64,000 bases of DNA from an uncultured Gemmatimonadales bacterium (GCA_963783385.1 CAWANJ010000001.1:480001-544000), one strand, 5' to 3'. Shown: positions 1-64,000, numbered from the stretch's first letter. Notes: generated by a model not told the origin, from the letters alone. Numbers and translations are program-made.

Positions 1-2
1 GC

Positions 3-959
3 GGCCTCAAGGGCCCCGACGGGGAGACCTGCCCCGCCAGCAACGAGGGGGAGGTGCTGTACATGCCGGTGCCGGATCCCGGCGGTGTATACAGCGATCC
101 CAATCGTACGGACCAGATCCTGCGCAGCGATCGCAACACGATGCCGCACGAACTCCAGCACCTGATCAGCGCGGAGCAACGGCTGGTCATCGCGGGTGGG
201 GACTTCAACAGCGTCGAGGACGTGTGGCTGGGTGAGGGACTCTCTCACATCGCCGAGGAGGTCGTCGGCCTCAAGGAGATGCAGCGCCAGGCCGGGCAGG
301 ACATTGGCTGGGATGCCATCCTGGGTGACCCCCACACGCTCGACCTGTTCAACACCTTCGAGCTGGACGATTTCGCTCGCCTGGAGTTCTACATGCTCCA
401 ACCGGGCGAGGCGCCGGCCCTGGCCACGACCGATCCCGGCGGAGTCCGCAGCCTTCAGATGCGCGGCTTCGCGTGGGCGCTGCTGCGATGGCTCGCCGAC
501 CGGGTCGGACCCTCGGGAGAGGCGGCGTTCTTCCGTGACCTGGCCAAGGGTGGGCCCAACCTCGAGCGGGGCATCGCCAACATCGAGCAGACCACGGGCC
601 GGCGCTGGGGCGACATCCTGGCGCAGTTCTCGGTGTCGTTGGCCCTGGACAACCGGGCCCCATCGGGCGCCGACGCCGCGTACCAGCTCACGACGTGGGA
701 CCTGCCCGGCATCTTCCAGGGGCTCCACGACAACCCCACGTCCGGCAGCCGTTTCCCGCTGGCGTATCCCCTCGCGGTGACCTCGCTGGGCTTCGAGACG
801 GCCGCGATCGACTTCGAGGTGCGTTCCTCGACGAGCGCCTACTTCGAGCTCACCGCCGACGGGTCCCAGCCGGCGCTGGCCTTCCATCTGACCAGCCAAA
901 GCGGTGGCCCGCCGCCCGTATCCACCTCGCCGCAGATCGTGGTGGTCCGGCTCCGATAG
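3..959 (+). CDS. Zinc metallopeptidase (M30/hyicolysin-like zincin), 5'-truncated by window edge
   Basis: Frame open from base 3 (GLKGPDGETCPASNEGEVLYMPVPDP); HELQH zincin motif followed by WLGEGLSH. Confidence 0.65.
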   Translation, partial: GLKGPDGETCPASNEGEVLYMPVPDPGGVYSDPNRTDQILRSDRNTMPHELQHLISAEQRLVIAGGDFNSVEDVWLGEGLSHIAEEVVGLKEMQRQAGQDIGWDAILGDPHTLDLFNTFELDDFARLEFYMLQPGEAPALATTDPGGVRSLQMRGFAWALLRWLADRVGPSGEAAFFRDLAKGGPNLERGIANIEQTTGRRWGDILAQFSVSLALDNRAPSGADAAYQLTTWDLPGIFQGLHDNPTSGSRFPLAYPLAVTSLGFETAAIDFEVRSSTSAYFELTADGSQPALAFHLTSQSGGPPPVSTSPQIVVVRLR

Positions 960-982
960 TCGAGATGAAGAACGAGGCTGAA

Positions 983-1693
983 ATGACCCGACCGTCCGGC
1001 CCCTCAGGGTTCCTCGCGCTACTGTTGCTCACCGCCGTGGTAGCCGTCGCACCGTCGCCAGTGTCCGCCCAGGCGGACACCGTCGCCACGATGGGCGACA
1101 CGGTCTCCATGGCTCCACTGCCGCCGTCCACGTGGAGAGACCGCGGGGGACTCGAGGCGTTCGTGATCGGGGGGGGCCTCGCTCCCCTGGCCCGTCTCTC
1201 GTCCGATCCCGGCTCCTTCGGTACTCAGGTGTCGTCGGCCCCGATGGTGGGCGGCACGGCAGGGTGGTGGTTGCCGAACGGCTTCGGGGCGGGCGTCCAG
1301 GTACTGTACGCGCCCGCGTCACTCAACATCATCCCGACGGCCTTCCAGGGACCCATCCCGACCAACCTCGGTAACGCCCGCTACCTGGCCGCGACCGCCG
1401 AGGTCCGCTATCGGCTCCTGCTGCGCGGCCCAGCCGGCGTGCTGGCCCCGTACGTGGCGTTGGGAGCCGGTGTTCGACACCTGAACTTCGACCCGATCGC
1501 CAGCCTGGACGTACAGGACACGACGGACCCGGTGGCCACGATCGCCGGCGGAGCCGAGGCGCGCCTGTATGGACCCGTGTCGATGCGGCTGGAGTTGCGG
1601 GATTACGTGTCCCGCTTCACGGCCACGCCCAACTCCCCGGCGCGCACGCAGCACGACATCGCGATCACGTTCGGGCTCGGCATCCTTCCCTGA
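983..1693 (+). CDS. Outer-membrane beta-barrel protein (small, 8-stranded type)
   Basis: GAGG then ATG 983; signal peptide (LALLLLTAVVAVAPSPVSA-Q); amphipathic strands APYVALGAG, MRLELRDY, IAITFGLGI. Confidence 0.7.
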   Translation: MTRPSGPSGFLALLLLTAVVAVAPSPVSAQADTVATMGDTVSMAPLPPSTWRDRGGLEAFVIGGGLAPLARLSSDPGSFGTQVSSAPMVGGTAGWWLPNGFGAGVQVLYAPASLNIIPTAFQGPIPTNLGNARYLAATAEVRYRLLLRGPAGVLAPYVALGAGVRHLNFDPIASLDVQDTTDPVATIAGGAEARLYGPVSMRLELRDYVSRFTATPNSPARTQHDIAITFGLGILP

Positions 1694-2040
1694 TTCGGCG
1701 GGCCGCCCGCCCCCGCGTTCCGCGGGCACCCGGTGCGACGACCCGTCCGAACGCGTCGTAACCATGCATCACCGGCCGGCCCGGGCGTGTCGACCGGGCA
1801 TCCGAGGCACGACTCGGAATCATCGTAAGACGATCCGCCACAACGATATGGCATCGATCGATCGGTAGGGTCGACCCCTAGCACGCTTCTTGACATCGTC
1901 CCTGGGACCTCGGGGGGAACGTATGCCCGTTCAAGGCGGCCTCCGTCCCCTCCCGCCGCGCCCCGGCGCGAGCCGGCCTCACGGCCGGAGAGTCAGCCGA
2001 AGCCGAAGAGGAGAACAGTCGTGCGAACCGCGCTCCGCAC

Positions 2041-3822
2041 ATGTTCAGGACGATCGTGTGCCGATCGTGCGCCCGCGCTCCGCCCCCCTCCATCGGACGA
2101 CCGCCGTCCGTGATCGATCGGGAGGAGGGACCGGGGAGCACGCCGGCGTCGTCGCGCGGCGTGCCGCCGGAGATCCTGCGCGGGGCCATCGAGGCCGCGG
2201 GCGACGGCGTGGCGCTCCTCGATCGACGCGGGCGCATCACCTACGCGAACTCGTGCTACGCGGGCCTGTTCGGATTCGACCGACCGCGCAGCTTGATCGG
2301 CCTGCACTGGTCCTTCCTCCATCCTGAGGCGGAAGCCGCCCGACTCCGTCGGGAGGCGCCACGCGCCCTCGAGGCCCACGGATTCTGGCGAGGAGACGCG
2401 ATCGGACGCCGCCGCGACGGCTCCGAGATACCGCTCGACCTCTCGGTCACCCGCGTGCCGGACGGCCGACTCCTGTGCGTGGCCCGCGACATCTCCCTAC
2501 GACGCGCCCGGGAGGAGCAGCTCGAGCAGCTCGCGTACCGCGATCCACTCACCGGGCTCGCGAACCGGCGCGTGCTGCGTGAGCGGGCCGAGCAGGCCCT
2601 CGCGCTGGCACGCCGAGGCGATTCGCAGGTGGCCCTCCTCTACCTGGACCTCGTGGGCTTCAAGGAGATCAACGACCAGCTCGGCCACCTGGCCGGGGAC
2701 CAGGTGCTCGAGGAGGTGGCGCGGCGACTCACCGGTGCGATCCGAGACGCCGACACGGCCGCCAGGATCGGAGGCGACGAGTTCGCCGTGCTGCTTTCCG
2801 AGATCGAGGGGGAGGGCGGCGCCCTGCAGGCCGCCCGCCGCGTGCAGGAGGCGTTCGAGCGGCCGTTCGAGGCGGACGGCCACACGCTGGAGATCGTTAT
2901 CTCCATCGGCCTGGCCCTGTTCCCGACCTACGCCTCGACCTTCGACGCGATGTTGGACCAGGCCGACATGGCCATGTACGGCGCGCGCCGATTGAAGTCG
3001 GGTGGAATCCAGATCTATCGCGGCGGCGACGCCGAAGCGGAGGGCGGTCGCGCCGACCTGATCGCCGAGCTCCACGATGCGGTGCGACACTACCGACTGG
3101 CGCTTCACTACCAGCCCGTGCGGGACCTGGCCACGGGGGAGCGGGTGGGGTCGGAGGCCCTGGTCCGGTGGCCGCATCCGCGGCTGGGTATCCTGTGCGC
3201 GTCCAAGTTCGTCCCGCTGATCGGGGATCCGGCCCTGGTCCGGCGACTGGACCGCTGGGTCCTGGCCTCCGCCCTCGTCCAGCTGCAGGCCTGTCAGCGT
3301 GCCGGCTCCCGGGAGTGGCTGGCCATCCACCTCTCCGAGGCTTCACTTCACGATGAGGGGCTGGAGGCCTACGTGGAGCGCGTGCTGAGCGCCATGGGCG
3401 GGATCGATCCCACGAAGCTGCTGCTGGAGTTTCCCGCCCGCAGCGTCCTGCGCGGCTCCGGCCCCGCCGGGGAGCGCCTGTCCGCGCTACGGGGGCTGGG
3501 CGTGTCCGTGGCCGTGGACGGCCTCTCGGGCGGACACAGCTCCATGGCCTTCCTGCAGGGCCTCCCGGCCACCAGCCTCAACCTGGATCGTGGATTCGTG
3601 GCCGGAATCGGCCGCGAGTCGTTCGAGGAGGAGGTGCTCCAAACCGTCATCGAACTCGCCCACGCCATGCGGCTGCGCGTGCGGGCCAAGGGGATCGAGC
3701 GGGAGGAGCAGCGAGAGTGGCTCCGGCAGGCCGGCTGCGACTTCGGCCAGGGCTTCCTCCTCGGCTGGATCCTGCCGCCCGAAGAGATGTCGGGCTGGAA
3801 CGGCGACGGTAGCGCTCCCTAG
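2041..3822 (+). CDS. PAS-GGDEF-EAL c-di-GMP signalling protein, EAL degenerate (start uncertain; GTG 2110 or 2161 possible)
   Basis: PAS (ITYAN...RRRDGSEIPLDLSVT), DPLTGLANR, RxxD I-site plus GGDEF, YQP..EALVRW, GCDFGQGF. Confidence 0.9.
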   Translation: MFRTIVCRSCARAPPPSIGRPPSVIDREEGPGSTPASSRGVPPEILRGAIEAAGDGVALLDRRGRITYANSCYAGLFGFDRPRSLIGLHWSFLHPEAEAARLRREAPRALEAHGFWRGDAIGRRRDGSEIPLDLSVTRVPDGRLLCVARDISLRRAREEQLEQLAYRDPLTGLANRRVLRERAEQALALARRGDSQVALLYLDLVGFKEINDQLGHLAGDQVLEEVARRLTGAIRDADTAARIGGDEFAVLLSEIEGEGGALQAARRVQEAFERPFEADGHTLEIVISIGLALFPTYASTFDAMLDQADMAMYGARRLKSGGIQIYRGGDAEAEGGRADLIAELHDAVRHYRLALHYQPVRDLATGERVGSEALVRWPHPRLGILCASKFVPLIGDPALVRRLDRWVLASALVQLQACQRAGSREWLAIHLSEASLHDEGLEAYVERVLSAMGGIDPTKLLLEFPARSVLRGSGPAGERLSALRGLGVSVAVDGLSGGHSSMAFLQGLPATSLNLDRGFVAGIGRESFEEEVLQTVIELAHAMRLRVRAKGIEREEQREWLRQAGCDFGQGFLLGWILPPEEMSGWNGDGSAP

Positions 3823-3847
3823 TCCTCGCTCCCGCCCGCCCCGCTCG

Positions 3848-4300
3848 TCAGGCCGCGGCGCCGACCTCCGACGTGCAGTGCCCACAGCGCGTGGCCTCGA
3901 TCGGAATCGTCATCCGGCAGAACGGACACTCCTTCTGGCTCGGCGGCGGCGGCGCCTCTTCGGCCTGTCGTCGCAGCCGGTTGTAGCCCTTGACCATGAG
4001 GAATATGGCCAGGGCGATGATCAAGAAGGAGAGGACGTTGTTGATGAACACGCCGTAGTTGATCGTCGGGGCCCCGGCCTTCTGCGCATCCGGCAGGGAG
4101 GCGTAAGGCGTTCCCGAGAGGTTGATGAACAGGTTGGAGAAGTCGAGTCCGCCGGCCAGCAGGCCGATCGGGGGCATGAGCACATCCGCCACGAAGGACT
4201 TGACCACGGTTCCGAATGCACCGCCGATAACGATGCCGACCGCCAGGTCGAACACGTTGCCACGGGCGATGAAGTCGCGGAACTCCGTTCGAACGCTCAT
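3848..4300 (-). CDS. mscL: Large-conductance mechanosensitive channel with C-terminal zinc-ribbon
   Basis: [24 protein letters not shown] signature; C-terminal CPFC...CGHC. Confidence 0.95.
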
Positions 4301-4404
4301 GGGGACTCTCCGGGGAAGGAGTGCGCGAGTCGCACAGACCCCTTCAAGTTACAGCGTTTGCCACGTTCGACAAGCGGGCGCGACGGGGAGCCGCGCCCGG
4401 GGGC

Positions 4405-4815
4405 TCAGGTCGGACCCAGGTGAGTCCTCCAGGTCCGGGACACGATCACGTCCCTCGCGCGCTCCCTCGTGCCGCCCCTCGGCGGGGCCTTCTCCCTGAG
4501 GTCGGCGGCCACCAACCGGTAGTACTCGGCGGCCCGCCGGGCGAGAGCGGATCGATCTTCCGGACAGGCGGCGCCCTCCGGGGGATCCACCCGGACCTTC
4601 CCCTCCCCGTAGGCCATCGTCTCGGACTGCCGAACGTCGAGACAGCACGTGCCCACCGGCACCCGGTCGGATCCCACCACCTCGAAATAGAGCCGCGAGG
4701 CGATCTGTCCCTCCTCCGCGATGCGCGTGGCATCGAAGAGACAGCCGTGAAACACGATCATGCTCTCCGCCTGTTCCATGGTCGCCACCGGTCGGGGGAT
4801 CGGAGACGGCATCAC
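4405..4815 (-). CDS. Hypothetical protein
   Basis: ORF with globular-looking composition filling the gap between mscL and the divergent VPS10 gene. Confidence 0.5.
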   Translation of the reverse strand: MMPSPIPRPVATMEQAESMIVFHGCLFDATRIAEEGQIASRLYFEVVGSDRVPVGTCCLDVRQSETMAYGEGKVRVDPPEGAACPEDRSALARRAAEYYRLVAADLREKAPPRGGTRERARDVIVSRTWRTHLGPT

Positions 4816-5153
4816 CGCCGATCGAATTCACCCCTGCCAAGCGCAAGAGGCACACCCGACGGGGTCCCATGGAGACACGATCGAACAAGCCATTGCGTCA
4901 CATGGACCTACGATCGCGATCTCACGAAGCGCTCCGATCGGAGACCGGGGCGGACCTTGCATTCCGACACGCCGCTTGCAGGACGAGAGGCACGGCGGCG
5001 GGCCGCCCGGCCGAACACGGTGGCCGATCCGCCACGGGCGCCCCATCTTGCAGCCGCCGCGCTTCAGAGACGCGCCGTCGGGCGGCGCCACCGGAGGAGC
5101 CGTGCGGGCGCGTTCGCATGCCGAGCAGCAGGAGGGTCGAGGTGGAGCATCGC

Positions 5154-7994
5154 ATGCCATCCAGGTCGGGAACGATACGTCGAGCCGTGCGGGCGGCGCC
5201 CCTGGCGGCGCTCACCCTGTGGGCCGCGGCCGCACCGCTCGCCGCTCGCACCGGACCGGCGATCGGGACCGGCGGCCTCCGGGCCGACACCACGCCGACC
5301 GCCGCAGCGCCGCGCCGACTCACCGACACTCTCCTCGAGCCGTTCCGTTACCGGTTCATCGGGCCGTCGAATCCCTCGGGGCGCGTGACGGCCATCGCCG
5401 TGCCCGACACGGCCGGCCACCGGATCGCCTACGCGGGGCTCGCGTCCGGGGGCGTGTGGAAGACCACCAACGCCGGCACGACCTGGATGTCCGTGTTCGA
5501 CCACGAAGGGAGCTCCTCGGTGGGCGACATCGCCGTGGCCCCGTGGAACCATCGGGTGGTCTGGGTCGGCACCGGCGAGCGCAACTCCCTGCGCTCCCAG
5601 ACCTGGGGAGACGGTGTCTACCGCTCCGGGGACGGGGGCAAGACCTGGAAGAAGGTGGGCCTGAAGGATACGCGCGAGATCGGCCGGATCGCCATCGACC
5701 CCGTGGACAGCGGCGTGGTGTACGTGGCCGCCCTCGGCCACCTGTGGGGGCCCGACCCCGAGCGCGGCGTCTACAAGACGGTGGACGGCGGCAAGAGCTG
5801 GAAGAAGATCCTGTTCGTGGACGACACGACCGGGTTCGTGGACCTGAGAATCGACCCGAAGAACCCGAACGTGCTGTACGCGGCCGGCTGGCACCGGCTG
5901 CGCTGGGGGGGCGGCAAGATGGAGGGAGCCGGCGCCGGCAGCGGGATCTGGCGCACGCGGGACGCTGGCGCCACGTGGACGCGGCTCACCGCGCCCGGGG
6001 ACGAGCACGGGCTCCCGTCCAGGGACCTGGGCCGGATCGGGCTCGCGGTCTACCCGCGCAGCCCCAACGTCGTGTACGCGGTCATACAGGTGGCCCACGG
6101 GTCGAAGAACCCGAGCGTGAGTCCGTTCGGAGGACTGTTCCGCACCGAGGACGGCGGGGACCACTGGGCCCGGGTCAACGACCTCTCGGCCGTGCCCGAC
6201 TACTACTACAACGAGGTGTGGGTCGACCCGAACGACAGCACCGACGTGTATCTGGGCGCCACGCGGCTCTTCCACTCCACGGACGGCGGCCGAACGTTCT
6301 CTGCCGTCCGCTACCGTAACGTGCACGTGGACAACCACGCGGTGTGGTTCGACCCCGACGACTCCCATCACATGCTGCTCGGCAACGACGGGGGCGTCTA
6401 CCAGAGCTTCGACGGCGGCGAAAGCTGGGCCCACCAGCTCATCCCGGCCAGCCAGTTCTACGAGGTCGACATCGACACGACCAAGGTGCCCTACCAGGTG
6501 TGCGGCGGCCTGCAGGACAACGGCGTGTGGTGCGGCCCGAGCCGCACCCGCGAGCGGATGGGCATCACCGCGGCTGACTGGTACACGGTCTACGGCGGGG
6601 ACGGGTTCAGCTCCGCCGTGTCCGCGGACAGTCCGCAGATCCGCTACGCCGAGTACCAGTACGGCAACATCGGGCGGCTCGACGTGGTCGACTGGCACAC
6701 GGAGAGCGTGAAGCCGGCGGCCGAGGACGCTGGCGCCGAGAGCGGCTATCCCTTCCGGTGGGACTGGAACACGCCATTCGTGATCTCGAGCCACGACCCG
6801 ACGGTCCTCTACCTGGGCGGGAACTACCTGTTCAAGCTCACCGACCGCGGCCGTGACTGGAAGATCCTGGGGCCCGACATGACCCGCGCCAACCGCTTCC
6901 ATCCCGAGCCGGACAGCGCCCACACCTCGTATCACTCGCTGCACTCGGTGGCCGAATCGGCCCTGGACGGCCGCGTCCTGTGGACGGGCTCCAACGACGG
7001 CCTCCTGTGGGTGAGCACGGACGCGGGCGAGACGTGGCGGAACGTCACCGCCGACCTCCCCGGCGGGGGCCCGGCGCCGCCGTGCTGGGTGAGCGAGATC
7101 GAGACGTCACGCTTCGACGCCAACGGGGCCTTCGTGACTTACGACTGTCACCGCCGCGACGACTACGATCCCTACGTGTACCGGACCACGGACGCGGGCC
7201 GGACCTGGACCGACATCACGGGCGATCTGCCGAAGGAGAGCTCCACCTTCGTGATCCGGCAGGACCCGGTGAACCGGGATCTCCTGTTCGTGGGCACCCA
7301 CGACGGCGTTTTCGCCAGCATCCGGGGCGGGAATCACTGGGCGAAGCTGGGCGAAAACCTCCCCACCACGGAGGTGCGGGACCTGGCGATAGTGCCCCGC
7401 ACGAAGGAACTGGTCGTGGGGAGCTTCGGGCGGGGCGTGTACATCCTGGACATCGCGGCGCTGGAGCAGGTGACGCCGGCCGTGCTCGGGGACTCGCTCC
7501 ACCTGTTCGATCCCGCCCCAGCACGGCAGTTCGAGCAGCGCAACACCTACGGGTCGCAGGGCGCGTCCTTCTTCCGGGCCGGCGCCACACCGCCCTCGGC
7601 CACGATCACCTACTGGGTGGGGCACGACCTGGGCAAGGACGTCAAGATCGAGATCCGCCGCGTCTCGGACGACACGACGGCAAGCGCGGTGGGCGCGGCG
7701 GCCACGGACTCCGGCGCGGCACGGGGGTCCGGGCGCGGAGGCCAGGGCGGCGCGGGCAAGTCGATCCGCACGCTGACGGGCCCGGGCACGGTGGGCTTCC
7801 ACGTCCTCACCTGGGACCTCGAACGCGGCGAGCCCCGTCCCCGGGAGATGGGAGGCCCGACCAGCCCGTCGGAGCTCCGGCGGGTGCTGCCCGGCACCTT
7901 CCGGGTGGTGCTGAAGGCCGACGGCGCCTCGCGAGAGGCCGACCTGGTGGTGCGGAGCGGCTGGCCCGAGCGCACGCCGGGCCGGGTGCGTTAG
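5154..7994 (+). CDS. Secreted VPS10/sortilin-like BNR (Asp-box) beta-propeller protein, putative glycosyl hydrolase
   Basis: GGAG then ATG 5154; signal peptide; RFIGP..SGRV, SGGVWKTTNAGTTW, many S/TxDGGxTW Asp-boxes, GGLQDNG. Confidence 0.88.
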   Translation: MPSRSGTIRRAVRAAPLAALTLWAAAAPLAARTGPAIGTGGLRADTTPTAAAPRRLTDTLLEPFRYRFIGPSNPSGRVTAIAVPDTAGHRIAYAGLASGGVWKTTNAGTTWMSVFDHEGSSSVGDIAVAPWNHRVVWVGTGERNSLRSQTWGDGVYRSGDGGKTWKKVGLKDTREIGRIAIDPVDSGVVYVAALGHLWGPDPERGVYKTVDGGKSWKKILFVDDTTGFVDLRIDPKNPNVLYAAGWHRLRWGGGKMEGAGAGSGIWRTRDAGATWTRLTAPGDEHGLPSRDLGRIGLAVYPRSPNVVYAVIQVAHGSKNPSVSPFGGLFRTEDGGDHWARVNDLSAVPDYYYNEVWVDPNDSTDVYLGATRLFHSTDGGRTFSAVRYRNVHVDNHAVWFDPDDSHHMLLGNDGGVYQSFDGGESWAHQLIPASQFYEVDIDTTKVPYQVCGGLQDNGVWCGPSRTRERMGITAADWYTVYGGDGFSSAVSADSPQIRYAEYQYGNIGRLDVVDWHTESVKPAAEDAGAESGYPFRWDWNTPFVISSHDPTVLYLGGNYLFKLTDRGRDWKILGPDMTRANRFHPEPDSAHTSYHSLHSVAESALDGRVLWTGSNDGLLWVSTDAGETWRNVTADLPGGGPAPPCWVSEIETSRFDANGAFVTYDCHRRDDYDPYVYRTTDAGRTWTDITGDLPKESSTFVIRQDPVNRDLLFVGTHDGVFASIRGGNHWAKLGENLPTTEVRDLAIVPRTKELVVGSFGRGVYILDIAALEQVTPAVLGDSLHLFDPAPARQFEQRNTYGSQGASFFRAGATPPSATITYWVGHDLGKDVKIEIRRVSDDTTASAVGAAATDSGAARGSGRGGQGGAGKSIRTLTGPGTVGFHVLTWDLERGEPRPREMGGPTSPSELRRVLPGTFRVVLKADGASREADLVVRSGWPERTPGRVR

Positions 7995-8095
7995 ATGGCG
8001 CGGCATAGGATGGCGGCCGCGGGGACGCGGCACGGAGCGGCGGGGACGCGGTGGGCGAGAGCCGCAGTCGGGATGTGCGACGCGGAGGAGGCCCC

Positions 8096-8962
8096 GTGCG
8101 CCTGGTGACCTTCGCCGGCCCGGACGAGCCCGCCGTGGGGGCGCTCCGCGGTGACCACGTGGTGGACCTCCGGACCGTGATGTCGGAGCCGCCGGCCTCC
8201 GTGCGGGAGATCCTCGCCGCGGGCGCGGCCGCCCTGGACCGGGTGGAGCGCGCCGCGTCGGAGGCACCGGAGGAAGCGCTCCACCCCCTGGAGACTCTGA
8301 CTCTGCTGCCGCCGGTCCCCGATCCGGGCAAGGTCCTGTGCCTGGGCCTCAACTACGCGGAGCACGCGGCGGAGAGCGGACACGAGCCGCCGGCTCATCC
8401 CGCCATCTTCATGCGCAGCCGCACCTCCCTGGTCGGGCACGGCGGACCGCTCGTCCGTCCCCGGCTCTCCGAGCAGCTCGACTACGAGGGGGAGCTCGCC
8501 GTGGTGATCGGCCGTTCCGCCCGGCACGTGTCCGAGGAGGACGCGCTGGACCACGTGGCCGGCTACGCGCCCTTCGACGACGGGTCCGTGCGGGAGGTCC
8601 AGTACTGGACGGCGCAGTGGACCCTGGGCAAGAACTTCGACTCCACAGGGGGGTTCGGCCCCGCCCTCGTCACGGCCGACGAGGTGCCGCCCGGCGCGGC
8701 CGGCCTGCGCATCCGGACGCGGGTGGACGGGGAGACCCTCCAGGATGGCAACACCGCCGACATGCTGTTCACCGTGCCCCGCATCGTGTCGCTGCTCTCG
8801 GATGTGTGCACGCTCGAGCCAGGGGACGTGATCATCACCGGCACGCCCTCCGGCGTCGGCAAGGCGCGCACGCCGCCCCGCTGGCTTCGACCGGGCGAGG
8901 TGGTCGAAGTCGAGATCGAGGGGCTGGGCGTGCTGCGGAACCGCGTCGGGGAGGAGGCATGA
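8096..8962 (+). CDS. Fumarylacetoacetate hydrolase family protein
   Basis: GGAGGAG then GTG 8096; CLGLNYAEH, LDYEGEL, GKNFD, GDVIITGTPSGVG. Confidence 0.93.
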   Translation: MRLVTFAGPDEPAVGALRGDHVVDLRTVMSEPPASVREILAAGAAALDRVERAASEAPEEALHPLETLTLLPPVPDPGKVLCLGLNYAEHAAESGHEPPAHPAIFMRSRTSLVGHGGPLVRPRLSEQLDYEGELAVVIGRSARHVSEEDALDHVAGYAPFDDGSVREVQYWTAQWTLGKNFDSTGGFGPALVTADEVPPGAAGLRIRTRVDGETLQDGNTADMLFTVPRIVSLLSDVCTLEPGDVIITGTPSGVGKARTPPRWLRPGEVVEVEIEGLGVLRNRVGEEA

Positions 8963-10236
8963 CGACCGACGACGGGAGGCCGGTGCACGCGGCGGAAGGC
9001 ATCCTGCCGGTCGACGTGATCCGGGCGGCCTTCCCCGCCCTGGAGCGGCGGTGCGCCGGGCACCCCGTGGCCTACTTCGACGGACCGGGCGGCACCCAGG
9101 TGCCGCGTCCGGTGGCCGACACCGTCTACGACTACCTCCTCCGCCACAACGCCAACACCGGCTGGGCCTATCCCACCAGCGCCGAGACCGACGCGATCAT
9201 CGAGGAGGCCCGGGGCGCGATGGCCGACTTCCTGGGCTGCGCGCCGGACGAGGTGGCGTTCGGGGCGAACATGACCACCCTCACTTTCCACGTGTCGCGG
9301 GCCATCGGCCGCGCGCTGCCGCCGGACGCCGAGATCGTGGTCACCGAGCTGGACCACCATGCCAACGTGGACCCGTGGCGAGAGATGGCACGGGACCGGG
9401 GGCTCGAGGTACGGACCGTTCCCCTCCGTCCGGAGACCGGAACCCTGGACTACGAACGCCTCGAGGCGCTCCTCTCCCCGCGCACGGGCGTGGTCGCGGT
9501 CGGGGTCGCCTCCAATGCGCTCGGCACCGTGAACGACGTGGAGCGAATCGGTGCTCTGGTTCGGGAGCGCACCGACGCGTTGTGGTTCCTGGACGCGGTG
9601 CACTCGGCCGCCCACCGCCTGCCGGACGTGCGGGCGCCGGCCTGCGACTTCCTCGTGTGCTCGCCCTACAAGTTCTACGGCCCGCACACCGGGGTGCTGT
9701 ACGGACGCCGCGACCGGATCGAGGCGCTCGACGTCCCGCGGTTGCTGCCGGCCCACGACAGCTCACCCGAGCGCCTCGAGACGGGGACCCTGAACCACGA
9801 GGGGATCGCGGGGATCGCGGCCGCCGTGGACTTCCTGGCGTCGCTGGCGGGCTCCAGCGCGGACCGGCGACCGGCCCTGGGGGACGCCTTCCGGGGACTC
9901 CACGCCCGGGGAGAGGCGCTCTTCCGTCTGCTGTGGGAGGAGATGGAGAGCATCCCCGGCGTCCGCCTGTACGGCCCGCCGCCCGGACAGCCCCGCACGC
10001 CCACCCTGGCGTTCACCGTCGGCGACCTGCCCTCCCGGGAGGTGGCGCGCCGCCTGGCCGACGGATTTGGCGTCTTCTGCTCGCACGGGGACTTCTACGC
10101 CGCCACGGTGGTGCAACGGCTCGGGATGGCGGAGGCCGGCCTGGTCCGGGCCGGCTGCGCCTGCTACACCTCGGACGAGGAGGTCCACCGCCTGGCCGAA
10201 GGCGTTCGGGCGATCGCGGAGGGCTCAACGGGCTGA
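8959..10236 (+). CDS. Cysteine desulfurase-like protein (class V aminotransferase, VC1184-like)
   Basis: ATGA overlap with FAH gene; YFDGPGGTQVP, ELDHHAN, CSPYKFYGPH (PLP lysine), ETGT. Confidence 0.9.
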   Translation: MTTDDGRPVHAAEGILPVDVIRAAFPALERRCAGHPVAYFDGPGGTQVPRPVADTVYDYLLRHNANTGWAYPTSAETDAIIEEARGAMADFLGCAPDEVAFGANMTTLTFHVSRAIGRALPPDAEIVVTELDHHANVDPWREMARDRGLEVRTVPLRPETGTLDYERLEALLSPRTGVVAVGVASNALGTVNDVERIGALVRERTDALWFLDAVHSAAHRLPDVRAPACDFLVCSPYKFYGPHTGVLYGRRDRIEALDVPRLLPAHDSSPERLETGTLNHEGIAGIAAAVDFLASLAGSSADRRPALGDAFRGLHARGEALFRLLWEEMESIPGVRLYGPPPGQPRTPTLAFTVGDLPSREVARRLADGFGVFCSHGDFYAATVVQRLGMAEAGLVRAGCACYTSDEEVHRLAEGVRAIAEGSTG

Positions 10237-10607
10237 TCCCGATCGACCCCGTCATCCTGCTCGGCATGGGCTTCGTGCTCGTGGTGCTGCTGCTCGTGGG
10301 TGGGTTCCTGCTCGTGTACCCGCTGTCGCGGCGCCTGAGCGCCCTGCTGGAAGAGTCCATCCGACTGCGGAGGAGTCCGGGCGCCGGGGAGGCCTCCCCG
10401 GCGATGCTGGACACGGTGCGCGATACACGACGGCTCGTCGAAAGCCTCGGGGACCGGCTGGATGCCATCGAGGAGCGCCAGCGGTCCGTCGAGAACCTGC
10501 TCGAGACTCCGCGCGGATCCGGGAGGGATCGGCAGGCGCAGGTCGGCGGGGAACGCGCCCGGAAGGAGTCGAACCCTCAGCCTCCGGATCCGAATGCGGC
10601 TCCGTAA
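10233..10607 (+). CDS. Small membrane protein with coiled coil (CTG start inferred; ATG 10266 alternative)
   Basis: GGAGG plus CTGA overlap; N-terminal TM helix; LVESLGDRLDAIEERQ coiled coil; C-terminus reads through the tRNA-fragment repeat. Confidence 0.55.
   Translation: MIPIDPVILLGMGFVLVVLLLVGGFLLVYPLSRRLSALLEESIRLRRSPGAGEASPAMLDTVRDTRRLVESLGDRLDAIEERQRSVENLLETPRGSGRDRQAQVGGERARKESNPQPPDPNAAP
10554..10594 (-). repeat. 41-bp direct repeat, displaced 3' half of tRNA-Arg (att-like site)
   Basis: CGCGCCCGGAAGGAGTCGAACCCTCAGCCTCCGGATCCGAA identical at 10554-10594 and 13010-13050. Confidence 0.95.
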
Positions 10608-10924
10608 CTCTACTGATATTACTAACGTTCGCCCGAAAGTCCGCGTACTCTGGCGATCCTCGCATACCCGGCCCCGACACACCGGCGAGGTTCGCGAACG
10701 ATTCAGTGCCAGATTCGGTGCCACCCTCTCCCGTGCGTCACGACGTTCGGCAGCGCGTGTTGCCGAGGCTCGGGGCTCGCGCGTCCGCAGATCCGTCAGC
10801 CGCCGTCTGGAAGCCCTGGCGGTCGTGGACGAAGATCGGGGTGGCGCGAGCGCCGCGAGCGTGTGATGTTCGCGGTCCGACGGTCTGCCGGTCTGTCGGA
10901 CCCTCTGCGCCAAGGAGCCGCCTC

Positions 10925-12962
10925 ATGTCGATCCTCCCGGCCCGCAAGCGCAGGCCCGTGCTTTCCGGTCCCACCCTCCTTCTCTGTCTGGCCGTCGTCG
11001 CGTGCGGTCCGGCGAAGCCTTCGTACTTCACGACGGAGCAGGCCGCGCGTGGGGCCCTGGTCTACAAGAACCACTGCGCCGGTTGCCACCAGCCGGACCT
11101 CCGGGGGGGTGGATTCGCCGTGCCGCTGGCCGGCAAGGGCGTTTTGGCGCAGTGGGAGGCGCGGAAGCTGACGGTGGATGACCTGTTCTACGTCGTCCGG
11201 GCCACCATGCCTCCCGGGGGTTTCGGATCCTTGACGACGGAGCAGCAGCTGGACGTGGTCGCGTACCTGCTTCAACAGAACGGTCTGCAGGCCGGAGACA
11301 GGCCGCTCACGTCCGACGCGGCCTACCTCGCCAGCCTCGAGCTCACGACCGGCGCGCCCTCCTCTTCCGCCGGGCGAAGCAAGGCTCCAGGCTACATCCC
11401 GGGCCCGGGAGGTATTCAGCCTCGGGGATCCTCGCCGACGCCGGCCGAGCTGGCCGCGGCACGTACCGGCGGAGAGAACTGGCTCTACCACACGGGCGAC
11501 TACGCGGGAAACCGCTATTCGGCGCTGCGACAGATCACGGCCGCGAACGTGACCAGGCTCGGCATCGCCTGCCGCTACACCTTCAGCGAACAGGGCGGCA
11601 TCGAGACCGGCCCCATCGTGTACCGGGGCACCATGTACGCCACCACCGTGCACGAGACCGTCGCCATCGACGCCGCGACGTGCGCCCAGCGCTGGAAGCA
11701 CGTCTGGGACGCGCCGGCGGGAGACGTGTGGCGCAACAACCGGGGCGTGGCGGTGGCATCGGGACGCGTGATACGGGGCACCTCGGACGGCTACCTCGTG
11801 GCCCTCGACGCCGAGACCGGTGCCCTTCTCTGGGCGCGAAAGGTGGCCGACGCCGCGGCGGGTGAGACGATCACCATGGCGCCGCTCATCTGGAAGGATC
11901 TGGTGCTGGTGGGGCCGGCGGGCAGCGAGAACGCGATCCGGGGATGGGTGGGCGCCTTCTCTCTCGAGGATGGCACGCCCGTCTGGAAGTTCAACCTCGT
12001 GCCCCGATCCGGTGAGCCCGGGTACGACAGCTGGAGCCACTCCAGCGGATTCCGTATGGGCGGCGGGGCCATCTGGACACCGATGTCGATGGATGCCGAC
12101 GCCGGGATCGTGTTCGTGGCGGCGGGCAATCCCTCTCCCGACTATCCCGCAGCTCTGAGAGGTGGTGACAACCTGTACACCAACTCCGTCGTGGCGCTCG
12201 ACGCCCGCACGGGAAAGCTCGCCTGGTACAAGCAGCTGGTGCCCTCGGACGAGCACGATTGGGATCTGACCCAGGTGAGCCCCGTGTTCTCGGGCACGGT
12301 GGCAGGCCACCACAGGAAGCTGCTGGCGACCGTGGGAAAGGACGGGCTGCTCCGCCTTCTCGACCGGGACACGCACACGGTCCTCTGGGAGACGGCCGTG
12401 ACCACCCGGGAGAACACGGATGCGCCCGTGACCGCGAAGGGGACGCACGCCTGCCCGGGCACTTTCGGCGGGGTCGAGTGGAACGGGCCGTCCTACAGCC
12501 CGGAGACCCGCATGCTCTACACGCCGGCCGTGGACTGGTGCGGCACCTTCTTCGCGGCCGACACGGTGCGCTACGTGCCCGGAGCGAACTACCTCGGCGG
12601 AAGCTACCTGGCCGATGCAAAGGCCCGTGGGTGGCTCACGGCCATCGACGTCGCGTCGGGGAAAGTCGCGTGGCGATATGCTTCCCCGAAGCCGATGGTC
12701 GGAGCCGTGATCTCGACGGCGGGGGGCCTGGTGATGGCGGGCGAGCTCACCGGGGGACCTGATCGCGTTTCAGGCCGGCACGGGAAAGGAGCTGGCCAGG
12801 GTCGCGACCGGGGAGCCCATCGGGGGGGGTGTCGTCACCTACATGGCGAACGACCGACAATACGTGGCGGTCGCCATGGGCCGGCCGTCCCATTGGTGGT
12901 CAGGGGCGGACGTGGGACCGCCCACGATCGTGGTGCTCTCCCTCCAGAGACAGGGCTCCTGA
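10925..12962 (+). CDS. Lipoprotein cytochrome c-PQQ-dependent dehydrogenase fusion (+1 frameshift at ~12752-12756)
   Basis: AAGGAG then ATG 10925; lipobox LAVVAC; CAGCH heme motif; PQQ propeller motifs (NRYSALRQIT, NRG, GGGAIW, GDNLYTNS, DEHDWD). Removing one G restores GDLIAF...VVTY...RQYVAV to TGA 12962. Confidence 0.88.
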
Positions 12963-13009
12963 AGGGACGAGCCCCGGCTGTGAACCGGCGTCACGTTCTG
13001 GTCACGGAG

Positions 13010-13083
13010 CGCGCCCGGAAGGAGTCGAACCCTCAGCCTCCGGATCCGAAGTCCGGCGCTCTGTCCAGTTGAGCTACGGGCGC
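13010..13083 (-). tRNA. tRNA-Arg (anticodon UCG), CCA not encoded
   Basis: GCGCCCG TAGCTCAACTGGACAGAGCG CCGGA CTTCGGA TCCGG AGGCT GAGGG TTCGACT CCTTC CGGGCGC G folds as a cloverleaf. Confidence 0.95.
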
Positions 13084-13118
13084 GAGAGGTCGCTCATCCT
13101 ATGGGTGCGGCCGAAGCT

Positions 13119-14273
13119 CTACAAGGTCTCCCAGCGCAGGCCGCGGCCGTCCAGGACTGCCCGTAGCTCGGCCGGCGGCAGGAGCCGCACGGGCGGCTGC
13201 ACCCCGGCTGGAGGCCGTGAGCCGCTCGCTCCGTCCCTCCCCGCCAGCCGCTTCGCCCCCGCCGTGATGATAGCCGCGGTGAGTCCATAGGGATCCTGCC
13301 CACGGACGGCCACCGTCCGCGTCCCCCCCTCCCGGCCCGTGGCCCGGGCCACGATCTCGAACTCGCCGCTCTCCCGCTCCGCCCGCGTCGGGCCCGGCGC
13401 CCCGCCCCGGGCCCAGCGGTCCAGGAGTGGCAGGAGCCACCGAACCAGGTGGGGCAGCGCGGGCGACAGGAGGGCGGCGGCGCGCGCCGTGGGGCCGCCG
13501 GTTACGGCCCAGCCCCGCACCTCCCGAACCTCCATGTGGCGTGGCACGGTGACGATCTCTCCCGTGGGGAGGGTGATGGCCGGCCGCCGGCTCCCATCCG
13601 GAAGCTCGAGCACCGTGCGCCGCCGCGCCGCCCGCTCGGGGACCCAGGCCCCGTTCCGGTAGGCGAGGCCGGGCGCGGCCAGGATGCGGAGGATGCTGGC
13701 CCGGGTGCCCCGCGAGGTGGCGGCGGCCCCGCCCCGCCACCCGTAGATCAGCTCCACCAGGCGCAGGGGCCGCGCCAGCTCGCCGGCGGCCAGCTCGGCC
13801 GCCGCGTCCCCGAGGGCGTACTCGAACGCCATGGCGTTCACGACCGTGACGCCGGCCTCCCGCGCCGGCCCGTCCCAGCGCTCCACCACCCGCTTCATGA
13901 ACCGTTGCTCGCCCGTCGTGTCCAGGTAGTGCGCCCCGGCCTCGACGCAGGCGCGGATCACCGGCTCGCCCAGCTCCAGGAAGGGGCCGGCGCAGCTCAC
14001 CACGACGTCCCCCGACCGCAGGAGGCGCTTCAGCGTGTCGGGCCGGGTGACATCGACGACGGCGGTGGAGGGCGGCCCCGCAGCGGTCTCCGACGCGACG
14101 CCGCCGGCCTCACTCGCACGCCCCGACTCGGACAGGGATTCGGCCAGCCGCTCCAGCTTCCCGGTGTCTCGTCCTGCCAGGACGAAGGGGACGTCGCCCG
14201 CCGCCAGCTCGCCGGCCACCAGGGAACCGGTGTAGCCGGTCGCCCCTACGACGAGGATGCGCGCTGGGTCCAC
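13119..14273 (-). CDS. Saccharopine dehydrogenase-like oxidoreductase
   Basis: GGAGG then GTG 14273; VVGATGYTG, VSCAGPF..GEPV, HYLDTTGE. Confidence 0.85.
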   Translation of the reverse strand: MDPARILVVGATGYTGSLVAGELAAGDVPFVLAGRDTGKLERLAESLSESGRASEAGGVASETAAGPPSTAVVDVTRPDTLKRLLRSGDVVVSCAGPFLELGEPVIRACVEAGAHYLDTTGEQRFMKRVVERWDGPAREAGVTVVNAMAFEYALGDAAAELAAGELARPLRLVELIYGWRGGAAATSRGTRASILRILAAPGLAYRNGAWVPERAARRRTVLELPDGSRRPAITLPTGEIVTVPRHMEVREVRGWAVTGGPTARAAALLSPALPHLVRWLLPLLDRWARGGAPGPTRAERESGEFEIVARATGREGGTRTVAVRGQDPYGLTAAIITAGAKRLAGRDGASGSRPPAGVQPPVRLLPPAELRAVLDGRGLRWETL

Positions 14274-14430
14274 CTTCACCTCCAGTCTACACGCGCCGGC
14301 GCGGGCCGCCCGGCTCTTGGTCCGAACGCGCACGTCGTACACGACGGACCGACCCAGGTAGGAGGTTCCCCATGTGCGGAGCCCCGGCGGTTACGGACCC
14401 CGACGCCGCGCCGACCCCGATCGCCCCGCC

Positions 14431-15613
14431 TCAGTAGGCCGGGTGTCCCGTGATGTCCTGTCCCAGGATGAGGCCGTGCACGTCGTGCGTGCCCTCGTAG
14501 GTGTACACGGACTCCAGGTTGGCCATGTGACGCATGGACTGGTATTCGACCAGGATCCCGTTGGCGCCCAGCAGCCGCCGGGCCTCCCGGGCGCACTCGC
14601 ACGCCATGTTCACGTTGTTGCGCTTGGCCAGCGAGACCTGCTGGGGCCGCATGGTGCCGGCGTCCTTGAGCCGGCCCGAGGCGCAGCACCAGGAGCTGCG
14701 CCTTGGTGATCTCGGTCAGCATCTCGGCCAGCCGGATCTGCTGGATCTGGGTGGCCGCGATCGGCTTGTCGCCGAACTGCACCCGGTTCTTCGAATAGCT
14801 CACGGCTTCGTCGTAACAGGCCATGGCGGCCCCGACCGCGCCCCAGGCGATCCCGTAGCGCGCCTGCGTGAGGCACATGAGCGGGCTCTTGAGGCCGCCG
14901 CTCCCGGGCAGGAGGTTGGAGTCCGGCACGCGCACGTCCTGGAGCACCAGCTCGCTCGTGTCTGAGGCCAGGAGGGACAGCTTGCCCTTCTGGTCCCTGG
15001 CCGAGAAGCCCTCCCGGTCGGTCTCGACGATGAAGCCCCGGATGGACCCGACGTCGTCGACCTCGCCCGTCTTGGCCCACACCACCGCCACGTCGGCCAT
15101 CGAGCCGTTGGTGATCCACATCTTGGCGCCGTTCAGCACCCACTCGTCGCCGTCCTTGACCGCCCGGGTGAGCATGCCGCCGGGGTTGGAGCCGAAGTCC
15201 GGCTCGGTGAGGCCGAAGCACCCGATCTTCTCGCCCGACGCCAGGGCCGGCAGCCACGTCTCTCGCTGCTCCTCGCTCCCGAAGGCGTGGATCGGGTACA
15301 TGACCAGGGCGCCCTGCACCGACGCGAAGGAGCGAAGCCCCGAGTCGCCTCGCTCGAGCTCCTGCATGATGATGCCGTAGGCGACGTTGTTGAGGCCGGC
15401 GCACCCGTACTTCTCCGGCAGGTTGGCCCCCAGGAAGCCGAGCTCCGCCATCTGGGGGATGAGCTCGGAGGGAAAGGTCTTGCCGACGTAATGCCGCTGG
15501 ATGATCGGCATCACCTCCTCCTCCACCCAATCCCGAACCATGTCGCGCACGGCCCGCTCCTCGGGCTCGAGCATGCCGTCCACGTCGTAGTAGTCCACAC
15601 CCTGGAAGCTCAT
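14431..15613 (-). CDS. Acyl-CoA dehydrogenase, glutaryl-CoA dehydrogenase-like (+1 frameshift at ~14676)
   Basis: ELERGDSGLRS, GCFGLTEPDFGS, GAKMWITNG; C-terminus (AKRNNV...LGANGI...YTYEGTHDVH) continues in the 14431..14652 frame. Confidence 0.9.
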
Positions 15614-15724
15614 CGGTCGGTCGATCTCCTGTATGGTGGTGCGATTCGGTGCCGGGAGGCCCGGCGCTCGAGCGCGGCCGGTCGCTGCGCCCGCCCCGCC
15701 GCCGCTCCGCAGTGGGGCGGCGCC

Positions 15725-16090
15725 TCAGTCCGGGTCGGAGGGTCCCCCCCTCTTCACCCGAACGTAACCCCGCATGACCTCGCGGCCGATACGGTAGCCC
15801 AGATAGTAGGCGGCCCCCAGGGGCAGGAGCCAGGCCCACATCGGCAGGACGCCGCTGCGACCCTCGAGCAGGATCCAGACGGCGAATGGCAGGGTGACGA
15901 GGAGCGCGGCCGCGTGCCGTCCCCATCGAACCCGTCGGCCCAGGTCCTCGCGGCAGGAGGGACACCACAGCTGCCGGTCCAGGTCGCTGTGGGGATACAG
16001 CTCCCGGCACGACGCGCACGGCTTGTGATCGTGCCCGGTCTCGGGGGCCTCCGGCTCGGCCCGATCACGCACGTCAGACGGAGGAATCAT
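15725..16090 (-). CDS. Hypothetical membrane protein with CxxC...CxxC zinc finger
   Basis: CASC...WCPSC followed by two TM helices. Confidence 0.65.
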   Translation of the reverse strand: MIPPSDVRDRAEPEAPETGHDHKPCASCRELYPHSDLDRQLWCPSCREDLGRRVRWGRHAAALLVTLPFAVWILLEGRSGVLPMWAWLLPLGAAYYLGYRIGREVMRGYVRVKRGGPSDPD

Positions 16091-17108
16091 CTCGTTCCAG
16101 TCGGTCGATGATCGCGCGCGCGAAGCTCTGCGTGGTGCCGGTCCCGCCGAGGTCCGGGGTCAGCCCCTCGTCTCCGCGCAGCACGTCGACCACAGCCGAC
16201 CGGATTCGCTCGGCCACCTCGTCCTCGTGCAGGTGGTCGAGCATCAGACAGCTCGCCAGGATCATCGAGCACGGGTTGGCGATGCCTTTGCCGGCGATGT
16301 CGGGAGCCGAGCCGTGCACGGGCTCGAACAGGGCCGCGTCCTCGCCGATGTTGGCACCGGGAGCAAAGCCGAGTCCTCCGACCAGACCGGCCGCCTCGTC
16401 GGAGAGGATGTCACCGAACATGTTCTCGCTCACGATCACGTCGAACTGGTGCGGGTCGAGGACCAGCTGCATGGCCGTGGCGTCGATGATCCGCTCGTCG
16501 AACGTGACGCGGCCCTCGTACTCCTCGGCGATGCCGCGTCCCACCTCCAGGAACAGGCCCTGGGTGCACTTGAGGATGTTGGCCTTGTGGACGAGGGTGA
16601 CCTTCTCCCGGTCGTGGGCCAGCGCGTACTCGAACGCGTATCGTACGATGCGCTCGGCCCCGAACCGGGTGACCAGCATCACCGACTCGGCCACGGCCTT
16701 GGGATCGTCCTCCATGCCGATGAAGTGCTCGATCCCGATGTACAGCCCCTCCGTGTTCTCGCGCACGATGACCAGGTCGACGTCCTCGTAGCGCCCGCCG
16801 GAACGCAGGGTCTTCACGGGGCGCAGGTTGACGTACAGGTCGAAGTGCTTGCGCAGGGCCACGTTCAGGGACCGGAAGCCTTCGCCGAGGGGGGTCGTGA
16901 GGGGGCCCTTGAGGCCCACCCGGTGCTGCTCGATCGACGCCAGCGTCGCGTCGGGCAGCGGCTCCCCGCCCTCCTCCATCGCGGAGGTGCCCGCCTTCTG
17001 CCGGTCCCACTCGATCGGGGCGCCCGCGGCCTCGAGCACCGCCTCGCACGCTTCCGTGATCGCCGGTCCGATCCCGTCCCCCGGAATCAGGGTCACCGTG
17101 TGGCTCAT
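16074..17108 (-). CDS. icd: Isocitrate dehydrogenase, probably NAD-dependent (IDH/IPMDH family)
   Basis: IPGDGIG; RSLNVALRK (isocitrate-type S/N); VHKANILK; NMFGDILSD; HGSAPDIAG (NAD-type Asp). Confidence 0.85.
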   Translation of the reverse strand: MSHTVTLIPGDGIGPAITEACEAVLEAAGAPIEWDRQKAGTSAMEEGGEPLPDATLASIEQHRVGLKGPLTTPLGEGFRSLNVALRKHFDLYVNLRPVKTLRSGGRYEDVDLVIVRENTEGLYIGIEHFIGMEDDPKAVAESVMLVTRFGAERIVRYAFEYALAHDREKVTLVHKANILKCTQGLFLEVGRGIAEEYEGRVTFDERIIDATAMQLVLDPHQFDVIVSENMFGDILSDEAAGLVGGLGFAPGANIGEDAALFEPVHGSAPDIAGKGIANPCSMILASCLMLDHLHEDEVAERIRSAVVDVLRGDEGLTPDLGGTGTTQSFARAIIDRLERDDSSV

Positions 17109-17139
17109 GCTCCTCCCTGACGGGGTCTCGATCTCTGGA

Positions 17140-17634
17140 TCACGAGGGCTTCAGGTAGCGCGGATCGTAGTGGAAGGTCGTGTGGTCCTCCCCGTACTGC
17201 ACTAGCTGGTCCAGGTAGCCGGGCTTGTCCGTGCCCTCGGTGCGCGCGTTCGTCACGCGCCGAAGCGCGTCCTGCCAGGTCACGCTGGTCAGCTCGTCGC
17301 GCAGTAACGTGGCCCGGGCCACCAGGTGCCCCGACGAGTCCAGCGTGGTCACGCGCACGGCCGCCACGCCGTCGAACTCGCCGAAGAGCTTCTGCGTCTG
17401 GGGAGAGAACAGGTAGATGTAAGGGCCGACCTTGGCCCACAGAACGCCGCCCCTCCTGAGCTGGGCGGAGGACTGTCGAACCTGCACCGTGACGACGTTC
17501 CCGTTCAGGTTCACGTCGGCCGAACTTCCGTACAGTCCCTTGATCTCGCTCTGCTTGGGCAGGTTCAGCGTCTTGCCGCCTCCGCAGGCCGCCACCAGCC
17601 CCACCAGGACGGCCGCCAGGATCGCCTTCCTCAT
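17140..17634 (-). CDS. Hypothetical lipoprotein
   Basis: [17 protein letters not shown] lipobox; ATGA overlap with upstream gene. Confidence 0.75.
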   Translation of the reverse strand: MRKAILAAVLVGLVAACGGGKTLNLPKQSEIKGLYGSSADVNLNGNVVTVQVRQSSAQLRRGGVLWAKVGPYIYLFSPQTQKLFGEFDGVAAVRVTTLDSSGHLVARATLLRDELTSVTWQDALRRVTNARTEGTDKPGYLDQLVQYGEDHTTFHYDPRYLKPS

Positions 17635-18329
17635 GGCGATAGCCATCCGACGAGCCGTCCGGCCAGCCCCGCCAGGAGGCCCGGAGCCTCGGCCCGGGAG
17701 GGAGGACCCGGGATCCAGCCACGCCACAGCACCTCGCCGGCCCGTGTGTCGATGAGGGCCACGCGTAGCGCGGCGTGGCCCAGGGGCGCTCGGTCCGAGC
17801 TGTCGGACGGCACCTCGCCCGCTGCACCGAGGGAGCCCGCCGGCACGTAGATGAGCCGGAGCGGCAGCGCCACCACCCGGGTGTCCAGGAGCGCCGACAG
17901 CGAGCGAAGCTGGCTGTGCAGGGGCTCGTAGATCACGCCCTTGAACTTCTGGTCCTCGCTCCCGTCCAGTCCCTCGTAGGCCAGGCGCTCGGGATCCACC
18001 TTGAGCAGCGGGTTGCGACGGACCCGCTTGACCACCGTCCCGGGACCGGTCCACTCGCCCGTGCTCCGATGCTCCGACAGGGCGAAGTCGACCTCGGCGT
18101 CGAACGCGTCCACCAGACCCTGGAGAGAGGTCGACCCCCCGGGCCAGGCCCCCGACGGGACGGGACGCGCGCCCTGGAGGGGCAGCACCGTCACGGGCAC
18201 GCCTACCGCCAGGGAGGGCATCCTGTCCTGGGCGCTCGCGCCCACCGGCACGGCTCCGGCGGCCGCCACGGCCACCAGCGCCACCGCTCCGGCGGTCGCG
18301 CCGCCCGGTCTCCAGCCTCGGCTCCTCAC
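17631..18329 (-). CDS. Hypothetical secreted protein
   Basis: GTGA overlap at 18326-18329; signal peptide ([19 protein letters not shown]); C-terminal [15 protein letters not shown] strand. Confidence 0.65.
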
Positions 18330-19057
18330 TCGGTCCGACCTCCGCCTCGCGTTCCGATCTCGGGGACCCCGTCCAGGCACGCCCGGGCCTCTCGTACGTC
18401 GTTGGTCACGATCGCGTCTACACCCCACTCGGCCAAACGTAGCATCACCGCCGGCTCGTCCACCGTCCACGCCTGAACCGTCCGTCCGGACCGGTGGACC
18501 GCTCGCACGAACCCCGGCCGCACGACGGGGATCCCGGCCCGGCGAAGGGGCGTGTGCACGACCTCCGGGAAGCCCGCCGCGGGGACGCCCGGCAACCAGC
18601 GGGCCAAAGCCAGGAACAGGGCCTGCCGTGTCGAGGTGGCGCGCGATCCCGCATAGCCATGGAAGGCAGGCAGGCGGGTGCCGTCCTCGACGTACAGCGT
18701 GGTCTCGGACGTCCGTCCGAAGCGGACGATGAGCTCCACGACCTGGCGGGTGGCTTCCGGCTCCTTGACGTCCACCGTCATCGGCAGGTCACGGTGGAGC
18801 TCGAACACCCGCTCCAACGACGGGACTCCGAGGCCCTCGAGCTCGGCCGCCGTCCGCCCCGACACCGCACCGGTCCGGCCCATCGTCCGGTCCAGGGTCG
18901 GATCGTGGATGACTACCAGCCGGTCGTCCGAGGAGCGCCGGACGTCCAGCTCCAGGCCGTCGGCTCCCAGCTCAGCGGCGAGCGCGAAGGCCTCCAGCGT
19001 GTTCTCGGGCGCCTCCGCGGCGGCCCCGCGGTGGGCCACCACCCGGGGAGGGCTCAC
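18326..19057 (-). CDS. Glycerophosphodiester phosphodiesterase family protein
   Basis: AHRG..APENT, ELDVR, HD..LDRT, WTVD, IVTND. Confidence 0.92.
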
Positions 19058-19064
19058 GCCGGCG

Positions 19065-19304
19065 TCACCGGCGAGCCAGCCCGGCCAGGCCTCCGGCCGC
19101 CGCGGCCACCCCGGCGACCGCCGCCGCCACGGCCAGCGCTCCGTGTCCCGTCGCCGCCAGCCCCGGTCCGGAGAAGGCGAGCGTGAGGCCCCCGAAGCAC
19201 ACCATCAGGGGAACCAGGCCCCGCATCGGACGCCTCCCATGCGCGCCAGCATGCCGGTCCGGCACGGGATCGTCCGCATCACGGGCCGGGATGTCGGCGG
19301 TCAC
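19065..19304 (-). CDS. Small hypothetical membrane protein
   Basis: Fills operon gap; two hydrophobic segments. Confidence 0.4.
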
Positions 19305-19311
19305 CGTGGTC

Positions 19312-20562
19312 TCAGGAGACGGATTGGACGCGGTCGATCTCGGCGAGGATCTCGGCGTCGGTGAGGGTGTGGTCGCTCCGCTTGGCCAGCTCGAACAGGG
19401 CGGTGGCCAGCGCGTCGTCCCCCGGATCGTGACCGTGGCTCTCCAGCCAGTAGCGGACGTTGCTCAGCCCCGACACGGGCGAGATCTCGATGCGCTGCTC
19501 GAGGCCGAACTCCGACGCCGGCACGCCACTGTACACGCGGTCGACCAGCCAGGGATCGCCCTTGCGGAGCGCCTTGATGATGGCGGCGGCGTGGACGCCG
19601 GTACCGGTTCGGAAGGCGTCCTCCCCGACGACCGGGTAGTTGTGCGGGATCTCGACCCCGCACATGTCCGCCACCAGCGCGCAGTACTCGGGCAAGCGCG
19701 TGAGGTCGCGGTCGTGCACGCCGAGGAGCTTGAGGTTCACCAGCAGGAGGTCCATCTCCACGTTGCCGACCCGTTCCCCGATGCCCAGGGCCGTGCCATG
19801 CACCCGGTCCACACCCTCCTCGACGGCGGCCAGCGCGTTGGCCAATCCCAGGCCGCGGTCGCGGTGGCCGTGCCAGTCGAGCTTCACCTCCTCGCCCGAC
19901 GCGTCGACCACCTCCCGCGCGAACCGCACCAGGGCCCGTACGCCGTCCGGAGTGGCGTGGCCCACGGTGTCCGCCAGGCAGATCCGACGGGCGCCGCACG
20001 CGATGGCGGTCGTGTACAGCTCGCGCAGAGTTTCGGGACGCGACCGGGTGGTGTCCTCGGTCACGTACATGACGTCGAGCCCCTCCCGGACCGCGAAGCT
20101 CACCGCGTCCTCGGTCGCCCGCAGCATCATGTCGGGCTCCCAGCCCTCCGCGAAGCGCCGGATGGGCGAGCTGCCGATGAAGGCGCCGACCTGCATGCGC
20201 AGGCCCGTGGCCTGCGCGATGTCCACGATCGGCTGGATGTCGGCCCGGACGGTGCGGGCGGCGCAGTTGGGGGCCACCGGAAGACCCTGCTCGGCGATCT
20301 CGCGGGCCAGGGCCAGGGCCGCCTCGCGGGCGCGAGGGCCCGCTCCCGGGAGCCCGATGTCCGCCGACTGGATCCCGAGCTCCGCCATGAGGTGCAGGAG
20401 CTCGAGCTTGCGCTCGATGGGCGGATCCAGGACCGAGGGGTTCTGGAGACCGTCCCGGAGCGTCTCGTCGTCCAGCTCCACCCGGACGCCCGCGTAGTCG
20501 AAGGCGCCCTCCACCCGGTTCCAGTCGTAGATCAGGTCGCTGCTCGCCACCTCGCCCTCCAC
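19312..20562 (-). CDS. LeuA-family (DRE-TIM) acetyl-CoA condensing enzyme, short form without regulatory domain
   Basis: DETLRDGLQ, ADTVG, HGHRDRG, GIGERVGN, GVHAAA. Confidence 0.88.
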   Translation of the reverse strand: MEGEVASSDLIYDWNRVEGAFDYAGVRVELDDETLRDGLQNPSVLDPPIERKLELLHLMAELGIQSADIGLPGAGPRAREAALALAREIAEQGLPVAPNCAARTVRADIQPIVDIAQATGLRMQVGAFIGSSPIRRFAEGWEPDMMLRATEDAVSFAVREGLDVMYVTEDTTRSRPETLRELYTTAIACGARRICLADTVGHATPDGVRALVRFAREVVDASGEEVKLDWHGHRDRGLGLANALAAVEEGVDRVHGTALGIGERVGNVEMDLLLVNLKLLGVHDRDLTRLPEYCALVADMCGVEIPHNYPVVGEDAFRTGTGVHAAAIIKALRKGDPWLVDRVYSGVPASEFGLEQRIEISPVSGLSNVRYWLESHGHDPGDDALATALFELAKRSDHTLTDAEILAEIDRVQSVS

Positions 20563-20595
20563 GCTACCGTGTGCTTCGGCCGCCCAACGACCGGG

Positions 20596-21597
20596 TCAGG
20601 CGTCGTCCTCGCGGACGGGGCCCTCGACCGACGAGTGGTCTCCGACGTTCAGCCGCCCCGCAACCCGGCGGACCTCGGCGTGGTCGCCGACGATGGAATC
20701 CCTCAACCGACTGTCCTCGACCACGGCCCCTTCGCCGACGATGGAGTCGACCAGGCGGCTCCTCCGCACGACGGCGCCGCTGGCGACGCTGACGTTGGGA
20801 CCGATCTCCGCCTGATCGAGTGTGGCCCCCGGCTCCACCCGCACCGGGTCGTGCACCACGACCCCGGCGCCCTCCGGGTGATTCGCGAGTCCGTGCTCGA
20901 GCAGGATCCTGTTGGTCTCCAGCAGGGTCCCCGGCTTTCCGCAGTCCCACCAGCCCTCGACCTCCGCCGTCCACAGCCGGTCGCCGCGGTCGATCATGTA
21001 CTGGAAGGCATCGGTCAGGAAGTATTCGCCCATGGTGGGCTCCCCATCCATGACGTGGTGGATGCCCTCGAACATGAGGTCCACGTCGCGGATGAAGTAC
21101 ACTCCGATGTTGGCCAGCTTCGAGATCGGCTCCGTCGGCTTCTCCACGATGCGCCGCATGTAGCCGTCCTCGTCGGTGACGATGACGCCGAAGCGCTGGT
21201 AGTCCTCGACCTCCTTGGCCCACACGATGCCGTCGTCGTCCGGTCGACGCTGGATGACTCCGAGGTCGGCCTCGAAGATCGTGTCCACGAACACGATGAG
21301 GACGGGCCCATCCACGTAGGGCTCGGCCAGGCGGATGGCATCGGCGGTCCCCAGCTGGTCCACCTGCTCCACGTAGCGCCGCTCCAGGTCGGCGTGGCGG
21401 GTGTCCAGGTAGTGCCGGATCTGGTCCTGGAGGTGGCCCGTGATACAGATCACCTCGTCCACGCCGACGCCCTGCAGGCGCTCCAGCACGTGGTCGAGCA
21501 CGGGTCGGTTGGCCACCCTCACGAGCGGCTTGGGGCGGGAGTGGGTGTGGGGCCGGAGCCGTGTACCCTTTCCGGCCAGAGGTATGATAGCTTGCAT
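20596..21597 (-). CDS. Sugar-phosphate nucleotidyltransferase with C-terminal beta-helix
   Basis: LAGKGTRLRPHT..PKPL, QLGTADA, IVEKP, hexapeptide repeats. Confidence 0.92.
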   Translation of the reverse strand: MQAIIPLAGKGTRLRPHTHSRPKPLVRVANRPVLDHVLERLQGVGVDEVICITGHLQDQIRHYLDTRHADLERRYVEQVDQLGTADAIRLAEPYVDGPVLIVFVDTIFEADLGVIQRRPDDDGIVWAKEVEDYQRFGVIVTDEDGYMRRIVEKPTEPISKLANIGVYFIRDVDLMFEGIHHVMDGEPTMGEYFLTDAFQYMIDRGDRLWTAEVEGWWDCGKPGTLLETNRILLEHGLANHPEGAGVVVHDPVRVEPGATLDQAEIGPNVSVASGAVVRRSRLVDSIVGEGAVVEDSRLRDSIVGDHAEVRRVAGRLNVGDHSSVEGPVREDDA

Positions 21598-21629
21598 TCG
21601 TCCGTGGATGCGCGTCTACTGGTGGCCGT

Positions 21630-22211
21630 ATGGCCGTCGAAACGTACCCGCGGGGATGGCGGGTAGCAACTTCAATGCCCCCGCCCCCCGCTGCGGTCCG
21701 CACTCCTGCGCGGAGATCGATGGGCGAGACCTGGAAGGCCACCCTTCGGCGGTGGCTCACGGAGAACCGGGCCGACACCCGGGGCGCCGGTGCGCCCTCG
21801 GGCGGCCGCTACGCCGCGTCGTTCGCGCGCGTGTGGGACGAGATCGTCGCCTACGCCGGCGGCCAGCCGCGCTGGCGCATCGTGCACTCCGACGAGACGA
21901 GCGGCATCCTCACCCTCACCTGCCGCTCGCGGGTGTTCCGCTTCGTGGACGACCTCACGGTGTGGGTGTCGCTCGACCGCGAGGGGTTCACGCGGGTGGA
22001 GGCCCGATCCCGGGCGCGGATCGGGCGCGGCGACCTGGGCGTCAACCGTCGCCGCGTCGAGCGCCTGATGGCGCACCTGGACGCGACCTTCGGGCAGGCT
22101 CTAGCCGGCCGACCCGGGATCGACCTCAGGCTGCAGGCCGGGCCTGCCTTCCCCCGCTCCGCACCTGCAGCGTCTCCCCCTCCGAGCGGGCCACCACCGT
22201 CGCCGCCGTGA
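21630..22211 (+). CDS. DUF1499 family protein (ATG 21720 alternative start)
   Basis: SRVFRFVDDL...SRARIGRGDLGVNRRRV signature. Confidence 0.8.
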   Translation: MAVETYPRGWRVATSMPPPPAAVRTPARRSMGETWKATLRRWLTENRADTRGAGAPSGGRYAASFARVWDEIVAYAGGQPRWRIVHSDETSGILTLTCRSRVFRFVDDLTVWVSLDREGFTRVEARSRARIGRGDLGVNRRRVERLMAHLDATFGQALAGRPGIDLRLQAGPAFPRSAPAASPPPSGPPPSPP

Positions 22212-23436
22212 GGTCACCGGTCACGTTGACCGCGGTCCGGCACATGTCCAGGATCCGGTCCACGCCCAGGATGAGCGCGATCCCGGCCGCCGGGTCCACC
22301 GAGGCGGGCAGGGCCTGCTTCAGCACGACGATGAGGATGATGATCCCGGCCGACGGCACGCCCGCGGCGCCGATCGAGGCCAGGGTCGCGGTCGCCACGA
22401 TGCCCAGCTGCGTGGCCAGCGACAGGTGGCCCACCAGCACCTGGGCGATGAACATGGTCGCCACCGCCTGGTAGAGCGCGGTCCCATCCATGTTGATCGT
22501 GGCCCCCAGCGGAAGCACGAAGCTCGACACCTCGGGGCTCACGCCCACCTCCTCCTCGGCCGTCTCCATCGTGATGGGCAGGGTCGCGTTGGAGCTGGAG
22601 GTCGAGAAGGCGATGAGGGGCACCTCCCGGATCCGCCGGAAGAAGTCGATCGGACTCACGCGCGCCAGGAAGCGGAGCGCTGACGTGTAGGTGAGCCCGA
22701 CGTGCAGCGCCAGTCCGAGGAGGACCGTAACGGTATACACGAGAAGGCTCTTCAGCACGTCCGCGCCGAAGCGGGCCAGCACCGCCCCGATGAGGGCGAA
22801 CACGGCGTAGGGGGCCAGCTCCATGATCCAGTGCACCATGACCATGGCAGCCTCGTTCACGCCGTCCACGAACTTGATCACCCCGTCGCGGCGCTCCTCG
22901 GGCAGCACCGAGACGGCCGCGCCGAAGAAGATCGAGAAGAAGATGATCGGCAGCATGTCCCCGGAGGCCATGGCCTGGATCGGGTTCCGCGGGATCATAT
23001 CGAGGATGACGTCCTTGAGGCCGGGGCTCTGCTGGGCGATGCTAACCTGGCTGGCTCCCTCGGCCAGGTAGGTGCTCCGCAGGTTCTGCAGCGCCGTGGG
23101 GTCCATGTGGCTGCCCGGCGCCAGCAGGTTCGACAGGAGGAGCCCGATCGACACGGCCACGGCGGTCGTGCACAGGTAGTAGACGACCGTCTTGCCCCCG
23201 ATGCGGCCGAGCTTGGTGATGTCGCCCAGGCTCGCCGTGCCCACGATGAGGCTGGCCATGACCAGGGGCACCACCACCATGGTGATGAGCCGGATCCACG
23301 CGTTCCCGATCGGCTCGATCCACACGAGCGCGTCCCGGAGCCAGGTCTGGCCCGTCGCGGAGGCGAGCAGGTGCGCCACCACGCCGGCCACGGCACCCAG
23401 AACCAGGGCGAGAGTGATCTTCGTATGGAGCTTCAT
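22126..23436 (-). CDS. Dicarboxylate/amino acid:cation symporter (DAACS, GltP-like)
   Basis: AFSTSSSNATLP, PLGATINMDGT, GAAGVP, DRILDMCRT. Confidence 0.95.
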   Translation of the reverse strand: MKLHTKITLALVLGAVAGVVAHLLASATGQTWLRDALVWIEPIGNAWIRLITMVVVPLVMASLIVGTASLGDITKLGRIGGKTVVYYLCTTAVAVSIGLLLSNLLAPGSHMDPTALQNLRSTYLAEGASQVSIAQQSPGLKDVILDMIPRNPIQAMASGDMLPIIFFSIFFGAAVSVLPEERRDGVIKFVDGVNEAAMVMVHWIMELAPYAVFALIGAVLARFGADVLKSLLVYTVTVLLGLALHVGLTYTSALRFLARVSPIDFFRRIREVPLIAFSTSSSNATLPITMETAEEEVGVSPEVSSFVLPLGATINMDGTALYQAVATMFIAQVLVGHLSLATQLGIVATATLASIGAAGVPSAGIIILIVVLKQALPASVDPAAGIALILGVDRILDMCRTAVNVTGDLTAATVVARSEGETLQVRSGGRQARPAA

Positions 23437-23580
23437 CGGCGACCCGTTCACGGAGGTGAGCGGCCAGGGCGGGAGTCTGGATCGAAGATAGGCCGGCCCC
23501 GACCCCGGCGGTAGAGTCCGGGGGACCGTATGTTGGCGGGACGGAGCCACGATCGACGCGAAGGGAGGAGACGGGAAGGC

Positions 23581-24555
23581 ATGCTCAGAGGCGCGGTGCG
23601 ACAGCTCCGGTGGAGGCCTTGGACGCGGGGCGTTCTCGCCGGCGCGCTCGCCCTCGCCTCGGCCTGCTCCGGAGGGGAGCCCCCCGCGAACGGGAACGAG
23701 ACGCTGCCCCGCCCGGCGGCCTCGACCCCGGTCGCGGTCACTCCGGCCCGCTACGTGACCGACCTCGCCTTCGCGGGCTTCGCGGCTGCGGCGCCGTCCG
23801 CGCTCCTACGCTTCCGGAACGACGTCAGCGCTGGAAGCCTCGCCCGCCGCTACCGTGTCTGGGTGGGCCGCGGCGGCCGCTGGGACACCGCCCTGTCGGT
23901 GTCCGACAGCCTGCCCGTGCCGCGCGCCGCGTGGCGGATCCTGCCCGGCCACGGCCTCAGAGTGCTGGCTGCCAGCGGCGGGGAGCTGGCGGGCCTGGTC
24001 TTGCGCGGCCAGGGCACCGCCTTCCAGATCGAGCCGGGCAAGGTCCTCGATGAATGGACCAGCCCCACCGGCCAGCGCTCGCGCCTTTTGCTGGCCTCCT
24101 GGGCCGAGGGAGACGAGCCCGCGACCGGACTCCTGTTCGAGCGCCGGGAGGCGCGGCCGTTCGAGGCGCCGCCTCCCCGGACGCTGGAGGAGGCCTTCCT
24201 GGCCACGGACGCCGCCGGCAACGGCGTGCTGGTCCTCAGGGACGCGGGGGACGAGAACCCCGACCGCGCGGCCACGACCGTGTACACGTGGCTGGATGGC
24301 CGGGAGGCCCGCTGGCCCGAGAGCCGCATGGACGTCCGCGCCGCACCGGGGGGCTCGGGCTGGTCCATCCGGATCGCGGAAGCCGGCCTCGACCTCTCCC
24401 TGACGTACGGGCCGCGCGTCGTGGACGACACGGTCGTGGCCGACACGACCTCGGGGGGCGCCGGCGTCAGGCTGCACGCCCTGCGCGGCACCCTGCGGCT
24501 CGCGGGCCGGGCCCGGTCCGCGCACGGCCTGGCCTTCCTGGTCCGCGGGCCGTGA
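23581..24555 (+). CDS. Hypothetical lipoprotein
   Basis: GGAAGG then ATG 23581; lipobox LALASA-C. Confidence 0.6.
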   Translation: MLRGAVRQLRWRPWTRGVLAGALALASACSGGEPPANGNETLPRPAASTPVAVTPARYVTDLAFAGFAAAAPSALLRFRNDVSAGSLARRYRVWVGRGGRWDTALSVSDSLPVPRAAWRILPGHGLRVLAASGGELAGLVLRGQGTAFQIEPGKVLDEWTSPTGQRSRLLLASWAEGDEPATGLLFERREARPFEAPPPRTLEEAFLATDAAGNGVLVLRDAGDENPDRAATTVYTWLDGREARWPESRMDVRAAPGGSGWSIRIAEAGLDLSLTYGPRVVDDTVVADTTSGGAGVRLHALRGTLRLAGRARSAHGLAFLVRGP

Positions 24556-24577
24556 GGCGTCCGGGAGGATCGTCACC

Positions 24578-26146
24578 GTGAACTGGCCGCGAGCCCTGCT
24601 CACCGTGGCTTTCGGGGCCCTGGCGGGCGGCGTGACCAACCGGGTCGCCATCTGGATGCTCTTCCACCCGTATCGGCCCCTCCGCCTGCTCGGAGTGGAG
24701 CTGTCGTGGCTCCAGGGGGCCGTCCCCAAGAACCGCGAGCGTCTGGCCCGATCCATCGGCCGAACGGTCGGAACCCGGCTCCTCACGTCGGACGACCTCG
24801 CGGAGGCCCTCCGGACCAGCCACCTGCGCGAGGCCTTCGAGGGTCGGCTCCGGGACGTGGTGCGCGAAGGTGTCTCCCGGCCGCGGCCGTCGCTGAGCGC
24901 CATGCTCCCGGAGCCCGCGCTCGCCGAAGTGCGGGGTGTGCTCACGCGGGCCGTCGAGAGCGGTCGGGAGGGCCTCGCCGGCCTCCTGGGGTCGGAGGAG
25001 TTCGGACCCGCCGCCGCCGACCTCCTGGCGGCGGTGGGAACGGCCCTGGACCGCGACGCCGGGTCGTCCGAGGGATCGTCCGAGGCCGCCGGCGTCCGGG
25101 TGCTCCGCCGCCGGCTGGGGGACTGGGCCGCACAGGCCGTCGAGACGGACGCCTTCGAGGTGGCCCTGCGCCGCCAGCTTCGCAGGGCGTCGGCCGAGCT
25201 TCTCCGGCCGGGGCGCACGCTGCGCGAGATCGTGCCCGCCGGCGTCGCCGGAGCGCTCGAGGACGCCGTGGCCGACCACCTCCCGGCCCTCCTCGAACGG
25301 CTGGGCAGGCTGCTCGAGGACCCCGCCGCCCGCGCCCGCTTCGAGTCGGCCGTGCACGAGCTGCTCGAGCGCTTCATGCGGGACCTGCGGTTCCATCAGC
25401 GAGTGGTGGCCCGGCTGGTGGTCACCGAGGAGACGGTGGACCGGGTGATCGCCACGCTGGAGGCCGAGGGCGCCGAGCGCCTCGGGGAGCTGCTGCGCGA
25501 GGAGGAGGTCCAGGCCGCCATGGCCCGCAGCGCGAACCGCTCCCTGGAGGAGCTCCTGGACCGCCCGGCCCGGGAGGTGCTGGGAGGCTCGGACGGCACG
25601 CGCGTGGATCGTGTCCTCGACGCCCTCGCCGACTGGCTCCTGCGGATCGCCCGGGACGAGGGCACGCGGCGCTTCGTGCTGGACCGAATGGAGGCGGCGG
25701 CCCGGGCGCGCGGCCGCGCCGGGTGGGAAGATCTCCTGCGTCAGGTCCCGGCCGACCGCATCGGACGGTGGCTCGGGTCGGCGCTCGAGTCCGAGGCGGG
25801 CCGGACCCTGTGGGAGGAGGTCTCGGGCCGCCTCGTGGACGGCCTCCTGGAACGACCCATCGGCGTCCCGGCCCGCTTCCTGGGTGCCGGCGGCTCCGAC
25901 CGCCTGTGCGAGATCCTGGCTCCTCCCCTGTGGGAGTGGATCGCAGGCGAGATCCCGTCCGCCGCGGCCCGCGTGCGGATCGACGAGCGGGTGGAGGAGA
26001 AGATCCGCGACTTCCCGCTCACCGAGCTCGAAGCCCTGGTCCGGACGGTGACGCAGCGAGAGCTCGACCTCATCGTGCGCCTCGGCTACGTGCTCGGCGC
26101 CATCATCGGGGGGTTGCTCGTGGTGGCCAACGCGCTGGTGAGCTGA
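24578..26146 (+). CDS. DUF445 family membrane-anchored helical protein
   Basis: GGVTNRVAIWMLFHP..QGAVPK and C-terminal ELDLIVRLGYVLGAIIG. Confidence 0.9.
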   Translation: MNWPRALLTVAFGALAGGVTNRVAIWMLFHPYRPLRLLGVELSWLQGAVPKNRERLARSIGRTVGTRLLTSDDLAEALRTSHLREAFEGRLRDVVREGVSRPRPSLSAMLPEPALAEVRGVLTRAVESGREGLAGLLGSEEFGPAAADLLAAVGTALDRDAGSSEGSSEAAGVRVLRRRLGDWAAQAVETDAFEVALRRQLRRASAELLRPGRTLREIVPAGVAGALEDAVADHLPALLERLGRLLEDPAARARFESAVHELLERFMRDLRFHQRVVARLVVTEETVDRVIATLEAEGAERLGELLREEEVQAAMARSANRSLEELLDRPAREVLGGSDGTRVDRVLDALADWLLRIARDEGTRRFVLDRMEAAARARGRAGWEDLLRQVPADRIGRWLGSALESEAGRTLWEEVSGRLVDGLLERPIGVPARFLGAGGSDRLCEILAPPLWEWIAGEIPSAAARVRIDERVEEKIRDFPLTELEALVRTVTQRELDLIVRLGYVLGAIIGGLLVVANALVS

Positions 26147-26179
26147 CCGGCCGAGCCGACACGGGCCCGGAAGGAGCGA

Positions 26180-26674
26180 TCAGCCCACCCCCCAGGCCGA
26201 GCGGGCGGCCTCCCGCTCGGCGGCGTCGGCGGCGGCCACCCGCACCGTGCGGCCCTCCAGTCCCTCCACCCAGGTCGAGAGGAGGGAGCGCATGAGCCCG
26301 CACGCCGTTCTCGGCTCCAGCGCCCCGGGGCCGGTGCCGAGCACGGGCGTCGTGAGGGTGCGCACGTCCCACTCGGTCGCCCTCCGGAGAGCGTTGCGGA
26401 GCGCGTCCGAGACGTTCCGCGAACCCACCGGCTCGTCCCTGGAGCATACGGCCAGGTGGATCACGAACTCGCACGCCAGGCCCCCCGGGTCGGTGATCGC
26501 CGCGGAGCCGACCGGCAGGGGGCCCTGTGCGGAGCAGCGCTCGAGCCAGCCCGGGCCCGCGGACAGGTCGAGGGCGCGGACCTCGGGCGTGGTGGGCGAC
26601 CAGTCGGACCGCGTCGGCCGCAGGACCGCCCCGACCGACACGTCGGCCAGGCCTTCACCGACGACCACGATCAT
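26180..26674 (-). CDS. Macro domain-containing protein (divergent)
   Basis: LPVGSAAITDPGGLACEFVIH, PVLGTG. Confidence 0.75.
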   Translation of the reverse strand: MIVVVGEGLADVSVGAVLRPTRSDWSPTTPEVRALDLSAGPGWLERCSAQGPLPVGSAAITDPGGLACEFVIHLAVCSRDEPVGSRNVSDALRNALRRATEWDVRTLTTPVLGTGPGALEPRTACGLMRSLLSTWVEGLEGRTVRVAAADAAEREAARSAWGVG

Positions 26675-26719
26675 CGGACCGGCGGGCGCCGACGCCGCGA
26701 GCGGCGATGGGCCGGGACG

Positions 26720-27091
26720 TCACGCATCCGCGACCTCTCCGGCGACCCACGCCAGGTAGGAAGCCGACCCCCCTGCCGCGGGCACGGCGACCACCTCCGG
26801 CTCCTCGTAGGGGTGCAGCGCCCGGATCCGGGCCGTGAGCTCCTCCAGCCGGGCCCCGGTCGTCTTGAGGATGGCCAGCGCCTCTTCGGCCTCCTCCACG
26901 GCCCCGCCCCACCGGTAGACCGAGCGCACGCCATCGAGCACGTTCGCGCAGGCGGCGAGATGCTCGTCGACCAGGGTCCTGGCGAGCGCGAGAAGGACAT
27001 CGGTATCGGGGCCCGTGACGAACACCACACACACCCAGGGCGTCGGCGCGGATCCCGGCGGACCCCCACGGCCCGGCTCCCGGGATCCCAC
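26720..27091 (-). CDS. cutA: Divalent cation tolerance protein CutA
   Basis: LVDEHLAACANV, SVYRW, LHPYEEPEV. Confidence 0.92.
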   Translation of the reverse strand: MGSREPGRGGPPGSAPTPWVCVVFVTGPDTDVLLALARTLVDEHLAACANVLDGVRSVYRWGGAVEEAEEALAILKTTGARLEELTARIRALHPYEEPEVVAVPAAGGSASYLAWVAGEVADA

Positions 27092-27095
27092 CGGC

Positions 27096-29045
27096 TCAGC
27101 CGCTCTGGCCGGAGGCGGCCTCGGCCACGGTCACGCCGGGCCCTTCCCCGCCCTGGTCGCGCCGCTCGTCGGCCGCCCGGTAGGCGCGGTCGATGGCCCC
27201 GGCGTAGCGGTCGTCTATCACGCGCCGCTTCACCTTGAGGGTCGGCGTGAGCTCGCCGGTCTCGACGCCGAACACGTCCGGCACGAGGAGGATCCAGCCC
27301 GGCTTCTCATGGTGGTCGAAGTCTTCCGTGCGGCCGTGGACCTGCCTGTCGATGAGCTCCTGGACGGGTCGGGCGGCGATGAGCCCGGCCGGATCCGTCG
27401 CCTCCACGCCGCGTCTCCGCGCCCACTCCCCGACGTTCTCGAAGGCCGGCTGCACGACGACGATGGGGAAGTTGCGCTTGTCTCCGACCAGGACCGCGTG
27501 GGCCACGAAGCGGGAACGCTCGACCGCCCGCTCCACCGGCGCGGGGGCGACGTTCTTGCCGCCCGCGGTCACGAGGAGCTCCTTCTTGCGATCCGTGATG
27601 CTCAGGTAGCCGTCCTCGTCCAGGCTGCCAATGTCCCCCGTGCGCAGCCAGCCGTCGGCCGTGAACGCCTCGCGGGTCGCCTCTTCGTTCCGGAAGTAGC
27701 CCTTCATGACCTGCGGTCCGCGGCACAGGATCTCGCCATCCTCGGCGATCCGCAGGGCGGTCTCCGGGATGGGCGGACCCACCGTTCCGAGCTTGGTCGC
27801 CCCCGGAGGGTTGACGGTGAGGACCGGCGACGTCTCCGTGAGGCCGTAACCCTCGAGTATGGGCAGGCCGGCCGCCCACATGAACCGGGCTACGGTGGGG
27901 GACAGCGGGCCGCCGCCGCTCACGAAGTAGCGCAGCCTCCCTCCGGTGCGCTCGCGGAGCCTGGAGAACACGAGCCGGTCGGCGAGCCTGTAGCGGAGCC
28001 CCAGCCACACCCCGACGTCGGCGTGCGCCAGCACGCGATCGGCCCGTTCCTCGCCCACGCGACGGGCCCACCGGAAGATGGCGAGCTTGAGCCCGCCGCC
28101 CTCGTGCGCCGCCTTCTGCGCGCGCTCGTAGATCTTGTCGTACAGGTAGGGCACGCCCGTGGAGATGGTCGGGCGCACCTCGCCCAGGTCGCGCACGATC
28201 GTGTCGACGGACTCGGCGTACGACACCGACACGCCCCTGTGCCACATGACGTAATGGCCTGCCGTCCGCTCGAAGATGTGTGAGAGGGGCAGCCACGAGA
28301 GGTGACGATCCTCTTCCGACAGGGGCAGGACCTCGGCGCACAGCAGCGCGTTGCTGTACAGGTTGTGATGAGTGAGCATCACACCCTTGGGCGTCCCCGT
28401 GGTGCCCGAAGTGTAGATGAGGGTGGCGAGGTCGTCGGGGCCCGTCGCCCGCGCGTAGGCCTCGTAGGCGTCCAGGTCGGCCTCTCCGGCATCTCCCCGC
28501 GCCACGAGGTCGGAGAGCCCCTGCACCGGGAGTTCGGCCGCGGCGTCGACCGGCTCGAAGGAGAACACGCGCTCGAGACGGGGCAGCTCCGGGCGGGCCT
28601 CGACGAGCTTGTCGTACTGCGACTGGTCCTCGGCGAACACCGCCCGCACGCCGGCGTCGCCGAGCACGTAGGCCACCTGCTCGGACGGCAGGGACGGGTA
28701 CACCGGCACGCCGACCAGCCCGGACATGATGAGTCCGAAGTCGCACTCGGCCCATTCGGCGCGCGTCCGGGAGAGGATGCCCACCCGCGCGCCACGCTCC
28801 AGGCCGAGGGACCGGAGTCCGAGCGCCAGGGACCGCACGCGCTCCTCGACCCGGGCGTGCGTCCGCTCGTCCCATTCCCCGGCCCCGCGGCGGATGCGCA
28901 TCGCCACGGCATCCGGGTGCCGGTGCGCCCCGCCGAGGAACAGGTCCACGAGGGTGCCGGGCTCGAGACCGAACGAGGGTCCGGTCGACTCCTGCACGCG
29001 GCTGCGTCCTCCCCCGTCCGGTCCCGGCGTCCCGGCGCTGACCAT
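27096..29045 (-). CDS. Long-chain fatty acid-CoA ligase (AMP-dependent synthetase)
   Basis: GGAG then ATG 29045; YTSGTTGTPKG, EGYGLTETSP, TGDIG, DRKKEL..GGKNVAP. Confidence 0.93.
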   Translation of the reverse strand: MVSAGTPGPDGGGRSRVQESTGPSFGLEPGTLVDLFLGGAHRHPDAVAMRIRRGAGEWDERTHARVEERVRSLALGLRSLGLERGARVGILSRTRAEWAECDFGLIMSGLVGVPVYPSLPSEQVAYVLGDAGVRAVFAEDQSQYDKLVEARPELPRLERVFSFEPVDAAAELPVQGLSDLVARGDAGEADLDAYEAYARATGPDDLATLIYTSGTTGTPKGVMLTHHNLYSNALLCAEVLPLSEEDRHLSWLPLSHIFERTAGHYVMWHRGVSVSYAESVDTIVRDLGEVRPTISTGVPYLYDKIYERAQKAAHEGGGLKLAIFRWARRVGEERADRVLAHADVGVWLGLRYRLADRLVFSRLRERTGGRLRYFVSGGGPLSPTVARFMWAAGLPILEGYGLTETSPVLTVNPPGATKLGTVGPPIPETALRIAEDGEILCRGPQVMKGYFRNEEATREAFTADGWLRTGDIGSLDEDGYLSITDRKKELLVTAGGKNVAPAPVERAVERSRFVAHAVLVGDKRNFPIVVVQPAFENVGEWARRRGVEATDPAGLIAARPVQELIDRQVHGRTEDFDHHEKPGWILLVPDVFGVETGELTPTLKVKRRVIDDRYAGAIDRAYRAADERRDQGGEGPGVTVAEAASGQSG

Positions 29046-29059
29046 GGATGGTCTCCTAG

Positions 29060-29515
29060 CTAGTTTGAGCCGTCCGGCTCCGCGTCCGAGACCTCGGGCC
29101 CTTCCCCGCGGAGCCGGGCCAGGGTCTCGCGCGCGTGTCGGACGTGCCGCTCCGCGTCGGGCTCCGACGGCCGGGCCTGGAGGAAGGCCGCAAGATGGCG
29201 GGCGGCCTCCTCCTCCAGTCCACGGTTGAGAAGCAGGTAGCCCACCCCATAGTGGGCGGCGGGCCGGTCGGGAGCCTCGTCCAGGACGCGTGTGTACGTC
29301 CTGAGGGCCTCGTCGGTCATTCCGATGCGGGTGTAGACGACCGCCATCTGCTCGAGCGTGGACAGGTCCCGCGGACGCTGTCGCAGGGCGAGGCGGAACG
29401 AGGTGAGCGCCTCGTGGAATCGCTCCTTCCGGGCCAGCTCGACTCCCTCGGCGTAGTAGTCCGGCCGATCCCCGGACTCGTTGTCCCCGGAATTCCAGAA
29501 GCGCCACCAGCTCAT
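29060..29515 (-). CDS. Tetratricopeptide repeat protein
   Basis: Three TPR-like helical repeats (YYAEGV...EAL...AL..P). Confidence 0.85.
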   Translation of the reverse strand: MSWWRFWNSGDNESGDRPDYYAEGVELARKERFHEALTSFRLALRQRPRDLSTLEQMAVVYTRIGMTDEALRTYTRVLDEAPDRPAAHYGVGYLLLNRGLEEEAARHLAAFLQARPSEPDAERHVRHARETLARLRGEGPEVSDAEPDGSN

Positions 29516-29546
29516 GGCGAACCCCTCCTCACCACCTCGGCCCGCC

Positions 29547-29909
29547 TCACTCGTCGACCAGGGGCGGGGGAGGCACCAGGGCGAGGTTGTACAGGAAGGC
29601 CAGCGCGCCGCCGATGAAGAAGCCGTACGCCCACGCCCACAGCGCGCCCACGAAGGCGCCGGGCAGTGTGGGGGCGTAGCCGAACAGGAGGCCGGACAGG
29701 GGTGCGAGGCGCGCCGGATCGCCGGGGCCGACCAGGAACAGTACGGTCACGGCGAACACGACCGCGCTCGAAACCGCCGCCGACGCTGTGGCCAACGCCC
29801 GGGTGTTGAGCCGCATGTCCGTCTTCCCGAGGAGTGCGAGTCGCTCGCTGACCCGGCCGCCCGCGAGCCGGGCGCGTGGCAAACTAGCCGCGCCCATCAC
29901 GGGCGGCAA
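29547..29909 (-). CDS. Hypothetical membrane protein (start uncertain)
   Basis: MRLNTRALA...GALWAWAYGFFIGGALAFLYN hydrophobic helices. Confidence 0.65.
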   Translation of the reverse strand: MPPVMGAASLPRARLAGGRVSERLALLGKTDMRLNTRALATASAAVSSAVVFAVTVLFLVGPGDPARLAPLSGLLFGYAPTLPGAFVGALWAWAYGFFIGGALAFLYNLALVPPPPLVDE

Positions 29910-29930
29910 CGCACCACGGGGCCCCTCCGC

Positions 29931-30611
29931 TCAGCGCCGGAGGGCCACGATCGCGGCTTCCTCGGCCGCCACCACCTCGAGCGGGAGATCGGCCGTTGCT
30001 TCGAGGGTCTCGGACGTGGGCCGAAGCACGATCACCCGCCCGCCCGGCCGCACCGTCCGGGTCGCCTCCGCGAGGGCCTCGGTGCCGCCGCCCCGAAGGG
30101 CGGCACCCCGCAACCGCAGGTCGCGCAGGGGGAGGCACGCCTCCGACACGCCGACCGCCGAGCTCACGCGGGGCGCGGAGACGACGGCCTCCCGGGCGTC
30201 GACCAGCGCGAGCAGCTCGACGCCCGGAGCCAGCTCTGCCGTACCCGCGGCCGCGCCGGACAGGCCCTGACCCAGGAGCACGAAGCCGCCCCTCTCCCGG
30301 AGGTCGAGCAGCGCCGCCAGGCGCAGGGCATCGTCCGAACCCGCCCCGCCCCCGCCCCCGGCCCCTACGGCCGCTCGGTCGGCCGCGGCGGAGCGGGTGG
30401 CCGAGGTCTCGGCCGCGGCTTCCCCTTCCGGAACGGACTCCGTCCCGAAGTCGATCACGCCCCCACGGATCGGGAACCGCGACTCGCACGTGGGGCAGGA
30501 CAGGAACCCCTCCAGGACGCGGCGGCGCTCGATGCGGTCGACGGACACGACCACCCCGTGCCGCGGTCCGCAGGAGGGGCAGGCGAGCAGCTCGGAAAGC
30601 TCCAGGTGCAT
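29931..30611 (-). CDS. Trm112-family zinc-ribbon domain fused to a degenerate methyltransferase-like domain
   Basis: ELLACPSC...EGFLSCPTC..FPIRGGVIDF; C-terminal LPLRD...EATRTVRPGGRV. Confidence 0.7.
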   Translation of the reverse strand: MHLELSELLACPSCGPRHGVVVSVDRIERRRVLEGFLSCPTCESRFPIRGGVIDFGTESVPEGEAAAETSATRSAAADRAAVGAGGGGGAGSDDALRLAALLDLRERGGFVLLGQGLSGAAAGTAELAPGVELLALVDAREAVVSAPRVSSAVGVSEACLPLRDLRLRGAALRGGGTEALAEATRTVRPGGRVIVLRPTSETLEATADLPLEVVAAEEAAIVALRR

Positions 30612-30651
30612 CAGCCGATCCGACGCGCCGCTCGGGGCTCCGGGGTCCGGG

Positions 30652-31248
30652 TCAGGAGATGAACTGCGGCGAGAGAACGAGCCGGAGGAACTCCTCCCTC
30701 GTTCTCGGATCCGAGCGGAAGTTGCCCCGCACCGCGCTCGTGATCGTCTTGCTGTTCTGCTTCTCCACGCCGCGCATCATCATGCACAGGTGGTACGCCT
30801 CGACGATGACCCCGACGCCGCGCGGGGCGAGGGCCTCCTCCACGGCTCCGGCGATCTGCTCGGTGAGGCGCTCCTGGACCTGGAGCCGCCGGGCGAACAC
30901 CTCGACCAGGCGGGGGATCTTGCTCAGCCCGACGATGCGACCATCCGGAATGTAGGCCACGTGCGCCTTCCCGAAGAAGGGCAACATGTGATGCTCGCAC
31001 AGCGAGTAGAGCTCGATGTCCTTGACCAGGACCATGCTGTCGTGCTCGTCCTGGAAGATGGCGCCGTTCACCGCGTCCGTGACGCTCATCTCGTAGCCAC
31101 GCGTCAACCAGCGCAGCGAGCGCGCCACCCGCTCGGGGGTCTTCTCGAGGCCGTCGCGCTCCGGATCCTCGCCCAGCTCGCGGAGCTGGTCCCGGATCAG
31201 CGCCTCCAGCGGATCGGCGCCCCCCGCCCTCTCATCTCGTTCACTCAC
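30652..31248 (-). CDS. folE: GTP cyclohydrolase I
   Basis: [48 protein letters not shown]. Confidence 0.97.
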
Positions 31249-31654
31249 CTCGATACTCCACGTAGTTGCGCTGCGTCTCGAACAGCCGGACCGACACCAG
31301 CCGCCCACCGTCCAGCTGGCCGTCGAGCCTGCGCCAGATCTGTACCGCGAGGTTCTCCGCCGTGGGATTCACGCCGCTCATCCAGGGCACGTCCACGTTG
31401 AGGTTGGCGTGGTCCACGTCCTCGATGACCATCTCCCGAACCAGGTCCCGCAGCCTCTTCAGGTCGATGACGAAGCCGGTCTCGGAATCCACCTCGCCCT
31501 CCACCGTGACCTCGAGGTCGTAGTTGTGGCCGTGCCCGGTCGGGTTGCTGCACGCCCCGAACACCTCGCGGTTGCGGGCCTCGTCGTAGGACGGATTGTG
31601 GAGGCGGTGACCGGCCGAGAAGTGCAGCCGGCGGGTGACGCGAACTCTGGGCAT
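31241..31654 (-). CDS. ptpS: 6-pyruvoyl-tetrahydropterin synthase family (QueD/PTPS; PTPS-II type motif)
   Basis: [40 protein letters not shown]. Confidence 0.9.
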
Positions 31655-31755
31655 GGTATCGAGCTCCTCGGTGGGCCGAACCGACCGCCGGCGAGGCCGC
31701 GTCGGACCCCGTGCGGGCGCTGGAACGCCGTGCGGAAGATCGAGGTCCCGCGTGC

Positions 31756-31790
31756 AAATGAAGAGAGGGTGGCGCGAACGCCACCCTCCC
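31756..31790 (-). terminator. Intrinsic terminator-like hairpin after the 6S RNA candidate
   Basis: GGGAGGGTGGCG-TTCG-CGCCACCCTCTC followed by TTCATTT. Confidence 0.7.
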
Positions 31791-31943
31791 GGTCGCATGC
31801 GAGGGGATTTTTCGAGACCCGTCTCTCAGTTTGTGTCTCCTCCTCCCGGCTTGCCGCCTTCCCTCGAAGGGCGTGACGTCCGCCGCGAGATCGGAGAGAT
31901 CGATCTCAAGTGTTGGCTCAAAATACTACCTCACACCAACCAC
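31790..31943 (-). ncRNA. ssrS: 6S RNA (SsrS) candidate
   Basis: 5' GGTTG-GTGTGAGG...ATTTTGAG pairs with 3' CTCGAAAAAT..CCTCGCAT-G-CGACC; central bubble TGAGCCAACACTT / CACAAACTGAGAGACGGGTCTC resembles 6S motifs; own promoter and terminator. Confidence 0.75.
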
Positions 31944-31947
31944 GTGG

Positions 31948-31976
31948 ACGCTAGCATCGCGGCGTGGCCGAGTCAA
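31948..31976 (-). promoter_or_regulatory. Sigma70-type promoter of the 6S RNA candidate
   Basis: TTGACT-17 bp-TAGCGT with extended -10 TG. Confidence 0.7.
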
Positions 31977-31983
31977 CGGCGTC

Positions 31984-33471
31984 CTAGAGCATGAGCCAGC
32001 CGCCCACGACCGCGAAGCCGAGGATGGCCACGCCCGCCACCGTCAGCGCGTAGGGGAGCTGCGTGCGCACGTGCTCGATGTGATCGCAGGCGGAGGCCAA
32101 CGAGGCGATGATCGTCGTGTCACTGATGGGGCTGCAGTGGTCGCCGAAGATCCCGCCGGACAACACGGCGGCCAGGAACGGGGCCACGGGGGCCGCCAGA
32201 CCGGTGGCCATCGGAACGGCCACCGGCAGCATGATCGCGAACGTGCCCCAGCTGCTCCCGGTGGAGAAGGAGATCGTGCCGGAAACGGCGAACAGGAGAG
32301 GAAGGAGGACGGGCGGGGGCACCCGACCCACCACCGCGCCGGCCACGTACTGGCCGGTCCCCAGCACGCGGGTCACCTGTCCCAGCGCCAGGGCCAGCAG
32401 GAGGATGAAGGCCATCCCCACCAGCTTTCCCGCGCCTTCCAGGCTCGCCTCGCCCACCCTGTCGGCACTCAAGCGCCCCCGCGCCAGGCTGACGATCCAG
32501 GCCGCCGCCAGGCCGGCCAGGACGGCCCACAGGACGCTGGTCGACCCGGAGCCCTGGATGAGGTCGCCGTGGCCGGTCACCAGCATCCCGATCGGCATGG
32601 TCGCCACCATGATGCCGATCGGCAGGAGCATGTCGAGCGCCCGCGGCCCGGCGACGGCTCGGCCGCTCCGCTCTCCTTCGCCTCCCGCGCCGGTCCCAGA
32701 TCCCACGTCGACCGTCTCTCCGAGGACCGCTCTCAGCTCTCGGTCGCCGACCCCACCCCCGGTGGCGGGCCCCGGTCCGACCGCGCCCTCCGCCGCGGCC
32801 CGCTCCGCCCTGCGCATGGGGCCCCAATCGAGTCCCAGCCCGGCGCTCAGGGCCGCCAGGGTCAGGGCACCGAAGGCGTAGAAGTTGAGCGGCAACGCCT
32901 CGGCGAACACGGCGATGGGGTGGTCCACCCCCAGCCCCCCGAGCAGACCCAGCACGTAGGCGCCCCACGCGTTGAACGGAACGAGGATGCACACCGGCGC
33001 GCAGGTCGAGTCCACCAGGTAGGCGAGCTTCTGTCGGGAGACGTGGAACCGGTCGAACAGCGGTCGGCAGACGGAACCGGTGACGAGGATCGAGATGTTG
33101 GACTCGATGAACAGCGACAACCCCACCGCCCACGCCAGGAGCTGAGCGCTCCTCCGTCCCCGGATCCAGCTGCGGCCCTCGGCCCAGTGCACGAAGCCCC
33201 GCACACCGCCGTTGGCCTCCACGACCGCGACCAGCGAGCCGATGAGAAGCGTGAACACCAGCACCCGCGCGTTGTCGGCCACGCCGAGGACCGCGATGGA
33301 GGCGTCGATCGCCCTGGCAAGGCCGGCGAGCGGGTTCCAGGAGGCGGCGATCGTCCAGCCGAGCCAGATGCCGGCGGCCAGCGACAGATACACGCGGCGA
33401 CTGTAGATGGCCAGGCCGATGGCCAGGAGGGGCGGGAGGAGGGACGGAAAGCCGACCGCGTGGACCGTCAC
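31984..33471 (-). CDS. Na+/H+ antiporter NhaC family transporter
   Basis: SLLPPLLAI, LAYLVDST.AP, SFSTGSSWGTF, GIFGDHCSPISDTTI, HVRTQLPYA. Confidence 0.93.
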   Translation of the reverse strand: MTVHAVGFPSLLPPLLAIGLAIYSRRVYLSLAAGIWLGWTIAASWNPLAGLARAIDASIAVLGVADNARVLVFTLLIGSLVAVVEANGGVRGFVHWAEGRSWIRGRRSAQLLAWAVGLSLFIESNISILVTGSVCRPLFDRFHVSRQKLAYLVDSTCAPVCILVPFNAWGAYVLGLLGGLGVDHPIAVFAEALPLNFYAFGALTLAALSAGLGLDWGPMRRAERAAAEGAVGPGPATGGGVGDRELRAVLGETVDVGSGTGAGGEGERSGRAVAGPRALDMLLPIGIMVATMPIGMLVTGHGDLIQGSGSTSVLWAVLAGLAAAWIVSLARGRLSADRVGEASLEGAGKLVGMAFILLLALALGQVTRVLGTGQYVAGAVVGRVPPPVLLPLLFAVSGTISFSTGSSWGTFAIMLPVAVPMATGLAAPVAPFLAAVLSGGIFGDHCSPISDTTIIASLASACDHIEHVRTQLPYALTVAGVAILGFAVVGGWLML

Positions 33472-34547
33472 GATCCGTCCAGGGCTTCGCCCAGCACGCG
33501 GCGGAGGTTCCTGCCCAGAAAGGCGCCCAGGTCATCCGCCGACCATCCGGCCCCGGCCAGCGCGGTGGTCAGCTCCGGGAGGTCGCGAACGTCCCGAAGG
33601 CCCCGGGGCAGCGCCGGCACGCCATTGAAGTCGCTCCCCAGGGCGACGCCCGCGGGACCGGCCACGCGCCTCACCCACTCCACGTGCTCGACCAGGCGCG
33701 AGAGCGGCGGCGGGTTCAGGCGCTCGCGCACGGCCCGGTCGAAGGCCCGCCGCCTGTCGCGGGTCGAGAGATCGCTGCCGAGCTCGGCCCGGAGAGCCCC
33801 GAAGGCCCGCCCGTAGGCCTCGTCCAGATAGGCCGGAAAGAAGACCACTCCGGTGACGCCTCCCGATGCCGTGAGCGCCTCGATCAGCTCGTCCGGTAGA
33901 TTCCGCGGATGGTCGGCCACGGCGCGGGCCCCGGAGTGCGAAGCCAGCATACCGCCGCCGGCCACCTCGATCGCCGCCGCGGCGGCCCGGTCGGAGGCGT
34001 GGCTGACGTCCACGGCCATCCCGAGCGTGCGGGCGCGCTCGACGACCCTCCGCCCGAACCGCGTGAGTCCGCCATGCACCGGCTCCGCTCCGGCCGCGTC
34101 GGCCCATGCCGTGGGACGCATCCAGGTGAGCGTCAGGCAGCGGGCCCCGACCTCGTGCATACGGTCGAGCGCCGAGAGATCGTCCTCGATCCCGTAGCCT
34201 CCCTCCACGCCCGGGACCACGGCGACCTCGCCCGCCTCCCGGGCGGTGTCCAGGTCGGCGGCACGCTCCACCCGGCGCACCCCCGCGCTGCGGTCGGCCC
34301 ACTCCCGCAGGGCTTCGAGACCCGCGAGGGTCCGCCTCAACGACTCGCCGAGCGCCGGGTCGATCCACACGGCGAAGATGCCGCCGTCGAAGCCGCCCTC
34401 TCGCATCCGCGGGAGATCGAGATGCCCCCCCTCGAGCCGATCGGCGGGATCCTCGCCCTCGAGCACGCGCAGGGCGAGGTCGTTGTGACCGTCCAGCACG
34501 AGGGCATCCCGGTGAAAGGCCCGCGCGTCGAACTCGGGTGCGCTCAC
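33468..34547 (-). CDS. Membrane dipeptidase (peptidase M19)
   Basis: DGHND, HLDLPR, VEGG, DVSH, ASHS...HPRN, GSDFNG. Confidence 0.9.
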   Translation of the reverse strand: MSAPEFDARAFHRDALVLDGHNDLALRVLEGEDPADRLEGGHLDLPRMREGGFDGGIFAVWIDPALGESLRRTLAGLEALREWADRSAGVRRVERAADLDTAREAGEVAVVPGVEGGYGIEDDLSALDRMHEVGARCLTLTWMRPTAWADAAGAEPVHGGLTRFGRRVVERARTLGMAVDVSHASDRAAAAAIEVAGGGMLASHSGARAVADHPRNLPDELIEALTASGGVTGVVFFPAYLDEAYGRAFGALRAELGSDLSTRDRRRAFDRAVRERLNPPPLSRLVEHVEWVRRVAGPAGVALGSDFNGVPALPRGLRDVRDLPELTTALAGAGWSADDLGAFLGRNLRRVLGEALDGS

Positions 34548-35170
34548 CGCCGGGAGACCCAGTCGTTGCCGTGCTCGTAGAAGCGAAGCTCGAGGTTCGC
34601 CGCCTTCGAGATCCCGACGCGCGTCGTGGTGACCACGTCGGCGTCAGCCACCGGCCGCTCCCCGGCCAGGATGCGCAGGGGTGCTCGCTGCAGTGGGTGC
34701 CGCTGGAGCTCCGGGCCGACCCCGAGGGCCTCGGTCAGCCGGGCGGGACCGTTGGTGAGCTCGGGGCGCCCGCGGCGCCGCTGCATGATCTCCAGACCCA
34801 GCGTGGGCTCCAGGGCGCGGATCAGCACACCGGCGGGACGACCCTCCGCCGTGGTGACGGCGTTGAGGCACCAGTGGATGCCATAGTTCAGGTGGATGTA
34901 GGCCGTTCCGGGGGGACCGAACAGCGGGTCGTTCCGCCGGGTGCGCCCGATCGACTCGGCTGCGTGCGACGCCGGATCCTCGGGGCCCGTGTAGGCCTCC
35001 GTCTCCACGATGCGACCGGCCGTGCACTCCCCCCCGGCGTCGGACAGGAGCACACGGCCGAGAAGGTCGCGCGCCACCTCGGCGGCGGGTCGAGCGTAGA
35101 AGTCCGGAGGCAGGACCCGGTCCGGGGGCCGCCGGACCGCTCGACCCTCCGCCGGGGCGCCGGAGCTCAC
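34544..35170 (-). CDS. mpg: DNA-3-methyladenine glycosylase (MPG/AAG family)
   Basis: GRIVETEAY..DPASH, YGIHWCLN, VLIRALEP, NGPARL, RVGIS. Confidence 0.95.
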   Translation of the reverse strand: MSSGAPAEGRAVRRPPDRVLPPDFYARPAAEVARDLLGRVLLSDAGGECTAGRIVETEAYTGPEDPASHAAESIGRTRRNDPLFGPPGTAYIHLNYGIHWCLNAVTTAEGRPAGVLIRALEPTLGLEIMQRRRGRPELTNGPARLTEALGVGPELQRHPLQRAPLRILAGERPVADADVVTTTRVGISKAANLELRFYEHGNDWVSRR

Positions 35171-37275
35171 ACCTCGTCCGGCGACCCGGCGTCGTGGCGC
35201 TCCGCTTCGCGAGCTTCGATGACCGCCTGTGCCCGATGCTCCGGGAGCACATTCGTGATCCGATCAGGCTGCTCGTCGATCACCGTGAACACCTCGGGCC
35301 CGAACGCGTCCACCAGCGCCTCGGCGGTCTTGCGGCCCACGCCAGCGTAGTTCTTCACCATGTGCTCGACGACGTCGCCGCCCTCCGACGATCCCGCGCC
35401 GGAGTCGCCCGTCGTGTCCGCGCCCGTGGAAGCGGCGTCCCGTTGCGACGCTTGCCGCTCGGGAGCCGGGGCGCCCCGACGTCCGCCTCGTCGGCCCAGG
35501 CTGATGCCGCGCCGCTCCCGACCGCTCCCCGGCTCGGAGCTCGAAGCCGTCGACGCCTCGGCGGCCGGAGCCGGCTCCGTCGCCGCGTCGGCCTCGTCCG
35601 CCCCGGACGCCCCGGAGTCCACCGGCCCCGGAAGATGCGTATCCGAGCCACCATCGGCGCTGCCACCGCGGCTTCCACGCCGGAATCGCCCGAGGCCACG
35701 CCCGCGGCGTCCGCCACGGGCCGGCTGATCCTCCCGCCTCTCCTGGCTCTCGGGGGCGGCGGAGGCTGCCTCGGTCTCCTGCTGCGCTTCCCCGGGAGCC
35801 TCGGTGCGCGACCTCGCCATCGACTCGGCCGCCGCGCTGGCCGTCGTCGGCTCGTGGCGCTCACCGACCGTCTCGGACTCCGCGGCCGGCTCGGTGGGCT
35901 CCGGTCTGGAGGGCTCCGCCTCCGCAGGCGCGTGGCGCTCCCGCTGGCCTCGTTCGCGCTGCTCCCGCTGGCCGCCCCGTCGGTCCCGCCGACGGTGCTG
36001 GCCTTCGGCGCGAGTCCGGCCCCCCCGGCTGTCCCCGGCGGAGGGCCCGCCGGAGTCCGTTTCGCCCGTGCCGTCGGTGCTCACGTGGTAGTTGCCGTCT
36101 TCATCCGTCTCAAGGTCCACGACGCCTTCGTCGCTGGCCTGGCGCAGGAAGCGGCTGAACTTGCTGAAGCCGAGGGACGCCTCGTCGAAGCGCTCGTTCT
36201 CTTCGAGGAGGGCGCGCTTGACCTCGGAGTCGCGAACCGAGCCTCCATCCTCGGACAGACGGGAGACCACGTCGCGCAGGAGGTCGTACGCCCGCTTGAG
36301 GGCGGAGGCGTCCACGACGTCGTCGCGGGTCTCGGAAGCCGACGGCGCCGCGGCACGCTCGGATGGTTGCGAGGACCGGGACTCCCCTCGACCGCCGCCC
36401 GAGGTGCGCTCGCGCCCCCCGCGGCGACCCCGACGGCCCCTCTCACCACTCCGGCCGGAGCTCCCGCCGCTGGCGGAGCCGCTCGACCGTCCCGAGCCGC
36501 CCCGCCCGTCGGCCGGGCCGACTTCGTACTGTCCGTTCTCGATCCTCTGCAGACGAAGGAGCCCCTTCGAGCTGGCTTCGGCCAGGAACCGGTTGAACTT
36601 GCTGTAGCCGTATTCCTTCTCATCGAAGCCGGAGTCGATCTCGAGCATCACCTGCTTGAGCCGGTCGGAGCGCATGACGTCGTCCCGCTCCACCATCTTC
36701 TTCACGGCCATCGCGACCAGCTCCCATGGGTCGTGGCTGATCGTCTCGAGCTGGGAGGCCTCGGTCAGGCCCGAGAGGCTGTTGTAGCTGTAGTACTCGT
36801 CGCAGTTCTGCACGAGCAGGTCGGAGGTGGACTCCTGCAGCCCCACCCCGATCACGTACTTGCCGTACTCCTTGAGCTTGAGCACCAGGCTCGAGAAGTC
36901 GGAGTCGCCCGACAGGAGGATGAAGGTCCCGATCTCGGGCCGCGTGAACACGAGCTCCGTCGCGTCGATCGCCAGCCGGATGTCGGTGGCGTTCTTCTTG
37001 GACGAGCCGTAGGCCGGAGCGAAGATCAGGTCGATCGACGCCTCGGAGAGCGGCACGATGTACTGCGGGTACCGGCGCCAGTCGGCGTAGGCCCTCTGGA
37101 CCGACACCTTGCCGCGGATGATGTCGGAGTTGAGGAAGTTGCGGAGCTCCTGGCCCAGATTGGACCGGATCGCCATGGTGACGTTGTCGAAATCGATCAT
37201 GAGGGCCGCGTTGGGGGATGACCCGACGGGCCCGGTCGAGCGCCGGTGAGGCGCCCGGGTGTACTGCTCGTTCAT
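35167..37275 (-). CDS. NYN (PIN-fold) domain protein with two OST-HTH/LOTUS domains, long disordered region and C-terminal HhH
   Basis: IDFDN, RAYADW, KNATDIRL, SGDSDF; FDEKEYGYSKF and FDEASLGFSKF; GVGRKTAEALVDAFG. Confidence 0.88.
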   Translation of the reverse strand: MNEQYTRAPHRRSTGPVGSSPNAALMIDFDNVTMAIRSNLGQELRNFLNSDIIRGKVSVQRAYADWRRYPQYIVPLSEASIDLIFAPAYGSSKKNATDIRLAIDATELVFTRPEIGTFILLSGDSDFSSLVLKLKEYGKYVIGVGLQESTSDLLVQNCDEYYSYNSLSGLTEASQLETISHDPWELVAMAVKKMVERDDVMRSDRLKQVMLEIDSGFDEKEYGYSKFNRFLAEASSKGLLRLQRIENGQYEVGPADGRGGSGRSSGSASGGSSGRSGERGRRGRRGGRERTSGGGRGESRSSQPSERAAAPSASETRDDVVDASALKRAYDLLRDVVSRLSEDGGSVRDSEVKRALLEENERFDEASLGFSKFSRFLRQASDEGVVDLETDEDGNYHVSTDGTGETDSGGPSAGDSRGGRTRAEGQHRRRDRRGGQREQRERGQRERHAPAEAEPSRPEPTEPAAESETVGERHEPTTASAAAESMARSRTEAPGEAQQETEAASAAPESQERREDQPARGGRRGRGLGRFRRGSRGGSADGGSDTHLPGPVDSGASGADEADAATEPAPAAEASTASSSEPGSGRERRGISLGRRGGRRGAPAPERQASQRDAASTGADTTGDSGAGSSEGGDVVEHMVKNYAGVGRKTAEALVDAFGPEVFTVIDEQPDRITNVLPEHRAQAVIEAREAERHDAGSPDEV

Positions 37276-37549
37276 GGTACCTCTCGCATGATGACGTGCT
37301 TGTCAGTGCGTGCCCCCGGGGCGGACACTCCGCCCGGGAGGGCGAGAGGCTTCCCGACCTCGCCTCCGAACTCCGGTCCGTCCGAGGACGGTCCGGCGGA
37401 GGGGACGGTACGGGAAGACCCCCGCTGCATCGAACTCCGGCGCTCCACGGTCTTCGGACCGTGAGCGCTCCGTCGCGCCGCCGCCCCGAACGGGCGATGG
37501 CGGGCGACCGCCGCGACTGCCCGGAGCTTCCGACCCGGAGGTCGAACGC

Positions 37550-39154
37550 TCAGGACCGCCCCTGGGCCTCGGCCCGAACCATCCGGGCGATCTCCACCCT
37601 GCGGGGCTTCCCTGCCGCGGTCATAGGGAATACATCCATGAAGCGTACGAGGTCCGGGACCTTGTAACTGGCCAGGGCCGAACGGCAGTAGCCGCGCAGC
37701 TCCTCCCCGGTGATGATCGCGCCCTCCACGGGCCGAACGCACGCACACACGAGCTCGCCGAGCACTTCGTTCGGCACGCCCACGACGACGGCGTCCAGCA
37801 CGGCCGGATGCGAACGCAGGTGGTTCTCCACCTCCCGGGGATGGACGTTGTAGCCCCCCCGGATGATCACGTCGCTCTTCCGGCCGACGATCTGCAGGTA
37901 ACCCTTCGTGTCCCTTCGCGCCAGATCGCCGGTTCTGAAGAACCCGTCCCGCGTGAAGGAGGAAGCCGTCTCGGCGGGCTGGCGGAAGTAGCCCCGCATC
38001 ACGTTGAAGCCGCGGATGGCGATCTCCCCGACGGCGTCTCCGGACATCGGCTGACCCTCCCCGTCCAGGAGCCGGACCTCGACCCCCTCCAGCGGCCGGC
38101 CCACGCTCCCGCTCCGGCGCTCCTCGTCGTCGCCGGGCCTCGTGATCGACACGGTGGGTGACGTCTCCGTGAGCCCGTAGGCGATCTCGAGCTGGGGGAC
38201 GAGCTCCCGCCGGACCCTCCGGACCAGCGCCTGACCGACCGGAGCGCCCGCGATGATCCCGGTGCGCAGGCTGGAGAGGTCGTGGTCGGCCAGTCCCTCC
38301 TCCCTGAGGAGCATGACGAACATGGTGGGCACGCCGTGGAGCACCGAGATGCCGTGCTCGTCAATGAGGTCCAGCGTCGCCTCGGGCTCGAACCGTTCCT
38401 GGAGGACGAGCCGCGCGCCCGCCACCAGCGAGGTGAGCAGGGCGGTGCCGAGCCCGAAGATGTGGAACAGCGGAACCGTGCACAGGGTCGCGTCGCCGGG
38501 CTCGAGGCCCAGGGCGCGCGCGGTCGCGACGGCCGTCCTCACCAGGTTCGCCTGCGAGAGCACGACGCCCTTGGACTTCCCGGTGGTTCCCGGCGTGTAG
38601 AAAATGGCGAACGGGTCCTCGTCGGGATCCACCTCGAACGCCGGCAGGTCCCGGCCCTGGCCACTCGACACCAGGTCCTCGAACTGGAAGATGCGGTCGT
38701 CGTACCAGAGGTCCTCTTCGCCGACCGTGACCAGGTACTGGAGGTCCGGCAACTCGAACAGCATGCTCTCGAACAGCTCCAGGTAGTCGATCCCCTCGAA
38801 GCGCTCGGCCGCGACCACGACCGTGGCTTCCGAGTTCCGGAGCATGAACTGGAGCTCGCGGGACGTATAGCCCGGGTTGAGCGGGACGATGATCGCGCCC
38901 AGACGCGCCGCCGCGAACACCGAGATGACGAACTCCGGCCAGTTGGGCAGGTCGATGGCCATCCGGTCGCCGGGCTCGACCCCCAGCTGGTGGAGCCCGG
39001 CGGCCATCGCATCGGCGGCGGAGGCGACCTCCTCGAAGGTCCACGCGCGGTCGCCCGCCACCAGGAAGGGCTCCTCGCCCCGGTGAGCCACCTGCTCACC
39101 GAGGGCGCGGCCGACCGAGCGGATGTCCTCGAAGGTGTCCGTTTGAGCTGACAT
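37550..39154 (-). CDS. AMP-binding acyl-CoA ligase family protein
   Basis: YTPGTTGKSKG, YGLTETSP, FRTGD, GRKSDVIIRGGYN, YKVP. Confidence 0.92.
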   Translation of the reverse strand: MSAQTDTFEDIRSVGRALGEQVAHRGEEPFLVAGDRAWTFEEVASAADAMAAGLHQLGVEPGDRMAIDLPNWPEFVISVFAAARLGAIIVPLNPGYTSRELQFMLRNSEATVVVAAERFEGIDYLELFESMLFELPDLQYLVTVGEEDLWYDDRIFQFEDLVSSGQGRDLPAFEVDPDEDPFAIFYTPGTTGKSKGVVLSQANLVRTAVATARALGLEPGDATLCTVPLFHIFGLGTALLTSLVAGARLVLQERFEPEATLDLIDEHGISVLHGVPTMFVMLLREEGLADHDLSSLRTGIIAGAPVGQALVRRVRRELVPQLEIAYGLTETSPTVSITRPGDDEERRSGSVGRPLEGVEVRLLDGEGQPMSGDAVGEIAIRGFNVMRGYFRQPAETASSFTRDGFFRTGDLARRDTKGYLQIVGRKSDVIIRGGYNVHPREVENHLRSHPAVLDAVVVGVPNEVLGELVCACVRPVEGAIITGEELRGYCRSALASYKVPDLVRFMDVFPMTAAGKPRRVEIARMVRAEAQGRS

Positions 39155-39174
39155 GGAGTTCCCGGCAGCCTGCA

Positions 39175-40419
39175 TCACGCTTCCGGTACCGATTCGCGCG
39201 TCGGCGACGTGCGCCGATCCCGGAGGGTCTCGAAACCGGAATCTGCACCCTCGCTCGCGCCCCGTAAAGCGTCGGCCAGCGCCCCGGTCGACCGGGGACC
39301 GACGAGGGGGTGCGTACAGGCGCCGTCGGAGGCGAGAGCCACGCGGCCGGGCTCGGCCAGGAGCACGGTGCGAACGGCCCCGGCGCGCCCCTTCTTGTCC
39401 GCCGTCGCGGCGACCAGCACCTCCCCGGCGCGGTGCGCCCGCTCCGGGCGTGAACGATGCCCGCAGGCGTCCAGGAGCCCGGCGAGCCGATCGGTCGTCC
39501 CGGGCCGAGTGACACCGAGGAGCTCGCCCAGGCGCGCCTCGACCCGCATGCCGGCCGCGACGGCTTCGCCGTGCAGGAGATCGTAGCCGGAGAGGTGCTC
39601 GAGGGCGTGCCCGACCGTGTGCCCGAAGTTCAACACCGCGCGCCGACCCGACTCCTCGGGATCTCTGCCGACGACCTCCCCCTTGAGCGCCACGCAGCGC
39701 TGCACCAGCGTGCCGATCGACGTCGGTTGGGCCCGCAGGAGGTCCGCGGAGCGCTCATCGATCCACGCGAGCAGATCGGCGTCGGCCACGGCGGCCGTCT
39801 TCACGGCTTCGGCCAGGCCCGCGGTCACGTGCCGCGTCGGCAGGGTGGCGAGGACGCTCGGATCGGCGACCACCACGGCCGGATGATGGAAGGCTCCTAT
39901 CAGGTTCTTGCCGGCGGACGCGTCGAGCCCCGTCTTGCCTCCCACGGAGCTGTCGACCATGGCCAGCAGCGACGTGGGCACCTGGACGATCGGCACTCCC
40001 CTCAGGTAGGTGGCCGCCACGAAGCCCGCCAGGTCGCCGGTGACCCCGCCCCCCAGCGCGACCACCACGCTGTCACGACCATGTCCCGCCTCGAGGAGTG
40101 CGTCTGTCAGGGAGGCCCACGTGGCGCGGGTCTTGGACGACTCTCCCTCGGGGAAGACGTGCAGGTCGGCATCCAGGCCCTCGCGGACGAACGCGGCCAG
40201 GACCCGCTCTCCGTAGAGCTCCGCCACCCTGGCATCCGACAGGACGGCATACCGGTGCGCCGGCGCGGCCACGCGGCACTTCTCCCCCAGACGGTCCAGC
40301 AGCCCCTCGCCGACGAGGACCTCGTAGAAGGCTCCGGCACGAGCGGGAACCCTCACGGCGAGCCGCTCTTCGTCGTCCCCCGGGCGTTCGCCCCGGAAGC
40401 GGCTCGACGTGTTCGTCAC
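39175..40419 (-). CDS. aroB: 3-dehydroquinate synthase
   Basis: GESSK, LGGGVTGDLAGF, VPTSLLAMVDSSVGGKTG, LNFGHT.GHALE, HGEAV; GTGA overlap at start. Confidence 0.96.
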   Translation of the reverse strand: MTNTSSRFRGERPGDDEERLAVRVPARAGAFYEVLVGEGLLDRLGEKCRVAAPAHRYAVLSDARVAELYGERVLAAFVREGLDADLHVFPEGESSKTRATWASLTDALLEAGHGRDSVVVALGGGVTGDLAGFVAATYLRGVPIVQVPTSLLAMVDSSVGGKTGLDASAGKNLIGAFHHPAVVVADPSVLATLPTRHVTAGLAEAVKTAAVADADLLAWIDERSADLLRAQPTSIGTLVQRCVALKGEVVGRDPEESGRRAVLNFGHTVGHALEHLSGYDLLHGEAVAAGMRVEARLGELLGVTRPGTTDRLAGLLDACGHRSRPERAHRAGEVLVAATADKKGRAGAVRTVLLAEPGRVALASDGACTHPLVGPRSTGALADALRGASEGADSGFETLRDRRTSPTRESVPEA

Positions 40420-41906
40420 GAGCCGCCCGCCAGCCGGAAGCGGGCAGCCGCCCGGATCGGCGCCGCGTCGACGCCCAGCGGACGATCGATGACGAGCACG
40501 GTGGGCCGGCCTTCCGTGGTCTCCCGGGAGACGGTGATCACACGCCCCACACCGGGAATCGTGTCCGCCGCGGAAAGGCCGCCCGGACCGGAGTGCGACC
40601 TCGCTCCACGGCTCCCGTACCGGGCCGCGAACGCCTCGCCCACGGCGGCGGAGAACGCGGCCGCGGCTTCGGGCCCGTCCCACACGCTGGCCCACACGAA
40701 CGCCTCGGCACAGGGGGGAGCGGCCGAACCGGCTCCGCCCGTGCGGCTGCGGGCCGCGCATCGGCGCAGCAGGCGATAGCGGTCGCCGTCCCAGCCCCTC
40801 GCCGCGGAGCGCGTCCGGGCCGTGTCCCCCAGAAAGGTCGACAGGAAGAAGCGCGTCTCGAACTCGCCCAGGTCATCGGTGTGTGCGTCCCGCCAGCCGC
40901 CTTCCAGGGCCGCCGAATCGGCCGTGAATCGGATCTCGGTCGGCACGTCCCGGGCATCCGAGAGAAAGTGGGCCGGATGGAGGACCTGCTCGGTGGAGGT
41001 CGGCATGTCCACGCCCAGCGGCGCGGGACGGCCCGGGTGGCCCTCCCACAGCGCCTGGATGAAGGACAGCCCCGCCTGGTACGGAAACACCAGCGACGCC
41101 CGAATGAAGGGCGGGGCGGCAGCCAGCTCGGGCATGCTGGACGCGCCCGCCGACAGGAGGTCGGTTCCCGAAACCATGTCCACCAGCGAGCGCATGGTCG
41201 TGAGGTCGACGTCCGCGCCGGTACGCTGGCGAAGGAGCCACTCGAGCATCACGTAGGTGGCCTGTCCCTCCAGGGCCGCGTGCGCCGCGGTCGAGGCGTC
41301 GTTGTCCTCCTGGCGCGCCCGCATCAGGGAGTCGAGGTCCATGTGCTCGTCCTGGAGGGCGTGGGTCATCTCGTGCACGAGGACAGGCCGGAACTCGGCG
41401 TCGGCCACGCCCTCCCGGACGTACAGCGTGTCCCGTCCGGGATCGTAGTAGCCGACGACCTGCTCCAGATAGAGCTTCCGGAGGAAGGTCGGGAGGTCCA
41501 GGCTGTCGGGGAGCAGGCCGAGGCGCGCGTAGGTCTCCTCGACGGCCCGGGCGCGGGCCGGGGGAAGGGCTTCCTCGAACTCTCCCAGCATGTAGGTCTC
41601 GAGCCGCTTCCTGGTGGTGCGCGCCACCGCCAGCGGTCGCGTGGCGGCCAGGCCGCTCTCGCGCTCCACGGCGGGAAGCACCTCACGGGCCACCCGAACG
41701 AGGGCCGTGTCCCCGCCTCCGACCAGGCCGGCGGTCGCGGAGTCCGATCGCGCGGCGGCCATCGTGTCGGTGGCCGCGGGGGCGGCCCGGACGCCGGTCT
41801 CGCCGCCGCACGCCGCGAGCAGCGTCGCCAGGACCAATCCGAGGACGCTCACGGGTCGACCCGCCGGACGGGCGCGCCCGTCCGGGTGTCGCTCAGGGCG
41901 ACGCAT
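40416..41906 (-). CDS. Lipoprotein with gluzincin metalloprotease motif
   Basis: Lipobox LLAA-C; GYYDP, HEMTHALQD, EGQA, FPYQAG, STEQVLHP, GWDGD. Confidence 0.75.
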   Translation of the reverse strand: MRRPERHPDGRARPAGRPVSVLGLVLATLLAACGGETGVRAAPAATDTMAAARSDSATAGLVGGGDTALVRVAREVLPAVERESGLAATRPLAVARTTRKRLETYMLGEFEEALPPARARAVEETYARLGLLPDSLDLPTFLRKLYLEQVVGYYDPGRDTLYVREGVADAEFRPVLVHEMTHALQDEHMDLDSLMRARQEDNDASTAAHAALEGQATYVMLEWLLRQRTGADVDLTTMRSLVDMVSGTDLLSAGASSMPELAAAPPFIRASLVFPYQAGLSFIQALWEGHPGRPAPLGVDMPTSTEQVLHPAHFLSDARDVPTEIRFTADSAALEGGWRDAHTDDLGEFETRFFLSTFLGDTARTRSAARGWDGDRYRLLRRCAARSRTGGAGSAAPPCAEAFVWASVWDGPEAAAAFSAAVGEAFAARYGSRGARSHSGPGGLSAADTIPGVGRVITVSRETTEGRPTVLVIDRPLGVDAAPIRAAARFRLAGGS

Positions 41907-42477
41907 CGTCCCTCTTCCTCCACTTTCCCCTCGACGAACCCGTCCCCTCATCCCCGTTCTCCACGGTCGGCGGAGCGTCACCGAAGCGCCGCACTCCGCT
42001 CGCGTCCACGCCTTCGGTCAGCTCGGCGACGCTCCGACCCAGCACCGGGTGCCGCCAGTCCGGCGCCAGGTCCCGGAGCGGCACGAGCACGAAGGCCCGC
42101 TCCGCCATGCGCGGATGCGGCACCTCCAGGTCGGCGTCGCTGAAGACGCTGCCGCCATACAGGAGCAGGTCCAGGTCGAGCGTCCTGGGCCCGAAGCGCC
42201 GCCCCGTCCGTCGCCGGCCCGCGGTCCGCTCCACGCGCAGCATCGCCTCCAGCAGGGTTCGGGCCGGCAGGTCCGTGCTCCCCACGCAGCACAGGTTGAG
42301 GTAGTCCGGCTGTCGCACGTCCCCGAACGGGGTCGTCTCGTACACCGGAGACACCGCCATCTCCGAGAGGATCCGGCCCAGGGCCCGGAGGCCCCGCGCC
42401 AGATGCCGTTCTCGGGCGCCAAGGTTCGAGCCCATGCCGATGGCGACCTGCACGGGCCCAGCGGCGCGCGTCCTCAT
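41893..42477 (-). CDS. folK: 2-amino-4-hydroxy-6-hydroxymethyldihydropteridine diphosphokinase
   Basis: GMGSNLG, QPDYLN, GPRTLDLDLL, PHPRMAERAFVLVPL. Confidence 0.96.
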   Translation of the reverse strand: MRTRAAGPVQVAIGMGSNLGARERHLARGLRALGRILSEMAVSPVYETTPFGDVRQPDYLNLCCVGSTDLPARTLLEAMLRVERTAGRRRTGRRFGPRTLDLDLLLYGGSVFSDADLEVPHPRMAERAFVLVPLRDLAPDWRHPVLGRSVAELTEGVDASGVRRFGDAPPTVENGDEGTGSSRGKWRKRDDASP

Positions 42478-42742
42478 CGGGCCCTCCTGGCGGCGGCGCC
42501 GCCGCCGCCCGCGCGCGTCGTCGCCTTCGACACCTTGTCGCGCGTACGGGAAGGGCTTATGCTCACCGACCACGCGCAGTAAGCAGACACCCCCCCGGAG
42601 GGATCGGGATGGGTGTACCCTACTCGCGCACAATGCGTTATCTTTGGCGCATGCTGCGACTTGGGTTCCTTGTCGGGCGTCCAGTGCGGGGCCGGTCGGG
42701 CGCTCACCATCTTTGACAGGAGGAGAGGAGGGCAGCCGAACC

Positions 42743-43411
42743 ATGTCTAAAACCAAGTGGTTGACGGGCGTGATCGTCCTCGGAGCGTTGGGTCTGTCGC
42801 TGTCGGCAACCCGGGCCCGGGCGCAGGACAACCGAATCACCGTGGATCTCCGCGGTGGCTATGCGATTCCAGTCGCCGACGCGCATGTGCTCTGGAAGGC
42901 CGGCCCCAACGCGGGCATCGGTGTGGCCTACTGGCTCAACCCGCGGCTGGCCGTGCGCGCCGACGGGGAGGCCGACTTCCTGAGCGGCAAGAGCAGTGCC
43001 GACCTGGGGGCCATTTCGGGTGGGTTCAACGTTCCCAACCTGAAGATCTACCACTTCGGTGGCGGCCTCGAGTGGCTGGCTCTGGACCCCGACAACACCA
43101 TGTGGCGCATCAACTTCAACGTCGGGATCGGTGGCAGTCACCTGAAGACCGACAACTACCCGGCCGGGTTGACGGAGCCAACGCCATCGGCCGCGAACCT
43201 CAGCAAAACGTACTGGTCCGGATACGGCGGTGGCCGGATCGGCTACCAGTTCCACCCGAACATCGAGTTCTCGATCGGCGGACAGGTCCACTATATCCTG
43301 ACCGACCACAATGACTTCGTGGCCTTCGGTCAGTTCATTCCGGGCGGCGCCGCCCAGTGGAACGACCTGTGGACGTTTCCGATCCAGGGCGAGTTCACCT
43401 TCCACTTCTAG
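42743..43411 (+). CDS. Outer-membrane beta-barrel protein
   Basis: GGAGG then ATG 42743; signal peptide ending ARA-Q; amphipathic strands; C-terminal EFTFHF Bam signal. Confidence 0.8.
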   Translation: MSKTKWLTGVIVLGALGLSLSATRARAQDNRITVDLRGGYAIPVADAHVLWKAGPNAGIGVAYWLNPRLAVRADGEADFLSGKSSADLGAISGGFNVPNLKIYHFGGGLEWLALDPDNTMWRINFNVGIGGSHLKTDNYPAGLTEPTPSAANLSKTYWSGYGGGRIGYQFHPNIEFSIGGQVHYILTDHNDFVAFGQFIPGGAAQWNDLWTFPIQGEFTFHF

Positions 43412-43448
43412 AGCGAATCCTCCCGGCCGTGACGGCCGGAGATCGTGC

Positions 43449-43483
43449 GAGGGGGGCCGGTCACCGGCCCCCCTCTTTCTTTT
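43449..43483 (+). terminator. Rho-independent terminator
   Basis: GAGGGGGGCCGG-TCA-CCGGCCCCCCTC then TTTCTTTT. Confidence 0.8.
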
Positions 43484-44696
43484 CGGGGTCCCGCCACCAC
43501 GCCGCCCGCTCACGCACGTCCGAAGGGATCTCGACCCGGAAGGCTGCCAGGATCGGCGGTGTCGCCCCACCGGGCGCCAGGAGAGCGTACAGGTTTCCCC
43601 CGGCGAGGTCGTAGGCGACGATCCTGCCGGGTACGTCCACGGTGGCCAGATACAGCCCGGCGCGCGTCAGAAGGTCGAGGCGCGCCGTCCCGCTACCGCC
43701 CAGGAAGGCCGGCGTCTGCCGCAACAGCGCGTATAGCCCCGAGGCCGAGTCGAACCGTACCCCCCGGTAGACGTGCTCGACCCGCTGGAGGCGCACCTCG
43801 CGCTCCACCATCGCGTCGAGGACGCTGCCCTCGAGCTTCGAGTCCATCTCCGCCGCCCTGGCGCGATACAGTCGGCGCAGGGTATCGAGCTCCGCCGCCG
43901 AGGCCGTGTCGGCCGCACGTTGGATGCCGAACTCCGAGAGCATGGCGCCCGTATCCCCTACGGCCATGACGACGGGACGCGTGCACGCCAGCACCAGCAG
44001 ACGTCCGCCGCCTCCGTCCATCTTCCAGCAGTCGAAGTCCATGACCTCCGGGGCGATACGAGAGTGGACGTCTCCCGGGAGGAAGGGATGGCCGATCGTG
44101 TCCGTCACCACGTAACGTCTCCACGCCACCCCGCCGCCCCCGGCTTCGAGCGAGAGGACGGTCGTGTCGTCGAGCGGAAACAGGCTGCGGCCGTCGGCGT
44201 CGAGGCGGATGCGGTGGACTTCGTGTCCGTCGGAAGGGTAGACGGCCAGCTCCTGGTGCGATCCGACCACCACCCGACCCGGGAGGGCCAGCAGGGTCAC
44301 GAGCGAGTCCCTGCCGCCGGGCGCCGAGGTCGGCCAGCCGCCTCGGGTGGCCCCGTCGCCAGCGTCGAACACGTCGACCCGGCCGCCGCGACGATCGAGG
44401 AGGTAGAGCCGGGATTCGTCCACGGCCAGGGAGGGGTCCGGGTTCCAGACCGGCCCCTCGAGGAGCGAATCCGGGAGGGAGTCCCTCCACACCGGGGCGA
44501 GCCGGATGGCTCCCGAATCGAGAACCGGCGTCGCCGGGCTGCGAACCACCGTGACGCCCCCCACGGTGTCGACCGTGCCCTCCCAGCGGGGTCCCCCGAG
44601 CTGGGAGATCATCCGACACCCCGACGCCACCACCCCGGCCAGCAGGACGAGGATCACGCCCCGGCCCGGAGCTCCCGGCCCTCCGCCCCCGATCAC
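43461..44696 (-). CDS. Lipoprotein, probable 6-bladed beta-propeller
   Basis: Lipobox VASG-C; DTVGGVTVVRS; LAVD...LYLLD...VDVFD blade pattern; LDLLTRAGLYLATV. Confidence 0.6.
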   Translation of the reverse strand: MIGGGGPGAPGRGVILVLLAGVVASGCRMISQLGGPRWEGTVDTVGGVTVVRSPATPVLDSGAIRLAPVWRDSLPDSLLEGPVWNPDPSLAVDESRLYLLDRRGGRVDVFDAGDGATRGGWPTSAPGGRDSLVTLLALPGRVVVGSHQELAVYPSDGHEVHRIRLDADGRSLFPLDDTTVLSLEAGGGGVAWRRYVVTDTIGHPFLPGDVHSRIAPEVMDFDCWKMDGGGGRLLVLACTRPVVMAVGDTGAMLSEFGIQRAADTASAAELDTLRRLYRARAAEMDSKLEGSVLDAMVEREVRLQRVEHVYRGVRFDSASGLYALLRQTPAFLGGSGTARLDLLTRAGLYLATVDVPGRIVAYDLAGGNLYALLAPGGATPPILAAFRVEIPSDVRERAAWWRDPEKKEGGR

Positions 44697-44697
44697 C

Positions 44698-45513
44698 TCA
44701 GTGGTGCCTGCCGTCCCGGGTCCACACGATGATCGTGGCGCACTGACCGGTGAAGCCACGGTAGACGAACTGCGGTGGCGTCTCCGAGCCGCTGCGGTAA
44801 ATCTCCATGGCGAGGATGGCCTCGGGGGACAGGTCGTCGATCGCGAGGTTCGGCATCGGCTGGTTGTTCACCCAGATGAAGGGCGTGCACCAGCGCTGGC
44901 CCCGAGGCACCCTGATGGAGGTGTGACCGACGGTCGACTCTCCGACCGAGATCCCCGGGAGTCCCCGGAGCAGATCCGCCGATTTGTTGGCGCGCTCTCG
45001 CTTCCTGTCGACCTCTGCCGGCGTCAGGAACACGCCCTGCCGGGAGCGGCGCCGGTTCTCGAACCCCGCCAGCCGGTCGATCGGGAGCATGTGACGCACC
45101 GTGACGTGGATGTCCTCGAGCTGGAGGACCGTCTCGCTGAGCATGAGCGTCGCCGTCGTGACCCGGTTCCCCTGCAGCGAGATGGGCACCGATTGGTTGG
45201 CGAAGCCGATGAGCCGGACGTGCAGCGTGTCGGGGCCCGCCGGCACTCCGGACAGGACGAAGTGGCCCGTGCTGTCCGTGTACGTGCCGACGCCCGCCTG
45301 CAGGAGCGAGACCTGCGCGTTGTGCAGGGGCCCGCCCGTCATGGCCGACACCACCTGCCCGCGAAGCACCGCCGTCGTGTCCTTCTCCGCAGCGGCCCCC
45401 TGGGCGACCATGTCCCTGGCGCCCAGGAAGATCGCGGCAGCCGCCAGGGCCGCGCACAGGAGGTAGCGCCCGGGTCCGGGCCCGGCCCGGACGATCGTCG
45501 TTGAGGTGCCCAT
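44698..45513 (-). CDS. Carboxypeptidase-regulatory-like domain + TonB plug domain protein lacking a beta-barrel
   Basis: Signal peptide; GQV..PL.NAQV..TDSTGHF..G; LEDIHVT; ADLLRGLPG...DDLSPEAILAMEIY...IIVWTR then stop. Confidence 0.8.
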   Translation of the reverse strand: MGTSTTIVRAGPGPGRYLLCAALAAAAIFLGARDMVAQGAAAEKDTTAVLRGQVVSAMTGGPLHNAQVSLLQAGVGTYTDSTGHFVLSGVPAGPDTLHVRLIGFANQSVPISLQGNRVTTATLMLSETVLQLEDIHVTVRHMLPIDRLAGFENRRRSRQGVFLTPAEVDRKRERANKSADLLRGLPGISVGESTVGHTSIRVPRGQRWCTPFIWVNNQPMPNLAIDDLSPEAILAMEIYRSGSETPPQFVYRGFTGQCATIIVWTRDGRHH

Positions 45514-45729
45514 GCGTACGCTCATCTCGACTGCCAGGCTCCGGAGGGTCGCGCGGTCCGCGAGGGGGCTCACATCGCCTGCAGCTAATATGGTCCTCGG
45601 CTCCTCCGGGTTCCCTGATGCACGAAGCGGGGATGCCGCCACAAAGGCGACACCCCCGCTCCGGTCCGGGCCGCCCTCCGGCCCCGAGGGGTCGGAGGGC
45701 TCACGCCGGCGCTCAGTCCGCCCGAAGCC

Positions 45730-47160
45730 CTAGGGCTGCGAGACGTCGCACATGCTGAGCTGGTAATTCGTGTTGTTCTGCTCGTTGAACGCGATCTGGA
45801 AAGCCACGTCCGTCCCGAACGTGCCGCCCTTGTAGTAGGGCCCGGACGGGAACACGTCGGCCTCGTTGCGCCCGTACTGCCGGATGAGCCGGCGCAGGTC
45901 GCCGAGCCGGTGGCCCGTGGCGTACAGCCAGAAGGCGCGCTCCCTGAACATCGTGTCCACGCGAGCAGCCGGAGTCCCTGGATCGGTGATCGCAGGCAGG
46001 CTCGTGGCCGTGACCTGGTTCGAGAACCCGAAGTCGTTGGGCTCGGGCGGATCGTAGCGCGCCGCGAGCAGGTTCTGAACGTCAGCGCGCAGGGCATTCA
46101 GCTTGCTCAGCCACGTGCCGGGGTCGCCGTTGTTGAGTGCCGCCTCGGCCTCGATCAGACGGGCCTCGATGCCATCGGCCAGGACCACGTTGGAGCCCTG
46201 GAGAGGATAGCGGAGGCCCACGTACTGCGGAATCGTCTGGTCGAAACCGCCGCTCGGATCCTGCGCCCACGGCACCCGCGGGTCGTTGGCCGACCGGAAG
46301 TTCAGGCCATTGCCGCCCGTACCGTCCGGGTCCGCCACGGCCGTACCCGCCTGACCGTTGGCCACCGAGTAGCGGCCGTTGCTCATCAGGTTGAAGATCG
46401 GGTTTTGGTCCGCGCTCACGGCGGCGTTGTGGTAGATGAGGAAGATGAAGTCGGTCGGCACGGACGACACCGCGGCCGCCGCCCCCGCGTAATCCCCGTT
46501 GTCCAGCAGCGCCCGCGCCTTACCGACCATGGCCAGGTATTTCCGCTGGTTGTCCTTGGCCGCCGAGATGGCGGCGTCGAACGTGTCCGCGGCGGCCGAG
46601 AACATCTGGGCCGTCGTCAGCGGAGTGCCCAGGTCGGTGGGCGCGAAGTTCTCCGTGCTGCTGAAGGGAATGTTGGAGCAGAAATTCTCGCCCATGGCCG
46701 TGTAGTCGTAGCCAATGTAGCTCTTCAGCTCGCTGATCCGCGGATCAGCGGCCGACGCGTCGGCCATCAGCTTCTGCGCCGACACGGCCGAAGCGCGGGC
46801 AATGTGCAGGTTCCCGTACGCCGCGTCCGTCGTGTTGCCGTTCTGCGGCGTGAACTGGTCCCTCTGGTCGGTGTGCGTCCGGGTGCTGAACGTCCCGGAC
46901 GAATACATCTCGTCCGTGAAGTCGGCCACCGTCGAGAGGATCTCGTCATCCAGCCCGTGGCCGCTGTAGGCCTGCTGGAAGTCCGACAGCGCTCCCGCGA
47001 ACGCCACATCGGGCGTCAGGTTCGCCGGGGTGGCGCGCTCGGGATCGACCACCTGGAGCGCGTTCCCCTTGCAGGCTCCCGCGACGAGCGGGAGCCCGAG
47101 AGCCAGGAGCCAAACCATCGGCAACCCGGCCCGGCCGTTATTTCGTGAAAGATATCTCAT
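45730..47160 (-). CDS. susD: SusD/RagB family outer-membrane lipoprotein (pair 1)
   Basis: Lipobox VAGA-C; EARLIEAEA, LNALRA, ERAFWLYATGHRLGDLRRL; directly downstream of susC. Confidence 0.88.
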   Translation of the reverse strand: MRYLSRNNGRAGLPMVWLLALGLPLVAGACKGNALQVVDPERATPANLTPDVAFAGALSDFQQAYSGHGLDDEILSTVADFTDEMYSSGTFSTRTHTDQRDQFTPQNGNTTDAAYGNLHIARASAVSAQKLMADASAADPRISELKSYIGYDYTAMGENFCSNIPFSSTENFAPTDLGTPLTTAQMFSAAADTFDAAISAAKDNQRKYLAMVGKARALLDNGDYAGAAAAVSSVPTDFIFLIYHNAAVSADQNPIFNLMSNGRYSVANGQAGTAVADPDGTGGNGLNFRSANDPRVPWAQDPSGGFDQTIPQYVGLRYPLQGSNVVLADGIEARLIEAEAALNNGDPGTWLSKLNALRADVQNLLAARYDPPEPNDFGFSNQVTATSLPAITDPGTPAARVDTMFRERAFWLYATGHRLGDLRRLIRQYGRNEADVFPSGPYYKGGTFGTDVAFQIAFNEQNNTNYQLSMCDVSQP

Positions 47161-47180
47161 GGCTCTATCGTCCTCCTGCC

Positions 47181-50100
47181 TCAGAAGCTCACGTCGACGC
47201 GCGCCGTGAAGATCCGCGGAGCGGGCTGCGTGTTGAACTCACCCTGGTTGAACTGGGTGTTGCCGCCCTGCTCGATGATCTCCGGGTCGATCCCGTTGTA
47301 GCCCGTGAACGTATGGAGATTCCGGGCCGCCAGCGTCAGGCTCAGGCCCCTCGTGAAGGGCATGGCGCTGGTCAGCGACTGCGGAGCGTTCATGCGGATC
47401 GACAGCTCCCGCCACTTCATGAACGCGGCCTTGCCCACGTAGCCGGCGTTCGTCCCGAGGAATCCGTAGGCCGCGAAGCGCGCCTGGTTGGCCAGCGGCG
47501 CGTTCGGGTTGTCGGTCTCGGGGCACCCGCGGCGGTTGCTCAGGAAGCTGTTCACGCAGTCGAACTCGGTGGTCAGGTCGAACTGGCCGTTGCCACCACG
47601 GGCCTCGAACAGCGTGTTGACGTGAATGAAGTCGAACAGGCGGAGGTCCGCCGAGATCGAGCCCTCCCACGTGGGCAGGCTCTCGTTGATGAACGTCGAC
47701 GAGTCGCCGAGCGTGATCTCGCTCGGGACGATGATGCCGTCGCCGTTGGCATCGCTGTAGGTGTAGGGAATCTGCTTGTACGAACCGAGCGCCAGGCCCT
47801 CCTGCACGCTCTGACCGGAGCGTCCGACCACGAAGGACGGCACGCCACCGAGGCTCAGCACCTCGTTGTGGTTCGTGCTCATGCTGACGCCGAGGTCCAG
47901 ACCGACCGCGCTCTGGTCCAGTGCCGTGGCGTTGAGGCTGGCCTCGAAGCCATAGTTCTGGACCTTACCAATGTTGTCGAACACCGTGCCGGTCAGACCG
48001 TAGGACGGCGGCAGCGGCTTGGCCACCAGGGCGTCCTTCGACGTCTTGTGGTAATAGGTGAGCTGCAGGCCCAGGCGCTCGTTGAGGAAGCCGGCGTCGA
48101 AGCCGCCCTCGTACTCGGTGATGCGCTCGGGCTTGAGGGCCGGGTTACCGGTCGAGTTGATCGTGACGCCCGTCGTCTGGGAGCCGTTAACGATCGCGAC
48201 GACCGAGCTGAACAGCGTCTGAGCCTGGCGGAACCCGGGTCGCAGACCCGACACGCCCCATCCCGCCCGCACCCGGAAGCTGCTCAGGACGCTGGACTTC
48301 GGGAACCAGGGCTCGTCGGACATCACGTAGGAGAAGTTGGCGCTCGGATAGTACTGCGCGCCGATGTTGCCGCCAAACGCGCTGTTGTTGTCCACCCGGA
48401 GGCCGAAGGTCAGGTACATCCGGTCACGCCAGGACAGCTGCTCCTGACCGAAGCCGGCCACGGTGCGCAGCCGCGAGAAGTTCTCGTTGACGAAGAACCC
48501 CTGGCTCGTCGCGTCGCAGGACGCCAGTCCGGGCACGATCCCGTACCCGTAGCACTCCGTGACGCCCGTGCGGCTCTCCTCGTAGTGGGCACCGAGCAGC
48601 GTGGCCGAGGTGAAGTCGTTGCTGAGATCGAAGGTCGCCTGCACGGACCCGTTGGCCGTGTAGTTGTAATTGTTCGTGCGCGCGTTATCGCGGAAGCCCA
48701 GCGCATAGCTGGTCGCGATCGGCAGCAGGTTGGGCTGCAGCGTCGAGCTGCCGTTGATGTCGTTGAGGTCCAGACCGCCGTTGGCGTGCACGAGCAGCCA
48801 CGACATCGGGTTCCAGTCCATGTTGCCGCCGATGGTGAGGCGGTCGACGTTGTGGACCTGGAGCAGGCTTCTGAGCTCGTCCGGCGAGAAGAAGAAGCCG
48901 TAGTTGAGATACGAGCCCATGTTCCCGCCATAGGCACCGGTGCCGGGCAGGTACGCGGCCGCGCCGTAGATCCCGTTGAGGATCGGGCTGAAGATGTCGT
49001 TGTCGTTCTGCGGGAGGATCAGCCGGTTGGCCAGGTACATCACGTTCATGCCGACGTTGAACTTGTCGTTGGCCTGGACGTTGAAGGTGGCCGTGGCCGA
49101 CGTACGCGTGTTCACGTTGTAGCTGATGACGTTGCGCTCGAACTGCCGGTCGCCCGACAGGAAGTACGTCACCTCGTTACCGCCCCCCGTGAGGCTCCCG
49201 CCCAGCCGGTCCTGGTGGCCCAGCGTGAAGGGCGTGGTGCGCGGATCGAGCAGCGGGTTGAAGGTCAGCATCACGTCCTGCGTGCACGCACCCTGTGCGG
49301 CGTAGACGTTGGGGCACGAGGTGAACGCGGAAGCGTTGATGCCGCCGTTGGCGCCCGGGGCGATCACCGGGCCCGGACCGATCCGCATCAGCGAGGACAC
49401 GTTCGGCGGGTAGGAGGTCATGTCGTTCATGTTGCCGAGCTCGCCCCAGAAGTGGAAGCGCGTCTCGGCGTTGGTGCCGTGCTTCGTCGTGATCAGGATC
49501 ACGCCGTTGGCGGCGTTGGACCCGTACAGGGCCGCGGCCGCCGGGCCCTTGATGACCTGGACGTTCGAGATGTTCTCGGGGTTCAGGTCGTTGAGCGCCG
49601 AGGGCTCCTGTCCGCCGGTGCCGCCGGCTACCACCGGCTGGGCGCCCGCGGCCACCCGCACGCCGTCGATGTAGACGAGCGGCTCGTTGGAGAGCGAGAA
49701 TGCTGTTGGCGCCACGGATCCGGATATGCTGCGCCGTGCCCGTCGTGCCGGAGACGTTCTGAACGACGACGCCCGAAGCCCGGCCGCTGAGCAGGTCGTT
49801 GAAGCTGCTGACATTCGTCTGGTTGACCTGCGAGGCGTTGATGTTGGCCGCGTTCGTGCCGATGTCGCGCCGCTGCTGGCGCACCCCGGTGACCACGTTC
49901 ACGACCACTTCTTTGAGCCCCACCGCCGACGGCTCGAGCTGAAGATCGACCGTGGTGGTCTGCCCGGCGCGGACCGTTACGTTTCGGCTGATCACCTTGT
50001 AGCCGAGGAGTCGGACACGCAGCTCGTGCGTGCCAGCCGGGACATCGGGAATTCGGTACTTACCGTCCTCTCCAGCCAGCGTCCCCAGGTTCAGGCCCGG

Positions 50101-50274
50101 AATAAAGACCTGTGCACCGGAGACCGGCTTGAGCGTGGACGCGTCGGTGACCGTTCCCGAGATCGTGCCCTGCTGCTGTGCCCGGCCGGCCGTGGACCAG
50201 CCGAGCGACAGGGCCAACCCCGCCGCGAGAACGGCAGCGACGCGCCCTGCGCGTCTGAACAACGTAGCGAACAT
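47181..50274 (-). CDS. susC: SusC/RagA TonB-dependent transporter (pair 1; +1 frameshift at ~49700)
   Basis: N-terminal Cna-B-like domain, LKEVVV, IRIRG, DLNPENI..IKGPAAAALYGSNAANGVILITTK, NPALKPE, C-terminal F. Confidence 0.92.
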
Positions 50275-50542
50275 GGATCACCCTCCTGTGGCTTCGGGAG
50301 TGCTTCTCCGGCGCCCGCCGCAGGCGCTGATGCGCGCGACGAGCCGCCACCCACCCCTGTCTCTCGAGCGAGCCGAACCAACGTAGGTCGGCGCACCGCA
50401 TGGAGCTAGGGGACAGGCCCGGTTCGTGTTAGGCGTTGTGGGGGATCGACGACGTCTGGTGCGTCAGACCGCTCCTCCTGGTCGAAGGGGTGGTGGACGG
50501 CGCCCCGAACGAAGACCTGGGGCTCGCGGGAGTCCAGCATTG

Positions 50543-50571
50543 TGATTAACCGCCGGCCATACCCATGTCAA
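50543..50571 (-). promoter_or_regulatory. Putative promoter of susC1 (~270-nt leader)
   Basis: TTGACA-17 bp-TAATCA (imperfect -10). Confidence 0.4.
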
Positions 50572-50867
50572 GCGCTTTGCGGACACCGCGTCACCGAATC
50601 GTTACAGGTCGCCGGCGTGAATCGGGGCGCCAGGCGTCTGCCGGCAAAGGATATCGCGGGGCCTCTGCAAACCGGATGCGGATATCGGGCGACCAGGCCG
50701 CGCCCCGGCTCGTCTCACGGGATACAGGGTTCGTCGAACCATGGCGCCGTCCGTCGCACGTGGAGCGCACCCGCGCTTCGAACCTCCCTAGCGTGGCGAC
50801 GGCCGCGTTGCCGGGCTCCGACCCGGTGGCTACCTTTTCCTGCGGTCGCACAGACACTCGAGGTTCG

Positions 50868-51746
50868 ATGAAGCCGTATCGGAACCGGACCGGGTCGGAC
50901 CCGCGCCCCTCTCGAGCGCTCCCGAGCCCGGTGGCGTTCGCCCCCGCCGACGGCCCCGCGCCGCCCCGTCGAAGTGTGCTCCCGTCGCCGGTCCCCGGTC
51001 GTCGCGCGGCCCGCCGACGGGCGCTCTTCGGCTTCCTGCTCCTTGCATCCACCCTGCCGACACCGGTCGTGGCCCAGGCGGGCTCGGCCACCCTGCGCGG
51101 CTGGGTCCTCAGAACGGGCACCGACACGCCGCTCCCCGCAGCCCGGGTCGAGCTCGTCGGGATGAAGAAGGCGGCAGTCACCGACTCGGCGGGACGCTTC
51201 GAGGTGGCCGGGCTGCCGTCCGGCGTGGTGGTGGTGCAGGTACGGTACCTCGGGCTGAGCGCCCAGCGCTGGAAGGTGCCGCTGCACACCGACGCCGCCA
51301 CCGCGATCGTGTTCCGCGTCGGGCTCGGCATCATTCCCGTCCCGGCCATCCACGTCTCCGTGAAGCGCGTCGTGTGGCCCAAGATGCGGGGCTTCGAGAG
51401 CCGCATGCAGCGCAGCGAGGGGACCTTCATCACCCGGGACGAGATCCAGCGCCGCCAGCCCCAGGAGCTGAGCGACCTCCTCCGCACCGTACCCGGCCTC
51501 ACCTTCGCACGTCCGTCCATCGAGTTCGAGGATACTCGCGTGGTGATGGGTCACGGACGCCTGCAGTGCACGCCGACCCTGTACATGGACGGACACCGGG
51601 TCTCCGCCTTCCGCCTGGACGACTTCGCTCCCGAGCACATCGAGGCCATCGAAGTCTACACGCGCATGTCGCTCGTCCCGGGCCAGTATCGGATCGGTCC
51701 GAACCGGTGTGGAGCGATCCTGCTGTGGAGCCGCGATACCTTCTAG
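50868..51746 (+). CDS. Carboxypeptidase-regulatory-like domain + TonB plug domain protein lacking a beta-barrel
   Basis: GAGG then ATG 50868; signal peptide; TDSAGRF..GL; SDLLRTVPG...DDFAPEHIEAIEVY...CGAILLWSR then stop. Confidence 0.8.
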   Translation: MKPYRNRTGSDPRPSRALPSPVAFAPADGPAPPRRSVLPSPVPGRRAARRRALFGFLLLASTLPTPVVAQAGSATLRGWVLRTGTDTPLPAARVELVGMKKAAVTDSAGRFEVAGLPSGVVVVQVRYLGLSAQRWKVPLHTDAATAIVFRVGLGIIPVPAIHVSVKRVVWPKMRGFESRMQRSEGTFITRDEIQRRQPQELSDLLRTVPGLTFARPSIEFEDTRVVMGHGRLQCTPTLYMDGHRVSAFRLDDFAPEHIEAIEVYTRMSLVPGQYRIGPNRCGAILLWSRDTF

Positions 51747-51817
51747 GAGCCCTGGAATCCGGGCCACGTCCAGGGAAGGTCGGAATCGGGCCGCCGGGAA
51801 GCGGCCCGGCGTTACGG

Positions 51818-52282
51818 CTACTTGCCGGCCGGTGGCGGCTGTCCGCCGGTCGTCCCGCCACCACCGGAGCTCAGGACGGCGGCCGCGGCCAGCGCCGCCC
51901 CGACCACGAAGCCTCCGGCCAGGATCGTCTTGATCGCGGAGAACTTCCGGATCTCGATCCCGGCGACCGCATCCGCGGGGACCCGCGCCGTGCGACCGCC
52001 GACCTGCTGTTGGTAGCCCGAGCGTGCGGTGGTCTGGAAGACCGACACGACCAGGGAATCGCCTTCCTCCCCGACCATCTCGGCATCGAGCTCGACGACG
52101 TCGTTTGCGCCGATCTCTCCCATGCGGACGTCGATGGGCCGGCCGAAGTGGATCTTGAGAGCGGTACCCTGCTGCACCCGTTCCGGCGCCCCCTGCAAGG
52201 GCACGTAGGTGTAGCAGCCGGACAGGTACATAGCTCCGCTCGAGATCACGAGCGCCCACACAGGCCGGAAATACCTCCGCAT
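51818..52282 (-). CDS. Hypothetical lipoprotein
   Basis: Lipobox LSG-C-YTYVP; C-terminal hydrophobic helix. Confidence 0.7.
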   Translation of the reverse strand: MRRYFRPVWALVISSGAMYLSGCYTYVPLQGAPERVQQGTALKIHFGRPIDVRMGEIGANDVVELDAEMVGEEGDSLVVSVFQTTARSGYQQQVGGRTARVPADAVAGIEIRKFSAIKTILAGGFVVGAALAAAAVLSSGGGGTTGGQPPPAGK

Positions 52283-52287
52283 CGTGG

Positions 52288-52701
52288 TCAGTCTCCTCCG
52301 ATCGTGAGGCCGTTGCTCGGAAGTCGCCAGTGGACCACCGCACCCGGCACGAGATCGAAGGGCTGGGAGACGAAGCGCAGCCGGTTGCTCCGATCGCCCG
52401 CCGCCAGGCGTCGCTCTCCCGAAATGTCACGCGATTGGTATTCCAGCGTGCCGGTGGTGTGCGGCGACACGGTGCCGAGGAAGGAGCGCTCACCGTCGAA
52501 GGTGAGGAGGTAGACCGTCAGTGGCTCGCTCGGTGTTACGTCGTTCTCCACCACGACGGTGACGCCGGCCCGCGCCGTGGAGTCGGCGGCCGTCCCCCCC
52601 AATGTGGAGACGGGCCCTCCCCTCCCGGAGGCACACGCCAGGAGCGTGACCACCGGGAGGAGGGACCCGATTCTCCTCGAGGCGAACCGGAGAGGCCTCA
52701 G
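52288..52701 (-). CDS. Hypothetical lipoprotein (CTG start inferred)
   Basis: GGAGG then CTG 52701 gives MRPLRFASRRIGSLLPVVTLLA-C; beta-rich VVVEND...LTVYL...FLGTV. Confidence 0.65.
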   Translation of the reverse strand: MRPLRFASRRIGSLLPVVTLLACASGRGGPVSTLGGTAADSTARAGVTVVVENDVTPSEPLTVYLLTFDGERSFLGTVSPHTTGTLEYQSRDISGERRLAAGDRSNRLRFVSQPFDLVPGAVVHWRLPSNGLTIGGD

Positions 52702-52735
52702 TCGGCCCCTCCGGGTGCGCGCGGCGAACCGCTTG

Positions 52736-54145
52736 TCACTGAGTGCAGGAATCCCGCGGGTCGTCGGGTACTGGCGATGAGTTGTTGCCCGTGCCCGCCT
52801 GGTCGATGTTGGTGTTGTTCTGCCTCTCCGCCGACGGATAGAACACCCGGTCGGGGATCTTCTCGCCGTTGTAGGGCGTGATCGCGGGCTGGCAGGTGCG
52901 CAGCCAGTCGCGCCATGTCTCGTGGTTGAGGAAGTCCGCGATATACTTCTGGGTCATGATCTCGTTGAACAACGCCGTGCCCGTGAGGGTGGCGATGTTG
53001 GTCTTGAACGAGCTCAGGTCGATGGGATACCCCAGCGACGCCCAGTAGTCCTCCTGACAGGTGAGCCCGTCCTGGGCCGCCTGCTGCGCCCCCGCCGTGT
53101 TGCTGGCCTCGTACTGGGCCTCGGCGATGATGAACTGGGTCTCGGAGCACGTGAGGATCGGCATCGAGTAGTCGGCCTGCCCCGGCACGTTGAGCTGCGA
53201 GGCATACGAGCTCGGATCGCCCGTCGGCGTGCCCGGAGGTGAACCCTGGTAGCCGCCGCCCACGCTGGCGTCCGCCTCCGTGAAGTAGATCGGCAGGCGA
53301 GGGTCGTTCATGGCGTTCAGCGTGTCGACCAGGAACGCTCCCGACGAGATGTAGCCGGAACGGTCGCTGTTGAACTGGAACCAGATGTTGTTCTCGGTCT
53401 TGGTGCTCGAGTTGATGGCCAGCCAGTTCCCGGCCGGATCCGAGATCCCCTGTTGCGCCTCGGTCAGCGCCTTGCCGTAGGCGGTGGGGTCCGTCGAGGC
53501 CAGGTGCATGTAGATGCGAGCCTTGAGGCTGTGCGCCACGGCCAGCCAGCTCTGGACATCGCCGCCGAAGTTGAAGTCGCTGGCGCCGGGGCCACCCCCA
53601 CCCTGCTGTAGATTGGCGATGGCGTTGTCCAGCGTCGTCTCGAGCTCGGTGTAGACGTCCAGCTGGCCGTCCAGCGGAGCATCGGCCTGCAGCGCCTGGC
53701 TGTAGGGCACGTCACCCCACGTGCTGGCCGCGAGCTCGATGTCCAGGGCCTCGTAGATCTGCAGGATGCCCTCGTAGGCGAAGCGCCCCGAGGAATCGGC
53801 CAACGCCTCGGCCTGCCTGAGGTCGACGAGCCCGCCTCCCTGGTAGATGCGCGCCCATTCGTTGTCGCCGGGCTGGTTCGCCTCGCTGATGTTGTACGCC
53901 GCGTACGTCGCGTACTGGCGGTCGGTGCCATCCATCTGCTGCGTCCAGATGGCGGCCATGCGGCTCAGATCACCTTCGTTGTCGAAGAACGTGCCCACCT
54001 GCGAGCTCACGAACAGCTGGTCAATCGTCGCGTTCGGAACGGCGTTCGGGTTCTGCGTGGTGGGGTTGATGTAGTCGCACCCCGTGAACGCTCCGGCCAA
54101 CACGGCGACGGCCAGCGCGGGCCCGGCCCATCGCTTGATCGTCAT
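52736..54145 (-). CDS. susD: SusD/RagB family outer-membrane lipoprotein (pair 2)
   Basis: AAGGAG then ATG 54145; lipobox FTG-C; NPN, WGDVPYSQA, SLKARIYMH, DPRL, IMTQKYIA, YPSAE. Confidence 0.9.
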   Translation of the reverse strand: MTIKRWAGPALAVAVLAGAFTGCDYINPTTQNPNAVPNATIDQLFVSSQVGTFFDNEGDLSRMAAIWTQQMDGTDRQYATYAAYNISEANQPGDNEWARIYQGGGLVDLRQAEALADSSGRFAYEGILQIYEALDIELAASTWGDVPYSQALQADAPLDGQLDVYTELETTLDNAIANLQQGGGGPGASDFNFGGDVQSWLAVAHSLKARIYMHLASTDPTAYGKALTEAQQGISDPAGNWLAINSSTKTENNIWFQFNSDRSGYISSGAFLVDTLNAMNDPRLPIYFTEADASVGGGYQGSPPGTPTGDPSSYASQLNVPGQADYSMPILTCSETQFIIAEAQYEASNTAGAQQAAQDGLTCQEDYWASLGYPIDLSSFKTNIATLTGTALFNEIMTQKYIADFLNHETWRDWLRTCQPAITPYNGEKIPDRVFYPSAERQNNTNIDQAGTGNNSSPVPDDPRDSCTQ

Positions 54146-54209
54146 CGTCGTTCGCTCCTTCATATCCCTGAGGCGTCGATTCGGAGTCATCGTCTCGGCT
54201 CGCATCCGT

Positions 54210-57200
54210 CTAGCGGACGTAGCTGACGGTGACGATCCAGGAGCGGACCTGCGGGTTCTGGAAGTAGTCCAGCCCGCGGCCCGTGGACTGCCCGGTCAGG
54301 TTCGTCTCCGGGTCGATGCCCGTGTAGTTGGTCCAGGTCTTGAGGTTGCGGCCGCTCAGCGCCAGCTCGATACGGTTCGCACCGAGCTTGCTCACCCAGT
54401 CCTGATTGAAGGTGTAGCGGACGGTGACGTCCCGCAGCTTCACGAAGCTCGCGTTCTCCATGAACTGCGAGGCCGGGCCCGTGAACCCGCTCCCGAGGTT
54501 GTTGAGCGCCCAGTCGGGCGTGAGGTTGACCTGCATCCCGGCTCCCGGGCCGGCACCCTGGAACGTGAAGTTCTGCCCGTCGCCAGGACATGGCGGAGCT
54601 CCACCGCTCTGGCAGTGCCACCCCGCGGTAGCGGCCGGCTTGCCGAAGTAGGTCAGCGCGCCTCTCGTCCCGTTCCACATCATGGCTCCGTGGGAGACGT
54701 CGACGAGTCCGGTAATCGTGAGGTTGTTCATCACGTGGAACGTGTTCCGGAAGCTGGCCGTCCAGCTCGGGTTGGGATCACCGATCGTCCGGAAGCTCGG
54801 GTCGTAGACCGGGTACCCATCGGGGCCGATGTACAGCTGGCCGGGCTTGGCGTTGGGGAAGGCATTGTCGATGTTCACACCGCCGACGGTGATTCCCCGT
54901 CCGAAGCGGACGAAGTCGTCGCCGTAGATCTCGCCGAACGGGCAGGGATCGGTCTGCGTCGGACCGCACTGGTTGGCGAGCACCGCCGCGTACGGATCCG
55001 TGAATCCGGCCAGGAAAATGTTGCTGGCCCCGGGCAACGCCAGGACCTGGCTCCGGTTCCGCGACCACTGGGCGTTGAGCTGCCACGAGAAGTCGCTCGT
55101 CCGGATCGGCGTGAAGTCCGCCGAGATCTCGATGCCCTTGTTTCGGAAGGACGCCGCGTTCTCGTATCGGGCGGAGTAACCCGAGCTCGGAGCCAGGGGG
55201 ACGCTCAGGATGGCGTCGGTGGTCTTCTGGTAGTAGTACGTCCCGCTCAGCGTGAGACGGTTGTCCAGGAACGAGAGGTCCAGTCCGCCCTCGTACTCGC
55301 GGGTGCGCTCGGGAGCGATGTCCGTGTTACCCAGCGTCCCCTGCGAGATGACGCCCGTCTCGCCCCGGTAGATCGTCTGCAGGCCCGAGGAGACCCAGCC
55401 GTCGCCGTAGCTGCTCGTCTGGAACGCGTTCACGTTCGAGTAGATCGGCGGCGCCTTGGCGGCCTCGCCGTAGGCGAAGTGCAGCTTCCCGTAGTTGAGC
55501 CAGCCCACGTTGTCGAAGGCCGGGAGCTTGGTGAACTCCCACGCCAGCTGGGCCGACGGGTAGGTGAAGCGCTTCCCGTTGCCGCCGAAGGTCGAGGAAC
55601 CCTCGTTGTTGACGCTCCCCGTGAGGAAGAGCTGGTTGTAGAGGTCCAGGTGGCCCTCGGCGTAGTACCGGTCCGCGCGTGTCTTGGCCACGTAATCGTT
55701 CGGGACCTGCTTCACGGTCGACTGAAGCTGGTCGGTCCCGTAGATGAGGTTGTTGCCCTCGATGGCGAGGTTGTTCGTCTTGCTCTGGTGGATGTTCTGA
55801 CCGAGCGTCAGGCTCGCCGACACATCCGGCGTGAAGTCGTGCTGCAAGGTACCGGTCAGGATGTTGTCGACATCGAAGGCGTTGTAGTTCGCCTTGATGA
55901 CGCCGCCATCCAGGTAGTTGTCGGAGCTCTTCGGAAACAGCTCCAGATCGCGGGTCTGAGAATAGTCCGCCCCGAAGGTCTCCGAGAAGGTCAGCCATGG
56001 GAACGGATTGTAGTCCGCCCGGATGTTCCCGAACGTGTGCCCCACGTTGGACGTGTTCCGGATCACCTTGGCGATCCAGAACGGGTTGTCGTACCCACGC
56101 GGCTCGGTCAGCGTGGTCGGGTCCGGGTTCCGGTAGGACCGCTGTAGCCCGCCCGCCGTCAGGTAGTTGGCGTTGTTGAACTCGGGCGGGGTCCTGAGCG
56201 CGGCCAGCAGGAGGCCGCTGATGTTCGAGCCCTGCTGCACGAGCGACAGGTCCTGGTTCGTATAGGCGAAGTTGCCGCTCAGGGTCAGGTTGTTGATCAC
56301 GTTGTGCGACGCCTTCAGCCTCACCGTGGCCTTCTTGGCGCTGTGCGGGCCGATGATGTAGGACTGATCGTCGTTGAAGCCCGCCGACATGAAGTAGGTC
56401 GTGGCCTCGCCGCCGCCCGACAGGGTGATGTCGTTGTCGAACCGGTTGGCGGTCTGGAAGAGCTCGTGCGCGTGGTCGAACACGTCCTTGCCCACGACGC
56501 AGTTCGGCGCGCAGGCCAGCTTGGGACCCCAGCTCGTGCTGCCGAGCTGCCCGAAGGACGTCTGCAGCGGCGGCATCTTGTTGACCTGGTCCCACGTATA
56601 CGTGCTCTTCACCGTGAGGCGCGTCGCGCCAGACTGCCCGGACTTCGTCGGTGATGAGCACGACCCCGTTGGCGCCATCGGAACCATACAGCGACGTGGC
56701 CGCGGGACCCTTGAGGATCTGCACGCTGGCGACGTCATTGGGGTTGATGTCGGAGGCGCGGTTCTGGGTGACGGTGCCGCCGACACTTCCATTGACGAAG
56801 TCGGGGTTGCTCGAACTGTTGTTGATCGGCGTCCCGTCCACCACGATCAGCGGCTGGTTGCTGCCGTTCAGCGTCCTGAAGCCGCGGATGTGGATGTAGG
56901 TGCCGGCCCCGGGCTCTCCGCCCGAGCTCGTCACCTGCACGTTCGGAGCCTTGCCGGCCAGGGCGTCGATGATGTTGGTCGCCCGGCTGTTGACGATCGC
57001 GGAGGAGTCCACGGTGTTGATGGTGGCCCCCACGCGGGCTCGCGTGGTCTGCGTGCCCTGGCCGGTGGCCACGATCGCTTCGAGCTGGAGCGGGCTGAAC
57101 GCCAGCGCGAAATCGTGCGAGATCGTGCCGGCCTGCAGCGTGATCGTCGCGGAGACCGATCGGTAGCTGAGTAGCGAGGCCGTGACGACGACCGACTGGC

Positions 57201-57456
57201 CCTGCACGCGCAATGCCGGGATGGTCAAGCTGTAGTTACCGTCCTGGTCTGCGATCGTGCCGAGGCCCAGCGATTTGATCTGGATCGTGGCACTTGCGAG
57301 TGGCTTGCCGTTCTGGTCGGCCACCTTGCCGGTGATGACCATCGCCTGCTGCGCGTGCAGCGGCGCGGTCGTCCCGACCGCGATTCCGGCGGCCATGAGG
57401 ACGGCGAGCGCCGCCCCCAGCAGGCTCCGAACGCGGTTGGACAGGTGAGGACACAT
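54210..57456 (-). CDS. susC: SusC/RagA TonB-dependent transporter (pair 2; +1 frameshift at ~56649)
   Basis: LEAIVATG, IHIRG, DINPNDVASVQILKGPAATSLYG, GN.DIAPERT.EYEGG, YTGIDPE. Confidence 0.92.
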
Positions 57457-57721
57457 CGAGCACCCTCCTGTGGCGTGAGACACTGTCGGGTCGGCGGCGA
57501 GGCTCGCTGTCCTGTGAGCGGGCCCCGAACCGCTACCCGTACTGCGAATCTTCTGGCGCTGTCACCGCCCGCCAACGCGGCGGGACGGATCTTCGGGGAG
57601 CCGTTCGCTCCTCGGCCGTCAGTGCCAGTCGGACGGATCTCCTTGCGACGCGGTCAGTTTCGGTCTTCCCCCATTTCCATCTCGTTCGTCGTCGTGTAAC
57701 GGCTCCGTCACACTGGTTTCT

Positions 57722-57751
57722 GTTATAGATGATGCGCGTCCTTCCTGTCAA
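57722..57751 (-). promoter_or_regulatory. Putative sigma70 promoter of susC2 (~260-nt leader)
   Basis: TTGACA-18 bp-TATAAC. Confidence 0.55.
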
Positions 57752-57911
57752 GCGATGACGTCGTTCGTCGCGCCCCGACGTCGAGTCATCGTGTGAGACC
57801 GCGCGATGACCGCCAAATTCGGGCGTACGCCAGAATGTAGGTGAGACTAAGAGTATTGAATTACAACAATGTAAAACCAGAAAAAGCGGTCTTCGAAGGG
57901 GAGCGTAAAGC

Positions 57912-57964
57912 GGAAAAGACCCCGGGAGGAAGACCGGCCCGGGGGGCGCGGGACGCGCCCCCCG
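57912..57964 (-). terminator. Terminator-like hairpin(s) after susD3
   Basis: GGGGGGCGCG-TCC-CGCGCCCCCC, then a second GC stem and TCTTTT. Confidence 0.45.
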
Positions 57965-57979
57965 TGACCGGACCGGTGG

Positions 57980-59408
57980 TCAGCAACCCGAGGTGGTGGT
58001 CAGGTTCGGATTGTTGTCGACCTCCTGCTTGGGAATCGGCAGGCTGGTCCCGTCGCCCTGCGTGCCGGCGGGATAGAGATCCACGCCGTCCCTGGCCCGG
58101 AAGCGCCGCAGGGTGCCCTGGCGCTGTCCGGACAGCCACAGACCGGCGGCGCGGGCGCGCGCCAGCTGCGGCAGGTCGTCGGCCAGCGTCCCGTCGAAGC
58201 TGACGGGAGCGAAGGCGCCCATGGCCGGCAGCGTGGTGCCGCCGACGCCCGCGTGCGGCCCGGCCAGAGCCGGGTTCACCACCAGCATCGGGTTGTTCGC
58301 CTGCGCGGCGTCGGTGAGCAGCGCGTTGACCCGGTTCTGGGCCGCCGCGGTCTGCCCGTTCCGCAACTCGCTCTCGGCGATGATCATCTGAGCTTCCCAG
58401 CCGGAGGCGAGCAGGATCGGGACTCGCTGCGCCGTCGTACAGGTGCTGGAGGACGATCGCGTTGACGCCCACGTCGACGGGCTTGAGTCCCGGTGGGCTC
58501 ACCTGGAGCAGTCCCTGGTTCTCCCACTCCTGGAGGTACGACCACTTCTCGTGGTGCCGGTTGCTCGACAGCGAGTCACCCACCGTCCACCGCAGCGACA
58601 GGTTGCACACGCCGCGCGTGTAGCCGTAGACGTCGTTGCACTGGGCGTTGGTGTTGGACGAATACTCCGACAGGTAGGTGAAGTCCGTCGGGACGTTCTG
58701 GACGAGCGCCGCGGCCGCCGCGTAGTCCGCCGGGCTGCTGGCCAGATACACCTGGGCCCGCGCCTGCCCGACGACGGCCGCCATCTCCACGTCCGACATG
58801 CCGGCCGCCTGCGCCGACGTCTCGGCGTCCTGGAACTTCTGCAGCGCCGCCTGCGCGGCCTCCGCGGGCGTCACCGCGGCCGCCCGGTCCTCGATCACGG
58901 CCTGGCAATAGAACTCCGCCAGGAATTCCCGGTCGTACCCGCCGTACAGGTCCGAGAGGGCGATCCCCTGCTTGAGCTGGTCCTGCACGTCCGAGAAGTC
59001 GGGATCCTGCAGGTCCGCACGGAAGTTGGTCGAGCCCGTGTCGGCCGAGGCCCGCGACACCTGCAGCGGGCTCCACACGTCGTCGGTGACCGTGCCGTTG
59101 TCGTAGGTCACGTTGCGCTCGTCCACGTCGATCCGCGACGGGAACGTCCCCGACAGGATGAATTCGTCCGTGAACAGCCCGGTGTAGAGGGCGTATCCCT
59201 CGAAAGCGTTCTGGAAGTCCCCGACGAGGCCGTTGATCTGGTTGGGAAGCCCGGCGGCTCCCCCGACCTGGCTCGGCGTCACCACGTTCGGGTCCTTGAC
59301 GTCCAGCAGCCCGCCGTGGCACGCCACCGCGGCCGCCGAAGCGACCACCGCCAGCACCACGAGGAGCCGTCCGGGCGACCCGATCCTTCTGCGTATGTTC
59401 GAGAGCAT
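57980..59408 (-). CDS. susD: SusD/RagB family outer-membrane lipoprotein (pair 3; +1 frameshift at ~58420)
   Basis: GGAG then ATG 59408; lipobox AVA-C; LLDVKDP; after shift PILLASGWEAQMIIAE...LWLSGQRQGTLRR...LPIPKQEVDNNPN. Confidence 0.88.
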
Positions 59409-59427
59409 GGCTCGCTCCTCCCTCATC

Positions 59428-62400
59428 TTAGAAGGTCACCGACAGACGACCCGAGAACGACCGCGCCGGAGGCAGCGTCCACAGCTGGGCGCGTGTGAAC
59501 GAGGCGCCGCCGGCCCAGTTCACCTCGGGGTCGGTGCCGGGATAGTTCGTGAAGGTCGCCAGGTTGTTGCCCGACAGCGTGATGGCGGCGCTCGAGAACG
59601 GTAGCCGCCGCACGAGAGACTCGGGCAGGTCGACACGCAGCGAGATCGTGCGAATCTTGGCGTAGTTGGCGCTGTAGATGAACGGCGTCTCCACGCCGGC
59701 TCCCGCCGCGGTGTCCTTGATCTTCGCCTGGTCCGTCAGATTGCCGCTGGCGTCCGTCTGGAAGATCGCAGGACAGGTCCCGAACTGGTCCCCGCCGCCG
59801 AACAGCCCGCAGCTGAAGGACTCGAGGCCATTGTCCAGCTTGTTGCCGCCGGAGAAGTCGAGGAGCCCGTACAGGGTGACGTTGTCGAACAGAGTCAGGG
59901 TGGAAGACACCGAGCCGAACCACTTGGGCGTCGGCGTGCCGAGGAACACGGCCGTGTCCCCGATGGTCACGGTGCCGCTCCCGTCGATCGACACCGGGCG
60001 CGCGAAGTAGGCGCCCGCCGGGAAGCCTTGCTGGTGCCGCTGGTCGCCGAACACGATCGGCTCGGGCAGCTTCGTCACCTTGTTGGTGTTGGTGGAGAAG
60101 TTCACCCGCCACGCCCACTGGACGTTGTCCATCTGCACCGGGATCCCCGTCACGCCGACCTCGATCCCCTTGTTGCTGAGCTCGCCCACGTTGACGAAGC
60201 GGGCCGAGGTGCTCGGGAAGCCGGTCGACGGCGCCTCCTGGCGCTGCACGATGGCGTCCTTGGTCTTCTGGGTGTAGTAGGTCACCTGCAGGTTCAGCCG
60301 GCTGTCCAGCATGCTGGCGTCGAAGCCGACCTCGAGCTCCTGGCCCGTCTCCGGCTTCAGGCTGTCGTTCCCGGGCTGGTTGGCCGTCACGCCGAGCAGA
60401 TCCTGGCCGTTCCGCGACACCGCGATCGGCGACAGGAGCGCCAGCGCGTCCTCGGTGCCCGGCTGCTTGCCGGACTCTCCCCAGGCGCTGCGCAGCTTGA
60501 ACTGCTGAAAGAAGGTGGGGAACCAGCTCTCGTCGCTCAGAATCCACGAGAACTGGAGCTGCGGGTAGGCCTTGAGGCCCAGTTCGGAGCCGAAGGCACT
60601 GTTGTCGTCCAGGCGGAGGGCCGGCGTCAGGAAGACCCGGTCCTTCCAGCTCAGCTGCTCCTGCCCGAACACGCCGGCCGTCTTGACCTCGGCGAAGGTG
60701 TCGGAGCCCTCGTTGGTCACGGCGTTGCTCACCGCGGGCGAGCCGGCCGTGAAGTGGCGGCCGATGGCCTCCGTCTGCTGCGTGGTCTGCCGCACCCACT
60801 GGCCGCCCACCGTCGTGGTGCTCGTGATGTCGGGGGTCAGGTCCGCGACCACGCTCGAGGTGGCGTCCAGCGTGATGTCACGCGTGACGCCGTAGATCTT
60901 GTCGACCAGCCCCAGGGACTGGTCTCCGAACGGCAGTGACGGGTCCACCGGCACGATCTGGTTGGTCCGCGCCGAGTGGGAGTCGTAGCCCACCGTGACC
61001 CGGTTCGTCCAGAAGGACATGGGCCGGTAGGTGAAGTTCACGCTGCCGGTGAAGCGCTCCACGGACTGGTTGTTCTGGCGAGAGAAGAGCTTCTGCATCG
61101 AGTTCGGCACGGCGACGAAGTAGGGACTGTCGCACAGGTTGTTCGTGGCGTCCTGCAGCGAGGACCCCGTGGCCAACGCGTACTCGTACGCCAGGAAGCA
61201 GCTCTGGACCGCCGCGCCGCCACTGGTCGGGTCGGGACGCTTGATCGGCCCCCAGAACGAGGTCCCGAGCGCGTTCCCGACCACGCCGAACAGGTTGTCG
61301 TCGTTCTCGGGCAGCGCGGTCGTGCTGCTCACGTAGCCCGTGTTGACGCTGATGTCCACCTTCTCGGACGGGTGCGCTGACAGGTTGGCGCGCCCGTTGT
61401 AGCGCTCGACCGAGTTCGACGGCAGGTCGCCCTGGTCGTTCCGGTACTCGCCCGACAGGTAATAGCCGAGGTTCGACTCGCCGCCCCGGATCGAGGCCCC
61501 GTAGTTGCCCATGTACCCCGTGCGGAAGGGCGACTTGAAGGGGCCGGCGCCTTCCAGGAGGTTGACGTCGTACACGGTGTCATGAACCGGAGCCACGCCG
61601 GTGAGGATCTGGAGGCCGAGCCCCTTGGCCGGATCCCACGCCATCGACCACCAGTTGGTGGCATCCCAATTGGCCCCCTGCTCGGTCCACAGGCTGTAGC
61701 GGGTCTGTCCCGACTGGCCCTTCTTGGTCGTGATGCGGATCACGCCCCCCGAAGCCTCGGTGCCGTACAGCGCGGCCGCAGCCGGTCCTTTCACGACCTC
61801 GATGCTGGCGATGTCCTCCGGGTTGATGTCGTTGAGGCGGGTATAGTCCTGGCCGCCCACGCCGCCGGCCACGGCGTTGTTGTTGTCGATGCGCGCGCCG
61901 TCCACGTACACGATCGGCGTGTTGCTCAGGCCGAGGGTGGTAGCGCCACGGATCTTGATGTCGGAGGCCGTGCCCAGGGAACCGGAGCTCTGCCGGATCG
62001 TGACGCCCGTGACGCGGCCCTGCAGGAGCTGCGTGAAGTCGGCGCTCGGCTGCTTCTGGGTCTCCTGTGCCACGTCCAGGGTGCTGACGGCGTTCCCCAG
62101 CTCCTTGGTGCGCTGGGTGCCGGTCGCCGTCACGACCACCTCCTCCAGCGACACGGCCGACACGCCGAGCTGGAAGTCGGTGGTGGCCACGCCGCCCTCG
62201 GTCACGGTGATCGTCTTGGACGCCTGCTCGTAGCCGATGAGCCGCACCCTCACCTCGTGCTGCCCGGCGGGCACATCGGTGATCGTGTAGTGCCCATTGG
62301 GATCGGCGAGGGCCCCGAGCTGGGTGCCAACGACGATCACCTGCGCGCCCGAGAGTGGGCTGAGGTTGGTCGCGTCGACGACCCGGCCCTGGACCGTGCC

Positions 62401-62508
62401 CGTGCCCTGGGCGACGGCCGCCGCGCCGAGCGGCAGCGCGCCGAGGACGAGGGCGGCCAGGCCGGCGACCAGGAGTCGCATGGCTCTGTACGACGAAGTC
62501 TGGAGCAT
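59428..62508 (-). CDS. susC: SusC/RagA TonB-dependent transporter (pair 3, intact)
   Basis: GGAGG then ATG 62508; LEEVVVTA, IKIRG, DINPEDIASIEVVKGPAAAALYGTEA, GNDSLKPE, C-terminal F. Confidence 0.95.
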   Translation of the reverse strand: MLQTSSYRAMRLLVAGLAALVLGALPLGAAAVAQGTGTVQGRVVDATNLSPLSGAQVIVVGTQLGALADPNGHYTITDVPAGQHEVRVRLIGYEQASKTITVTEGGVATTDFQLGVSAVSLEEVVVTATGTQRTKELGNAVSTLDVAQETQKQPSADFTQLLQGRVTGVTIRQSSGSLGTASDIKIRGATTLGLSNTPIVYVDGARIDNNNAVAGGVGGQDYTRLNDINPEDIASIEVVKGPAAAALYGTEASGGVIRITTKKGQSGQTRYSLWTEQGANWDATNWWSMAWDPAKGLGLQILTGVAPVHDTVYDVNLLEGAGPFKSPFRTGYMGNYGASIRGGESNLGYYLSGEYRNDQGDLPSNSVERYNGRANLSAHPSEKVDISVNTGYVSSTTALPENDDNLFGVVGNALGTSFWGPIKRPDPTSGGAAVQSCFLAYEYALATGSSLQDATNNLCDSPYFVAVPNSMQKLFSRQNNQSVERFTGSVNFTYRPMSFWTNRVTVGYDSHSARTNQIVPVDPSLPFGDQSLGLVDKIYGVTRDITLDATSSVVADLTPDITSTTTVGGQWVRQTTQQTEAIGRHFTAGSPAVSNAVTNEGSDTFAEVKTAGVFGQEQLSWKDRVFLTPALRLDDNSAFGSELGLKAYPQLQFSWILSDESWFPTFFQQFKLRSAWGESGKQPGTEDALALLSPIAVSRNGQDLLGVTANQPGNDSLKPETGQELEVGFDASMLDSRLNLQVTYYTQKTKDAIVQRQEAPSTGFPSTSARFVNVGELSNKGIEVGVTGIPVQMDNVQWAWRVNFSTNTNKVTKLPEPIVFGDQRHQQGFPAGAYFARPVSIDGSGTVTIGDTAVFLGTPTPKWFGSVSSTLTLFDNVTLYGLLDFSGGNKLDNGLESFSCGLFGGGDQFGTCPAIFQTDASGNLTDQAKIKDTAAGAGVETPFIYSANYAKIRTISLRVDLPESLVRRLPFSSAAITLSGNNLATFTNYPGTDPEVNWAGGASFTRAQLWTLPPARSFSGRLSVTF

Positions 62509-62689
62509 CACGGCACCTCCCTGGTTGGAGAGGACGCCAGGTGGCGCGTCCCCTTTGTGCCCGGTCCCGCTGGAGCGCGGGACCGTCGGTCTCACGGCGT
62601 GAACCCGAGTACGTGGACGTGTCGAATATTTTGCGTCCGGACCTTAGCGTCGACCCGTCCGGTAGCGACGCGTCGACCCGGCCGGCGCC

Positions 62690-63907
62690 TCAGGACGCCT
62701 CGATCTGCACCCGCGCGAAGCGCCGCTTCCCCCTCTGGAGCAGATAACGACCGGGCTCGAGCTGAAGATCCCGGTCCGACACCCTCCGCCCATCGACCTG
62801 GACGGCGCCCTGGTCGATCATGCGGAGCGCCTCCGACGTGGAGTCGGCCAGCCCCGCGCGCTGGAGCGCGTAGCCGATCCACAGGGAGGTCTCGCCCTCG
62901 TCCGCGCCCAGACGCTGCACTGGAAGCTCCTCGGGAGCCTCGCCGCGACGGTGCACGCGATCGAACGCGTCACGAGCCGCATCCGCCGCCCCGCTCCCGT
63001 GATACTGGGTCACGAGGTCCGCGGCAAGCCAGCGCTTCGCCGCCAGCGGGTCGCCGGCGGCCTCCTGTAGCCGCCTCCGGAGCGGCTCACCCCCGGCCGA
63101 TGAGGCCAGGCGCAGCCACTCCTCGAGCAGCTCGTCCGGGATCGACATGGTCCGGCCGAACATTTCCTCCGGCTCCATGGCGAGTCCCACGTAGTTGTCG
63201 TAGGACTTCGACATCTTGCGCTCGCCGTCCGTGCCCCGCAGAAGGGGCATGATGAGGCAGACCTGCGGCTCCTGCCCGCACTTCTCCTGGATCGTCCGCC
63301 CCAGGAGCAGGTTGAAGCGCTGGTCGGTGCCGCCCAGCTCGACGTCGGCCCGAAGCTCGACCGAGTCGTAGGCCTGCATCATCGGGTAGAGGAACTCCGA
63401 CAGCGCGATGGGCCGGCCGTCGGCGTGACGCCGGGCGAAGTCCTCCCGCTCCAGCATCCGGGCCACGGTGTACATGGAGGTGAGGCGGAGGATGTCGGCG
63501 AGACGGAGCGGACCGAGCCACTCGCCGTTCCGCCGCATCTCGGTGCGCTCGGGGTCGAGGACCAGGGACACCTGCCGTCGGTAGGTGGCCAGGTTGGCCT
63601 CGATCTCGGCCTCGTCGAGCACGGGACGCGTATCGGATCGGCCCGAGGGATCCCCGATGCGAGCCGTATAGTCGCCGATCACGAAGACCACGCGGTGGCC
63701 GAGCTCCTGAAAATCCCGCAGCTTCCTCAGGGAGACCGCGTGTCCGATGTGGAGATCCGGCCGCGTGGGGTCGAAGCCCTGCTTGATGACGAGTGGCTCG
63801 TCGCGCTCACGCGAGCGCTCGAGCTTGCGCTCGAGCTCGTCCTCGGGGAGGATCGCATCCACCCCGTCCCGAATCCGCTCGAGCTGTTGGGCGACGGGGA
63901 GAAACAT
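62690..63907 (-). CDS. tyrS: Tyrosine-tRNA ligase
   Basis: GFDPT..LHIGH, YP.MQAYD, ELGGTDQ, KMSKS, C-terminal S4 domain. Confidence 0.97.
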   Translation of the reverse strand: MFLPVAQQLERIRDGVDAILPEDELERKLERSRERDEPLVIKQGFDPTRPDLHIGHAVSLRKLRDFQELGHRVVFVIGDYTARIGDPSGRSDTRPVLDEAEIEANLATYRRQVSLVLDPERTEMRRNGEWLGPLRLADILRLTSMYTVARMLEREDFARRHADGRPIALSEFLYPMMQAYDSVELRADVELGGTDQRFNLLLGRTIQEKCGQEPQVCLIMPLLRGTDGERKMSKSYDNYVGLAMEPEEMFGRTMSIPDELLEEWLRLASSAGGEPLRRRLQEAAGDPLAAKRWLAADLVTQYHGSGAADAARDAFDRVHRRGEAPEELPVQRLGADEGETSLWIGYALQRAGLADSTSEALRMIDQGAVQVDGRRVSDRDLQLEPGRYLLQRGKRRFARVQIEAS

Positions 63908-64000
63908 TCTTCCGGGAGCCCTGGTATAGTGTGCCTCGTGAACGAGCGAAGCCCGTCCCTGTCCGAGGCCGGCTACCATAGCCGCGGCCACCATCGCGGG

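Follow-up and report, generated by a model that had tools for sequence, protein, structure and literature searches.

Barrel-less copies of the SusC front end form a selected protein family in Gemmatimonadota and may engage TonB

TonB-dependent transport is thought to require a plug and a barrel in a single chain and, to our knowledge, plugs isolated in the laboratory do not fold. In the stretch of an uncultured Gemmatimonadales genome analysed here (64,000 nucleotides, hereafter the window), two genes flanking a SusC/D pair encode a plug-like domain and then stop. Are they broken receptors, halves of a split transporter, or proteins with a role of their own?

Gene A (44698-45513, minus strand; 271 residues, start possibly up to 45531) and gene B (50868-51746, plus strand; 292 residues on first reading) are the same open reading frames that the original prediction had given, and its claim that they are paralogs is upheld by BLASTP (30% identity over 223 residues, E 3e-34). 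B probably starts later than 50868, since its residues 1 to about 45 are poorly conserved against its ortholog. Both proteins have a predicted signal peptide, as had been claimed. That of A is of the Sec type (45400-45513, minus strand; residues 1-38, ending in LGARDMVAQ/G), read from the sequence and without a lipobox; a hydrophobic stretch followed by AQ recurs in the alignment of its homologs. In both proteins, Pfam places CarbopepD_reg_2 ahead of Plug. The former (PF13715) scores 61.7 bits in A and 37 bits in B against a cut-off of 32.2, and in A it marks a SusC-type N-terminal extension (NTE; CarboxypepD_reg or transthyretin-like) at 45124-45378 on the minus strand (residues about 46-130). 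This extension matches the NTE of the SusC protein BT3090 (9hfj) in VIA with Z 11.3 and rmsd 2.2 over 78 residues at 32% identity. The SusC-like N-terminal domain claimed for both proteins stands. Between NTE and plug lies the TonB-box-like strand that had also been proposed, VLQLEDIHVTVRHM in A (45088-45129, minus strand; residues 129-142) and IIPVPAIHVSVKR in B (51330-51368, plus strand; residues 155-167), the two being aligned by BLASTP. In the homolog alignment it forms a conserved family block, SETVLRVEDIxVEV, with V139 invariant. The plug-like domain comes last, at 44713-45069 on the minus strand in A (residues about 149-267) and at 51390-51737 on the plus strand in B (residues about 175-290). 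A ends in IIVWTRDGRHH and B in ILLWSRDTF, the stop codons lying 3-5 residues past the last plug strand, as the first reading of the sequence had it. A Pfam scan finds no barrel family in A or B, and the gene downstream of A is unrelated.

Both stops are genuine and not assembly errors, since independent metagenome contigs from other studies confirm the two genes together with their stops: contigs of runs X4 and X8 cover A with 0 differences, and B with no indel and a single base change at 51410 in one run. The SusC-like transporter gene between them (47181-50274, minus strand; Pfam, TIGR04056) appears as two frames in the window solely through one spurious base at 49699, which the contigs of X1, X4 and X8 do not have; a 95.5%-identical relative lacking the extra base encodes an intact SusC of 1031 aa. 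The apparent SusC pseudogene beside A and B is an assembly error. The SusD-like lid gene (45730-47160, minus strand; weak Pfam SusD_RagB and TPR matches) lies upstream of A on the same strand. Beyond B, two small genes (51818-52653, minus strand; 154 and 121 aa, no Pfam family) end the next SusC/SusD operon and are convergent with B. A single RNA library (X20) has contigs on the SusD and SusC genes and not on A or B, although contigs cannot show absence.

A and B are not SusC/RagA proteins in their own right: they score 32.4 and 14.8 bits against TIGR04056, whose cut-off is 368 bits, and carry no barrel, and the SusC signature TIGR04057, which gives 52.3 bits in the neighbouring SusC, matches neither. 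A FecR-type anti-sigma factor, considered on account of the position beside SusC, was also rejected; FecR and anti-sigma Pfam families are absent from A and B, and the neighbouring window genes scanned with Pfam have none either.

The C-terminal domain is, by homology and predicted fold, a plug. Pfam Plug (PF07715) scores 36 bits in B, above the cut-off of 23.9, and 18.1 bits in A, below it; the family profile matches known plugs more firmly than Pfam does (Cir, E 2e-7; BtuB, E 5.5e-6). A full-length model retrieves almost exclusively matches to the Ig-like N-terminal domain, and the C-terminal part of A was therefore folded alone, which gives a model with pLDDT 86 and pTM 0.78. In Foldseek, all 50 among the matches listed are TonB-dependent transporters; in VIA, the top 33 rows are likewise all TonB-dependent transporters, aligned at the plug, including FyuA (Z 8.2, rmsd 3.4, 107 residues), and the SusC chains 8aa4 and 5fq8 are among the plug matches of these searches. 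A plug fold is thus predicted, as had been expected. What does not hold is the description of a full plug: the domain corresponds to the plug core, about positions 10-97 of the 107 in the Pfam model, with short loops. The two cysteines, a proline and a tryptophan are specific to the family and invariant in it, and are not found in SusC. The cysteines fall in the plug-like domain, at 44887-44889 (Cys209) and 44740-44742 (Cys258) on the minus strand in A, and at 51567-51569 (Cys234) and 51708-51710 (Cys281) on the plus strand in B. Their invariance, together with the signal peptides, suggests that they would form a disulfide, and the free plug probably folds on its own, locked by this family-specific bond.

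Searching A against its own genome returns a 100% self-match and 9 paralogs. With profile A2, the 10 family members of the host genome score at least 48.5 bits (A 151 bits, B 153 bits), while true transporter plugs reach at most 31.5 bits. At least one member is present in 181 of 301 Gemmatimonadota genomes and in 84 of 127 genera; the ten genomes in which copies were counted each carry between 4 and 18 diverged ones. The 5034 hits of the representative search at E<=1e-30 are not a family size, as that search was swamped by repeated CarboxypepD_reg proteins. The 150 proteins listed as representatives were re-scored, and in all 63 that bear the module it lies no more than 27 residues from the C-terminus; 28 of the 63 are long multidomain forms with the module behind long periplasmic-type domains, and nine carry two modules in tandem in one chain. 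At the related loci, 107 hits extend to the C-terminal end of the profile; in 95 of them the protein stops within 35 residues of that point, and the remaining 12 are SusC proteins with 24-75 bits. Homologs, in other words, do not normally run on into a barrel. A word-based search, which is weak evidence, found no longer relatives of the C-terminal part, and a search of the ESM Atlas returned only clusters of the same family, Gemmatimonadota being the commonest recorded phylum.

In the tree, the 80 family rows, A and B among them, are set apart from 15 rows of SusC N-terminal modules by one branch (support 100). Every one of the 80 family rows has both cysteines, and none of the 15 SusC rows has a cysteine at either column; besides the cysteines, GF..R and a last-strand Trp are invariant in the family, which agrees with the earlier remark that A and B share GFExR and two cysteines unlike SusC plugs. 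The dN/dS comparison that had been proposed gives 0.163 and 0.169 for A against its orthologs, which indicates purifying selection and is similar to the 0.17 of the neighbouring SusD gene; B is 80% identical to its ortholog in L025, with a dN/dS of 0.31 that includes the doubtful N-terminus. A and B are members of a large, selected, single-branch Gemmatimonadota family. Indel errors do exist in neighbouring genes of this assembly, but the contig-confirmed stops, the purifying selection, the family-specific invariant residues, the single branch, the copy number, the C-terminal position of the module and the phylum-wide spread all argue against decaying transporter remnants or assembly artefacts, an explanation that we regard as exceedingly improbable. 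The original prediction of a stable family and not broken receptors is borne out.

The next question is what such a family could act upon. The host genome has a canonical exbD-exbD-tonB locus, with tonB at G000:C2:241580-242263 and the TonB C-terminal domain at residues about 130-228. No family gene of that genome is linked to this locus, the closest one lying about 46 kb away from tonB. When the TonB C-terminal domain was modelled with residues 124-271 of A, the three runs scored 0.68, 0.68 and 0.71, whereas the best of 3 controls scored 0.00; contact agreement was at least 77% and partner pLDDT at least 77, and of 157 solved complexes 116 attain the mark used, as do 2 of 215 mismatched pairs. 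In the model, A residues 129-142 pair in the canonical manner with the last TonB strand (residues 87-99 of the TonB C-terminal domain). Such a pass, being a model, shows likeness to solved complexes and not binding; since solved TonB-transporter complexes exist, any TonB-box-like strand should give one. The family's role probably involves the TonB motor.

Our tentative reading, which we consider plausible, is that A and B copy the SusC front end without its barrel and are exported, and that they would engage TonB in the periplasm and would not be channel parts. Each would consist of an Ig-like NTE, a TonB box and a miniature plug. They would most likely compete with transporters for TonB or tune its coupling to them; the NTE may select among several TonB-like proteins, and A and B may serve the adjoining SusC/D operons. 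A preprint hypothesises that the N-terminal extension guides TonB pairing (bioRxiv 10.64898/2026.09.16.752182), and TonB molecules are outnumbered by transporter molecules (PMC11658791). It is possible, and to be held more loosely still, that the Gemmatimonadota free plugs as a whole are soluble, disulfide-locked periplasmic regulators or clients of TonB, either competitors that ration a scarce motor or proteins that TonB pulls upon. A simple decoy fails to account for the 4-18 diverged copies per genome, for the arrays in tandem or for those long forms that bear extra domains.

Other functions can be weighed against this. Were A and B corks acting in trans, either for a separately encoded plug-less barrel, as the earlier suggestion of half a split transporter had it, or as spare corks for SusC, the coincidence between the end of the module and the end of transporter plugs would follow, and the cork and barrel of FhuA, when made separately, are reported to reassemble in vivo. 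One family member is also translationally coupled to an S15 peptidase, behind a CBM9/DUF5916 protein that may be a large barrel. Among the PF00593 matches of the host genome, however, no plug-less barrel was found: each of the 11 barrels has a plug just upstream (ten by PF07715; that at C2:64415 is degenerate and was recognised by eye). DUF5916/CBM9 proteins as plug-less partners were rejected, since they occur near the family in just 4 of 79 loci. The region C2:61.7-65.5 kb, with an ECF sigma gene, a CarboxypepD_reg ORF and a barrel ORF, was likewise dismissed as a plug-less barrel, since its translation has the degenerate plug ahead of the barrel; a frame error probably accounts for the split. 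Chains with two modules, modules behind long periplasmic-type domains, a disulfide-locked plug with short loops, which argues for life outside a barrel, and the lack of a conserved barrel neighbour all speak against a split transporter, and we consider a cork in trans very unlikely. A and B might instead be periplasmic ligand-binding or shuttle proteins, their free plug binding the imported substrate or another periplasmic partner; TonB would then be bound incidentally or no longer at all. This would account for the large number of diverged paralogs, and would suit the tandem arrays and the varied neighbours (peptidases, OsmC, Nramp and FG-GAP proteins); furthermore, the isolated FepA plug kept weak siderophore binding, according to a review (PMC11658791). 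Nevertheless, the loops with which transporters bind substrate are short here in the alignment, and conservation specific to the family is greatest in the TonB-box block and the structural core rather than in the loops; this role is quite improbable.

The arrangement in the window itself would suit a dedicated third subunit of the adjoining SusC/D pair, one that works with that transporter alone, binding SusC at its periplasmic face or passing it on to TonB. A follows SusD on the same strand, and the order SusC-SusD-A is repeated in L025 and L026; of this arrangement, the L027 contig carries only the SusD-like gene, which is the next gene upstream of its A ortholog. B is transcribed divergently from one SusC operon and converges on the next; the second of these arrangements, with the same pair of small genes, recurs in L043, L044 and L045. 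Elsewhere, 7 rows drawn from different assemblies form a clade that keeps a divergent SusC, and 6 of these rows lie within 3 kb of a SusC gene; in the host genome, 3 of 7 family loci adjoin a transporter gene, and family-positive genomes are nearly all SusC-positive. A SusC-like gene lies within 8 kb at 26 of 72 related loci, a count that is biased, because these loci, taken from the 80 with the greatest similarity to A, are related to one another. Across ten other genomes, on the other hand, family loci lie near PF00593 barrels at chance frequency: of 95 loci, 6 are within 5 kb, where 4.7 would be expected, and 8 are within 8 kb, where 7.5 would be. Furthermore, whole genera have SusC without the family, namely g13 (SusC in 18 of 18 genomes, a family member in 0 of 18) and g17 (10 of 10 and 0 of 10). 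When the 737 neighbour genes of 79 related loci were clustered, no universal partner gene emerged; the top clusters, found at no more than 12 loci, are a 599-aa protein without Pfam match beside SusC, SusD-like, OsmC, FG-GAP/ASPIC and Nramp. The linkage of A and B to SusC/D is local only, and the notion of a general system with SusC/D is not sustained. Since there is no enrichment near transporter genes in those ten genomes, any role bound to one given SusC could hold for some subclades at most, and a dedicated third subunit is an unlikely account of A and B.

If the A/B family does bind TonB, this would bear on how many transporters share a scarce supply of TonB and on the role of the SusC N-terminal extension, and it would provide small soluble tools for studying TonB-box recognition. 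Should the reading of free plugs as TonB regulators be true, they would constitute a layer of control over outer-membrane transport not known from any organism. No paper on barrel-less plug proteins was found in the literature searched, mostly without subscription journals. A selected, phylum-wide, stand-alone family of NTE, TonB box and plug in any case gives the SusC front end a life of its own, and the genes of this family are not to be annotated as truncated receptors.

The family shares with SusC/RagA transporters (BT3090, 9hfj; the dextran SusC, 8aa4; BT1763) the order of Ig-like NTE, TonB box and plug, the close NTE fold and, in the model of A, the canonical strand pairing with TonB. 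It differs in having neither the 22-strand barrel nor the SusC signature, in its miniature short-loop plug, in its two invariant cysteines, Pro and Trp, in its separate branch, and in those members with a double module or a module behind long extra domains. The isolated FepA and FhuA plugs made in the laboratory are also plugs without their own barrel; the family, in contrast, is natural, is predicted to fold and conserves a cysteine pair. TonB-dependent colicins offer a further parallel, as colicin M is a non-transporter that meets TonB in the periplasm through a TonB box, ETLTV (PMC11658791). Colicins, however, are toxins that the cell imports, and their TonB box is an unstructured N-terminal stretch, while A and B would be the cell's own exported NTE and plug proteins. 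Finally, the BlaR1 (M56)-TonB_C proteins of the host genome (G000:C2, about 163020-164660) also carry barrel-less, plug-derived sequence, here fused to a TonB C-terminal domain; unlike A and B, they are membrane-anchored, peptidase-like sensors with the last plug half only, lacking an NTE and a TonB box.

The window has a G+C content of 70% and corresponds to C1:480001-544000 of a host genome of 3.54 Mb in 9 contigs. Its 43.4-62.7 kb part holds three minus-strand SusC/SusD-like pairs (45730-50274, 52736-57483 and 57861-62643). Gene A (44698-45513, minus) follows the SusD of the first pair on the same strand. Gene B (50868-51746, plus) points away from the first SusC and towards two small genes of 154 and 121 aa (51818-52653, minus) that lack a Pfam family and end the second SusC/SusD operon. 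This small gene pair is placed in the same way, convergent to a family gene, in the related loci L043, L044 and L045. The 432-aa gene directly downstream of A (43461-44759, minus) gives only a weak BamB/PQQ-like match; given that it is kept beside the A ortholog in the related loci L025 and L027, it may be part of A's transcription unit. The proposed paralogy of A and B holds, with 30% identity across 223 residues (E 3e-34). Both are barrel-less proteins in which a CarboxypepD_reg-type domain is followed by a Pfam Plug match; this match passes the cut-off in B, at 36 bits, and falls short of it in A, at 18 bits. The Pfam scan of the two proteins finds no barrel, and each matches only the first ~85 of the 981 positions of the NCBIfam SusC model.

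The truncations of A and B are real. Contigs from two sequencing runs of other studies, X4 (sediment) and X8 (salt marsh), cover the stop codons of both genes; gene A shows 0 differences in them, and gene B shows no indel and a single base change at 51410 in one run. The SusC between A and B (47181-50274, minus) is split into two frames in the window by an extra base at 49699. This base is absent from contigs of three runs (X1, X4 and X8) and from a relative of 95.5% identity, in which the SusC is intact at 1031 aa; hence the split is an assembly error and the gene is not a pseudogene. The second SusC (54210-57483) also changes frame straight after its plug, around 56.7 kb; the third SusD (57861-59426) reads as out-of-frame sequence in its C-terminal part; and further split transporter genes occur in the genome on contigs C4 (41.5-43.3 kb), C9 (202-204 kb) and C2 (63-65 kb). 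Such splits in several transporter genes probably reflect additional single-base errors of the assembly, which are therefore likely elsewhere in it too.

Ten members of the family were identified in this genome with a profile built from 65 short homologs; their matches end 0-16 residues ahead of the stop, and they include three genes in tandem and two long forms (about 700-760 aa). When the C-terminal part alone serves as the profile, no member falls below 48.5 bits and no true transporter plug exceeds 31.5 bits. A search of genome contigs gave 276 matched stretches with 213 relatives among them, from which 79 loci were retained (71 labelled as a Gemmatimonadota lineage and 8 as 'uncultured bacterium' only). 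The census of the architecture turned up no family relative that runs into a barrel: among the hits in related loci that reach the profile C-terminus, 95 of 107 end within 35 residues, the other 12 being full SusC proteins (24-75 bits), and the lowest family score there is 136 bits among the matches listed. Likewise, the module is present in 63 of the best 150 representatives of a 1.8-billion-protein library and in all 63 ends within 27 residues of the C-terminus; 28 of these proteins exceed 400 aa and 9 have two modules. The long forms carry extra CarboxypepD_reg domains and an unassigned region.

At least one family member is found in 181 of 301 sampled genomes of the phylum (a count that includes the unpublished genomes G097 and G182) and in 84 of 127 genera. 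A k-mer redundancy filter reduced 106 family rows to 80, with all ten members of this genome retained; in a tree of these 80 and 15 SusC N-terminal modules, a single branch separates the two sets (SH-aLRT 100). The two cysteines that had been noted as missing from the neighbouring SusC plugs are present in 80/80 family rows and at the same columns in 0/15 SusC rows; family-specific residues further include a Pro (100%) and a Trp (96%). Comparison of A with orthologs gives dN/dS values of 0.163 and 0.169, similar to the neighbouring SusD (0.172), and B gives 0.31 with its doubtful N-terminus included. Thus, A and B belong to a stable family and are not the debris of broken receptors.

The full-length model of A (pLDDT 85) contains a confident Ig-like domain that aligns with the N-terminal extension (NTE) of the BT3090 SusC (9hfj; Z 11.3, rmsd 2.2, 78 residues, 32% identity). 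Folded alone, the C-terminal part reaches pLDDT 86.2 and pTM 0.78. All 50 Foldseek matches listed for it are TonB-dependent transporters, the best being Cir (9nn6; E 2.8e-4, TM 0.52), and an independent search of 48,161 chains returned 45 rows with Z of at least 2, the top 33 of which are TonB-dependent transporters aligned at the plug (FyuA: Z 8.2, rmsd 3.4, 107 residues). Furthermore, the sequence profile of this part matches Cir (E 2e-7) and BtuB (5.5e-6) in an alignment extending to the strand that closes a plug. The anticipated plug fold is therefore predicted, and the C-terminal domain is modelled as the core of a plug whose loops are short.

Besides a canonical exbD-exbD-tonB locus, the genome carries seven more TonB C-terminal domain matches above the family cut-off. 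The TonB C-terminal domain of this locus was modelled with A residues 124-271, using alignments of 22 rows for TonB (unpublished genomes left out) and 75 for A. Three runs scored 0.68, 0.68 and 0.71, compared with 0.00 for the best control; 116 of 157 solved complexes reach the mark for this score, as do 2 of 215 mismatched pairs. Contacts agree between the runs at 77% or more, partner pLDDT is at least 77, and the modelled interface sets A residues 129-142 (VLQLEDIHVTVRHM) against the last strand of TonB (residues 87-99 of the piece). Engagement of TonB by A is thus predicted, as the original prediction had supposed; TonB-transporter complexes have been solved, and the score shows likeness to them rather than binding by this protein. 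A 2026 preprint contains the hypothesis that the SusC NTE helps to find and select TonB (bioRxiv 10.64898/2026.09.16.752182), and passages of a 2024 review describe the isolated FepA plug as behaving as unfolded and TonB as scarcer than its transporters (PMC11658791).

The proposed membership in a SusC/D system holds locally but not in general. The SusC-SusD-A order recurs in the related loci L025 and L026, a SusD-like gene lies directly upstream of the A ortholog in L027, where the contig ends, and the convergent arrangement of gene B is found again in L043-L045. One clade of seven rows from different assemblies has kept a divergent SusC, with 6/7 within 3 kb of a SusC gene, and 3/7 family loci of this genome adjoin a transporter gene. 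A SusC-like gene lies inside the 8-kb flanks of 26/72 related loci, a figure that is biased, as the set comprises the 80 loci most similar to A and these are kin; adjacency within 3 kb is seen in 20/80 tree rows and needs 11 changes on the tree. A less biased census took in all family and all PF00593 (barrel) hits of ten well-assembled genomes from nine genera: a barrel is found within 5 kb of 6/95 family loci (4.7 expected, p 0.33) and within 8 kb of 8/95 (7.5 expected, p 0.48). In the second set of these genomes, the 5 of 56 hits below 50 bits were dropped, two of which share a frame with a barrel. SusC-type genes occur in 257/301 sampled genomes (the unpublished G097, G057, G182 and G157 included), among them 18/18 of genus g13 and 10/10 of genus g17, neither of which has a family member; among the 20 SusC-negative genomes listed, only G070 has a (weak) family match. 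Given the census and these SusC-positive genera, the family does not form an obligatory part of SusC/D systems. The association is local, and some subclades, those of A and B among them, may be dedicated to the neighbouring transporter.

The clade nearest A often has its family genes in tandem sets of two or three. After the family genes come a convergent OsmC-like gene (10 loci) and a metal transporter of the Nramp type (8 loci), and no SusC is near (L028-L032, L036, L038, L041, L046, L052 and contig C9:884482-888243 of this genome).

It had also been suggested that such a protein may be half of a split transporter, which would make it a cork awaiting a separately encoded barrel. Against this, a PF07715 plug match lies just upstream of 10/11 PF00593 barrel matches in this genome, and a degenerate plug can be read from the translation before the eleventh (C2:64415), so that all 11 barrels have their own plug; moreover, modules occur in tandem in one chain, and no conserved barrel neighbour was found around the related loci. 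The analysis thus establishes the architecture, the family status and the predicted fold, and the signal peptides and invariant cysteines suggest a periplasmic, disulfide-bonded protein. The most economical mechanism, which we put forward tentatively and rate somewhat short of even, is that a soluble protein would offer a SusC-type docking domain and a TonB box to the Ton motor, and would thereby compete for, or tune, TonB. A plain decoy for TonB would account neither for the number of diverged paralogs nor for the long forms. In the literature library searched, we found no paper on barrel-less NTE / TonB-box / plug proteins.

Several other genes of this genome deserve mention. A 546-aa protein (C2 about 163020-164660, L105:1201-2841, minus) carries a BlaR1/M56-type membrane peptidase domain (HExxH) and a TonB C-terminal domain and closes with the last half of a plug; it is another barrel-less, TonB_C-fused use of plug sequence. 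A 138-aa predicted lipoprotein (LLAGC; C1:467251-467667, L104:1474-1890, minus), 13 kb before the window, has little beyond a TonB C-terminal domain, the genome's best at 69 bits, and lacks a membrane anchor helix and a proline-rich arm. In an apparent operon (C1:123319-128945, L020), a CBM9/DUF5916 protein and an S15 X-Pro dipeptidyl peptidase precede a family member, and 4 bases are shared between the peptidase stop and the start of this member. A convergent SusD/SusC pair lies immediately downstream. Four of the seven family loci of this genome have peptidases (S9, S15, tricorn-like) close by. Finally, C2:61761-67526 (L024:4261-10014) encodes an ECF sigma factor, a 270-aa protein that has no Pfam family and may be an anti-sigma factor, and a transporter whose plug is degenerate; 1.2 kb from this set, and convergent to it, lies the most divergent member of the family.
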